From: a virus | Taxonomy: Duplodnaviria > Heunggongvirae > Uroviricota > Caudoviricetes | Strand: one strand, 5' to 3' | IMG/VR virus record: IMGVR_UViG_2711768053_000016 | Span: 1-12,722 of that record | DNA: 12,722 nt | In this document: positions 1-12,722 of the stretch, in pieces | How positions within the stretch are numbered: position 1 is the first letter of the stretch | How the letters are laid out: every line of letters starts with the position of its first letter | The notes under the pieces: generated by a model | Seen by the model: the letters and a program-made list of their open reading frames with translations, nothing else | Told to the model about the DNA's origin: nothing | Database searches by the model: none | Translations under genes and position numbers: made by a program

Positions 1-933
1 TCAGCCCTTAAACACGTTATAGCCGAGTTGCTTAGCGACCGATGCCACCATTTTTTGACCGCGAACACTGTTGCCTTCTTCGTCCAGCGGTGGTGAGAAC
101 GCGGCAATTCCCATCACGCCAGGGACGACCGCCAGAATACCGCCACCTACACCGCTTTTGCCCGGTAAACCAACGCGATACGCCCAGTCACCGGAGCGAC
201 CATACAGCCCTTCCATCATCATTTCGGCCAGAATGTACGGCACGTTGTCGGCCTGAAGAACGCGTTCATGCGTCAGCGGATTCACACCCCCCGCCGCCAG
301 CGTCGCGCCAAGTGTTGCCAGTTCAACAGTATTGAGGAGCGTGGAGCACTGACGGGTGTACACGTCACAGGCTTCCATTGCATCACAATAGAGATATTCG
401 GCGGAGTACAGCAGCCAGGCAATGGCCCGGTTATGGAAGTTGGTTGTTTGTTCCGACTGGTTGACTTCGTCAGAGAGCGCTACCTGCTCACCAGCCAGTT
501 GCTGTTGGATATGTAAAATTCGCTGCCAGCGTTGTTCAACATTTTCAGCGTTAATCAGGCTGGTGGTGGCAATGGCGCCAGCATTTACCAGTGGCGAAAG
601 CGGTTTGCCGCCATGCAACTCTAAGGCGATAACTGAGTTAAAGGGCAATCCGGTCGGGTCAGCGCCAATTTTGTCCTGTACCGCCTGCGGGCCGACATCC
701 TCTAACGCAAGGGCTAACGTACAGACTTTCGAGATGGATTCCAGCGCAAAGCGGTAATCACTATCACCCGCGCGATAGATGTTGCCATCGCAGGTCACAA
801 TAGCCACTGCTGCCAGTTGACTAGGTACATTCGCCAGAAAGGGAATGTAGTCGGCATTTTGTCCGCCGTTAAGTGAGTGAAATTGGGTGTAAGCCTGATC
901 CACTGCCTGCTGTAATTTGTTTGCATCTAACAT
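1..933 (-). CDS. glsA: Glutaminase (serine-dependent, beta-lactamase-like fold), complete; stop codon at window bases 1-3
   Basis: 310-aa ORF; I recognise the protein as E. coli YbaS/GlsA1-like glutaminase from memory, including the S-x-x-K nucleophile motif (ESISKVC) and the C-terminal GLPGKSGVGGGI segment. GC-rich host-like composition. Confidence 0.9.
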   Translation of the reverse strand: MLDANKLQQAVDQAYTQFHSLNGGQNADYIPFLANVPSQLAAVAIVTCDGNIYRAGDSDYRFALESISKVCTLALALEDVGPQAVQDKIGADPTGLPFNSVIALELHGGKPLSPLVNAGAIATTSLINAENVEQRWQRILHIQQQLAGEQVALSDEVNQSEQTTNFHNRAIAWLLYSAEYLYCDAMEACDVYTRQCSTLLNTVELATLGATLAAGGVNPLTHERVLQADNVPYILAEMMMEGLYGRSGDWAYRVGLPGKSGVGGGILAVVPGVMGIAAFSPPLDEEGNSVRGQKMVASVAKQLGYNVFKG

Positions 934-1156
934 CTTTTGTTAACTCCTTTTTATAGATGCGGGAGGTAATTCCTCACCCCGGTGCCGATTTTCAGGCATC
1001 TTGATTTAACTTAGCACCCGCAACTTAACTTCAGGAAAACAAAGAGATAAATGTCTAATCCTGATGCAAATTGAGCCAATTTTTTAATCTTTACGGACTT
1101 TTACTCGCCTGGTTTATTAATTTCTTGACCTTCCCCTTGCTGGGAGGATCTCAATA

Positions 1157-1182
1157 GGCGCAGTACCGTAACATACTGCGCC
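1157..1182. other. Perfect 9-bp inverted repeat (GGCGCAGTA-n8-TACTGCGCC) just downstream of the integrase stop
   Basis: Seen directly in sequence. Lies in the glsA-int intergenic region where attL and/or the int terminator are expected; no U-tract follows on either strand, so function is uncertain. Confidence 0.4.
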
Positions 1183-1201
1183 AATTCAACATTTTACAGA
1201 C

Positions 1202-2224
1202 TTAACTACCCTCTAAAATCCCCACTTTGCCTCCAAAGTGTGGACACAATGTGGACATTCCTACAAGAGGATTATAATTCACTGCATCCAATAAATAATC
1301 AGGTGCAAAATGAGCATATGTCATTGTTTGTGAAATATCTGCGTGACCAAGAATTCTTTGTAACGCAATTATATTCCCGCCCTTCATCATAAAATGAGTA
1401 GCAAACGTATGACGCAATGCATGAGCTGCCTGACCATCAGGTAAATTAGGTTTTGCCTCTTTCATTTTTAAACGAAAAGTTTTGTAACTCACACGAAAAA
1501 GTCGACCAGATTCTCGATGCCTTACAATATTTACAACCTCCTCTGAAATGGGAACAACTCGCCGGTCGCCATTTTTTGTAAGCGTAAATATCACCCTATT
1601 ACCCACAATATTTTCCGCTTTGAGCTGATAAGCCTCACCCCACCTCGCACCAGTTGCAAGCAAGAGAACAGCAATCCGGAAATAATCACCAGTGCATAAG
1701 GATAATAACCGCTTAACCTCAGACTCGGTAAAGTAAGACATCTCAGTTTTTGGCTCTTTTAAAGCAGATATTGCCTCTACAGGATTATCCCCATGAAACT
1801 CATCGATCTCAGCCATCGCCTTAAACATACCGCTCAGAGCAAAAAGATCATGGTTAATCGTTGAAGCCTTTATACCTTGCCCCAATCTATATGCCCGGTA
1901 TTCGATAAGGCATCGACCATCAATCTGATAAATCATGGGATCCCCCATATCCTGGCAAATACAGCTTAACGCACTAAGCCTACGATTAGCGTAGTTCTTA
2001 TTACGTCCAATGAGCTGCCACCACAAAGCGATAAACTCACTCAGTCGCCGCTTGTCTGCAGGACGACTCAGGTAGTCATGGTTCTGATACTTTGCAATGA
2101 TGCTTCGTTCAAAAGCATGCGCCTCCGCTTTTCTCTCAAACTTCCGCCGGATACGCTTTCCGTCGCGCCCGCGCGGCCTTACATCCACTTCATAGCGACC
2201 ATCTTCGAGCTTCTTAACAGACAC
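1202..2224 (-). CDS. int: P2-type tyrosine integrase (site-specific recombinase)
   Basis: Recognisable similarity to P2 Int N-terminus (KKLEDGRYEVDVRPRGRDGKRIRRKF) and tyrosine-recombinase catalytic signature (GARWGEA ... HALRHTFATH ... LGHADISQTMTYAHF). Maximal ORF begins at ATG 2254; I prefer the GTG at 2224 because GGAGGG lies 7 nt upstream and the product then aligns with the P2 Int start. Confidence 0.9.
   Translation of the reverse strand: MSVKKLEDGRYEVDVRPRGRDGKRIRRKFERKAEAHAFERSIIAKYQNHDYLSRPADKRRLSEFIALWWQLIGRNKNYANRRLSALSCICQDMGDPMIYQIDGRCLIEYRAYRLGQGIKASTINHDLFALSGMFKAMAEIDEFHGDNPVEAISALKEPKTEMSYFTESEVKRLLSLCTGDYFRIAVLLLATGARWGEAYQLKAENIVGNRVIFTLTKNGDRRVVPISEEVVNIVRHRESGRLFRVSYKTFRLKMKEAKPNLPDGQAAHALRHTFATHFMMKGGNIIALQRILGHADISQTMTYAHFAPDYLLDAVNYNPLVGMSTLCPHFGGKVGILEGS
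1239..1257. repeat. Tandem direct repeat TGTGGACA-caa-TGTGGACA (11-bp spacing) inside the 3-prime end of int; candidate arm-type Int binding sites
   Basis: Repeat seen directly in sequence. Its role as arm sites is inference from P2-like attP architecture, where Int arm sites lie next to the int 3-prime end. Confidence 0.35.
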
Positions 2225-2293
2225 AAGAAGTCCCTCCAACAGTCTGTTCACCATCCTGAAAACAAATGGTGAAAATGTAATGTTTATAAAGCG

Positions 2294-2593
2294 TTAACCA
2301 ATCTGTTTCCCGGAGGGGCCAGATTGTGTTGTCTCTGGCCCAGTGTGTGCAAGAGCCGGGGCGATCTGACCTCGGCTAGGGTCTATACGGTCATACATGA
2401 ACCAATCTTGATACTTATGGAAACGGGGATGACCAAAGAGTTTGATCGCAGCCTCCAATGACATTTTCGCCTTGCCTAGCTCATAACCGTTGTACGTACC
2501 ATAATTTACACCAATCAAATCAGCAACTTGCTTAGATTTAAGGCGTTCTGAATCTCGGATTAACTGTAGTTTTTCATGTTGTGGTATTGACAT
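2294..2593 (-). CDS. P2 C-type immunity repressor (99 aa)
   Basis: Same length as P2 C and recognisable similarity (ADLIGVNYGTY..YELG, GQIAPALAH). Located between int and the divergent early operon as in P2. Confidence 0.8.
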   Translation of the reverse strand: MSIPQHEKLQLIRDSERLKSKQVADLIGVNYGTYNGYELGKAKMSLEAAIKLFGHPRFHKYQDWFMYDRIDPSRGQIAPALAHTGPETTQSGPSGKQIG

Positions 2594-2717
2594 AATATGT
2601 CAGATCTCTCATTGTATGCATCAATTGACACTCGCAAGCGGCGTTGACCGCTCATAACACCAAGGGCTTGCTTAGCTAAACATGCCTCAACAAGCCTCAA
2701 GCAGTGGAGTTTATCAA
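2594..2717. promoter_or_regulatory. Lysis/lysogeny switch region between C and the cox-like gene (expected Pc/Pe promoters and C operators)
   Basis: Position by analogy with P2/186. Contains TTGACA (2625-2630), a second TTGAC 19 bp downstream, and on the minus strand a TACAAT about 18 nt upstream of the C start. Exact promoter and operator assignments are not resolved. Confidence 0.5.
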
Positions 2718-3179
2718 ATGAAAGAAATGCGAGAAAACGAATTAAATATGGAAACTCATTTTTTACGTCAGTTCCCGCTAGACAACGGACGAGCTCTGCG
2801 TACCTGCAAAATGACAGAAACACAAGCTGCGCGTATCAGAGACATCAGCCTAGAAGAGCTACAAAAACAAATCTTCGCCACTCCGGAAGAGTTTGCTTAT
2901 CTAACTGGTCGCACCCTCAAATCGGTGCGCAACCTGATGGATCGTGCGCAGGTGCCAGTTCATAGAGAAGGCATGCCCGGGTCAAAGCGCCCTAAACGCT
3001 TCATCATGTTGCAAGAATACTGGAAAGCTGTTGCTCATTGCCGCGCTCTCATCACTCCAGAAGAAAAACACTACATTGATCGTCTGATGCGTGACAAGAA
3101 GACTTATCGCCGCACAACCGGTAAAGAGCATCGAGTTCTAAAACGCAATAGCATCAGTGCACTGCAGGCAGGACTATAA
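2718..3179 (+). CDS. Cox-like DNA-binding regulator/excisionase with a C-terminal extension (153 aa)
   Basis: First gene of the rightward operon. GGAG lies 8 nt upstream of ATG 2718 (the track ORF starts at ATG 2682). The pattern FAYLTGRT..VRNLMD..PV..EYW resembles P2 Cox (FAKLIGKS..VRRMID..PV..EYW), but the protein is longer than P2 Cox. Confidence 0.55.
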   Translation: MKEMRENELNMETHFLRQFPLDNGRALRTCKMTETQAARIRDISLEELQKQIFATPEEFAYLTGRTLKSVRNLMDRAQVPVHREGMPGSKRPKRFIMLQEYWKAVAHCRALITPEEKHYIDRLMRDKKTYRRTTGKEHRVLKRNSISALQAGL

Positions 3180-3181
3180 AC

Positions 3182-3595
3182 ATGAATACTGATAGCACAG
3201 CTAAAGCGCTACTGGAACGACTGGAAACCCTGAAAAACGAAAAACCACACCAGAAGCTTTTGCTGGTTTTTCCGGGCAAACCACAGGTTGAAATCAGCAT
3301 TGACTACCACGAATTACACAGAACGTTCGCTGACCTGATGGCATTTAAATCAAAGCTTCAGAATGGCGAAGATTTGAAAAATGTCACCCTACGTCCCGAC
3401 GATGAATACGGTCATTTTTGTCGAGATGACGTCAAAGAGACGATTGGAATGATTTTAGAACCAATATACGGCGTTGCGCTCCGTTTTCCCGCCAAAGAAG
3501 TCTTTGAGCTTTATCGACAAATTTTAAGCAGTGACAACATGGTTATTGAGGTCGGAAATGTGCCAGAGAAAATCTCCGGCACGGGAGTTAAATAA
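3182..3595 (+). CDS. Hypothetical protein (137 aa), early operon
   Basis: ORF begins 2 nt after the cox-like stop on the same strand. No recognisable motif. Confidence 0.6.
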   Translation: MNTDSTAKALLERLETLKNEKPHQKLLLVFPGKPQVEISIDYHELHRTFADLMAFKSKLQNGEDLKNVTLRPDDEYGHFCRDDVKETIGMILEPIYGVALRFPAKEVFELYRQILSSDNMVIEVGNVPEKISGTGVK

Positions 3596-3778
3596 TCACT
3601 CAGGGAAAGTCCATGTACTTGCCTGAGGATATTTTTCCAACGTGAGCTTACGCACTTCGTGCATAAGCTTACGAATGGTATTTGATGGCTCTCCTTTATT
3701 CGGAGGATTAACCGGCGCTTTCTCTAATACATAAATTGCCGCATTTAGCGCATCAATAACCTTTTTATCATAGGACAT
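3596..3778 (-). CDS. Hypothetical small protein (60 aa), oriented against the early operon
   Basis: ORF with AAGGA 7 nt upstream of its ATG on the minus strand. Its stop abuts the stop of the 3182..3595 gene (convergent, no spacer). No recognisable motif. Confidence 0.45.
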   Translation of the reverse strand: MSYDKKVIDALNAAIYVLEKAPVNPPNKGEPSNTIRKLMHEVRKLTLEKYPQASTWTFPE

Positions 3779-4281
3779 ATTTTATTCCTTTGTGGTTGGT
3801 TGAACACGCGCCCTTTACAGCCCCTTCAAGACTGCGGGCGGTGGAAAAATACCACAAAACCATGCGCCGGGCATGGCTAAAACCCGGCACAAATTCGCAA
3901 CAGCAGCAGGATATTTTTGTATGAAGCAACGACGTAATTCTTCACAGCAACGCTTCCGCAACGGGGCGGAACGCCACGCTAACCGTTTCGCTACCAGTGC
4001 ATCACGCAGCAGCTCTCGCTACAGCCTGAGTGATACACACGCAACGCCGGATGGCTACCCAGTAAAACAAATCGGCGAGCATGCCTAGCTGATTGAGAAA
4101 GCTGGAATCGTGGTCCACAAATGCCCACGCAATCCGCTTACCGGAAACCGCATTTTTGCATTGAGCTGCGGCGACAATCAGTTCGGGCAGGATTTCACAT
4201 TATACGAAGCACTTCGCACGGTTGATCGTCTGCTTCGCGGACAAAGTTTTATTAAACAGGTTGATTTATAACAGGTGATTT

Positions 4282-4560
4282 ATGACCAAAGAGTATGCAC
4301 AAGGTGTATTTATCCGTTTTATTGATTTTCGCGGTGAACTGTTATTACGCGCATCAGCCATTGACGGAGTTGTTCCATCCGAAAAAAACGCAGCTACTTA
4401 CGTTTATCTGAACGGTACGCGCCTGACTGTGGAGCTTCCGTACCAGACCGTACGAGAAATCATTAGCGAAGCTGAAAAGGCACGTCAGATTAATAGCGAT
4501 GAACCATACATCGAAATTATCTGCATGGATTCAAAAGCAGAAATCCAGAAGGCAGATTAA
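4282..4560 (+). CDS. Hypothetical protein (92 aa)
   Basis: ORF with AGGTGA immediately upstream; first gene after a roughly 500-bp non-coding gap. Confidence 0.6.
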   Translation: MTKEYAQGVFIRFIDFRGELLLRASAIDGVVPSEKNAATYVYLNGTRLTVELPYQTVREIISEAEKARQINSDEPYIEIICMDSKAEIQKAD

Positions 4561-4571
4561 AGGACGTTGCA

Positions 4572-4814
4572 ATGGACCAGGAATACAAAACTCTCGTCAA
4601 TAAAGCACTTGAGCGCTTTCATTTTCGCTTAAACACGTCAGGCCCCCACGCTGAACACGCAGCCCATGATTCATTAGCGAGGGCTATCAGAAGTCTTTAT
4701 GACGTAGCTTTTTACGCTGACGATTTGGATGCGATTAACGAGCTTTCCGAACTCGTCTGCGCCGCAGAATGCGGAGAACGCATTGAACCGTATAAGCTGG
4801 GGGATATCGCATGA
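4572..4814 (+). CDS. Hypothetical protein (80 aa)
   Basis: ORF with AAGGA 8 nt upstream, 11 nt after the preceding stop. Confidence 0.6.
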   Translation: MDQEYKTLVNKALERFHFRLNTSGPHAEHAAHDSLARAIRSLYDVAFYADDLDAINELSELVCAAECGERIEPYKLGDIA

Positions 4815-4924
4815 GTATATTTATCTCATGGCTTGTTCTGATTATTTCGGTGGTCTGCGCCATTGGGATTATGCGAATTATTCATTCAGTAAAAAAGATT
4901 GAACGTTTTTTCTCTGATGAATAA
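4811..4924 (+). CDS. Small hydrophobic peptide (37 aa, MSIFISWLVLIISVVCAIGIMRIIHSVKKIERFFSDE), predicted single TM helix with basic C-terminus
   Basis: Not in the supplied ORF track (too short). ATG overlaps the upstream stop (ATGA) and GGGGGA lies 7 nt upstream. Hydrophobic run of about 20 residues. Confidence 0.4.
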   Translation: MSIFISWLVLIISVVCAIGIMRIIHSVKKIERFFSDE

Positions 4925-5017
4925 CGATACAAATAAAACATCAAATTAAATAAGAAAACGTGAAAACCATCCGTATTAACGGAGGTATTCGCACACGCAA
5001 ATAACGGAGATATAAAA

Positions 5018-5428
5018 ATGCACGCAAAAGAAGAAGGTATCATCAGTGCACTGAAAGAAATTTCAAAGATGGAAAGCGAAGTAGCGAAAAAAGCCGTAGC
5101 AAATGATCATATAGACATCGCTACCCACGCAATGATAGTCACAAAAGTCACGGCAGAAGCCGCCAAAATCATCGAAGAACAGGGTGCGGAACTTACGCTT
5201 TTCAAAACTCAACCAGTCACCGGACTGGATTTATCTAACACCGGACGTCTTATTTACACAATTGGCTCGGAGCTACAGCGATACACCATTATCGCCGGAT
5301 TACAGGACAAATACCTGATCACTCCTCACCCCATAAGAGAATCAGAAATTCTGACAAATCTCCGCCTGATAGAGCGCTCTCAAGTTGCATTCATTGATGA
5401 CGCACAGCACACCGTATTTAACGCATAG
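5018..5428 (+). CDS. Hypothetical protein (136 aa)
   Basis: ORF with GGAG 8 nt upstream, after an AT-rich spacer. Confidence 0.6.
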   Translation: MHAKEEGIISALKEISKMESEVAKKAVANDHIDIATHAMIVTKVTAEAAKIIEEQGAELTLFKTQPVTGLDLSNTGRLIYTIGSELQRYTIIAGLQDKYLITPHPIRESEILTNLRLIERSQVAFIDDAQHTVFNA

Positions 5429-5451
5429 GGTTATTGGACAAAGGGGGCGCA

Positions 5452-5655
5452 ATGGCAATTAAGCATTTTCCCGTCGTTCGCTTTACCTCCAGAGGGCGCG
5501 AATACGAGGTCGACGAACGCCTGATTACAACTATCGACAAACATCGTTCGGAAAAGGATGCACACCACATCTACCTCACTGACGGCACTTACTTCTGCGC
5601 CACTAATGTGGTGCGGGTGAACCTTATCCGACAGGTACAAGAGTCACGCAGATGA
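5452..5655 (+). CDS. Hypothetical protein (67 aa)
   Basis: Track ORF begins at TTG 5434; I prefer ATG 5452, which has GGGGG 5 nt upstream. Stop overlaps the next start (ATGA). Confidence 0.5.
   Translation: MAIKHFPVVRFTSRGREYEVDERLITTIDKHRSEKDAHHIYLTDGTYFCATNVVRVNLIRQVQESRR
5617..5655. repeat. 39-bp direct repeat, copy 1 (GTGAACCTTATCCGACAGGTACAAGAGTCACGCAGATGA)
   Basis: 33 of 39 positions identical to copy 2 at 5999-6037. Both copies encode a C-terminal ..RQVQES.. tail and end in an ATGA stop/start overlap. Confidence 0.7.
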
Positions 5656-5918
5656 CCATTCTGGACTATATCGCTACTCATCCGGGTTGTAGCGGCGGAG
5701 AAATCGCCGCAGCACTGAATACTCCAACCACAGCCATTAATGCTGAGTTACGCCGACTTTGGCGCAGCGGCTTAGTCATCAGAACAAACCGCAGCACAGG
5801 TGGTCACGCTCGCAAAACAGGAGGCCGGGCTTCTTACCACGTAAACCCGATGCCGTTCGGGTGTGGCAACCCACTAACCCACATGTTTAACCAGCTACTG
5901 AAGGAAGCCAGAGCATGA
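5652..5918 (+). CDS. Putative winged-helix DNA-binding protein (88 aa)
   Basis: N-terminal pattern LDYIATHPGCSGGEIAAAL....AELRRLWRSGLVIR is typical of small wHTH regulators. Start and stop both overlap neighbouring genes. Confidence 0.5.
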   Translation: MTILDYIATHPGCSGGEIAAALNTPTTAINAELRRLWRSGLVIRTNRSTGGHARKTGGRASYHVNPMPFGCGNPLTHMFNQLLKEARA

Positions 5919-6037
5919 GCACCATCAACCACCAGGAACCACGCGAACTGACGACTGCCGTACAAAGAATGTCTACCCAAAAATCACTGCCATTCCGTGT
6001 GAGCCCTGTCCGACAGGTACAGGAGTCACACGGATGA
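5915..6037 (+). CDS. Small ORF (40 aa), possible remnant or duplicated gene tail
   Basis: Not in the ORF track. Its last 12 codons are copy 2 of the 39-bp repeat; translationally coupled on both sides. Could be non-functional. Confidence 0.3.
   Translation: MSTINHQEPRELTTAVQRMSTQKSLPFRVSPVRQVQESHG
5999..6037. repeat. 39-bp direct repeat, copy 2 (GTGAGCCCTGTCCGACAGGTACAGGAGTCACACGGATGA)
   Basis: See copy 1; spacing between copies is 382 bp. Confidence 0.7.
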
Positions 6038-6252
6038 ACAGAAGGAGAATTACACGCAGACATCGCCGCACACGCCTGAGCTCCCCGCCAACACTAAAGG
6101 AACTCATTCAAAGCGAGATCGGTGATTTCTTCGCTGGGTTTGGATCACCTGGCGAACCAGAAACACCAGAAGCGATGCAGCGCGAACTCATGATGCGCAT
6201 CGATAACGTTTTTGACTTTTTCCTGAATAACAAAAGAGAGCAACCGACATGA
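6034..6252 (+). CDS. Hypothetical protein (72 aa) with arginine-rich N-terminus (MNRRRITRRHRRTR) and acidic C-terminal half
   Basis: ORF translationally coupled upstream and downstream. The Arg-rich motif suggests nucleic-acid binding; this is inference only. Confidence 0.55.
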   Translation: MNRRRITRRHRRTRLSSPPTLKELIQSEIGDFFAGFGSPGEPETPEAMQRELMMRIDNVFDFFLNNKREQPT

Positions 6253-6452
6253 ACGAAAGGACCTGGTTTCGCGCATACATGTGGGCGCTGGTATGCGCCC
6301 TCTTTTCTCTCATTCTGTATGCAGGACTACTCCCCCGAATGATTTCATCAGACAGCTCCTTCCTGGTATTGCTGGGCATTTTCATTGCCATGCTGTACCC
6401 GGCAGGCGTTGTTCGCCTTTTCAGTAAGTACATCAAGGAAATCAAACAATGA
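6249..6452 (+). CDS. Small integral membrane protein (67 aa, two predicted TM helices)
   Basis: Two hydrophobic segments (WALVCALFSLILYAGLL and FLVLLGIFIAMLYPAGVV). Stop overlaps the start of the SPFH gene (ATGA). Confidence 0.6.
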   Translation: MNERTWFRAYMWALVCALFSLILYAGLLPRMISSDSSFLVLLGIFIAMLYPAGVVRLFSKYIKEIKQ

Positions 6453-7279
6453 AGAAATTCAAACTCTTTCAGATTCTCCCGCTTTTTGCCGCCATCCTGC
6501 TGGTTGGTTGCGATCGCGTTGAGCCAGGTAATGTGGGCATCAAAGTCAACAAACTGGGCGACGACAAAGGCGTCGGCGAAGTAGTTGGCGTTGGCCGCTA
6601 CTGGACAGGCTGGAATACAGAGGTTTACATCTTCCCGACCTTCAAACAAATGAAGACCTACGATGAGCCGTTCAGCTTTCAGATGAGTGACGGCACAACC
6701 ATCGGCTATCACATCGGTGTGGCCTACAAGGTTGATCCATCCAAAGTTACCACAGTGTTTCAGACCTACCGCAAAGGCGTGGATGACATTACCGACACTG
6801 ACCTGCGCCAGAAGATCGCCGATGCACTCAACCGACTGGCCAGCAAAATGACCACCGATAAGTTTATCGACGGTGGTAAGTCTGAACTGCTGGATTCAGC
6901 ACTTAAAGATATTCAGGAAGAGATGACCCCCATCGGCATTCAGGTCATGAGCCTCTCTTATGTCGGTAAACCGGAATATCCGCCAACCGTTATCGACAGC
7001 ATTAACGCCAAAGTCACGGCAAACCAGAAAACCCTGCAACGCGAACAGGAAGTCAAGCAACGCGAAGCAGAAGCCAACATGCTGCGCGCAGAAGCTGCCG
7101 GACAGGCTGATGCCATTCGCACAAAAGCCCAGGCTGAAGCCGACGCCATTCGTTTACGCGGTGAAGCTCTGCGCCAGAATCCCGGCGTTATGGAGCTGGA
7201 AGCAATCAACAAATGGAACGGCACGCTACCGCAATACATGACCAGCAATACCGCTGTTCCGTTTGTTCCGGTGAAGTAA
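6449..7279 (+). CDS. SPFH/band-7 (stomatin/prohibitin/HflKC-like) lipoprotein (276 aa)
   Basis: N-terminal signal peptide with lipobox LLVGC. SPFH-like entry motif (VEPGNVGIKVNKLG), followed by an Ala/Glu/Arg/Gln-rich coiled-coil segment (EAEANMLRAEAAGQADAIRTKAQAEADAIRLRGEA) typical of HflK/HflC-type proteins. Family assignment from memory of the domain signature, not a search. Confidence 0.75.
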   Translation: MKKFKLFQILPLFAAILLVGCDRVEPGNVGIKVNKLGDDKGVGEVVGVGRYWTGWNTEVYIFPTFKQMKTYDEPFSFQMSDGTTIGYHIGVAYKVDPSKVTTVFQTYRKGVDDITDTDLRQKIADALNRLASKMTTDKFIDGGKSELLDSALKDIQEEMTPIGIQVMSLSYVGKPEYPPTVIDSINAKVTANQKTLQREQEVKQREAEANMLRAEAAGQADAIRTKAQAEADAIRLRGEALRQNPGVMELEAINKWNGTLPQYMTSNTAVPFVPVK

Positions 7280-7285
7280 TTAAAC

Positions 7286-7330
7286 CCGGCCAGTGAAAAT
7301 CGCTGGCCGGAGCAGTATCAGGATTTTTTT
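7286..7330 (+). terminator. Hairpin (CCGGCCAG-n9-CTGGCCGG) followed 13 nt later by a T7 run; possible terminator of the early/cargo operon
   Basis: Perfect 8-bp GC-rich stem starts 7 nt after the SPFH stop. The U-tract is not immediately adjacent to the stem, so efficiency is uncertain. Confidence 0.4.
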
Positions 7331-7447
7331 AGCATGCCGTTCTCACAAAAAAACCGCTTGCCATGCCGCAATCAGTCAGGTTACATTTCCGCTGCACCTC
7401 ATAAAACGGGTGCCGGGTTTCGCAGCCTGCTGATCAACAAAGCGCAC

Positions 7448-7468
7448 AACCGCGCCAGCGGTTTTTTT
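7448..7468 (+). terminator. Compact hairpin (AACCGC-GCCA-GCGGTT) immediately followed by T7; intrinsic-terminator-like
   Basis: Seen directly in sequence. Lies in a roughly 320-bp stretch with no convincing coding potential. Confidence 0.45.
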
Positions 7469-7650
7469 GTGCGTACCGCATTGCCGCACATTTTTTCGCA
7501 TCAGAATTATGGTGGGGCGTACGGGGCCGACTTCGGTCGGGCCGGGTTTTCTTTGTTGACCGGTACTGCGAACCTCGTACGTCTCGCCACCCACAGTTTC
7601 GCAGCTCTGGATGGCGAGTATTTAAAACTTACCAACAAAGAGGCCACACC

Positions 7651-7881
7651 ATGGCAAACCGCAAACAGCACCGCGCTATCGCGGAGCGTCGTCACATCCA
7701 GACTGAAATCGATCGCAGACTCACCCGCGCTGCACACATCGCCTTTATCATGCAATCCAACACATTGCACAGACTCAACAGCACTATTTCAGCCGACTAC
7801 TGCGCCGCTGTATTCAGCTATCTGGCGGAAGACCTCCTGTCTCTTCAGGATCTCATCCAGCAGCAAAACAAACTCCATTAA
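7651..7881 (+). CDS. Hypothetical protein (76 aa)
   Basis: AAAGAGG lies 7 nt upstream of the ATG. Overlaps, in another frame, the long track ORF 7334..8320, whose upstream part I consider non-coding. Confidence 0.5.
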   Translation: MANRKQHRAIAERRHIQTEIDRRLTRAAHIAFIMQSNTLHRLNSTISADYCAAVFSYLAEDLLSLQDLIQQQNKLH

Positions 7882-7954
7882 TCCCTGTTCCGGGCCTTTC
7901 CTGCACCTTGCGGCGGGAGGCCTTCGCACATCTGTAGTAAAGAGGATTGCCGCA

Positions 7955-8320
7955 ATGATTCTCGCCAACGACTTTCTTGAATACCTGCTCAACACAGAGC
8001 GTGATCTTGCCGTTCGCGTGCGTGACCGTTATGACATGTACCTGAAATCCCTGCCCGCACCGCAGCTCGCTGACGGAAAAATTGTTATTGATGGTCGCTA
8101 CATGATTGACAGCCACGAGGGGAATTACAGGCTTTACCGCATTGAAGGCGGCACCCCGTCCGTTATTGGCATTTACCAGCGCCCATCCTCTGCGATCGTC
8201 GATGTGATTGCCGACAGCATCCGCATCACACACCACCATGCCGACACAGAAGACACTGTGCTGGAGATTCAGCGGCTGGCTGCCGTTTGCCGTGACACTC
8301 TGAATGGCATGACGAAGTAA
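7955..8320 (+). CDS. Hypothetical protein (121 aa) immediately upstream of the replication gene
   Basis: Internal ATG of the track ORF 7334..8320, with AAAGAGGA 9 nt upstream. Ends 6 nt before the gpA-like start. Confidence 0.55.
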   Translation: MILANDFLEYLLNTERDLAVRVRDRYDMYLKSLPAPQLADGKIVIDGRYMIDSHEGNYRLYRIEGGTPSVIGIYQRPSSAIVDVIADSIRITHHHADTEDTVLEIQRLAAVCRDTLNGMTK

Positions 8321-8326
8321 ATCAGT

Positions 8327-11149
8327 ATGACGACAGAGTACATCAGGGACTGGCAACAACCGCGCCACGCAGTAGGACGTGAAGGAACGGAGATCCCCGC
8401 ACCTGAATCCGCACTTTCCTCCTGGCTGGATGCCTACCGGGCAGAGAACGAACGCCGCCAGGAAATGGCTGATGCGGCGTTCTCCGCCACACCGCTGGGC
8501 AACCTGATTAATAAAAGCCTGGACGCACAGGAAAAACAGGACAAAACCATCACACTGGCAGGAGACGCCAGAAAGCAGGCACGCGGCGCGGTGGATGAAG
8601 CCATGGCCTCGCTGCGCCTGCTGCCGTCCTATCTGCGCGATCCGCTTATTCGCCACCTCTCCTTCCTGCGCAAAAAACAGGAAGCTGATCGCCGGAAAGG
8701 CAAAAAGAGCTGGCAGGCTGAACGCTACGCGCGCGGAACCCTGCGCAAAATATTCGAACGCCTGGACCGCACCGACCACCGCTGGCTGACACCGGGTTAT
8801 CGCTCCCTTGCCGGACGCGAACGCCTGGACGATTTGCTTTACCTGCCGCAGCTCAACAAACACCAGATACAGACGCTGGCCACCATGACGGCGGCGATGT
8901 TCAGCAGCACCTTCGAAAAACTCTGCGATGGCTTTGGCGCGACCGATGGCGAACTGACCATGGATGTAACGCTGAAGGCGTATCAGATGCTGGCCCGCAT
9001 GGCGTTACACCTGCACATCATGCCTCCACATTATGACGCACTGACAACAGATAAAGACCGGAGGAACGAACCGGACACGGAGCTGCTGCCGGGCGCAATC
9101 CTTCGCCTGACCTGTGCGGAATGGTGGAAACGCAAACTGTGGCTGTTACGTTGCGAGTGGAGAGAAGAACAACTCCGCGCCGCCTGTCTGGTTTCCAGAA
9201 AAACATCACCCTATCTGAGCCAGGACGCGTTAAGCGAGTTTCGCGCACAGCGCGAGAAAACACGCGATTTCCTGAAAAGTTTCATGCTGGAAAATGAAGA
9301 CGGGTTCACGATTGATCTCGAGACAGTGTATTACGCGGGAGTAAGTAACCCGGTTCACCGTAAGGCAGAAATGATGGCCACCATGAAGGGACTGGAACTT
9401 CTGGCCGAAGCCCGTGGCGACAGAGCGGTGTTTCTGACTGTCACCTGCCCGTCAAAATACCACGCAACAACGGAGAACGGTCATCCGAACCCCAAATGGA
9501 ACGGGGCCACCATGCGCGACTCCAGCGATTACCTGGTTAACACGTTTTTTGCGGCGGTCCGCAAAAAACTGAACCGCGACGGCCTGCGCTGGTATGGCAT
9601 CCGCACGGTGGAGCCTCACCATGACGGCACCGTGCACTGGCATATGATGGTCTTTGCTCATCCGGAAGAAATCGACAGCATCGTGGCCATCACCCGCGAT
9701 ATTGCCATTCAGGAAGACCGCCACGAGCTGGGCAATGATATTACTCCGCGCTTTAAGGTGGAGTATGTCGACGGCTCCAAAGGCACACCAACCAGCTATA
9801 TCGCGACCTACATCGGAAAAAACCTGGACAGCCGCGCCGTGGATGGCATCGACCCGAAAACGGGCAAGCCACGCGTTGACCACGAAACCGGAAAATCAAT
9901 GGCCGAGAGTGTGGAACGCGCCATCGGCTGGGCGCGCCTTCACCGAGTCCGCCAGTTCCAGTTCTTTGGCATCCCCTCCCGTCAGGTATGGCGTGAACTC
10001 CGCCGCCTTGCCAGCCAGATGGCACGCAACCCGGAAGGCCCACAACGGCTGAAGGATGATGCAATGGATGCGGTACTCGCTGCCGCTGATGCCGGGTGTT
10101 TTGCCACCTACATTGAGAAACAGGGCGGCGTACTTGTTCCACGCAAAGACTACCTGATTCGCACCGCCTACAACCTCGCAGATGAGCTGAACGATTACGG
10201 CGAACAGAGCGTACAGATTTACGGGATCTGGTCACCACTCATCGGGGAATCCTCCCGTGTGTGCACGCACCCGGATAACTGGAAGCTGGTAAGACGTAAA
10301 CCGGAAGCGGAAGACAGCACCCGCGAAAATGGTTTTGACCTTCAGGGCGGCCCTGCCGCCCCTTGGACTCGTGGCAATAACTGTCCCCGTGTACAGGAAA
10401 CGGACAACAACGGGACAGAACAGCCGGAAGAACGGCCAGCACCGTGGCCGCAGCTCCCTGACGGCGTTGAAGTGAACGAATGGATGCGCTCACTGAAACG
10501 GCACGAACGCCGGGCGCTGATGCGTTCGCTTCGTGCCAAACAGGCAAAAAACAGCAGTGATGAAATGCAGAGCTGGACACAGAGCCACAAACAGCAGCGG
10601 CCTTTGCCTGATAACCACGAATTACTCGCTAAAGAATGGCGGGAATCTGCCGAATCTCTCGGCCTGCATATCGGTGAACAGCAGATGCAGCACCTGTTAC
10701 GGGGCGGCAGCCTGTACGTTGACGGCAGCATCATTGCACCGCAGGGATTTGAAATTGTACGCAAACCGGATACCCGCCCGGACAGCCGAATCACGCAGCT
10801 CTGGCAGCGCCTGAGCCGTAATCACGGCGTAAGCAGCACGGAGATCCGCCATAACCCGGTCGCCAGCTATCTGGAACAGCTGGGGGCATCAGACCCCGAA
10901 GCCGCCGCACGTCTGGCATCCACACTTCAGCAGGACCAGAACACCATGAAAACCCCCGTTACCGTGCTTTCTGACATGCTGCGCGCCATCCGTGACGCAG
11001 AGCACGCACAGAGAATCAGTGAAACCACTGAACGCGCCCACCGCAAAGCAGACCTGCTGCGGGGTAGCCTGACCAGTGGAAACAAAAAACAGACAGAAAC
11101 GGGATTCACAAATCCCGTAAATGAGCAAAAAACGTGCCGCGATATATGA
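8327..11149 (+). CDS. P2 gpA-family rolling-circle replication initiator (HUH endonuclease), 940 aa
   Basis: Rolling-circle initiator motifs in order: AVFLTVTCPSKYH (motif 1), HDGTVHWHMMVF (HUH, His437/His439), and SYIATYIGKN with two tyrosines 4 residues apart (Tyr491/Tyr495). Position at the end of the early operon matches P2 gene A; the protein is longer than P2 gpA. Confidence 0.85.
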   Translation: MTTEYIRDWQQPRHAVGREGTEIPAPESALSSWLDAYRAENERRQEMADAAFSATPLGNLINKSLDAQEKQDKTITLAGDARKQARGAVDEAMASLRLLPSYLRDPLIRHLSFLRKKQEADRRKGKKSWQAERYARGTLRKIFERLDRTDHRWLTPGYRSLAGRERLDDLLYLPQLNKHQIQTLATMTAAMFSSTFEKLCDGFGATDGELTMDVTLKAYQMLARMALHLHIMPPHYDALTTDKDRRNEPDTELLPGAILRLTCAEWWKRKLWLLRCEWREEQLRAACLVSRKTSPYLSQDALSEFRAQREKTRDFLKSFMLENEDGFTIDLETVYYAGVSNPVHRKAEMMATMKGLELLAEARGDRAVFLTVTCPSKYHATTENGHPNPKWNGATMRDSSDYLVNTFFAAVRKKLNRDGLRWYGIRTVEPHHDGTVHWHMMVFAHPEEIDSIVAITRDIAIQEDRHELGNDITPRFKVEYVDGSKGTPTSYIATYIGKNLDSRAVDGIDPKTGKPRVDHETGKSMAESVERAIGWARLHRVRQFQFFGIPSRQVWRELRRLASQMARNPEGPQRLKDDAMDAVLAAADAGCFATYIEKQGGVLVPRKDYLIRTAYNLADELNDYGEQSVQIYGIWSPLIGESSRVCTHPDNWKLVRRKPEAEDSTRENGFDLQGGPAAPWTRGNNCPRVQETDNNGTEQPEERPAPWPQLPDGVEVNEWMRSLKRHERRALMRSLRAKQAKNSSDEMQSWTQSHKQQRPLPDNHELLAKEWRESAESLGLHIGEQQMQHLLRGGSLYVDGSIIAPQGFEIVRKPDTRPDSRITQLWQRLSRNHGVSSTEIRHNPVASYLEQLGASDPEAAARLASTLQQDQNTMKTPVTVLSDMLRAIRDAEHAQRISETTERAHRKADLLRGSLTSGNKKQTETGFTNPVNEQKTCRDI
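11099..11118. promoter_or_regulatory. Perfect palindrome ACGGGATT-caca-AATCCCGT (site 1), overlapping the last codons of the replication gene
   Basis: Seen directly in sequence. Near-identical site 2 lies 73 bp downstream, directly upstream of parM; candidate ParR operator or centromere half. Confidence 0.4.
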
Positions 11150-11171
11150 AGCGCGCACAAAACAGGCAAAA

Positions 11172-11191
11172 ACGGGATTTCAGAATCCTGT
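11172..11191. promoter_or_regulatory. Palindrome ACGGGATT-tcag-AATCCTGT (site 2), 35-54 nt upstream of the parM start
   Basis: One mismatch from a perfect palindrome. Flanks match site 1 (AAACGGGATT ... GTAAA). Position is consistent with a parC-like autoregulatory/centromere site. Confidence 0.4.
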
Positions 11192-11225
11192 AAACGATTA
11201 ATTAATCAACATAAGGAAAAGCGAC

Positions 11226-12185
11226 ATGAAAATTTGTATCGACGACGGCTCCACCAACATCAAGCTGGCATGGACTGAGAACGGCGAACGCCGCAACGCC
11301 ATCAGCCCGAACAGCTTCAAGTCGGAATGGTCTGCGCCGTTCGGTGGCACGCAGCCCGCGAACTACATGCTTGATGGCGTGCGCTATGGTTTTGATCCGG
11401 TCAGCGATCGCTTTGTCCAGACGACCGACACGCAATACCAGTACAGCGATGTGAATGTCATTGCCATTCATCACGCGCTGGTCAAATCAGGCATCACGCC
11501 ACAGGAGGTGGATGTGGTTGTCACCCTGCCACTGAGCGAGTATTTCGACACAAACGCACAACCGGACATGGCCAACATCAACCGCAAAAAAGCGAACGTT
11601 ATGCGCCCGGTGGAGTACCAGAACGGCGAGGCATTCACTATCCGTAACGTGCGGGTTATGCCTGAATCCATTCCGGCTGGCTTTAAAGCACTGGCTGACA
11701 TGAGTCCGTTTGAATCCCTGCTGATTGTGGATTTGGGCGGAACCACGCTGGATGTGGCAAAGGTTCAGGGGCAACTGGCAGGTATCAGCCAGGTGTTTTG
11801 CGATCCACACGTAGGCGTTTCTCTGATGGCCGGTGCCGTGCTGTCGGTGATGGCCACCAACGGTATGCGTACCAGTCACCACATCGCTAATACCATTATC
11901 GAACATCGCCACGATGAAGCCTGGCTGCGCCAGCACATCCACAATAACGCACATTACGCCAGCCTGATGGCAGTTATTCGTGAAAAGGAGGAAACACTGA
12001 AACAACGCGTGATCCGCGCGCTGGCGGGTTTTTCGGGTTACGGGCGGGTGATGGTTGTAGGTGGAGGAGCGGAGATTGTGGCACCCGCTATCCGCGAAGC
12101 CTGCGGAGTTAATGCGACTTTCATCGCGGACGGGGTGCCACAGTTTGCTCTGGTTAATGGGCTGTACGCAATGGATAAGGAGTAA
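11226..12185 (+). CDS. parM: Actin-like segregation ATPase, ParM/StbA family (319 aa)
   Basis: Recognisable similarity to plasmid R1 ParM (from memory): MKICIDDGSTNIKLAW (phosphate-1), VMPESIPAG, LIVDLGGTTLD (phosphate-2), VMVVGGGAE (adenosine motif). AAGGA RBS upstream. Confidence 0.85.
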   Translation: MKICIDDGSTNIKLAWTENGERRNAISPNSFKSEWSAPFGGTQPANYMLDGVRYGFDPVSDRFVQTTDTQYQYSDVNVIAIHHALVKSGITPQEVDVVVTLPLSEYFDTNAQPDMANINRKKANVMRPVEYQNGEAFTIRNVRVMPESIPAGFKALADMSPFESLLIVDLGGTTLDVAKVQGQLAGISQVFCDPHVGVSLMAGAVLSVMATNGMRTSHHIANTIIEHRHDEAWLRQHIHNNAHYASLMAVIREKEETLKQRVIRALAGFSGYGRVMVVGGGAEIVAPAIREACGVNATFIADGVPQFALVNGLYAMDKE

Positions 12186-12189
12186 ATCA

Positions 12190-12504
12190 ATGACGACACC
12201 AACCAGACGGATAAGTTTCTATCTGAAGCCCGCCGTCGTCAAGAGCGAACGGGAGGCGTGCAGTTACCTCGACAGCCTGCCAGCCTCCGAACGCAGCCGC
12301 GCACAACGCGCGGCTTTTCTGGCCGGACTGGCTCTTATAAAACGCATCCCCGCGTTGGCGTATTCGCTGGCAGAATGGTCAGAAGACGAAATAAGGATGC
12401 CACCGCTACCAGTACAGCCTGAAAAACCGGCGCAACCAGCAGCAGACTGCGCCCCCCATATGCAGCAGGTGAAGAAGAATATTCAGGCGTTTTTTCCGAA
12501 GTGA
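12190..12504 (+). CDS. parR: ParR/StbB-family centromere-binding protein (104 aa)
   Basis: N-terminus RRISFYLKPAVVKSEREACSYLDSLPASERSRAQRAAFLAGLAL parallels R1 ParR (RRTIAFKLNP...DTLDSIPQGERSRLNRAALTAGLAL, from memory). ATG 12190 has AAGGAG upstream and sits 5 nt after the parM stop; the track's longer ORF (12061) would overlap parM and is rejected. Confidence 0.75.
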   Translation: MTTPTRRISFYLKPAVVKSEREACSYLDSLPASERSRAQRAAFLAGLALIKRIPALAYSLAEWSEDEIRMPPLPVQPEKPAQPAADCAPHMQQVKKNIQAFFPK

Positions 12505-12518
12505 AAACAGGAGTAACT

Positions 12519-12722
12519 ATGTCCACCATTACCAAAGAATGGTTACAACGTAAAATCACAGAGTTTAAATCGTGGCGCGAAGACATCCCGTTCGGTCTTG
12601 ATGAAGACGATCACAATATGTTAATCGCACTGGAAATCGCACTTGCATCACTGGAAGCAGAGCCAGTGGCATGGATGCACGCAAATAATCCTATTGGAAT
12701 GCCGGCGATAACAAGAAGTAAA
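12519..12722 (+). CDS. Hypothetical protein, 5-prime portion only (68 codons; continues beyond window)
   Basis: ATG 12519 with GGAG 8 nt upstream; open to the window end. No recognisable motif in the visible part. Confidence 0.5.
   Translation, partial: MSTITKEWLQRKITEFKSWREDIPFGLDEDDHNMLIALEIALASLEAEPVAWMHANNPIGMPAITRSK

Follow-up and report, generated by a model that had tools for sequence, protein, structure and literature searches.

The interval 3182-7330 of the window, a 12,722-nt stretch of viral DNA (IMG/VR record IMGVR_UViG_2711768053_000016), is in our estimate, with a probability of about 78%, the rightward early (lytic) operon of a P88-like prophage located beside the Escherichia coli glsA gene, and a mosaic rather than a single insertion of cargo. 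The prophage belongs to the genus Xuanwuvirus (Peduoviridae), in the P2 family, and the window contains its left end. Positions 3950-12722 align with P88 and with numerous E. coli prophages at 93-96% identity, and the annotated genes follow one another in the same order there; the glsA flank is E. coli DNA, 99.9% identical as far as position 1147. Among 5426 complete E. coli genomes, not one has exactly this prophage-at-glsA arrangement, and 1385 (around a quarter) contain the core segment 3921-4924. The block is bordered by two genes:

2682-3179, plus strand: ORF of 165 aa in the Cox position; opens the rightward early operon and borders the block on the left
8327-11149, plus strand: gene A, 940 aa, annotated as a replication endonuclease; true right border of the block

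The first of these is cox-like by position only: searches of Pfam and NCBIfam gave no match, that to phrog_11919 was weak, and its HTH region weakly resembles an annotated Cox-family protein. Loci L010, L011 and L075 carry it with 100% identity. The gene A product is 95-99% identical in 80 IMG/VR loci, whereas identity to its counterparts in P2 and 186 is 32-35%.

Size, composition and gene content of the interval

An earlier note on this DNA, made from the sequence alone, proposed an expanded cargo block ending at 7330. That right boundary is misplaced, as the non-replication block extends to 8326. A replication gene was probably seen in a 328-aa ORF (7334-8320), but this ORF is spurious: it crosses a pair of RNAs confirmed by Rfam and a pair of genes that are annotated in relatives, the first gene being in a reading frame other than its own. 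The interval is indeed long for the phage family, with 5.15 kb from cox to A compared with 1.75 kb in P2, 3.3 kb in 186 and 3.95 kb in P88; the distance from int to A is 6073 bp, and only four of the 75 relatives examined (range 2787-6189 bp) exceed it. It is also, as claimed, more AT-rich than its flanks, if modestly (47.8% GC, with glsA at 53.8% and gene A at 57.4%), the lowest values being those of slots B (42.9%) and A (44.0%), described below.

The twelve small genes of 37-137 aa listed in the earlier note exist as plus-strand ORFs in 3182-7330 (137, 71, 53, 92, 80, 37, 136, 73, 88, 40, 72 and 67 aa, the 73-aa ORF being of 67 aa when counted from its ATG), but four of them are pieces of two disrupted genes. 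Two genes were absent from that list, one of 276 aa (6449-7279, plus strand) and one of 60 aa (3596-3778, minus strand). By coordinates, the stop/start overlaps said to prevail are four-base ATGA overlaps at only six of the twelve junctions. The supposed lack of recognisable homology does not hold at the level of families, since Pfam identifies DUF4761, DUF4754, MarR_2/winged-helix and Band_7 (SPFH) domains and ten products fall in PHROG families. None of the proteins of the interval fits a known defence model, and none is related to P2 or 186 early genes, including B, cII, fil and dhr.

A conserved backbone

We surveyed presence, absence and order of the genes in 75 complete relatives with a gene A at least 95% identical, drawn from those 80 IMG/VR loci whose gene A is closest to the present one; the resulting frequencies are rough, because selection by gene A similarity biases the survey and near-duplicates are included. 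Seven small core genes, followed by gene A, are syntenic in 68-75 of the 75 relatives and evolve under purifying selection (dN/dS 0.08-0.32):

3921-4271, plus strand: DUF4761 gene, disrupted here by TAG at 4086-4088; Pfam, 224 bits on the intact homologue
4282-4560, plus strand: phrog_3800 gene, 92 aa; PHROG E-value 6e-57; 73/75 relatives; dN/dS 0.16
4572-4814, plus strand: DUF4754 gene, 80 aa; Pfam, 159 bits; 75/75 relatives; dN/dS 0.11
4811-4924, plus strand: hydrophobic peptide, 37 aa; 74/75 relatives; dN/dS 0.32
5452-5655, plus strand: phrog_3459 gene, 67 aa; 75/75 relatives, median identity 97%; dN/dS 0.08
5652-5918, plus strand: winged-helix (MarR-type) DNA-binding protein, 88 aa; Pfam and phrog_1687; 68/75 relatives
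7955-8320, plus strand: phrog_3237 gene, 121 aa, directly upstream of gene A; 73/75 relatives; dN/dS 0.12

Alignment with SC418 and P88 indicates that a TGG codon of the DUF4761 gene has become TAG here, yielding ORFs of 71 and 53 aa; the gene is intact in all 75 relatives (dN/dS 0.19). The 37-aa peptide, annotated as a membrane protein in P88, overlaps DUF4754 by ATGA. The 88-aa protein matches Pfam MarR_2 with 30.4 bits (cut-off 27), and also HTH_24, and it is fused to its upstream neighbour phrog_3459 in phrog_19053. No similarity was found between phrog_3237 and P4 orf151, P4 orf106 or P2/186 proteins.

Three variable slots

The backbone is broken up at three fixed positions, which carry different cassettes in otherwise near-identical phages and are all filled here, so that the present copy is almost maximally loaded. 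Twelve relatives have an int-to-A distance of 2.8 kb; they contain no slot occupant and no RNA unit, but their core genes are present and their gene A is intact.

These observations bear on the idea that undescribed effectors of host takeover, exclusion or anti-defence make up the whole 4 kb from cox to the replication genes as a single expanded, inserted cargo block, which we now regard as quite unlikely. Its length and AT-richness, the lack of homologues in P2 or 186 early operons and the many products without known function fit such a block, and P2-like prophages have a documented minor defence hotspot between int and the primase gene, which holds 8% of their systems (PMC13586616). Nevertheless, about half of the genes are backbone and not cargo, because 68-75 of 75 relatives have them in the same order and they evolve under purifying selection; a quarter of the complete E. 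coli genomes have the core segment; and the variable DNA is distributed over three separate slots with independent contents. In addition, PADLOC models gave no match to the occupants of any slot, here or in the relatives. The relatives survey has thus largely refuted the single-block view. What survives of it concerns the slots, which are cargo-like because their contents are exchanged between otherwise near-identical phages.

It is, on the other hand, very improbable that all of the cox-to-A interval is ordinary core early machinery of the genus and the slots mere allelic divergence. Some slot families are widespread with divergent alleles (phrog_4144 in 49-54 of 75 relatives, 54-100% identity; phrog_9338 in 34 of 75, 32-91% identity), but the occupants belong to unrelated families rather than being alleles, one cassette is common to lambdoid Stx2 phages, and the twelve short relatives lack the occupants while retaining core and gene A. 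The gene set named in the earlier note is conserved and syntenic for about half of its members, the remainder lying in variable slots.

Slot A (3182-3920) lies between the Cox-position gene and DUF4761:

3182-3595, plus strand: 137-aa protein, belonging to a very small family found in enterobacteria
3596-3778, minus strand: convergent 60-aa gene, its 3' end abutting the 137-aa gene
3779-3920: right arm, comprising the upstream region of the 60-aa gene and the DUF4761 leader and RBS

The convergent pair is rare (ca. 10 of 5426 E. coli genomes). The right arm is 99-100% identical in all eight loci with a slot A cassette, whichever the minus-strand partner, and is missing from P88 and SC418. The partner itself is swapped among loci (60, 78 or 155 aa), and the 137-aa protein changes its C-terminal tail along with it. 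We doubt that the slot amounts to a two-component module complete in itself (a toxin-antitoxin, abortive-infection or exclusion pair, for instance); the corresponding scheme, with the minus-strand gene made in the lysogen and the 137-aa protein made only at lytic entry and counteracting its partner, likewise seems to us improbable. Convergent genes with abutting or overlapping 3' ends, the concerted change of partner and tail, the conserved cassette arms and the orientation of the minus-strand gene, opposed to the early operon as a lysogen-expressed moron would be, are all consistent with a module. Against this, PADLOC, Pfam and NCBIfam gave no matches besides the uncharacterised ECs1072 family, a consensus scan of 3779-3920 detected no sigma-70 promoter, structure comparison revealed no similarity to known toxins or antitoxins, the 60-aa ORF is weakly constrained (dN/dS 0.53, three comparisons), and the tail co-variation may merely mark a recombination breakpoint within the plus-strand gene.

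Slot B separates the 37-aa peptide from phrog_3459:

4925-5451, plus strand: slot B, occupied by a 136-aa phrog_9338 protein (5018-5428)

In the relatives, slot B has quantised sizes of 90, 356, 401, ca. 535 or ca. 810-846 bp, being either empty (90 bp) or occupied by different genes. The cassette found here is present in 479 of 5426 E. coli genomes, and the phrog_9338 family (dN/dS 0.39) is confined to Escherichia and Shigella. In an AF2 model, residues 1-64 form a confident helical hairpin, the remainder being poorly modelled, and the model had no fold matches; neither of our two structure predictions led to a fold assignment.

Slot C, which starts at 5919 after the winged-helix gene, is also quantised (145, 925, 1226, ca. 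1500, ca. 2010 or 2758 bp in relatives), and here holds two elements in addition to the isrK/C4 unit with its P4-epsilon-like gene:

5915-6252, plus strand: phrog_4144 (Ead/Ea22-like in P88), split into 40-aa and 72-aa ORFs
6249-7279, plus strand: two-gene cassette, with a 67-aa two-TM peptide (6249-6452) and a 276-aa SPFH/Band-7 lipoprotein (6449-7279)

The genes of the cassette, joined by an ATGA overlap, are never found apart and occur in 24 of the 75 relatives, the full cassette being present in 145 of 5426 E. coli genomes. The SPFH protein matches Band_7 with 108 bits (cut-off 23.6) and HflK/HflC weakly, has a signal peptide closed by LVGC and shows a dN/dS of 0.03. Stx2 phages carry an SPFH gene that is 92-93% identical in DNA sequence, overlapped likewise by a 62-aa two-TM ORF. 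Where SPFH is absent, the phrog_4144 stop lies ca. 35 bp from the isrK promoter.

The two phrog_4144 ORFs correspond to family positions 1-30 and 34-99, and the allele has indels relative to that of P88. Together with the nonsense codon in DUF4761, private to this copy of an otherwise always intact gene, this split raises the question of a decaying, defective prophage some of whose small ORFs would be relics rather than functional effectors. The RefSeq annotation of the SC418 fragments as partial pseudogenes and the absence of the arrangement at glsA from the complete genomes agree with this view, which we nonetheless judge rather unlikely. The remaining genes of the window, the 940-aa gene A among them, are all full length; the split recurs in several relatives with its ATGA junction kept, and could represent a functional two-gene allele; and the lone TAG may be recent or suppressible, or could be a sequencing error.

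An isrK/C4 antisense-RNA unit

Just past the end set in the earlier note, and upstream of phrog_3237, the mosaic operon also contains an antisense-RNA unit of the P4-satellite type with its protein gene (7340-7881):

7358-7387 and 7394-7468, plus strand: promoter-like site and isrK/seqA-type sRNA; Rfam isrK, 68.6 bits (gathering 50), E-value 3e-13
7505-7594, plus strand: C4/CI-type antisense RNA; Rfam C4, 77.8 bits (gathering 45), E-value 3e-14
7598-7605 and 7632-7642, plus strand: downstream target sites a2 and b2, pairing with the C4 loops
7651-7881, plus strand: P4-epsilon-like 'derepression' protein, 76 aa; phrog_3688, E-value 2e-37

IsrK corresponds to seqA and C4 to the CI RNA (PMC3632133; PMC4825925). 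The IsrK RNA contains target sites a1 (7419-7426) and b1 (7434-7442) and ends in a hairpin followed by a run of seven U; its promoter hexamers are conserved in nearly all of 41 aligned variants, with a 9/12 match only in a consensus scan. The C4 loops, b' (7549-7559) and a' (7565-7572), co-vary with both target sets in 39 variants, with 94-96% pairing, in a three-way covariation involving five a-types and 13 b-types. For a'/b' with a2/b2, 93.5% of cells are paired, compared with 40-51% for a slid partner, and covariation is 0.542, against at most 0.148. Site b2 overlaps the Shine-Dalgarno of the 76-aa gene, whose product scores 22.1 bits with Pfam Derepression, under the cut-off of 27, and shows 29% identity over 66 aa with P4 epsilon (pairwise E-value 2e-8).

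The isrK, C4 and 76-aa genes occur together in 67 of 67 loci, and P4 itself carries the trio isrK, C4 and epsilon. The two main alleles of the epsilon-like protein are distributed irrespective of which class of C repressor the phage itself has, which fits poorly with a simple role as antirepressor of that repressor.

Proposed expression and implications

We infer that the plus-strand genes are carried on an early transcript starting at a single promoter between the C repressor and cox, and would therefore be made only after derepression, with translational coupling likely at the six ATGA overlaps. The 60-aa minus-strand gene and the isrK-C4 unit, with putative start signals of their own, would be expressible in the lysogen. 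By analogy, the unit probably works as in P4 and P1: most transcripts from its conserved, presumably active promoter would end at the isrK terminator, and C4 RNA would derive from those that read through. Pairing of a'/b' with a2/b2 would then mask the ribosome-binding site of the epsilon-like gene and may cause termination ahead of phrog_3237 and gene A, with a1/b1 on IsrK RNA competing for C4.

As to the slot proteins, our best guess would be factors that act in phage-phage or phage-host interactions. In all, the interval is a core operon with slots into which cassettes are swapped, an organisation that is ordinary for P88-like prophages and not a one-off acquisition of cargo.

The block is a standard early operon of a P88-like prophage

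The first 1147 nt of the window are Escherichia coli glsA (99.9% identity), and megablast comparisons showed that positions 3950-12722 are 93–96% identical to many E. coli prophages and to phage P88 (genus Xuanwuvirus, Peduoviridae). This flank, together with a P88-like gene order, indicates that the window is the left end of a P88-like prophage. The left end itself, adjoining glsA, lies at ca. position 1148 (window 1148-2254); the same phage type occupies other insertion sites, e.g. beside pdxB or dmsA, and none of 5426 complete E. coli genomes contained this prophage at the glsA site. The gene order annotated in SC418 and P88 is as follows.

Left end: integrase, C-type repressor, cox
Next: DUF4761 protein, hypothetical protein, DUF4754 protein, 37-aa membrane protein, 67-aa protein, MarR-like protein
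Next: Ead/Ea22-like protein, small membrane protein, SPFH lipoprotein
Right end: "derepression protein", 121-aa protein, replication endonuclease (gene A), ParM

The window carries gene A, ParM and the backbone genes in the P88 order. In the early region of P88 (NC_026014, gp03-gp16), and in other Xuanwuvirus prophages, the shared order is DUF4761, phrog_3800, DUF4754, 37-aa peptide, phrog_3459, winged helix-turn-helix (wHTH) protein, phrog_4144, two-TM peptide, SPFH lipoprotein, derepression protein, phrog_3237, gene A and ParM, and the P88 DNA is 93% identical to the window from 3909 onwards. Unlike the window, P88 has an intact DUF4761 gene, an unsplit phrog_4144 gene and two empty variable positions (slots A and B, see below). 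Its integrase and repressor are also different, with 43% and 38% identity to those of the window, and its cox has no match. The integrase/repressor/cox set of the window is uncommon, and we found it at 98–100% identity in only three of the retrieved loci. The block at 3182-7330 is the usual mosaic early operon of a prophage type that is very common and for which annotation exists both in P88 and in RefSeq genomes.

The annotation of relatives places a ParM-type plasmid segregation gene, followed by a partition/stability gene, after gene A (11226-12185 and downstream). These are unusual for an integrating phage of the P2 family, and hint at a plasmid-like phase or at stabilisation of the replicating DNA.

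A conserved backbone with three exchange slots

We examined 80 IMG/VR loci and three full-length genome loci with a gene A closely related to that of the window (95–99% and 82–97% identity, respectively), each retrieved with up to 10 kb of upstream sequence, plus four annotated records; a fourth genome locus, L008, contained only a fragment of gene A. All the window proteins were mapped onto these loci by tblastn, and the 75 loci containing the whole interval from integrase to gene A were used as the denominator.

Occurrence of window proteins in 75 loci with the whole integrase-to-A interval
Protein; loci; distribution
DUF4761 protein; 75/75; backbone
phrog_3800; 73/75; backbone
DUF4754 protein; 75/75; backbone
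37-aa peptide; 74/75; backbone
phrog_3459; 75/75; backbone
wHTH protein; 68/75; backbone
phrog_3237; 73/75; backbone
137-aa protein; 8/75; patchy
60-aa minus-strand protein; 4/75; patchy
phrog_9338; 34/75; patchy
Two-TM peptide and SPFH lipoprotein; 24/75, never apart; patchy
76-aa protein; 59/75; patchy

Variable DNA was confined to three fixed places, where it showed discrete sizes.

3182-3920: slot A
4925-5451: slot B
From 5919: slot C

The distance from integrase to DUF4761, which includes slot A, is 750–2395 bp. An empty slot B measures 90 bp and a filled one 356, 401, ca. 535 or 810–846 bp; for slot C, the empty form has 145 bp and the others 925, 1226, ca. 1500, ca. 2010 or 2758 bp. Twelve relatives show a minimal form with only 2.8 kb from integrase to gene A; this interval measures 6.07 kb in the window and is longer in only four loci. 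The core genes are under purifying selection (dN/dS of 0.08–0.32). Of the 5426 complete E. coli genomes, 1385 contain the core segment and 479 the slot B cassette; the SPFH cassette was found in full in 145, and sequences from slot A in about ten.

The earlier note had interpreted the whole block as cargo, opposing this to a gene set conserved and syntenic in related phages, which would be core early genes. Our results divide the block between both: about half is conserved, syntenic backbone and the other half is exchangeable, so that the cargo idea holds for the three defined slots only. The note had contrasted the block with P2, which has six genes in the 1.75 kb between cox and gene A. The corresponding interval of 186 contains nine genes in 3.3 kb, and the early operons of P2 (orf78, B, orf80-83) and 186 (cII, fil, dhr, orf79-84) share with the window their position, from cox/apl to gene A, and their many small, tightly packed genes on an early transcript. 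Nevertheless, in tblastn comparisons with P2 and 186 only int, C and A from the window produced matches, with all other proteins at E > 0.2. None of the cox-to-A proteins has a detectable relative in either phage, including the 186 fil/dhr-type genes suggested as possible homologues, nor did we find in the window a gpB-like helicase loader or homologues of CII, Fil, Dhr or the LexA-controlled Tum. The P88-type early operon thus fills this position with another set of genes.

The survey also included loci L006 and L008, which are contigs labelled as Vagococcus sp. and a Planococcaceae MAG (both Firmicutes). They contain an enterobacterial-type gene A, with 85–93% identity, and L006 also has most of a P88-like early operon; these labels most likely reflect contamination or mis-binning of the assemblies. 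Additionally, relatives of the L013 type carry extra minus-strand genes in the leftward operon, between integrase and repressor, for a 216-aa orphan and a secreted DUF2511 protein of 101–115 aa. This site is a fourth accessory position, and its genes would be expressed in the lysogen.

Gene content of the block

The twelve small plus-strand ORFs previously described in the block are real, and the block is AT-richer than its surroundings, as had been noted (47.8% GC vs 53.8% for glsA and 57.4% for gene A). Stop and start codons were said to overlap mostly; ATGA overlaps occur at 6 of 12 gene junctions. The count of at least twelve genes is correct for ORFs, but the 71/53-aa and 40/72-aa pairs are two disrupted genes. 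Alignment with SC418 and P88 showed that the 71-aa and 53-aa ORFs form one DUF4761 gene (3921-4271), interrupted by a change from TGG to TAG at 4086-4088 and intact in 75 of 75 relatives. The gene may have been inactivated recently, or the TAG may be a suppressible amber codon or an error of sequencing. This codon is private to the window copy, and raises the question of the viability of the prophage. Likewise, the 40-aa and 72-aa ORFs both correspond to one family, phrog_4144, of which they match positions 1–30 and 34–99. Indels distinguish them from the P88 allele, and their SC418 counterparts are annotated in RefSeq as partial pseudogenes. Two further genes of the block are an SPFH gene of 276 aa and, on the minus strand, a gene of 60 aa.

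The products had also been described as devoid of recognisable homology, which does not stand, since four have Pfam domains and ten belong to PHROG families: they are orphans in function, not in relatedness. One of these assignments needs qualification. The wHTH protein matches MarR_2 with 30.4 bits (cut-off 27), but it has 88 aa and only its wHTH part is matched; the full-length dimeric MarR architecture takes ca. 140 aa, and the protein is best described as a winged-helix protein.

Slot A contains a rare convergent gene pair

Slot A encodes a 137-aa protein on the plus strand and a 60-aa protein on the minus strand, and ends in a right arm of 142 bp (3779-3920) that is 99–100% identical in all eight carriers (8/8) and missing from P88 and SC418. 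Both genes vary among carriers. In E300010 and E. albertii the plus-strand protein has 202 aa, with a different tail, and its partner is a 155-aa protein of the ECs1072 family, while in a Citrobacter prophage the two have 162 and 78 aa; the three partners (60, 155 and 78 aa) appear unrelated by eye.

The 137-aa protein belongs to a tiny enterobacterial family, for which a profile search against 1.84 billion representatives retrieved only three credible members, leaving no route to any known family. The 60-aa protein falls in five known clusters, every one of exactly 60 aa. It looks like the 63-aa minus-strand protein found in slot A of locus L024, although BLASTP produced no alignment and we do not claim a relationship; the plus-strand partners of both slot A types share 19% identity (E 0.08). 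Structure prediction and fold searches gave nothing usable for slot A, and examination of the pair as a toxin-antitoxin or abortive-infection system revealed no recognisable toxin or antitoxin domain or fold.

From its position, slot A could attractively be equated to the cII/pE lysogeny-establishment module of 186, with leftward transcription toward C and int. We set this idea aside, since no HTH could be detected in the protein and the slot is rare (8/75). A reasonable guess, but only a guess, is a two-component module whose minus-strand gene is expressed in the lysogen; the two convergent genes might together form an exclusion module of a new kind.

By eye, a GC-rich hairpin with a 6-bp stem (CCATGC, 5-base loop, GCATGG) and a T-rich run behind it can be seen on the minus strand at 3845-3876. 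It lies within the conserved right arm, upstream of the 60-aa gene, and was not among the sites given by our terminator scan.

Slots B and C

The occupant of slot B, phrog_9338, is found only in Escherichia and Shigella. In the prediction for its 136 aa only an N-terminal helical hairpin is confident, the C-terminal part being poorly resolved, and a Foldseek search of the PDB retrieved no match with E < 0.7. Sequence searches of solved structures gave no match for this protein or for the 76-aa protein encoded beyond slot C, and only weak matches to HflK for the SPFH gene.

Slot C contains the split phrog_4144 gene and a two-gene cassette.

Cassette gene 1, plus strand: 67-aa peptide with two transmembrane (TM) segments
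Cassette gene 2, overlapping gene 1 by ATGA: SPFH lipoprotein, with a signal peptide ending in LVGC

The second product is a member of the SPFH/Band 7 proteins (Band_7, PF01145, residues 23–209; 108.4 bits vs a cut-off of 23.6), weakly similar to HflK and HflC. It shares the Band_7 domain with the SPFH/Band-7 scaffolds HflK/HflC and QmcA, HflK being its nearest solved relative. However, it is a lipoprotein with a signal peptide, whereas those are N-terminally anchored, and its cassette is phage-borne and also common to Stx2 phages. In nfeD-SPFH operons the SPFH gene is paired with an NfeD partner gene, and the overlap with a gene for a small membrane protein resembles this arrangement. Unlike in NfeD systems, the partner here is a 67-aa two-TM peptide without an NfeD domain, whose sole match was a sub-threshold RseC_MucC; we did not find any NfeD partner for the SPFH gene.

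Many Stx2-converting phages contain an SPFH gene 92–93% identical at the DNA level, located in a leftward early operon near xis/int and preceded, with the same overlap, by a 62-aa two-TM ORF. This is therefore a two-gene cassette common to lambdoid and P2-family phages. In relatives lacking it, the phrog_4144 stop codon lies ca. 35 bp from the isrK promoter, which places the cassette endpoints at ca. 6253 and ca. 7340, the latter near the right boundary of the block (7330). A megablast search with 6253-7340 against E. coli genomes identified 386 places on plasmids and 418 on chromosomes. Most matches were partial and of lower identity, so that relatives of the SPFH gene also travel on plasmids. 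Other slot occupants in the relatives include a DUF2511 protein, a 189-aa HTH protein and several orphans.

Searches with PADLOC v2 gave no match with E < 0.005 for 10 proteins from the window and relatives, nor any match for 10 alternative slot occupants from the relatives, and a literature search combining SPFH, prophage and defence found nothing on prophage SPFH proteins in defence. In all, domain, defence-model, structure and literature searches found no function for the slot occupants.

A P4-type antisense RNA unit precedes the replication genes

The most instructive feature is located just outside the block, and is a P4-type antisense-RNA unit in a helper-type phage. Its two RNAs occupy the 370 bp that follow the SPFH gene.

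7358-7387: promoter-like site before isrK (TTGCCA, 18 bases, TACATT)
7394-7468: isrK-type sRNA (Rfam RF01394; 68.6 bits, gathering score 50), ending in a hairpin and seven U
7505-7594: C4 antisense RNA (Rfam RF01695; 77.8 bits, gathering score 45; full-length model match)
7549-7559: C4 loop b', pairing with b1 in isrK (7434-7442) and with b2 (7632-7642)
7565-7572: C4 loop a', pairing with a1 (7419-7426) and a2 (7598-7605)
7632-7642: site b2, on the Shine-Dalgarno sequence of the 76-aa gene
7651-7881: 76-aa gene (phrog_3688)

A C4 RNA with an upstream isrK/seqA-type RNA assigns the unit to the C4/CI-type immunity systems of P4 and of P1/P7 immI. The two RNAs and the 76-aa gene occur together in 67 of 67 loci and are jointly missing from the minimal forms; none of the annotated relatives retrieved lists the RNAs, and a literature search found no publication dealing with the early genes of P88 or with C4 RNAs of P2-like phages. 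A 328-aa ORF (7334-8320) that crosses both RNAs and the 76-aa gene in another frame is spurious, its right part continuing in the frame of phrog_3237 (the 121-aa gene). Lying just before gene A, it is easily mistaken for a replication gene in automatic gene calling or by a reader.

Both C4 loops have two complementary target sites each, and the loops and both sets of targets co-vary among 39 distinct leader sequences, with 137–144 double-change cells vs 10–39 in the controls. The pairing of two loops with upstream and downstream targets is thus maintained by covariation.

Pairing of C4 loops with their targets in 39 distinct leader sequences
Loops and targets; cells paired; paired in slid controls; covariation; highest control covariation
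a'/b' with a2/b2; 93.5%; 40–51%; 0.542; 0.148
a'/b' with a1/b1; 95.8%; 26–54%; 0.619; 0.142

The sequences define 13 b-types and 5 a-types in shuffled combinations; for example, the specificity of P88 (a = TTTCCAC; b = CAACTACAG) differs from that of the window. The two recognition loops may have diversified combinatorially, with at least 5 x 13 specificities that are reassorted. This three-way covariation is unusually clear, in a kind of system that is already known.

In the immI region of P1/P7 (c4, a1b1, a2b2, icd, ant), two c4 loops pair with duplicated targets, one of them over the ribosome-binding site preceding an antirepressor-type gene, and the specificity alleles differ between related phages. 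The window has an RNA of the same family (Rfam C4) and shares the two loops, the duplicated targets, the coverage of a ribosome-binding site and the variation of alleles among related phages, although its match to the c4-a1b1 model is weak (20.5 bits, below the gathering score). The downstream protein is a 76-aa epsilon-like protein instead of Icd/Ant, and the 5 a-types and 13 b-types seen here, in reassorted form, are far more specificity types than in P1/P7.

The P4 immunity region (seqA, CI RNA, seqC, with epsilon downstream) contains the same isrK and C4 pair in the same order (Rfam), upstream of epsilon and then of a replication gene, and with complementary target sites on both sides of the RNA. 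IsrK has been equated with P4 seqA, and C4 with the P4 CI RNA (PMC3632133; PMC4825925), which acts via premature transcription termination (PMC4825925). The element in the window, however, is a P2-type helper phage and P4 a satellite; the a and b sequences differ, and b2 sits right on the ribosome-binding site of the epsilon-like gene, while P4 has a short ORF in between.

In the isrK-orf45-anrP region of Salmonella Gifsy-1, IsrK has its own promoter and a leaky terminator, and is followed by a conserved non-coding-like stretch and then by an antirepressor gene under translational control by IsrK (PMC4825925). The window resembles this arrangement, with a promoter-like site before isrK. Unlike the window element, Gifsy-1 is a lambdoid prophage, its AnrP is a different and larger antirepressor than the 76-aa protein, and the regulator tested there was IsrK, in trans and as an activator.

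By analogy with P4, P1 and Gifsy-1, C4 derived from read-through transcripts would mask the ribosome-binding site of the epsilon-like gene and may, in addition, terminate transcription ahead of phrog_3237 and gene A, with IsrK presumably carrying decoy sites. We also considered that the derepression gene might be SOS-controlled like tum of 186, but rejected this because there is no LexA box nearby; a LexA-box scan of the window produced two matches, at 8202 and 10381, fewer than expected by chance. Homology of phrog_3237 to P4 orf151 or orf106 was not supported either.

The epsilon-like protein and a possible action between elements

Over 66 aa, the 76-aa protein shares 29% identity with P4 epsilon (pairwise BLASTP, E 2e-8); it reaches 22.1 bits with the Pfam family Derepression (PF25738; cut-off 27) and has a genomic context homologous to that of epsilon. 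It occurs as two main alleles with ca. 70% mutual identity, each associated to many integrase and repressor classes. This does not fit a simple self-antirepressor role and, therefore, its target is maybe not the repressor of its own phage.

The RNA unit may not serve as a second lock on the replication genes of its own phage. Instead, the C4 RNA of a prophage might shut down P4-like satellites or sibling phages that enter the cell with a matching specificity, and the epsilon-like protein might derepress other resident prophages of the P2 family; alleles that do not follow their own repressor class fit such an action between elements. The joint proposal that the RNA unit acts between elements and that the slot A pair is a new exclusion module is improbable in our judgement, at roughly one chance in five.

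What was an orphan block is now resolved into a backbone, three exchange slots and two disrupted genes, with one spurious ORF of 328 aa and two regulatory RNAs that had not been annotated, and this layout is valid for a prophage type present in about a quarter of the complete E. coli genomes. The slots are precise, testable places in which to search for candidate small factors of phage-phage or phage-host interaction, within a minor hotspot of P2-like phages. The RNA unit is the most useful by-product, because it ties a helper-type phage to the immunity system of satellite P4 and offers a natural series of compensatory variants for studies of antisense specificity and heteroimmunity.

What the first reader, a model, noticed from the sequence alone, without database searches (positions are those of the whole stretch)
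4282..4924. Three tightly packed small genes ending in a 37-aa hydrophobic peptide
Genes of 92 and 80 aa are followed by an untracked 37-aa ORF (MSIFISWLVLIISVVCAIGIMRIIHSVKKIERFFSDE) that overlaps the upstream stop and has a good Shine-Dalgarno sequence. Single-TM peptides with a basic tail resemble small membrane toxins or holin-like and modulator peptides. Paired with upstream soluble partners, this could be a toxin/modulator set or a host-takeover factor.
Basis: partly seen in the sequence, partly recalled or inferred. Interest (0 to 1): 0.45.

Follow-up and report, generated by a model that had tools for sequence, protein, structure and literature searches.

The report
Conserved prophage small membrane peptide gene
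The 37-codon ORF is a real, evolutionarily constrained gene for a single-pass membrane peptide, always translationally coupled to an 80-aa DUF4754 protein in the early operon of P88/P2-like E. coli prophages; it is common, already annotated as a hypothetical membrane protein, and its function is unknown.

Summary
Observation confirmed. ORFs 4282-4560 (92 aa), 4572-4814 (80 aa, Pfam DUF4754) and 4811-4924 (37 aa) exist, with an ATGA stop/start overlap and a Shine-Dalgarno sequence. The window is an E. coli P88-like (Peduoviridae, Xuanwuvirus) prophage: integrase, repressor, Cox-like gene, then the early operon up to GpA.

The peptide gene is real. It is intact in 95 of 97 related loci. dN/dS is 0.21 in frame against 1.1-1.4 out of frame. 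Two divergent E. coli lineages carry 41-aa peptides (51-62% identical), again overlapping an 80-aa DUF4754 homologue that is only 30-43% identical.

The peptide has one strong TM helix (residues 3-21) and a conserved amphipathic basic tail (MRII..K.IE..F), predicted N-out/C-in.

It is not "untracked": P88 gp07 is annotated "membrane protein", and PGAP calls it WP_000021655.1. About 25% of complete E. coli genomes carry it.

The 92-aa gene is not a fixed partner; it is absent or replaced in relatives. The constant unit is DUF4761 ... DUF4754 plus the peptide.

No homology, fold or literature lead gives a function. My best guess is an early-lytic membrane-anchored modulator or host-takeover factor working with DUF4754. 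Holin, lipoprotein and TatA-like readings failed tests. A type I toxin-antitoxin locus found no support, though the antisense-RNA check was weak. An ordinary but uncharacterised phage accessory gene.

The parts
3921..4271 (+). DUF4761 gene (PF15958), first gene of the conserved module. In this window it is interrupted by an in-frame TAG at 4086-4088 (W56 to stop).
   Evidence: Pfam hits on both halves. Sequence. Intact 112-116 aa in relatives.
4282..4560 (+). 92-aa acidic beta-rich protein (phrog_3800, no Pfam). A variable cassette within the module.
   Evidence: ORF. dN/dS 0.12. AF2 pLDDT 84.5, 7 strands plus 1 helix. No significant PDB fold match; weak BFVD matches to uncharacterised small phage proteins. 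Absent or replaced in some relatives.
4572..4814 (+). 80-aa DUF4754 protein (PF15946, phrog_2549), acidic three-helix bundle. The constant upstream partner of the peptide gene.
   Evidence: Pfam E 4.9e-47. AF2 pLDDT 89, three helices. dN/dS 0.10. pI 4.85. Found 5' of the peptide in all three lineages.
4798..4803 (+). Shine-Dalgarno sequence (GGGGGA) for the peptide gene, lying inside the DUF4754 coding sequence.
   Evidence: Anti-SD duplex dG -8.4 kcal/mol here, -5.5 in the commonest allele. GAGGTGG and GAGGAG (-7.6 and -8.5) occur in the divergent lineages although the DUF4754 C-terminal residues differ.
4811..4924 (+). 37-aa single-pass membrane peptide gene (P88 gp07 family). TM residues about 3-21; conserved amphipathic basic tail 22-34.
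4960..4992 (+). Conserved RNA hairpin directly 3' of the peptide gene (core TCCGT-ATTA-ACGGA at 4970-4983), no U-tract. Marks the module boundary.
   Evidence: MFE -15.8 kcal/mol, z -3.4. Core stem 98% paired over 22 distinct sequences, with 2 of 5 pairs showing compensatory changes. Present in all three lineages.

Best explanation
SHOWN: 4811-4924 is a genuine protein-coding gene of a P88-like (P2-family) E. coli prophage. It encodes a 37-aa peptide with one strongly hydrophobic TM helix (about residues 3-21) followed by a conserved amphipathic, net-basic juxtamembrane tail (M21-R-I-I ... K28 . I-E . . F34). It is the last cistron of a conserved module, DUF4761 - (variable gene) - DUF4754 - peptide, lying right after the Cox-like gene in the early lytic operon. 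Its start overlaps the DUF4754 stop (ATGA) and it has an SD in every lineage, so it is built for translational coupling to DUF4754.

INFERRED: By the positive-inside rule it inserts N-out/C-in in the inner membrane. As part of the repressor-controlled early operon, it is made early after induction or infection, roughly in step with DUF4754. It then acts as a small membrane-anchored modulator or host-takeover factor. A conserved Ser/Cys/Ala/Gly stripe on the TM helix would pack against another TM helix, either self or a host inner-membrane protein. The amphipathic tail would dock a soluble partner, with the acidic three-helix-bundle DUF4754 as the most obvious candidate.

It is not the phage's holin and is unlikely to be a classic toxin-antitoxin locus. 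Confidence that it is a real, expressed-type membrane-peptide gene is about 0.9. Confidence in the modulator/host-takeover-with-DUF4754 mechanism is about 0.35-0.4.
For: Coding and purifying selection:
- ORF intact in 95/97 loci.
- dN/dS 0.21 in frame versus 1.1-1.4 off frame.
- Cross-lineage pS 0.52-0.78 versus pN 0.21-0.26, with second codon positions least changed. Fisher p 3e-3 to 4e-6.

Coupling:
- ATGA overlap in every one of the 97 loci scanned, and in the L101/L102/L105 lineages.
- SD retained although the overlapping DUF4754 residues differ.
- Start codon lies in a small CAUGAG/CUCAUG hairpin.

Membrane character:
- Mean Kyte-Doolittle 2.81 over residues 3-21; summed biological-scale dG -3.35 kcal/mol.
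- No charge N-terminal of the TM. Four K/R in the tail; tail hydrophobic moment 1.98 versus 0.31 for the TM.
- Conserved residues across three lineages; invariant S2/S6/S13/C16 fall on one helix face.

Pairing with DUF4754:
- Peptide region in 1344 and DUF4754 region in 1370 of 5426 complete E. coli genomes.
- The pair persists where DUF4754 is only 30-43% identical.

Operon context:
- Integrase, HTH repressor, Cox-like gene, then the module, then GpA.
- Phage 186 carries fil (division inhibitor) and dhr (host replication inhibitor) in the equivalent slot; P2 carries orf78 and B.
Against: - No experimental or homology evidence for any function: Pfam, PHROGs, NCBIfam, PADLOC, PDB sequence search and Foldseek were all uninformative. 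No paper mentions DUF4754 or WP_000021655.
- DUF4754 and peptide alleles reassort. L102 combines a window-type DUF4754 with a P0208-type peptide. The peptide region is 95-99% identical to the window in 443 genomes, whereas the DUF4754 region never exceeds 95%. A highly allele-specific complex is therefore unlikely.
- No complex prediction could be run.
- Expression timing is inferred from operon position only. The window has a minus-strand 60-aa gene (3596-3778) between the Cox-like region and the module.
- Topology is a rule-based prediction.
Confidence: 0.4

Rival explanations
1. Membrane-damaging toxin (type I-toxin-like or pore-former). The peptide oligomerises in the inner membrane and dissipates the proton motive force. 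DUF4754 or an antisense RNA restrains it, giving an addiction, abortive or host-shutoff function.
For: Size, single TM and charged tail resemble TisB, DinQ and Hok-type peptides (own knowledge; reviews and papers listed). There is a conserved small-residue stripe on the TM helix. Coupling to an upstream ORF recalls mok/hok (own knowledge).
Against: - No sigma70-like promoter or Rfam antisense RNA on either strand around 4811-5017.
- The gene is an internal cistron of a long operon rather than a stand-alone locus.
- The G-U wobbles in the 3' hairpin fit the + strand only, so it is not an antisense terminator.
- A prophage remnant keeps an intact peptide gene without DUF4754 (L098). DUF4754 and peptide alleles reassort freely.
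- The conserved amphipathic tail motif suggests a specific partner rather than generic membrane insertion.
Confidence: 0.2
2. Exclusion or anti-defence factor. The peptide sits in the inner membrane during lytic growth. It either blocks DNA entry of superinfecting phages (T4 Imm-like logic) or neutralises a membrane-bound host abortive-infection or defence effector.
For: Small membrane proteins in early phage operons do this in other systems (own knowledge: T4 Imm/Sp). The early accessory region of these prophages also carries other membrane and counter-defence-type cargo: an SPFH/Band_7 protein with a small membrane protein at 6249-7279, and a Dam-type methyltransferase in L102.
Against: No PADLOC or other match. 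It lies in the repressed early operon, so it is probably not expressed in the lysogen, where classical exclusion genes of P2 (old, tin, fun) act. The module is nearly invariant, whereas defence and anti-defence cargo is usually highly variable.
Confidence: 0.15
3. Tiny lipoprotein (Cor/Llp/Rz1-like). Residues 1-15 would be a signal peptide cleaved before Cys16, leaving a 22-aa lipopeptide.
For: Cys16 is invariant within the 37-aa lineage. The commonest allele reads I-S-V-A-C, which fits the PROSITE lipobox pattern (pattern from own knowledge).
Against: The -1 residue is Val or Ile in many alleles, including this window. Cys16 is Met in the P0208 lineage. There is no K/R in the n-region, and the hydrophobic stretch continues past the Cys.
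Confidence: 0.03
4. Holin, pinholin or antiholin-type lysis timer.
For: Small size, a TM helix and a charged C-terminus.
Against: It lies in the early operon between the Cox-like gene and GpA, not in a lysis cassette. It has a single TM and a single start codon. The module occupies the slot that fil/dhr occupy in phage 186.
Confidence: 0.03

Closest known systems
Phage P88 gp07 'membrane protein' (YP_009113050.1), RefSeq WP_000021655.1, UniProt 'Prophage membrane protein' A0A2Y8H055
   Same: Same gene family: 86-92% identical 37-aa peptide, same position overlapping the DUF4754 stop, same operon.
   Different: Nothing of substance; this is an allelic variant (V15, S35-D36-E37 tail). No member has been characterised.
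Bacterial small membrane-protein modulators (AcrZ, MgtS, CydX, Blr, KdpF)
   Same: 30-50 aa, one TM helix and a short polar tail. They act by binding larger membrane proteins (own knowledge; review PMC12648545).
   Different: No sequence relationship. Those are chromosomal stress-regulated genes, whereas this is a phage early-operon cistron coupled to a soluble protein. The target is unknown.
Type I toxins (TisB, DinQ, Hok/Mok, Ldr)
   Same: Small hydrophobic single-TM peptides. Hok translation is coupled to an overlapping upstream ORF (own knowledge; PMC3567139 and PMC11997105 listed).
   Different: No antisense RNA or own promoter was detected. The gene is inside a polycistronic operon and has a conserved amphipathic tail. 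Toxicity is untested.
Phage 186 fil and dhr, and P2 orf78 and B: genes in the same operon slot (between apl/cox and the first internal terminator)
   Same: Positional analogues in related P2-family phages. fil blocks cell division and dhr inhibits host replication; both are followed by a structured element or terminator.
   Different: No homology, and none of them is a membrane peptide: best 19-residue hydrophobicity is at most 1.4, versus 2.8 here.
SPO1 gp56 (host-takeover module, inhibits B. subtilis cell division)
   Same: A small early phage protein of a host-takeover operon that is growth-inhibitory when expressed alone (PMC6873191). That it is membrane-anchored is from my own knowledge.
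   Different: Unrelated sequence, larger protein, Gram-positive lytic phage. Offered only as a functional analogy.

Membership tests
P88 gp07-type prophage membrane peptide | Sequence similarity to P88 gp07 over the full length | tested here: met
   tblastn 91.9% identity over 37/37 residues to P88, E 8e-14. The exact sequence sits in a 183-member 90% cluster.
P88 gp07-type prophage membrane peptide | Located immediately 3' of a DUF4754 gene with an ATGA overlap, in the early operon of a P2-family prophage | tested here: met
DUF4754 (PF15946), for the 80-aa gene | Pfam HMM above the gathering score | tested here: met
   158.6 bits against a cut-off of 27, full-length match.
Type I toxin-antitoxin | Small hydrophobic membrane peptide | tested here: met
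   TM residues 3-21, mean KD 2.81.
Type I toxin-antitoxin | Overlapping or adjacent antisense sRNA with its own promoter and terminator | tested here: not met
   No promoter-like site on the minus strand across 4811-5017, and no Rfam hit at E<=1. The 3' hairpin pairs as + strand RNA. Consensus scans are weak evidence.
Type I toxin-antitoxin | Independent transcription unit with translation held off by mRNA structure or sRNA | tested here: not met
   It is an internal cistron, coupled by ATGA overlap plus SD to DUF4754.
Type I toxin-antitoxin | Toxicity on overexpression | not testable with these tools
   Needs expression in vivo.
Type II toxin-antitoxin (DUF4754 as antitoxin) | Two-gene autoregulated operon with a DNA-binding antitoxin; cognate pairs co-inherited | tested here: not met
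   No promoter found. DUF4754 is a plain three-helix bundle without HTH/RHH matches. Alleles reassort. A remnant keeps the peptide without DUF4754.
Holin / pinholin | Encoded in the late lysis cassette next to an endolysin and spanins | tested here: not met
   It lies in the early operon between the Cox-like gene and GpA.
Bacterial lipoprotein (Cor/Llp/Rz1-like) | Lipobox [LVI][ASTVI][GAS]C with an invariant Cys and a positively charged n-region | tested here: not met
   V or I at -1 in many alleles, including the window. Cys to Met in P0208. No K/R before the TM.
TatA/TatE (PF02416) | HMM match above threshold; F-G hinge between TM and amphipathic helix | tested here: not met
   Only P0209 gave 16.9 bits against a cut-off of 104 for an NCBIfam TatA model. 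No Pfam TatA hit at E<=10 for four peptide alleles tested, P0208, P0209, P0205 and the commonest 37-aa allele, nor at E<=0.1 for the window peptide. The architecture (TM plus amphipathic helix) is similar only in outline.

The most novel reading that the evidence does not exclude
DUF4754 plus the TM peptide form a dedicated two-component, membrane-targeted host-takeover or anti-defence device peculiar to P88-type phages. The peptide's conserved TM face would bind a specific host inner-membrane machine, such as the divisome, a transporter or a membrane-bound defence effector. Its amphipathic MRII..K.IE..F tail would recruit the acidic DUF4754 bundle as a fourth helix. The result would be a new mechanism by which a very common E. 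coli prophage family rewires the envelope early in lytic growth.
Probability: 0.2. Interest if true: 0.55.

Novelty: new member of a known kind. Interest (0 to 1): 0.3.

Why it matters
About a quarter of complete E. coli genomes, including O157:H7 EDL933, ST131 and ETEC H10407, carry this peptide gene. Nothing is known about it or about its DUF4754 and DUF4761 neighbours. It is a clean, well-constrained example of a phage-encoded small membrane protein. The candidate partner and operon context are now defined, so a simple genetic test becomes worthwhile. If it targets a host membrane machine, it would add to the short list of phage small-protein inhibitors. As it stands, it is an ordinary uncharacterised accessory gene, not a surprise.

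Tried and rejected
- Family searches (Pfam, PHROGs, NCBIfam, PADLOC) of the 92-aa protein, the 80-aa protein, the peptide and their neighbours gave only DUF or unknown families.
- PDB sequence searches found nothing.
- The search for homologous proteins refuses queries under 40 aa. The exhaustive HMMER search was used for the peptide instead and found only 7 clusters, all in the same prophage family.
- The genome-contig scan returned just 2 loci.
- The DUF4754, 92-aa and DUF4761 families are all narrow, restricted to Escherichia, Shigella, Salmonella, Citrobacter, Cronobacter and Hafnia. Apparent distant members were frameshift artefacts.
- Literature searches for DUF4754, WP_000021655, Xuanwuvirus, CP-933T and phage P88 gave no functional data.
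- P2 and 186 early operons hold no analogous TM peptide.
- Overlapping alternative ORFs (4729-4902 on +, 4735-4863 on -) are rejected because off-frame dN/dS is 1 or more.
- The lipoprotein, holin and TatA-like readings are rejected; see the membership tests.
- The hairpin as a minus-strand intrinsic terminator was considered because a T-rich tract follows it on the minus strand. It is disfavoured because the G-U wobbles pair only on the + strand.
- Phage 503458's '51% identical' peptide comes from a fragmented, low-quality record and was ignored.

Full report
**1. What is there**

The window reads as an E. coli chromosome-prophage junction:
- glutaminase gene, 1-933 (-)
- tyrosine integrase, 1202-2254 (-)
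- HTH repressor, 2294-2593 (-)
- rightward operon: a 165-aa Cox-like protein (2682-3179), a 137-aa ORF, a short minus-strand 60-aa ORF, then DUF4761, the 92-aa ORF, DUF4754 and the 37-aa ORF
- a 136-aa ORF, a MarR-type wHTH, a small membrane protein plus an SPFH/Band_7 protein
- GpA replication endonuclease, 8327-11149
- ParM, 11226-12185

It is identical over the module to an E. coli draft contig (L010, GCA_001268445.1). It is 86-92% identical to Peduoviridae of the genus Xuanwuvirus (phage P88 and relatives) and to prophages in 1360 of 5426 complete E. coli genomes.

The three ORFs of the finding are exactly where stated. The gaps are 10 and 11 nt. The last two genes overlap by ATGA (4811-4814), preceded by GGGGGA 8 nt upstream.

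**2. Is the 37-codon ORF real?**

Length alone means nothing, since there are 135 ORFs of at least 30 aa in 12.7 kb. Comparative evidence is decisive.
- In 97 related loci the ORF starts at the same ATGA. It is intact at 37 codons in all but a few. Four variants carry a 45-aa frameshifted tail that diverges around codon 34. A T-run at codons 32-34 (CGT TTT TTC) is the likely slippage site, though I did not check the variant DNA. One variant is truncated to 30 aa.
- Among 41 distinct nucleotide haplotypes, dN/dS is 0.21 in frame but 1.36 and 1.12 in the other two frames. The neighbouring genes give 0.10-0.12.
- An exhaustive HMMER scan of 1.84 billion representatives found only seven clusters. 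Two of them are divergent 41-aa peptides, P0208 and P0209, listed there at 62% and 54% identity; BLASTP against the window peptide gives 62% and 51%.
- Both divergent peptides come from rarer E. coli prophage lineages (18 and 10 of 5426 genomes). Both again lie immediately after an 80-aa gene with the ATGA overlap.
- Between lineages, synonymous sites are near saturation (pS 0.52-0.78) while pN is 0.21-0.26. Second codon positions are the least changed. Fisher p is 3e-3 to 4e-6.
- The SD is kept (GAGGTGG, GAGGAG; dG -7.6 and -8.5 kcal/mol) even though the overlapping DUF4754 C-terminal residues are different.

This is a protein-coding gene under purifying selection with a conserved initiation site.

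**3. What the peptide looks like**

- Residues 3-21 form a strongly hydrophobic segment, with mean Kyte-Doolittle 2.81 and summed biological-scale dG -3.35 kcal/mol.
- Nothing charged precedes it.
- The tail RIIHSVKKIERFFSDE holds four K/R and is strongly amphipathic.
- The positive-inside rule therefore predicts N-out/C-in. This is an inference.
- Conserved across all three lineages: M1, S6, W7, L10, I11, A17, G19, M21-R22-I23-I24, K28, I30-E31 and F34.
- Within the main lineage, the invariant small or polar residues S2, S6, S13 and C16 fall on one helix face. That pattern is typical of helix-helix packing surfaces (inference).
- The last three to four residues vary freely and tolerate frameshifts.

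**4. The unit it belongs to**

The comparative picture differs.
- DUF4761 always heads the block.
- The 92-aa gene is a replaceable cassette. It is missing in the L101/L103/L104/L105 lineages. An unrelated 84-aa gene takes its place in L024/L033/L074/L102.
- DUF4754 and the peptide are the constant pair. They are found in 1370 and 1344 complete genomes respectively.
- The pair persists even where DUF4754 has diverged to 30-43% identity.
- The two genes nevertheless recombine with each other. L102 joins a window-type DUF4754 to a P0208-type peptide. The peptide region of the window is 95-99% identical in 443 genomes, whereas its DUF4754 region never exceeds 95%.
- Any physical interaction must therefore rest on the conserved residues rather than on allele-specific ones.

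**5. The soluble neighbours**

- AlphaFold2 gives confident models. The 92-aa protein has seven strands and one helix (pLDDT 84.5). DUF4754 is a three-helix bundle (pLDDT 89).
- Foldseek against the PDB gives nothing significant.
- BFVD gives only weak similarity of the 92-aa fold to other uncharacterised small phage proteins.
- DUF4754 is acidic (pI about 4.6-4.9) and DUF4761 is basic (pI 10.2).
- No Pfam, PHROG, NCBIfam or PADLOC function exists for any of them. No paper mentions them.

**6. Operon logic**

- In P2 and 186, the segment between cox/apl and the first internal terminator carries orf78 and B, or cII, fil and dhr respectively. fil blocks cell division and dhr depresses host replication.
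- The P88-type module occupies the same slot and ends in a conserved structured element. This is a + strand hairpin at about 4960-4992, with MFE -15.8 kcal/mol and z -3.4.
- Its 5-bp core is 98% paired across 22 distinct sequences. Two pairs show compensatory changes, the loops vary, and the G-U wobbles are compatible only with the + strand.
- The hairpin has no U-tract.
- Downstream of it the gene content switches between relatives, so the peptide gene is the last cistron of a recombination module.
- Neither P2 nor 186 has a TM peptide here.
- No sigma70-like promoter or Rfam RNA lies in or around the peptide gene.
- Expression is therefore inferred to come from the repressor-controlled early promoter, meaning early lytic rather than lysogenic.

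**7. Mechanism**

Shown: a constrained, SD-equipped, stop-start-overlapped cistron encoding a single-TM peptide with a conserved amphipathic tail, always behind DUF4754 in an early phage operon.

Inferred as the best explanation (about 0.35-0.4): an inner-membrane-anchored modulator or host-takeover factor, made in step with DUF4754. It would use its TM face to bind another TM helix and its tail to dock a soluble partner, possibly DUF4754 as a fourth helix.

Rivals:
- Depolarising type I-toxin-like peptide, about 0.2. It lacks any sign of an antisense RNA or an independent locus. A prophage remnant keeps the peptide without DUF4754.
- Exclusion or anti-defence factor, about 0.15.
- Lipoprotein, about 0.03. 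The lipobox fails: V or I at -1, and Cys to Met in P0208.
- Holin-type, about 0.03. It is in the wrong operon.
- A TatA-like reading rests on one 16.9-bit sub-threshold hit and is rejected.

**8. Novelty and verdict**

- The gene is already annotated: P88 gp07 'membrane protein', PGAP WP_000021655.1, and UniProt 'Prophage membrane protein'. It belongs to a familiar kind, small single-pass phage membrane proteins.
- What is added here:
  - proof of purifying selection;
  - the definition of the true conserved unit (DUF4754 plus peptide, with DUF4761 upstream and a variable middle gene);
  - two divergent lineages;
  - the conserved tail motif;
  - the flanking hairpin.
- Function remains untested.
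- Interest is modest at 0.3. The gene is very widespread and cleanly defined, but it is not surprising.

Noticed in passing
window 4086-4088 (within DUF4761, 3921-4271): In-frame TAG replaces the Trp codon found in relatives (EHAW-LIEKAG), splitting DUF4761 into 3873-4088 and 4110-4271. The identical assembly contig L010 has it too. It is a probable nonsense mutation in the first gene of the module in this particular prophage.
   Followed up: partly
window 4960-4992 (core 4970-4983): Conserved + strand RNA hairpin just after the peptide stop, present in all three lineages. It shows compensatory changes and variable loops, has GGAGG in the 3' arm and has no U-tract. Gene content switches downstream of it. 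It sits where P2 and 186 have internal early-operon terminators.
   Followed up: partly
window 7394-7468 and 7505-7594: Rfam gathering-level hits to isrK (68.6 bits) and C4 antisense RNA (77.8 bits). Both lie inside the mechanically called 328-aa ORF (7334-8320) and just upstream of a 76-aa 'derepression protein' ORF (7651-7881). The arrangement resembles a P1/Gifsy-type sRNA-controlled antirepressor switch in a P2-family prophage.
   Followed up: no
window 6249-6452 and 6449-7279: A 67-aa membrane protein (phrog_1130, weak RseC/NfeD-like) overlaps the start of an SPFH/Band_7 protein. This is a second membrane-directed gene pair in the same early operon.
   Followed up: no
window 3846-3890: A roughly 45-nt stretch upstream of DUF4761 (CCATGCGCCGGGCATGG... 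with two alternative hairpins) is 93-96% identical to short segments in otherwise unrelated Yersinia (vB_YenM_42.18) and Salmonella (SEN4/SEN5) P2-like phages (H15-H20).
   Followed up: no
window 4809-4831: The peptide start codon lies in a perfect 6-bp inverted repeat, CATGAG(N9)CTCATG. A 5-bp version, with one G-U wobble in L105, is kept in the two divergent lineages. It may occlude the AUG and enforce dependence on ribosomes terminating at the DUF4754 stop.
   Followed up: partly
L003 (NZ_JBQPOM010000071.1, 'Vagococcus sp. WN89Y'): A 226-kb contig labelled Vagococcus (Firmicutes) carries this enterobacterial prophage module at about 89% nucleotide identity. This is probably a mislabelled or contaminated assembly.
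   Followed up: no
L024 2226-2480; L033 1027-1281; L102 4487-4741: An unrelated 84-aa ORF (MATTTKNMVEIASAY...) replaces the 92-aa gene between DUF4761 and DUF4754. The 3' end of DUF4761 changes with it, which marks a cassette-exchange point inside the module.
   Followed up: partly

Follow-up and report, generated by a model that had tools for sequence, protein, structure and literature searches.

Mosaic joints in the genomes of tailed phages are said, in the view associated with Hendrix and Hatfull, to arise by illegitimate recombination and to persist because selection for function retains them. Repeats in direct orientation and about 40 bp long can mediate deletion. Translational coupling relies on overlapping stop and start codons (ATGA/UGAUG), with the downstream ribosome-binding site hidden in a hairpin that is opened by the ribosome arriving from the upstream gene, and has been described in E. 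coli operons and in RNA phages. Quasipalindromes are documented sites of template-switch mutation in E. coli (PMC7202029), and template switching has been reported as a source of mutation clusters (PMC9435742).

The locus described here was found in a stretch of 12,722 nucleotides of viral DNA, referred to as the window. From about 3.9 kb onward, the window consists of the rightward early operon of an E. coli prophage of P88-like kind (genus Xuanwuvirus, Peduoviridae, P2-like), and the region is 90–94% identical to the phages P88, vB_EcoM-569R5/705R2, Shae_phiSM and P88_4B11. In P88, the genes follow one another as int, C, cox, several small open reading frames (ORFs), gp08 (67 aa), gp09 (a winged-helix protein, wHTH), gp10 ('ead/Ea22-like', 104 aa), gp11 (membrane protein) and gp12 (SPFH lipoprotein), followed, with some genes between, by a gpA-like replication endonuclease and ParM. 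The prophage integrase at 1202–2254 is the sole recombinase in the window.

Six ORFs of the window, all on the plus strand like the repeats and the hairpin discussed below, form an unbroken chain. It starts with g67 (5452–5655), called as an ORF from its translation, a 67-aa early gene homologous to P88 gp08 that shares 84–97% amino acid identity with homologues in P88, Chuche, 705R2 and others and matched no Pfam family. The 88-aa winged-helix (MarR-like) gene at 5652–5918 follows and scored past the respective Pfam cut-offs for MarR_2 (E = 4.5e-7) and HTH_24 (E = 1.6e-5). After it come a 40-codon ORF (ORF40, 5915–6037), the 72-aa gene g72 (6034–6252), a 67-aa membrane-protein gene homologous to P88 gp11 (6249–6452) and an SPFH/Band-7 lipoprotein gene (6449–7279; Pfam Band_7, E = 5.7e-31), which closes the chain. 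Direct reading of the sequence places ATGA stop/start overlaps at 5652, 5915, 6034, 6249 and 6449, that is at five consecutive junctions, and purine-rich motifs precede the overlap at every one of them.

Within this chain, the repeat search returned one family of direct repeats, consisting of two 45-nt stretches at 5614–5658 and 5996–6040 that are 37/45 identical (82%) at a spacing of 382 bp. Their 39-nt core (5617–5655 versus 5999–6037, 33/39 identical) is the top off-diagonal ungapped match of the whole window, with a score of 21 (+1/−2) compared to 12–19 (median 13) in 30 dinucleotide-preserving shuffles. A chance origin of the match is excluded only modestly by this score alone, and it is the comparison with relatives that identifies the two copies as homologous. 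Both are read in the same frame (..IRQVQESRR* in copy 1 and ..VRQVQESHG* in copy 2), and each ends in an ATGA overlap (5652–5655 and 6034–6037). Between them lie the winged-helix gene and ORF40, the last 13 codons of which are copy 2. The initial annotation had already described two 39-bp copies with 33/39 identities lying 382 bp apart, each encoding a RQVQES tail that ends in ATGA, and an intervening segment with a wHTH-like gene and a 40-aa ORF tailed by the second copy; repeat search and shuffles, same-frame reading and the Pfam assignments bear out this description.

Copy 1 (5614–5655) comprises codons 55–67, the last 13, of g67 together with the stop codon, and contains a Shine-Dalgarno-like AAGAG and the ATGA overlap that opens the winged-helix gene. 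Its sequence is retained in about 100 g67 tails (24 distinct), and significant RNA structure is absent from it (z = +0.12). Copy 2 (5996–6037) is a duplicated g67 tail and provides g72 with its Shine-Dalgarno sequence (GGAG, 6022–6025) and its ATGA overlap. In general, the g67 tail brings along a Shine-Dalgarno-like GGAG 8 nt upstream of an ATG and an ATGA overlap serving whichever gene comes next.

Among relatives, three arrangements of this locus were found. Most relatives, among them P88, 705R2, Shae, P884B11 and E. albertii, carry g67, the winged-helix gene and a full-length Ead/Ea22-like gene of 99–104 aa, with a single copy of the repeat at the end of g67 (P88 type). In the second arrangement, represented by phage Chuche, E. 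coli 2022S01-140-18, E-1246 and ETEC1734 and Salmonella enterica s1, g67 leads directly via ATGA into the 72-aa gene, with one copy and no winged-helix gene (Chuche type). The window type has both copies and is a chimera of the other two. The region is present in 1317 of 5426 complete E. coli genomes, and the window-type junction in 16 of the 5426. The Chuche type accounts for about 166, a figure obtained by subtracting the 16 window-type genomes from the 182 that cover the Chuche junction query, as window-type genomes can match this query as two joined pieces (two such matches were listed). Most other E. coli genomes with the region match just up to the winged-helix side.

Outside these close relatives, diverged Hafnia prophages have a g67 homologue followed through ATGA by a g72 homologue, with no trace of the winged-helix gene or of an Ea22 N-terminus, and the same succession via ATGA is seen in a diverged contig from run ERR163868, where the g72 homologue is 83% identical over the aligned 72%. 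A scan of genome contigs with the g67 alignment returned 3 loci only (E. albertii, Salmonella and a contig labelled Vagococcus), and the g67 family is thus too narrow for a wider species census by this route. A set of 80 IMG/VR loci, which is biased to g67 alleles identical to that of the window, contained no Chuche-type locus and was used for tail sequences only. The question raised together with the initial annotation, whether there are relatives in which 5452–5655 is joined straight to 6034–6252 with a single copy, is therefore answered positively by Chuche, about 166 E. coli genomes, Salmonella and Hafnia.

When 5890–6120 was used as a query, P88-type matches spanned query positions 1–108 and Chuche-type matches 107–231, so that homology to the P88 type ends at 5997 and homology to the Chuche type starts at 5996, exactly where copy 2 begins. 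To the left, the window is 93% identical at DNA level to 705R2 over 5400–5997, a stretch covering g67, the winged-helix gene and 81 nt at the start of the Ea22-like gene, and 5890–5997 is 82–86% identical in more than 1000 E. coli genomes. To the right, g72 matches the Chuche-type strain 2022S01 at 212 of 215 positions (98.6% from 6038 on). The recombination breakpoint at 5993..5997 falls on a CG common to codon 29 of the Ea22-like gene (CGC) and codon 55 of g67 (CGG). At this point the Ea22-like gene reads ..GCA TTT CGC GCA ATG.. and g67 reads ..GTG GTG CGG GTG AAC.., and in the parental sequences (..CATTTCGCGCAATG on the Ea22-like side and ..GTGCGGGTGAAC on the g67 side) CG alone is shared. 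As the CG stands at equivalent codon positions in the two genes, the product of the crossover is in frame. The nearest relative switches sharply at one point, the two parents were found independently, and microhomology is all that they have in common there, as is characteristic of a mosaic joint.

The same joint was present in every window-type sequence found, namely 16 E. coli genomes (read directly at the joint in 4 of the 16), 8 IMG/VR contigs, one metagenome contig and the two lineages L106 and L107; a search of complete E. coli genomes based on the L107 junction yielded these 16 again and no further variants. In the most conservative junction variants the sequence is ..CCA TTT CG|T GTG AAC.. 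(L107), whereas L106 and L114 (JNE151685) have GTG CGA at this place, and in all sampled lineages a T replaces the G of the g67 tail at the joint. Its neighbours vary, with winged-helix alleles of 81 or 88 aa on the left and differing downstream genes. An identical joint in such varied backgrounds indicates a single origin of the joint and its later spread.

Taken as a whole, the locus is very probably the product of one unequal, illegitimate crossover between two natural early-operon variants of P88-like prophages, followed by remodelling of copy 2 into a hairpin. One parent would have been of the P88/705R2 type (g67, winged-helix gene and full-length Ead/Ea22-like gene) and the other of the Chuche type (g67 followed by g72). 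A joint at the CG that is in frame but out of register, with TTT CGC (codon 29) on the Ea22-like side and GTG CGG (codon 55) on the g67 side, would have doubled the last 42 nt of g67, with copy 2 arriving together with g72. Since the joint lies upstream of the Shine-Dalgarno sequence and the ATGA, it would also have kept the chain of overlapping ORFs intact. The repeats are accordingly a product of the crossover and not its substrate. Of the interpretation given in the initial annotation, the recombination scar at a gene junction stands, while insertion of a cassette by short-homology recombination does not, as homology stops where copy 2 starts and the joint is a 2-nt CG. Nor do the repeats enclose a self-contained cassette, given that the P88 type has the winged-helix gene and a full Ea22-like gene with copy 1 only, and for a duplicated junction used in module shuffling no evidence of reuse was found.

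The direction of the event would follow from parsimony and from the age of the arrangement lacking the segment between the copies. In the opposite scenario, the window type is ancestral, its repeats served as substrates, and the Chuche type arose by a deletion between them. Such a deletion would leave a normal-looking g67 tail if copy 2 still had its ancestral 3' half, as is the case in L107 and L114. The adjacency of g67 and g72 through ATGA is, however, found in far more diverged prophages (Hafnia; L119) with no trace of the winged-helix gene or of an Ea22 N-terminus, which makes the 'empty' arrangement an old one rather than the product of a recent deletion. It is furthermore about 10 times more frequent than the window type in E. 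coli, none of the bases specific to copy 2 occurred in the four Chuche-type junctions examined, and to build the window type without a Chuche-type donor, the 42-nt tail would have to be duplicated and new sequence of about 75 nt placed within the Ea22-like gene. The old age and roughly ten-fold abundance of the empty state and the complexity of the window type without such a donor thus favour a crossover of P88 and Chuche types leading to the window type, and ancestry of the window type appears quite improbable. Some Chuche-type genomes could still be secondary, derived by a deletion from copy 1 to a not yet remodelled copy 2, which would leave no trace.

A further proposal treats the repeats as dedicated sites for cassette insertion (integron attC-like or otherwise site-specific) and the winged-helix gene as a mobile cassette. 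Copy 2 is indeed an imperfect palindrome at a gene boundary, and the winged-helix segment is present in some relatives and absent from others. Against this, copy 1 and about 100 other g67 tails are free of significant structure, the winged-helix gene occurs in more than 1000 genomes with just one copy of the repeat sequence, and the right-hand breakpoint is located inside a gene and not at a repeat. The arm sequence CCGTGTGA is found elsewhere in the window no more often than by chance, an Rfam match is absent, and the integrase is the only recombinase available in the window. No further repeat copies exist within the window, and a cassette system is contradicted and extremely unlikely.

ORF40, which begins and ends in ATGA overlaps, is a chimera of 27 Ea22-like codons, a junction Arg and codons 56–67 of g67, with its TGA overlapping the next ATG. 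The first part (5915–5995) is the remnant of an Ead/Ea22-like N-terminus and aligns with the first ~84 nt of the 99–104-aa Ea22-like genes of P88, 705R2, Shae and P884B11. In SC418, E200139 and JNE151685, the NCBI annotation pipeline PGAP calls the two halves pseudogene fragments ('incomplete' or 'frameshifted'), and for SC418 and JNE151685 the Ea22 remnant is given as 'incomplete, missing C-terminus'. ORF40 is a recombination relic. It is intact in nine of nine distinct sequences of the window clade and 42 codons long in JNE151685. In L106 and L107, independent +1 frameshifts make a single reading frame of the relic and g72 (proteins P0007 and P0018), and copy 2 is read in another frame; these two fusions indicate that an arrangement in which ORF40 acts as a relay is dispensable.

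The comparison of ORF40 tails also bears on the idea, named as the refuting alternative in the initial annotation, that RQVQES is a C-terminal peptide motif conserved in two proteins that are unrelated, without any recombination. Reading of both copies in the same frame as ..RQVQES.. would fit, but the match is one of DNA and extends over the stop/start overlap, and ORF40 begins with a truncated Ea22-like N-terminus. The tail itself changes between lineages (RQVQESHG, RRVQESHG, RQLQESHG and IQQAQESRR), and the two frameshifted lineages do not translate copy 2 in this frame. A peptide motif is thus contradicted and has hardly any probability left.

g72, the gene downstream of the relic, has an Arg-rich N-terminus, and homology to the C-terminal half of Ead/Ea22-like proteins sets in at about its residue 20. 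Its 35 database homologues include a Hafnia protein of 71 aa with 61% identity and a protein of 70 aa, each encoded directly after a g67 homologue through ATGA, and g72 belongs to a separate, older family that follows g67 directly. The label 'ead/Ea22-like' is a database annotation only: neither ORF40 nor g72 matched the Pfam family Ead_Ea22 (PF13935), and P88 gp10 (YP_009113053) itself scored 20.5 bits, below the 27-bit cut-off. An origin of the first ~75 nt of g72 from the middle of an Ea22-like gene, read out of frame after a deletion between two ATGA motifs, was considered and rejected, as the alignments were insignificant (shuffle p = 0.02–0.9).

Copy 2 has been remodelled: it is identical to the g67 tail of 2022S01 at only 34 of 42 positions, while the adjoining g72 reaches 98.6%. 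Compared to the consensus tail it shows six differences (G5998T, A6003G, T6006C, A6008G, G6030A and A6032G), accompanied by T5995C on the Ea22 side next to copy 2. None of about 100 g67 tails read (24 distinct) has the copy-2-specific bases, and a g67 allele naturally ending in the copy-2 sequence (CGTGTGAGCCCTGTCC...CACACGG) was found neither among these tails nor in IMG/VR, scanned for GTGTGAGCCCTGTCCG and the junction pattern, nor in the JGI metagenomes, scanned for the junction pattern. All true matches of these scans had the Ea22 N-terminal remnant upstream, and the others were chance matches in unrelated DNA.

Five of the six substitutions as well as T5995C put a Watson-Crick pair in place of a mismatch or wobble, with A6003G as the exception. 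The resulting hairpin at 5994–6034 is formed by an inverted repeat of 5994–6009 with 6019–6034 and has 16-nt arms (9 bp, a 2-nt internal loop and 5 bp) and a 9-nt apical region; in its 3' arm, the A of the g72 ATG is paired, as is part of the Shine-Dalgarno sequence. The predicted minimum free energy of the copy-2 RNA is −30.2 kcal/mol (z = −4.98, with none of 200 shuffles as stable), compared to z = −0.66 to +1.98 for six g67 tails and to −14.0 kcal/mol for the reconstructed ancestor of copy 2. Not one of 20,000 random sets of six substitutions in this ancestor reached −30.2 kcal/mol, the best being −28.7 kcal/mol. The predicted energy for opening positions −14..+3 of the g72 start is 21.9 kcal/mol, in contrast to 5.2–11.9 at six other starts in the window and 2.3–4.6 in two Chuche-type relatives. 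Rfam gave nothing above chance on the hairpin. A role as terminator was rejected, as no T run follows and the terminator scan did not list it, and so was a role of the arm as a repeated protein-binding half-site, since it is no more frequent in the window than by chance.

The hairpin is specific to the window lineage, and its function is a matter of prediction from the folding model. It may be a selected gate on the ribosome-binding site of g72, or its perfection may have been neutral, and the observations fit either reading equally. In the first case, the six additional substitutions would have turned copy 2 into a hairpin of −30 kcal/mol that buries the ribosome-binding site of g72. Translation of g72 would then be low unless ribosomes on ORF40 melt the hairpin, and ORF40 would be translated merely as a relay bringing terminating ribosomes to the g72 start. 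Of the features that go with such coupling, the stop/start overlap at 6034–6037 is read from the sequence, and an occlusion of Shine-Dalgarno sequence and start inside the upstream ORF is predicted.

In the second case, the hairpin is functionless and a by-product of quasipalindrome 'correction' by template switching during replication. The g67 tail was already a weak inverted repeat, with 10 of 16 positions strictly complementary in copy 1 of the window and 11 of 16 in the consensus when G-U wobble is allowed, and its duplication into a relic ORF would have left it free to become perfect. Almost every change improves the complementarity, the six together with T5995C giving 14 of 16, and the two changes in the 3' arm, at a distance of 2 nt from each other, correspond to what is complementary to the 5' arm. 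As would be expected in the absence of constraint, the strength varies by lineage from −13 to −30 kcal/mol. Since both arms are changed, however, at least two switching events and two or three point mutations would be needed, and A6003G did not improve pairing. Variable sites of the hairpin in the window clade also spare the arms: the three are confined to 6013, 6015 and 6017 in the 9-nt apical region, with 0 in the 32 nt of the arms, where by a rough estimate about 1.75 would be expected, so that the pattern is only weakly suggestive of constraint and not significant. Of the four copy 2s read (SC418, E200139, EC21Z-048 and JNE151685), three gave a strong hairpin and one a weak one, and 15 of the 16 junction-bearing complete E. 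coli genomes are not of the diverged JNE151685 type (90.2–91.1% versus 88.7% identity to L107). A neutral origin is a real possibility, with a probability below even.

Other lineages show less remodelled states. The copy-2 fold amounts to −14.0 kcal/mol in JNE151685 (L114) and to −24.0 kcal/mol in L107, both with an ancestral 3' arm, and to −13.1 kcal/mol in L106, which has a derived 3' arm and a disrupted 5' arm. With the strong hairpin missing from these three, it cannot be needed for the arrangement to persist, and the conflict of character states between the lineages implies recurrent change or recombination. A more far-reaching proposal, in which stepwise transitions have made the scar a regulator whose hairpin locks the ribosome-binding site of g72, and g72, the membrane-protein gene and the SPFH gene are translated only via ribosomes from ORF40, must be regarded as tentative, with a probability clearly below even. 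If it were true, L114, L107 and L106 would be a natural record of a regulatory RNA assembled from a by-product of recombination, by selection or by template switching.

The locus is best described as ordinary phage mosaicism that is unusually well documented. It resembles known phage mosaic joints in the sharp break of homology, in the occurrence of both parental arrangements in one phage group and in the 2-nt microhomology, and the surviving recombinant has likewise kept reading frames and translation signals. Unlike typical mosaic joints, it lies inside a gene and out of register, has left a 42-nt duplication and a relic ORF, and is known together with both parents, the recombinant and several derivatives. 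It does not overturn current understanding but offers a clean natural example of mosaic formation, and among its derivatives are a remodelled hairpin and two frameshift fusions that arose independently. The case shows that a gene flanked by short direct repeats need not be a mobile cassette. Automatic annotation splits such joints into 'pseudogene fragments' even though g72 belongs to a conserved family.

Compared to Ead/Ea22-like proteins such as P88 gp10, codons 1–27 of ORF40 correspond to the N-terminus and g72 from about residue 20 to its end to the C-terminal half, whereas the Arg-rich N-terminus of g72 is its own. With translationally coupled genes the locus shares ATGA overlaps at five junctions and a g72 Shine-Dalgarno sequence and start within a predicted hairpin of −30 kcal/mol inside the upstream ORF. 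It differs from classic coupling in that this upstream ORF is a non-functional relic, that the hairpin is recent and lineage-specific and that coupling is predicted from sequence. The hairpin is the only part that might hold a new lesson, either on scars recruited for translational control or on template switching in natural populations. As in quasipalindrome template switching, a cluster of substitutions makes an imperfect inverted repeat nearly perfect, and less remodelled states exist elsewhere; other than in a single template-switching event, both arms have changed, one change is untemplated, and the pattern is that of a natural population.

The relic ORF (ORF40, 5915-6037), which consists of an Ea22-like N-terminal remnant and a copy of the tail of the 67-aa early gene g67 (5452-5655), is fused to the downstream 72-aa gene g72 (6034-6252) by two independent +1 frameshifts in contigs with the window-type joint, one in L106 (2501-2821) and one in L107 (2501-2776). 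Both frameshifts are located in the Ea22 N-terminal remnant. In L106, one additional T follows codon 6 of this remnant, and in L107 a net +1 arises in an indel-rich stretch that includes a longer A run. The resulting fusion ORFs comprise 106 and 91 aa, respectively, and the second repeat copy (5996-6037) is read in a different frame in both.

The start of g72 (6034-6093) encodes an arginine-rich stretch, MNRRRITRRHRRTRL, which is retained in Chuche, where g67 is joined directly to g72, by synonymous arginine codons (AGA AGG AGA versus AGG AGA AGA). The conserved core of g72, LK.LIQ.EI.DFFAGFGSPGEPETPE, was also found joined to unrelated C-termini in the database homologues P0033 and P0035. PGAP annotated only the last 138 nt of g72 and called them a pseudogene fragment. 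A Chuche-type g72 homologue in Salmonella enterica s1 (L025, ~2695-2900) is shortened and stops after ..RIDNVF; the usual ending (..DFFLNNKREQST) follows in a different frame, pointing to a frameshift. In a contig (L023) whose record is titled Vagococcus sp. WN89Y, a truncated winged-helix gene follows a g67 homologue that shares 99% identity with the E. coli type; the Gram-positive label is probably due to contamination or a mislabelled assembly.

Further downstream, a 42-nt direct repeat with copies 79% identical has its first copy (11083-11124) in the gpA-like replication gene, within the final ~65 nt before the gene ends at 11149, and its second copy (11156-11197) in the intergenic region ahead of the ParM-like gene, which starts at 11226. 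Both copies contain a small inverted repeat (AACGGGATT...AATCCCGT), and the pair could constitute a parC-like centromere or two stem-loops.

Over 6509-7245, the SPFH/Band-7 lipoprotein gene is ~93% identical to a gene that many Stx2-converting lambdoid phages carry under the annotation 'serine protease', which identifies it as an accessory gene common to P2-like and lambdoid prophages. By megablast against the phage collection, P88-like homology sets in only at ~3909, and zero matches were obtained for the integrase (1202-2254) and the 99-aa repressor-like ORF (2294-2593), both on the minus strand, or for the first rightward ORFs (2682-3179 and 3182-3595). Judged by sequence comparison, the immunity and integration module at 1-3900 is of a type that differs from that of P88.

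Follow-up and report, generated by a model that had tools for sequence, protein, structure and literature searches.

Sequence and model-based analysis of a two-gene phage cassette encoding an SPFH lipoprotein and a small membrane protein

Two adjacent genes of a P2-like prophage, which encode a 67-aa membrane protein and a 276-aa SPFH lipoprotein, appear from sequence comparison to be a mobile two-gene accessory cassette of phages infecting Gram-negative bacteria. They were studied in a window of 12,722 nucleotides, the whole stretch of DNA that was analysed (IMG/VR record IMGVR_UViG_2711768053_000016, positions 1 to 12,722), which is a mosaic relative of phage P88. The likeliest model, held with middling confidence, is that the pair makes a cage resembling HflK/C on the periplasmic side of the inner membrane, produced together with the early lytic genes. 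A preliminary description, made from the letters of the sequence, had placed the pair in the early operon adjoining the immunity region of a P2-like prophage and had remarked that P2 itself carries no such gene in its early operon; the location holds, and comparison with P2 agrees. The features used below are as follows, by position in the window, strand and nature.

6249..6452, + strand: small, predicted inner-membrane protein, 67 aa (open reading frame; phrog_1130, E 3.7e-22; hydrophobic segments)
6250..7343, + strand: accessory insertion (moron-like indel), as judged against P88-like relatives that lack the cassette (comparison with a cassette-less prophage)
6435..6452, + strand: coupling junction, with SD AAGGA at 6435-6439, SPFH ATG at 6449-6451 and small-gene TGA at 6450-6452 (read from the sequence)
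6449..7279, + strand: SPFH lipoprotein, 276 aa (open reading frame; phrog_200; Pfam Band_7)
6449..6511, + strand: lipoprotein signal peptide (residues 1-20), lipobox LVGC, Cys21 predicted to be acylated, Asp22 at +2 (sequence)
6515..6976, + strand: SPFH/band-7 globular domain, about residues 23-176 (Pfam PF01145; AlphaFold secondary structure; Foldseek)
6983..7177, + strand: long coiled-coil-type helix, residues 179-243, 65 residues (AlphaFold model; phmmer to HflK)
7187..7279, + strand: short second helix and conserved C-terminal tail K-W-N-G-x-L-P ... P-F, then the stop codon (family alignment; model)
7286..7330, + strand: GC-rich hairpin at 7286-7310 and a distant T7 run at 7324-7330 (fold energy; inside the insertion)

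Sequence and fold of the lipoprotein

The 276-aa protein matches phrog_200 (E 1.8e-112), and its Pfam Band_7 match (PF01145) covers residues 23-209 with an E value of 5.7e-31 and 108.4 bits against a cut-off of 23.6. The AlphaFold monomer model, of moderate quality (pLDDT 73.6), has an SPFH beta/alpha core and one long helix (179-243), the modelled counterpart of the wall helix CC1 of SPFH cages. When compared with Foldseek, the model matched full-length cage-forming SPFH proteins (E 1e-12 to 1e-7, probability 1.00, 260-310 columns); erlin, prohibitin, HflK/C, stomatin, flotillin and QmcA-YbbJ were matched. By sequence, its nearest relative of solved structure is HflK (phmmer, E 1e-4), with residues 115-241 aligning to HflK 180-306. 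The SPFH domain and the HflK/C-type long helix, both proposed in the preliminary description, are thus recovered by Pfam, AlphaFold and Foldseek. Matches to NCBIfam families (HflK, HflC and FloT) were all below threshold, and membership of the HflK/HflC family was rejected at 23.5 bits versus 159.4 for hflK (TIGR01933) and 25.7 versus 134.4 for hflC (TIGR01932).

The N-terminus reads MKKFKLFQILPLFAAILLVG followed by CDR, that is, a signal peptide of the lipoprotein type in which the lipobox is LVGC and the +2 residue is Asp. As in signal peptidase II substrates, a basic start (MKKFK...) precedes hydrophobic residues 6-17 and L-V-G-C at 18-21, the pattern used for the lipobox being [LVI][ASTVI][GAS]C. 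The motif G-C-D-R is nearly invariant in 22 close homologues, as is Asp22 in the enterobacterial ones. Most relatives keep the lipobox Cys, while some have a plain N-terminal membrane helix instead, or Cys replaced by Tyr. In Enterobacteria, Asp at +2 of a lipoprotein is an inner-membrane retention signal, which may be weakened by Arg at +3, the residue found here.

At the other end of the protein, W256, G258 and P261 are invariant even in family members that share only 32-61% identity with the window protein, which is suggestive, but only suggestive, of assembly into a ring or cage. The C-terminal tail has low pLDDT in the monomer model, as would be expected of a segment that folds only in the oligomer.

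The small protein and its association with the SPFH gene

The 67-aa protein has hydrophobic stretches at about residues 6-33 and 31-59 and basic residues at both termini, from which an N-in/C-in two-helix hairpin with a short periplasmic turn is predicted. It matches phrog_1130 (E 3.7e-22), a family that PHROGs files under 'moron, auxiliary metabolic gene and host takeover'. A word-based homologue search with this small protein returned close E. coli relatives only, and the family was traced with a custom profile. In a comparison of 14 diverse partner proteins, P29 and S33 do not vary and G43 hardly does; the most conserved stretch is the periplasmic turn, L-P-x-M-I-S-S-x-S, rather than the helices.

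Scanning these 14 partners against Pfam at E values up to 1 gave no named family, only scattered hydrophobic matches. RseC_MucC was matched by four of them (best E 0.0085, below the cut-off), and holin families by one (E 0.17-0.56). A PDB profile search with the small partner returned nothing meaningful. An NfeD-like identity, which the preliminary description had put forward as a candidate for the partner, was ruled out, no NfeD Pfam match being found for the 67-aa protein and 13 diverse homologues at E values up to 1.

The two genes belong together. The partner lies directly upstream, with a stop/start overlap or abutment, in 78 of 78 evaluable IMG/VR viral loci; these were collected with a close SPFH alignment and are near-identical, so that the count informs on pairing and not on diversity. 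A homologous small ORF is also found directly upstream in P88-like, Stx2 lambdoid, P1-like and N4-like (Klebsiella, Stenotrophomonas) phages, and one or two genes away from the SPFH gene in PVP-SE1 and LUZ24-like phages. Natural fusions of the partner to the SPFH protein occur in 17 of 150 family clusters, 16 of them N-terminal and one C-terminal. In the N-terminal fusions, the two-helix hairpin stands ahead of the signal sequence, and the sole workable arrangement would place the SPFH part in the periplasm with the hairpin N-in/C-in. The partner is absent beside the SPFH gene of phiEa104 and different in phiCbK, and is therefore not obligatory. Taken as a pattern across loci, these data identify the small protein as a genuine, frequently unannotated companion of the SPFH lipoprotein. 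Annotation pipelines usually miss it.

Junction, expression signals and flanks

At the junction, an ATGA overlap joins the stop codon of the small gene (TGA, 6450-6452) to the start codon of the SPFH gene (ATG, 6449-6451). The 67-aa two-helix protein and its overlap with the 276-aa lipoprotein are both found at the positions given for them in the preliminary description. The early gene upstream likewise ends in a stop codon that overlaps the start codon of the small gene. A crude consensus scan, which could miss weak promoters or those of other sigma factors, detected no promoter-like site between 5139 and 7358, and the same crude scan detected no promoter of the cassette's own upstream of it in an Stx2 phage and a P1-like phage. 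In the P1-like phage the cassette follows a divergent gene, so that some promoter must exist there, yet none was detected. From the scan and the overlap with the upstream stop, the pair should be made in lytic growth and not in the resting lysogen.

Downstream, the hairpin at 7286-7310, which had been described as closing the unit, is real, with an 11-bp stem, a folding energy of -21.8 kcal/mol and a z of -2.66. It is not a textbook terminator: the T-run starts 13 nt beyond the stem, for which reason the terminator scan made no call, and a canonical intrinsic terminator at 7286-7330 was rejected. Nor is the hairpin shared with the Stx2-phage or P1-like cassette contexts. Two further ORFs were considered. 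An antisense ORF of 174 aa (6188-6712, - strand) was dropped as a gene, no family match being found for it. In the 328-aa ORF at 7334-8320, the N-terminal two-thirds overlap two RNA genes, and a phage-family match is confined to the last 121 codons.

Accessory status and distribution

Comparison with L087, an E. coli prophage that lacks the cassette, delimits the insertion. Homology with the window ends at 5994, where the upstream gene ceases to be alignable, and restarts at 7344; in L087 itself, no more than about 20 nt separate the stop codon of the Ea22-like gene from the sequence of window position 7344. In related prophages the upstream gene is thus joined directly to position 7344, which makes 6250-7343 a clean insertion. 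Variable presence across P2-like prophages, a point left for a survey in the preliminary description, is borne out by this clean indel, and the spot occupied by the cassette varies among related prophages as well. Set beside morons, the cassette is a discrete indel absent from relatives and has a hairpin at its 3' end; a promoter-like site is not seen, and the start overlaps the upstream stop.

The SPFH gene is present in 711 of 5426 complete E. coli genomes (13%), UTI89 among them, and in 385 phage records. Carriers include many temperate phages, phage-plasmids and Stx2 phages, and also virulent phages of the N4-like, rV5-like, LUZ24-like and phiCbK-like groups, whose hosts include environmental Caulobacter, Stenotrophomonas and Erwinia. 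All ten phage contexts that were inspected have the cassette in an early or middle region, which in the virulent phages is a DNA-metabolism block. Exchange is visible at the sequence level: three unrelated coliphage families share 96-98% identity in the mature SPFH part, and nucleotide identity rises from ~47% to 82-100% exactly at the lipobox.

Proposed mechanism

In the cage model favoured here, synthesis of the pair would begin shortly after induction or infection, by virtue of its translational joining to the early lytic operon, and would not take place in the resting lysogen. The Asp +2 lipoprotein would stay on the inner membrane, with the mature and complete SPFH protein facing the periplasm as HflK/C does. 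The two-helix hairpin would be its membrane partner, touching the SPFH protein through the conserved periplasmic turn, the sole part able to do so. The lipoprotein would then oligomerise, forming on the periplasmic face a dome like that of HflK/C or prohibitin, which would cover a patch of membrane holding the small partner and possibly some host protein that has been captured, and the inner membrane of the infected cell would be fenced off or conditioned to the benefit of the phage. The proposed location is supported by the relatives that carry a membrane-helix anchor or are fused to the partner, and a lytic-phase role by the lack of a detected promoter, the start/stop overlap and the frequency of the SPFH family in the early and middle blocks of virulent phages.

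As for the purpose of such a structure, superinfection exclusion during lytic growth, that is, blocking a second phage genome, is ranked slightly ahead of altered FtsH-type membrane protein turnover, although no feature points specifically to either. A bolder form of the cage model would see in the two proteins a novel periplasm-facing nanocage, a dedicated device of temperate and virulent phages that seals the cell against DNA entry by a second phage or against membrane-targeting host defences, or that traps a host protein such as FtsH; this is put forward tentatively, and is rather doubtful as a whole.

Alternative explanations

The preliminary description had offered superinfection exclusion, abortive infection or remodelling of the host membrane as possible functions. 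Exclusion or remodelling during infection is compatible with the results, but the proposal is weakened where it concerns a lysogen. In that form, the resting prophage would make the pair and protect its host from other phages, whether through an abortive infection that damages the membrane or by keeping incoming DNA out. The variable presence and position of the cassette in related prophages would suit this, as would its occurrence in many temperate phages, in phage-plasmids and in 13% of complete E. coli genomes, and the PHROGs category of the small protein. However, the crude scan detected no promoter of its own and the pair is translationally joined to a repressed early operon, while the cassette is abundant in strictly virulent phages, in which lysogen protection has no meaning; the missing promoter and the commonness in virulent phages both argue against lysogen-expressed defence or abortive infection. 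A further point is that PADLOC-DB 2.0 gave no match for the SPFH protein and, for the small protein, only a 21-residue match at E 0.0066, in keeping with the earlier remark that no established defence family has this architecture. A literature search found no functional study of any phage SPFH protein and no paper linking SPFH proteins to anti-phage defence; papers that mention a phage SPFH protein call its role unclear (PMC13239085, PMC7760394). Protection of the lysogen is considered improbable. An equally improbable explanation is mimicry of HflK/C, by which the phage cage would capture or displace the host protease FtsH and so alter the degradation of phage or host proteins, with consequences for lysis-lysogeny regulators or membrane protein quality control. 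It draws on the closeness to HflK by sequence, on a predicted periplasmic orientation and a domain order like those of the FtsH-enclosing HflK/C (PDB 7VHP, 7WI3), and on a location in the early operon, where lysis-lysogeny decisions happen. Nevertheless, the scores lie far under the HflK and HflC cut-offs, a single SPFH gene with a lipid anchor and no membrane helix takes the place of a K/C pair, and the virulent carriers take no lysogeny decision.

Two other roles rate lower still. The cassette could convert the lysogen by supplying a surface or vesicle lipoprotein that aids a pathogenic host through virulence or immune modulation. Experimental work on a possibly related prophage protein comes from one report only, on PM0222 of Pasteurella multocida (GenBank OAZ06802.1), a prophage-encoded HflK/C-like protein of 25-35 kDa found in outer-membrane vesicles, which acts through TLR1/2 signalling and whose deletion attenuates virulence (PMC9872710). 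The presence of the cassette in Stx2 phages and in UTI89 would fit such a role. TLR1/2 activation is, however, a general property of triacylated lipoproteins, Asp at +2 predicts retention at the inner membrane, and the family is common in virulent phages of environmental bacteria such as Caulobacter, Stenotrophomonas and Erwinia; conversion is judged very unlikely. The least likely explanation, to which hardly any weight is given, is a lysis-timing module in which the 67-aa protein is a class II holin or pinholin-like pore former, restrained or organised by the SPFH protein. Its size and N-in/C-in two-helix layout are those of class II holins, and SPFH proteins organise membrane patches, but in the ten inspected contexts, all early or middle regions, the cassette never stands beside endolysin or spanin genes. 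Moreover, only the one weak holin match was found among the 14 partners, conservation lies in the periplasmic turn and not in the helices, and natural fusions to the SPFH protein are easier to explain for a structural partner than for a pore former acting freely.

Significance

SPFH proteins are universal membrane scaffolds whose cage structures have been solved only recently. The locus, judging from its family matches, belongs to a catalogued family and is not a newly discovered sequence. Phages have repeatedly retained and exchanged a compact SPFH version with a dedicated partner, which implies a selectable function in infection. If the nanocage device were real, a viral SPFH protein would for the first time have been given a function, and phage-host membrane interactions would gain a new class. 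Should the pair serve exclusion or anti-defence, a mechanism would be added that is new, and modulation of FtsH would provide a link to the classic hfl lysogeny phenotype. Given a size of 1 kb, clean presence or absence and tractable carriers (P88, P1-like, N4-like and LUZ24-like phages), the question is directly testable.

Comparison with known systems

The superinfection-exclusion proteins T4 Imm and Sp, T5 Llp, phi80/N15 Cor and P22 SieA are early accessory envelope proteins, and include lipoproteins as well as small two-helix inner-membrane proteins. Two of them, Llp and Cor, are small lipoproteins of the outer membrane and act by plugging a receptor. As far as we know, the set includes no SPFH protein, and the likeness of the phage pair to them is by analogy only, no sequence or fold relationship having been found.

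A second comparison is with the SPFH-NfeD operons (QmcA-YbbJ, PDB 8Z5G; YqiK-YqiJ; archaeal stomatin-STOPP), in which the SPFH gene likewise has an adjacent small membrane partner, sometimes fused to it. The QmcA subunit is a structural match of the phage lipoprotein (Foldseek E 3.5e-7). Unlike the NfeD proteins, the phage partner has 67 aa and two helices, lies upstream, and lacks both the NfeD OB-fold domain and a Pfam match. The orientation differs too: QmcA faces the cytoplasm, whereas the phage lipoprotein is predicted to face the periplasm.

HflK/HflC (PDB 7VHP, 7WI3, 9CZ1) share with the phage lipoprotein the SPFH core, the long wall helix, the C-terminal tail and, as predicted for the phage protein, a periplasm-facing position on the inner membrane. 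They are two paralogous subunits, encoded together and each with an N-terminal membrane helix, in contrast to the single SPFH gene and lipid anchor of the phage, and identity is about 15-19% in structural alignments.

The closest counterpart is in phage P88, whose gp11 (membrane protein) and gp12 (lipoprotein, putative SPFH domain protein) show 98.2% nucleotide identity with the window over 6249-7330, the SPFH proteins being 100% identical. The cassette also takes the same position in P88, within the early operon, with the Ea22-like gene on one side and the genes for derepression and replication on the other. The window pair is the same cassette as that of P88, with no substantive difference, already deposited and annotated and already represented in PHROGs (1130 and 200).

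Prophage setting

The window represents the left end of a prophage (P2-like, P88 type; Xuanwuvirus, Peduoviridae), in which the cassette lies within the rightward early operon of small phage ORFs.

Main features of the window
1-933, -, glutaminase gene, adjoining the prophage left end
1202-2254, -, integrase
2294-2593, -, C-type repressor
2682-3179, +, Cox-like gene, first of the early operon
5652-5918, +, MarR-type winged-helix gene, early operon
6034-6252, +, Ea22-like gene, early operon, immediately 5' of the cassette
6249-7330, +, SPFH/partner cassette, between the Ea22-like gene and the two RNA genes plus derepression gene
6249-6452, +, small membrane protein ORF, 67 aa, two hydrophobic stretches, basic at both ends
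6449-7279, +, SPFH lipoprotein ORF, 276 aa
7394-7468, +, isrK-type Hfq-binding sRNA (68.6 bits, E 2.9e-13)
7505-7594, +, C4 antisense RNA (77.8 bits, E 3.2e-14)
7651-7881, +, 'derepression protein' gene, 76 aa (phrog_3688)
8327-11149, P2 gpA-type replication endonuclease
11226-12504, +, ParM/ParR-like genes, 3' of replication gene A

Other parts of the early operon also vary. Between cox and the DUF4761 gene, window 3182-3790 forms a second, rare insert with a 137-aa ORF (3182-3595, +) and a convergent 60-aa ORF (3596-3778, -), neither of which had a family match in PHROG, Pfam, NCBIfam or PADLOC; with 3150-4300 as the query, just 1 of 5426 complete E. coli genomes had one match covering at least 80% of it, and among the 8 hits listed the top two alone extend back to about 3200. 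The DUF4761 gene (3921-4268, +), 95% identical to P88 gp04, has an in-frame stop (4086-4088) in place of P88's Trp, is split into ORFs 3873-4088 and 4110-4271, and is likely a pseudogene in the present prophage. A further variable gene is the 136-aa ORF 5018-5428 (+; phrog_9338, function unknown), missing from the P88 record at that position and present in the E. coli relatives L087 and L094 (strain SC418). ParM (319 aa, StbA_N E 1.8e-82) and its ParR-like partition protein occupy the position of the lysogenic-conversion genes tin and old in P2; a plasmid-type actin segregation system is unusual for an integrating P2-like prophage, and P88 carries one too.

Downstream of the cassette, isrK is flanked by a promoter-like site (7358-7387) and a clean terminator (7448-7463 plus T-run). 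Together with C4 and the derepression gene it resembles the P1 immI and Gifsy-1 IsrK anti-repressor switches, here placed within a P2-like early region. The first two-thirds of a 328-aa ORF (7334-8320, +), overlapping both RNA genes, were rejected as spurious, its phage-family match (phrog_3237) being confined to the last 121 codons (7955-8320).

The coupled pair and its fold

All elements listed in the preliminary description, namely the 67-aa two-helix ORF, the ATGA overlap, the 276-aa lipoprotein, its long helix and a hairpin, are present. The small-gene TGA (6450-6452) overlaps the SPFH-gene ATG (6449-6451), which is preceded nine bases 5' by an AAGGA ribosome-binding site, and the SPFH protein begins with a lipoprotein signal peptide (MKKFK, hydrophobic core, lipobox LVGC, Asp-Arg). 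An antisense 174-aa ORF matched no family in the family search. The unit was also said to be closed by a hairpin: a GC-rich one does exist at 7286-7310 (11-bp stem, -21.8 kcal/mol, z -2.7), but it is not a textbook terminator because the T-run starts 13 nt 3' of the stem; it received no call in the terminator scan, and it is confined to the P88-type insert, being absent from the Stx2-phage (EH2201) and RCS47 (P1-like) contexts. There is precedent in the P2 record for internal terminator-like sites in the early operon.

The structural interpretation proposed earlier is right. Pfam Band_7 covers residues 23-209 (E 5.7e-31), and the AlphaFold model (alignment of 22 homologues, pLDDT 73.6) comprises an SPFH beta/alpha core, a helix of 65 residues (179-243), then a second, short helix and a tail of low confidence. 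The top of the Foldseek list against the PDB consists exclusively of SPFH cage subunits (erlin1/2, prohibitin, HflK/C, stomatin, flotillin, QmcA-YbbJ), matched over near full length at E 1e-12 to 1e-7, HflK being the nearest solved protein by sequence. A C-terminal W-x-G-x-x-P tail is strongly conserved in the family.

The small partner protein

The small protein is a genuine partner of the SPFH protein. It abuts or overlaps the SPFH start in all 78 evaluable IMG/VR loci (of 80). Unannotated two-helix ORFs of 62 and 78 aa overlap this start in the Stx2 phage and RCS47, as does KpCHEMY26 gp28, which its authors labelled '2 TMDs N in C in'. A profile derived from these ORFs matched an unannotated ORF overlapping the lipoprotein gene of phage Pokken and, farther upstream, PVP-SE1 gp115 (by one gene) and Ab22 ORF14 (by two). 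Burkholderia phage phiE125 gp44 has two helices and a similar turn; the upstream neighbour is soluble in phiEa104 and three-helix in phiCbK.

Among 14 diverse partners, Pro29 and Ser33 are the sole invariant residues and Gly43 is nearly invariant; the conserved core is thus the inter-helix turn, with consensus (L/V)-P-x-(L/M)-(I/V)-S-(A/S)-x-(S/D)-T. Natural partner-SPFH fusions occur in 17 of the 150 best family clusters, 16 with the hairpin ahead of a signal-like segment and one (P0146) with it at the C-terminus. Positions 1-80 of the phrog_200 profile, uncovered by the window protein, probably represent such a fused hairpin.

Pfam scans and a PDB profile search returned no Pfam family or solved structure for the partner; the suggestion that it might be NfeD-like was dropped, as Pfam gave no NfeD match. 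The partner is missing from the GenBank/RefSeq annotation of EH2201 (L002, 3759-3947), RCS47 (L003, 3730-3966), Pokken (L092, 2272-2499) and E. coli SC418 (L094, about 6353-6550), so that public annotation does not reveal the pairing.

Predicted topology and membrane location

By positive-inside distribution, both ends of the partner hairpin are predicted to be cytoplasmic and the conserved turn periplasmic. The fusions fit this arrangement because a cytoplasm-ending hairpin followed by a signal-like helix sends the SPFH part to the periplasm. Asp at +2, the classical Lol-avoidance signal in Enterobacteria, is nearly invariant in the homologues compared, and some relatives have a plain membrane helix instead of a lipobox. 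In P0114 and P0117, abundant variants listed for E. coli/Enterobacteriaceae (longest contigs 78-252 kb), Tyr replaces the lipobox Cys, the region reading GIIG-Y-DRV; to judge from their sequence these proteins would not be lipidatable and presumably stay anchored by the uncleaved signal helix. The Asp, the membrane-helix relatives and the Tyr variants point to the inner membrane, a retention that Arg at +3 might weaken.

Accessory insertion and mosaic exchange

A 3-kb query spanning the cassette was compared with E. coli genomes, and 2000 records were ranked. The whole stretch was found in 127 genomes, and a far larger set has both flanks (35-55% coverage) and no SPFH gene; such records made up 26 of 50 rows sampled evenly along the ranking, which suggests roughly a thousand. 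Alignment with the cassette-less prophage L087 breaks off at window 5994 and resumes at 7344; in L087 this latter sequence follows within about 20 nt of the Ea22-like stop. The insert is therefore 6250-7343, two genes plus hairpin. A second relative, L088, carries yet other content there, so the site is variable, and P2 holds nothing comparable between cox and A, as had been stated. The pair is thus not a core gene.

Compared in 60-nt bins, the cassettes of the window, the Stx2 phage and RCS47 show a nucleotide identity that lies at about 45-50% in the first 240 nt (one RCS47 bin up to 65%), climbs to 82-100% at the lipobox and drops to 33-50% past the stop codon. The mature SPFH proteins are 96-98% identical, the signal peptides 32-65% and the partners just 25-46%. 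Unrelated coliphages have thus come to share the mature segment through recent spread, each lineage keeping an old, divergent partner allele.

Distribution

The sequence of the pair is already known and catalogued: over 1082 bp it shares 98.2% identity with P88, whose two genes carry the annotations 'membrane protein' and 'lipoprotein / putative SPFH domain protein', and the PHROG assignments are phrog_1130 for the membrane protein and phrog_200 for the lipoprotein. Hundreds of enterobacterial genomes have the large protein under the RefSeq name 'SPFH domain-containing protein'; 'serine protease', used in older records (phiP27, Stx2 phages), was probably carried over from stomatin partners, namely NfeD proteins of the protease type. 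Of 5426 complete E. coli genomes, 711 carry the SPFH gene, with chromosomes and plasmids of phage-plasmid size (87-120 kb) represented in about equal measure, and among 50,697 phage records the protein search found it in 385. At E below 1e-30, an exhaustive search without a profile yielded 221 clusters (50% identity).

Carriers of the SPFH gene
Temperate: P88-like phages
Temperate: Stx2a/Stx2d lambdoid phages and phiP27, gene near xis-int
Temperate: P1-like phage-plasmids, e.g., RCS47, gene between upl and the tRNA/ban region
Temperate: ~108-kb phage records, e.g., Cyrano, PhiR41_1
Temperate: Burkholderia phiE125, phi1026b
Virulent: N4-like Schitoviridae of Klebsiella, Erwinia, Stenotrophomonas
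Virulent: rV5-like PVP-SE1
Virulent: LUZ24-like Pseudomonas podoviruses
Virulent: FelixO1-like phiEa104
Virulent: Caulobacter phiCbK
Virulent: jumbo phages, Lak megaphages

The depositors of phiE125 (L006) noted that gp43 is similar to Yersinia pestis pMT1 YPMT1.49c and Salmonella pHCM2 HCM2.0006c, and the family is therefore also present on these virulence-associated phage-like plasmids.

Expression and proposed role

The promoter scan found no sigma-70-like site between 5139 and 7358, the small-gene ATG overlaps the Ea22-like stop, and in P2 lysogens C silences the early promoter Pe (also in the P2 record annotation); expression early in lytic growth is therefore the default expectation. The SPFH protein would form a periplasm-facing, lipid-anchored oligomer of the HflK/C, prohibitin or erlin type, with the two-helix protein embedded in the membrane inside or at the base of the assembly and the W-x-G-x-x-P tail as the place where cages close. 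Made early in infection, it would fence off an inner-membrane patch. Our first choice of purpose would be that the assembly excludes a second genome or insulates against host responses acting on the membrane, given its early timing, envelope location and accessory status and its occurrence in temperate and virulent phages alike.

The main alternative is that the assembly captures or displaces FtsH. Less likely are roles in lysogen defence, lysis timing or host virulence. The lysogen-centred form of the defence proposal is weakened. In the virulent phages inspected, the neighbours are early/middle genes (RNA polymerase subunits, dUTPase, ligase, DNA polymerase, thymidylate synthase), with no lysis genes next to the SPFH gene. 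As for virulence, a candidate relative, the prophage-encoded HflK/C-like protein of Pasteurella multocida (25-35 kDa), was reported to occur in outer-membrane vesicles, to be an agonist of TLR1/2 and to act as a virulence factor (PMC9872710). Literature searches turned up no work on the function of a phage SPFH protein, and two genome papers describe its role in phages as unclear (PMC13239085, PMC7760394).

To the catalogued sequence, the present analysis adds the conserved partner with its natural fusions, the predicted topology, the exact limits of the insertion, the mosaic pattern in which mature SPFH segments were exchanged and the breadth of distribution. The pair is a well-defined experimental target and a variant of the SPFH-plus-partner theme.

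Follow-up and report, generated by a model that had tools for sequence, protein, structure and literature searches.

Why should a prophage that integrates into the bacterial chromosome carry a plasmid-type, actin-based partition module directly behind its replication gene? The question is raised by a viral DNA stretch of 12,722 nucleotides (IMG/VR record IMGVR_UViG_2711768053_000016, positions 1 to 12,722; “the window” below) from a P88-like prophage (Xuanwuvirus, P2 family) whose immunity/integration module is unlike that of P88 itself. A preliminary description of this DNA remarked that an integrating prophage has no obvious need for active segregation; integration is indeed the rule here (below), but there are tested precedents for such systems on integrated elements, namely SrpMRC of SXT/R391 and AlpAC of CGP3. 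The ParM/ParR system and the plasmid-maintenance proposal have both been published: Pfeifer 2021 flagged P88 as a putative phage-plasmid, and Rousset 2022 reported a partition system in roughly one in four of the P2-like phages of E. coli, with the proposal that it serves plasmid maintenance. Since module and idea are already in print, the finding as originally stated adds little. Our search of the literature on P88, Xuanwuvirus and CP-933T found no experimental work on the module.

The genes of the locus are arranged in the order gene A, parM, parR, with parM directly after gene A, and a terminator scan of positions 10800–11226 found no plus-strand terminator between these two genes. Table 1 lists the features of the region. 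A mechanical open reading frame call places the parR start at 12061; it was rejected in favor of the ATG listed in the table, which is preceded by an AAGGAG ribosome-binding site. The truncated open reading frame that follows parR after a 14-nt gap is probably part of the parMR transcription unit. In relatives the slot after parR holds differing genes (an RrF2 regulator, HicAB, a KAP NTPase and others), and this reading frame is the beginning of the variable gpA–gpQ cargo region, which begins within or after parR.

Table 1. Features of the gene A–parMR region, in coordinates of the window.
Feature	Position	Strand	Basis and remarks
Gene A (replication endonuclease gpA, 940 aa)	8327–11149	+	Phage_GPA PF05840, E = 4.8e-131
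Centromere-like repeat unit 1, 42 nt	11083–11124		Dyad core ACGGGATTcacaAATCCCGT at 11099–11118
Centromere-like repeat unit 2, 42 nt	11156–11197		Dyad core ACGGGATTtcagAATCCTGT at 11172–11191
Putative weak sigma-70 promoter of parMR	11179–11206	+	Predicted; −35 TTCAGA 11179–11184, 16-nt spacer, −10 ATTAAT 11201–11206
parM (actin-like segregation ATPase, 319 aa)	11226–12185	+	Pfam StbA_N and ParM C-terminal domain
parR (StbB-type adaptor, 104 aa)	12190–12504	+	PF10784, E = 7.3e-24
First open reading frame after parR, cut by the window end	12519–12722	+	phrog_660, E = 1.6e-16, function unknown

The parM product matches StbA_N (PF06406, E = 1.8e-82) and the ParM C-terminal domain (PF21523, E = 9.3e-68), and its residues 2–316 align with the R1 ParM structure 1mwk (E = 1.8e-92); a search of NCBIfam gave sub-threshold matches only. 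The DDGST, DLGGTT and GGGA motifs are invariant throughout the clade of phage ParMs, so that the protein has the actin-fold ATPase character and the intact nucleotide-binding motifs expected of the ParM/StbA component of a type II (ParMRC) system. The gene is under strong purifying selection (dN/dS = 0.03–0.13).

ParR is encoded directly downstream and consists of an N-terminal ribbon-helix-helix region (an RRISFYLKP strand followed by helices), a linker that varies and a C-terminal tail that is conserved and ends in KKNIQAFFPK. A profile built from the phage ParR clade matches the pB171 ParR structure 2jd3 over residues 7–73 (E = 1.1e-8), the sole solved structure found in this way, and the single ParR sequence gives E = 0.008 against the same structure. 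An AlphaFold2 model of the ParR monomer, built from a 24-sequence alignment, has a pLDDT of 59 and found no match in the PDB by Foldseek; low confidence is expected when an obligate dimer is modeled as a monomer. Because these predictions gave no confirmation, our assignment of the ribbon-helix-helix fold rests on the sequence profiles. In the tail, N97, F102 and P103 are invariant among 19 diverged sequences, and the same model predicts a helix at residues 90–101. The Pfam families (including PF10784), 1mwk and the 2jd3 profile thus agree with the preliminary description in finding a complete type II ParM/ParR cassette directly after gene A, and the HMM search for ParM/StbA and ParR families that it had proposed identifies both proteins.

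Are sites upstream of parM available to such a ParR protein? Two 20-bp dyads of the pattern ACGGGATT-N4-AATCCCGT are present, the first an exact match and the second with one mismatch (AATCCTGT), and their start-to-start spacing is 73 bp, as had been noted at the outset. The window holds no further match with three or fewer mismatches, and since two matches occurred in none of 200 shuffles, the pair is non-random. Each dyad forms the core of one of two 42-nt direct repeats that are 79% identical to one another. The dyads do lie upstream of parM, as described previously, but dyad 1 is not intergenic: it is inside gene A, within the last 17 codons and 29–50 nt 5′ of the stop codon. Similarly, the interval 11094–12504 given for the module covers it but starts 11 nt into repeat unit 1.

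The arrangement extends to diverged relatives. Measured from the parM ATG, the GGG-N10-CCC motif of unit 1 is at −125 in the window, −128 in Hafnia and −131 in Plesiomonas, and that of unit 2 at −52, −55 and −59; the spacing of the pair is 73, 73 and 72 bp, respectively, in these three diverged lineages, although the DNA between the motifs and their coding context differ among them. Two such motifs arise by chance in at most 25 of 20,000 shuffles, and the pair was found in none of 65 plasmid-type upstream regions. Among about 80 close relatives the GGG and CCC cores seldom vary and the spacer and outer bases do. A TTAATCAA box is also conserved across the window, Hafnia and Plesiomonas. A search for additional degenerate half-sites and for helical phasing of AAAC(G) gave a weak enrichment of this motif in the window and Hafnia and none in Plesiomonas. 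The predicted two-dyad layout would supply repeated ParR sites upstream of parM, in a form unlike iteron arrays.

The −35 hexamer of the putative parMR promoter falls in the spacer of dyad 2. A looser weight-matrix scan ranks this promoter arrangement first or nearly so for both the E. coli group and Hafnia, and a stricter consensus scan upstream of parM reported no promoter; the overlap of dyad and promoter is proposed at the level of consensus matching. This overlap, together with the window's ability to fold the dyads into hairpins of −9 to −11 kcal/mol and the terminator-like appearance of dyad 1 on the minus strand (an 8-bp stem and then a T-rich run), could mean that the palindromes are not a centromere at all, but minus-strand terminators or a simple operator through which ParR would do no more than repress transcription. 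We consider this most improbable. In Hafnia and Plesiomonas the corresponding sites fold into no stable hairpin (−4.6 kcal/mol, z about 0; 4-bp stem, 10-nt loop) and have no T-runs, yet they keep the GGG-N10-CCC geometry and the 72–73-bp spacing; no minus-strand gene ends at the dyads, and an Rfam search gave no credible match. The comparison with these two lineages led us to reject the terminator/hairpin interpretation, and since the hairpins are unstable there, the conserved feature is a putative protein-binding site in duplex DNA. An operator role, for its part, is compatible with a centromere role: parC of plasmid R1 is both.

The module is present in 1303 of 5426 complete E. coli genomes (~24%), including those of O157:H7, O104:H4 and ST131 strains, and it accompanies the P88-type gene A closely (1278 versus 1356 E. 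coli genomes, a linkage of ~94%). The same locus in related prophages, a comparison that the preliminary description had called for, keeps the order gpA-parM-parR in E. coli, Salmonella, Hafnia, Plesiomonas, Serratia and Enterobacter (ParM 54–62% identical), with one or two small open reading frames between the first two genes in Hafnia and Enterobacter, and the phage ParMs of these six genera form one clade in a neighbor-joining tree. A scan of viral contigs returned only ParMs at least 98% identical, which are informative on population variation and not on distant comparison, and a metagenome scan led by an alignment of the Hafnia and Plesiomonas types brought up loci of the plasmid type and a single E. 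coli-type locus, with no new diverged phage-type loci. The cassette is a conserved backbone component of P88-like phages and not random hotspot cargo; the linkage, the synteny and the single ParM clade speak against counting it as variable cargo, in a locus where the earlier description noted such cargo for P2.

That description was right about the position, which is the gpA–gpQ hotspot of P2-like phages, rich in anti-phage systems (Rousset 2022), and the module might be imagined to act in defense or exclusion, on incoming phages or plasmids, through ParR/parC incompatibility or mis-positioning of foreign DNA. We regard such co-option as very unlikely, since neither ParM nor ParR matches any PADLOC defense model and the presence of the module is tied to gpA type and conserved across genera, unlike hotspot cargo. 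Extra copies of parC or ParR do cause incompatibility among plasmids, which speaks for the idea, but the predicted DNA-facing strand of the phage ParR (RRISFYLKP) differs from that of R1 (RRTIAFKLNP), and cross-talk with IncF plasmids is therefore unlikely.

Could the cassette instead have been captured once from a plasmid and be retained as a selfish or relic passenger with no function for the phage? The closest ParMs outside the phage clade are plasmid ParMs (≤53% identity), and truncated ParM variants are frequent in some E. coli lineages, in clusters of 188–261 aa with hundreds of members each, from which we conclude that the function is dispensable for a resident prophage. The strong purifying selection on ParM and the ~94% gpA linkage weigh against a mere passenger, as does the survival of both genes and the two-site layout down to 54% identity in ParM and 41–45% in ParR, and we judge this explanation to be quite unlikely.

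The published proposal is that the phage persists as a low-copy plasmid instead of, or in alternation with, integration (Rousset 2022, Pfeifer 2021), and the preliminary description also entertained a phage-plasmid lifestyle. A full partition module adjoins the replication gene, and in P88 and its relatives ParMR stands alongside a full set of P2-type virion genes, so that partition and structural genes are found together as in a phage-plasmid; in addition, one 34,461-bp circular record, NZ_CP148288.1, is a complete P88-like phage that was entered as a plasmid. As the normal state, however, this lifestyle is not supported by the distribution evidence, which speaks against extrachromosomal maintenance in lysogens: of the 1443 copies of the module in complete E. 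coli genomes, 1441 lie on the chromosome, an intact attP junction is missing from all 33 genomes that have a P88-type att region, an integrase is present every time, and the relative PhiSM integrates at pdxB in K-12 lysogens. Only 7 of 72,556 PLSDB records match, five of them 0.2–1.4 Mb in size; one match, a Shigella “plasmid”, is a linear, IS-ridden phage fragment. NZ_CP148288.1, the sole phage-sized circular record found, is equally explicable as DNA excised by spontaneous induction. A facultative or stable phage-plasmid is thus unlikely. P88 and its relatives are replicated by the phage's own rolling-circle nuclease, gpA. In P2-type phages gpA is encoded in the repressed early operon, and replication depends on it.

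We therefore favor a different role, and think that this intact ParMRC system of the P88-like backbone probably segregates or positions the transient, gpA-replicated phage circle, and does not maintain a permanent plasmid prophage. Because the prophage is normally integrated, the substrate would be the extrachromosomal circular phage genome, which is present after infection or excision, during replication by gpA. The ribbon-helix-helix domain of ParR would bind the two GGG-N10-CCC dyads, which are about seven helical turns apart and straddle the end of gene A, and its occupation of the proximal dyad, over the likely −35, could autoregulate parMR. The conserved C-terminal tail of ParR would then capture ATP-ParM filaments, and these would drive apart DNA molecules bearing the dyad site, so that each daughter cell receives circles, or circles are spread across the cell. 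The benefit could be a guard against loss of the excised prophage, support of efficient replication, or both.

More tentatively, the backbone ParMRC of this integrating phage might use a minimal two-dyad centromere, located partly in gene A, to move apart or place the monomeric circles that gpA produces after infection or induction. This may benefit replication and packaging, or keep the prophage from being cured when induction is abortive. Points against the proposed role are the truncated ParM variants (above) and the number of sites: well-studied ParR centromeres are arrays of 4–10 or more repeats. The specific dyads here number only two, and the filament-capturing complex on them is a predicted one; a two-dyad site would define a minimal ParR centromere. 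Such a role matters since this operon, part of an integrating phage and strongly held by purifying selection, is found in ~24% of complete E. coli genomes, and it is directly testable, since plaque-forming inducible members (P88, PhiSM) exist. The answer bears on whether transient prophage episomes are actively segregated, in the manner of SXT/R391, or circles are positioned for replication, in the manner of CGP3. If our reading is correct, Gram-negative tailed phages would here have their first demonstrated actin-based system for genome positioning, carried by about one E. coli strain in four.

How does the module compare with known systems? Close counterparts are ParMRC (StbA/StbB/parC) of the IncF plasmids R1 and NR1, which have the same operon order (centromere, parM, parR); their ParM is 47% identical to the phage protein over its full length and their ParR (StbB) 43% over the N-terminal 63 residues. 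The ParR tails are similar (R1 ...ETKKNAMKLIN versus phage ...QVKKNIQAFFPK), both with a KKN-x3-hydrophobic ending, and both systems have an A-rich, strand-asymmetric upstream region with CCC-containing sites. In R1-type parC, however, two blocks of tandem ~11-bp direct repeats flank the promoter, whereas the phage has just a pair of 20-bp dyads at a spacing of 73 bp, one of which is in the upstream coding sequence; moreover, the R1/NR1 replicon is a plasmid and ours an integrating phage, and the predicted DNA-facing residues of ParR differ (above). The pB171 par2 ParR (2jd3) has the ribbon-helix-helix N-terminal domain that the phage ParR profile matches, but pairwise similarity between the two proteins is low, and the phage fold is predicted from sequence profiles. 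Genes 17 and 18 of P88 and their counterparts in other Xuanwuvirus members, including PhiSM, are the same module at ~95% DNA identity, likewise located after the replication endonuclease and annotated as “plasmid segregation protein ParM” and “partition protein”; the P88 ParM is 99% identical to that of the window and its ParR only 53%, and the ParR alleles are therefore different. SrpMRC of SXT/R391 is, like the phage module, an actin-type partition system on a normally chromosomal element; it stabilized a test plasmid and stabilizes excised SXT/R391 ICEs, and SrpR binds direct and inverted repeats upstream of srpM. In function it offers the best parallel to a transient episome, even though SrpR has no recognizable similarity to ParR, SrpM is only structurally related to ParM, and the element is conjugative and not a phage. 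AlpAC/alpS of the integrated Corynebacterium prophage CGP3 pairs an actin-like protein with an adaptor whose binding site is upstream of its own operon; the system is induced early, and the excised phage circle needs it in order to replicate efficiently. It belongs to another actin-like family, has an unrelated adaptor and a Gram-positive host, and its likeness to phage ParMR is drawn here on function.

The two open reading frames that follow gene A encode an actin-like ATPase and a ParR-like protein, as the preliminary description had it, and profile searches for the ParM/StbA and ParR families bear this out. In the 319-aa protein both domains of ParM were recognised, StbA_N with E = 1.8e-82 and the C-terminal domain with E = 9.3e-68, and the R1 ParM structure 1mwk was matched with E = 1.8e-92. 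Aligned over the full length with the StbA/ParM of an IncF plasmid, the protein shows 47% identity, and its actin-fold nucleotide motifs DDGST, DLGGTT and GGGA are invariant among its relatives. For the 104-aa protein the family hit is Plasmid_stab_B (PF10784, E = 7.3e-24), and its residues 1–63 are 43% identical to R1-type StbB/ParR; the profile of its clade matches the pB171 ParR structure 2jd3 (E = 1.1e-8), and PHROGs has "partition protein" families for both proteins. An alignment of 19 diverged ParRs displays the classical layout of an N-terminal strand (RRISFYLKP, invariant) and helices, a hypervariable linker and a conserved C-terminal tail (...KKNIQAFFPK, with N97, F102 and P103) that is similar to the R1 ParR tail (...ETKKNAMKLIN). 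The AlphaFold monomer model of ParR is of low confidence (pLDDT 59) and a Foldseek search with it gave no match, so it is the sequence profiles that support the ParR fold. That the window carries a predicted working ParMRC module is well supported.

Genes of the window, and dyad pairs upstream of parM in three lineages
Feature	Position	Strand or direction	Remarks
Host glutaminase gene	1-933	minus	start of window
Tyrosine integrase	1202-2254	minus	
CI-like HTH repressor	2294-2593	minus	
Gene A, replication endonuclease, 940 aa	8327-11149	rightward	last gene of early operon
319-aa ORF (parM)	11226-12185		after gene A
104-aa ORF (parR)	12190-12504		real start is ATG at 12190, AAGGAG ribosome-binding site
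E. coli group GGG-N10-CCC pair	-125 / -52 from parM ATG		spacing 73 bp
Hafnia GGG-N10-CCC pair	-128 / -55 from parM ATG		spacing 73 bp
Plesiomonas GGG-N10-CCC pair	-131 / -59 from parM ATG		spacing 72 bp

The paired palindromes reported upstream of parM were also confirmed: ACGGGATT-N4-AATCCCGT occurs exactly at 11099–11118 (dyad 1) and with one mismatch at 11172–11191 (dyad 2), there is no third occurrence anywhere in the window, and two matches were found in none of 200 shuffles. The dyads are the cores of a 42-nt direct repeat (11083–11124 and 11156–11197; 79% identity, spacing 73), and dyad 1 lies within gene A, 29–50 nt ahead of its stop codon. A GGG-N10-CCC pair is present upstream of parM in all three lineages of the table, among which the DNA between the two dyads is unrelated; the distal dyad falls in the end of gpA in two of them and in a different 167-aa ORF in Hafnia. 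At most 25 of 20,000 shuffles contained two such motifs, as did 0 of 65 upstream regions of plasmid-type parM genes, and among about 80 near-identical relatives the GGG/CCC cores are almost invariant while spacer and outer bases vary. A reading of the dyads as hairpins, whether of RNA or of DNA, or as a terminator was rejected, since the Hafnia and Plesiomonas versions form no stable hairpins; what is conserved thus appears to be a duplex protein-binding geometry, a putative ParR site. The Serratia and Enterobacter phages have another layout, one large dyad (GGGAAC-N4-ATAGAAAAAT ... ATTTTTCTRT-N3-GTTCCC) with about 28 bp between its arms, whose left edge, CAGGCAAAAACGGGA, is common to the E. 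coli site. R1-type parC, in contrast, has two blocks of ~11-bp direct repeats with ACCC cores, so the phage site is a putative two-dyad variant of the ParR centromere.

A terminator scan found no + strand terminator between gene A and parM, so parM is likely transcribed by read-through from the early operon. A strict scan upstream of parM gave no promoter; a weak candidate (-10 ATTAAT at 11201–11206, -35 TTCAGA within the dyad 2 spacer) was found again in Hafnia as well as in the E. coli group. Within gpA, the Phage_GPA domain is confined to residues 179–503; no family matches the C-terminal ~440 residues, and the last 17 codons of gene A serve at the same time as the distal ParR-type dyad. 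Just upstream, 7334–8320 encodes a 328-aa protein whose N-terminus is regulator-like (phrog_995) and whose C-terminus matches phrog_3237, of unknown function; in P88 a "derepression protein" and a small ORF occupy this position. Also in the early operon, 6249–7279 encodes a small membrane protein (phrog_1130; weak match to the candidate defence model PDC-M18B, E = 0.0066) and then an SPFH/Band-7 protein (PF01145, E = 5.7e-31), perhaps an accessory or abortive-infection pair associated with the membrane. The integrase/repressor end (1–3950), including ORFs 2682–3179 and 3182–3595 that lack Pfam matches, is not common to most E. coli relatives, whose DNA match begins at 3950; the replication/partition backbone is kept, but the immunity/integration module is another one.

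Comparison of the same locus in related prophages showed that the gene order is kept: ParM relatives in Hafnia, Plesiomonas, Serratia and Enterobacter (54–62% identity) all lie in P2-like prophages in the order gpA, parM, parR, variable genes, ogr/portal, with one small ORF between gpA and parM in Hafnia and two in Enterobacter. Among species-representative genomes, all ParMs of at least 54% identity have gpA within 4 kb upstream and none of 53% or less does; one of the latter that was checked lies beside ParA, on a contig that is plasmid-like. In a neighbour-joining tree (no bootstrap) the ParMs linked to gpA fall into a single clade within the plasmid-type ParMs, and ParM dN/dS is 0.03–0.13 among E. 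coli and Salmonella copies. Such a pattern fits a one-time ancient capture of the module from a plasmid, with selection retaining it long afterwards. That the module is a passive relic is contradicted by these dN/dS values and by its linkage to gene A.

Locus L073 (3992–5269 of Apirhabdus apintestini plasmid CP138907.1) lies on a true plasmid (Rep3 initiator, umuDC) and has a short StbB-like ORF and a frameshifted ParM whose N-terminal part is 62% identical to the window ParM, as close as diverged phage copies; this plasmid locus may be related to the phage clade. Enterobacterial-type ParM loci in assemblies labelled Vagococcus, Streptomyces, Clostridiales, Lachnospiraceae and Micromonospora (L010, L037, L038, L048 and L078; L010 is a P88-like prophage with 97% ParM identity) are probably contamination or misbinning. 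Four ParM-ParR pairs without gpA within 4 kb upstream (L044, L051, L068 and L079), in Klebsiella, Rahnella and Enterobacter records labelled chromosomes or multi-Mb scaffolds, could represent either further integrated elements or plasmid sequence that was scaffolded into chromosomes; L079 is surrounded by ordinary metabolic and chaperone genes, and a ParB-domain protein is close to L068.

At about 95% identity, the region matches Xuanwuvirus phages (Peduoviridae) such as Escherichia phage P88, whose records already annotate the two genes, right behind the replication endonuclease, as ParM and partition protein. Of 5426 complete E. coli genomes, 1303 (24%) carry the module, including O157:H7 EDL933, O104:H4, 55989 and ST131. 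The 3' half of P88-type gene A reaches at least 80% coverage in 1356 complete E. coli genomes, against 1278 for the module, so the cassette, unlike variable cargo, goes along with this type of gene A. The DNA match to most relatives breaks off within parR (12332–12387), and ParM is 97–99% identical among E. coli and Salmonella prophages whereas ParR alleles are 53–91% identical; the variable hotspot thus begins within or after parR. ParR is mosaic in its 3' half (12332–12504), its N-terminal strand and C-terminal tail being kept across alleles, and the dyads are unchanged whichever allele is present.

Rousset et al. [quoted passage not shown] (2021) had P88 on their list of putative phage-plasmids, for which they proposed "episomal and integrative states"; the finding and its main interpretation are therefore already in the literature, in which we found no experimental study of the module. 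Added here are the two-dyad site and its conservation, the phage ParMs as a single clade linked to gpA, and evidence, from the distribution of copies, that speaks against a stable plasmid. The preliminary description had raised a phage-plasmid lifestyle; a stable plasmid prophage as the normal state is unlikely: 1441 of 1443 module copies in complete E. coli genomes are chromosomal, only 7 of 72,556 PLSDB plasmids match the module, an intact attP junction is absent from all 33 genomes that have the P88-type att region, and the relative PhiSM integrated into pdxB when it lysogenised K-12. Among the seven PLSDB matches are a linear IS-ridden fragment and a 34,461-bp circle (L008, E. coli plasmid pZ1323PEC0009-2, NZ_CP148288.1) that holds an entire P88-like phage genome, integrase, ParM and ParR included, and is either a real episome or separately assembled excised DNA.

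An exclusion function, put forward earlier, or a defence function found no support, and neither ParM nor ParR matched a PADLOC defence model. From the improbability of a plasmid state and from two precedents, we infer why an integrating phage would keep ParMRC: the reading we favour, with moderate confidence, is that it acts on the transient circle that gpA replicates once the phage has infected or been induced, where it might prevent loss or position replication. Both precedents are tested systems of elements that, like the window prophage, are integrated: SXT/R391 ICEs are stabilised by SrpMRC while excised and replicating, and AlpAC ties the excised circle of prophage CGP3 to actin-like filaments and is needed for its efficient replication.
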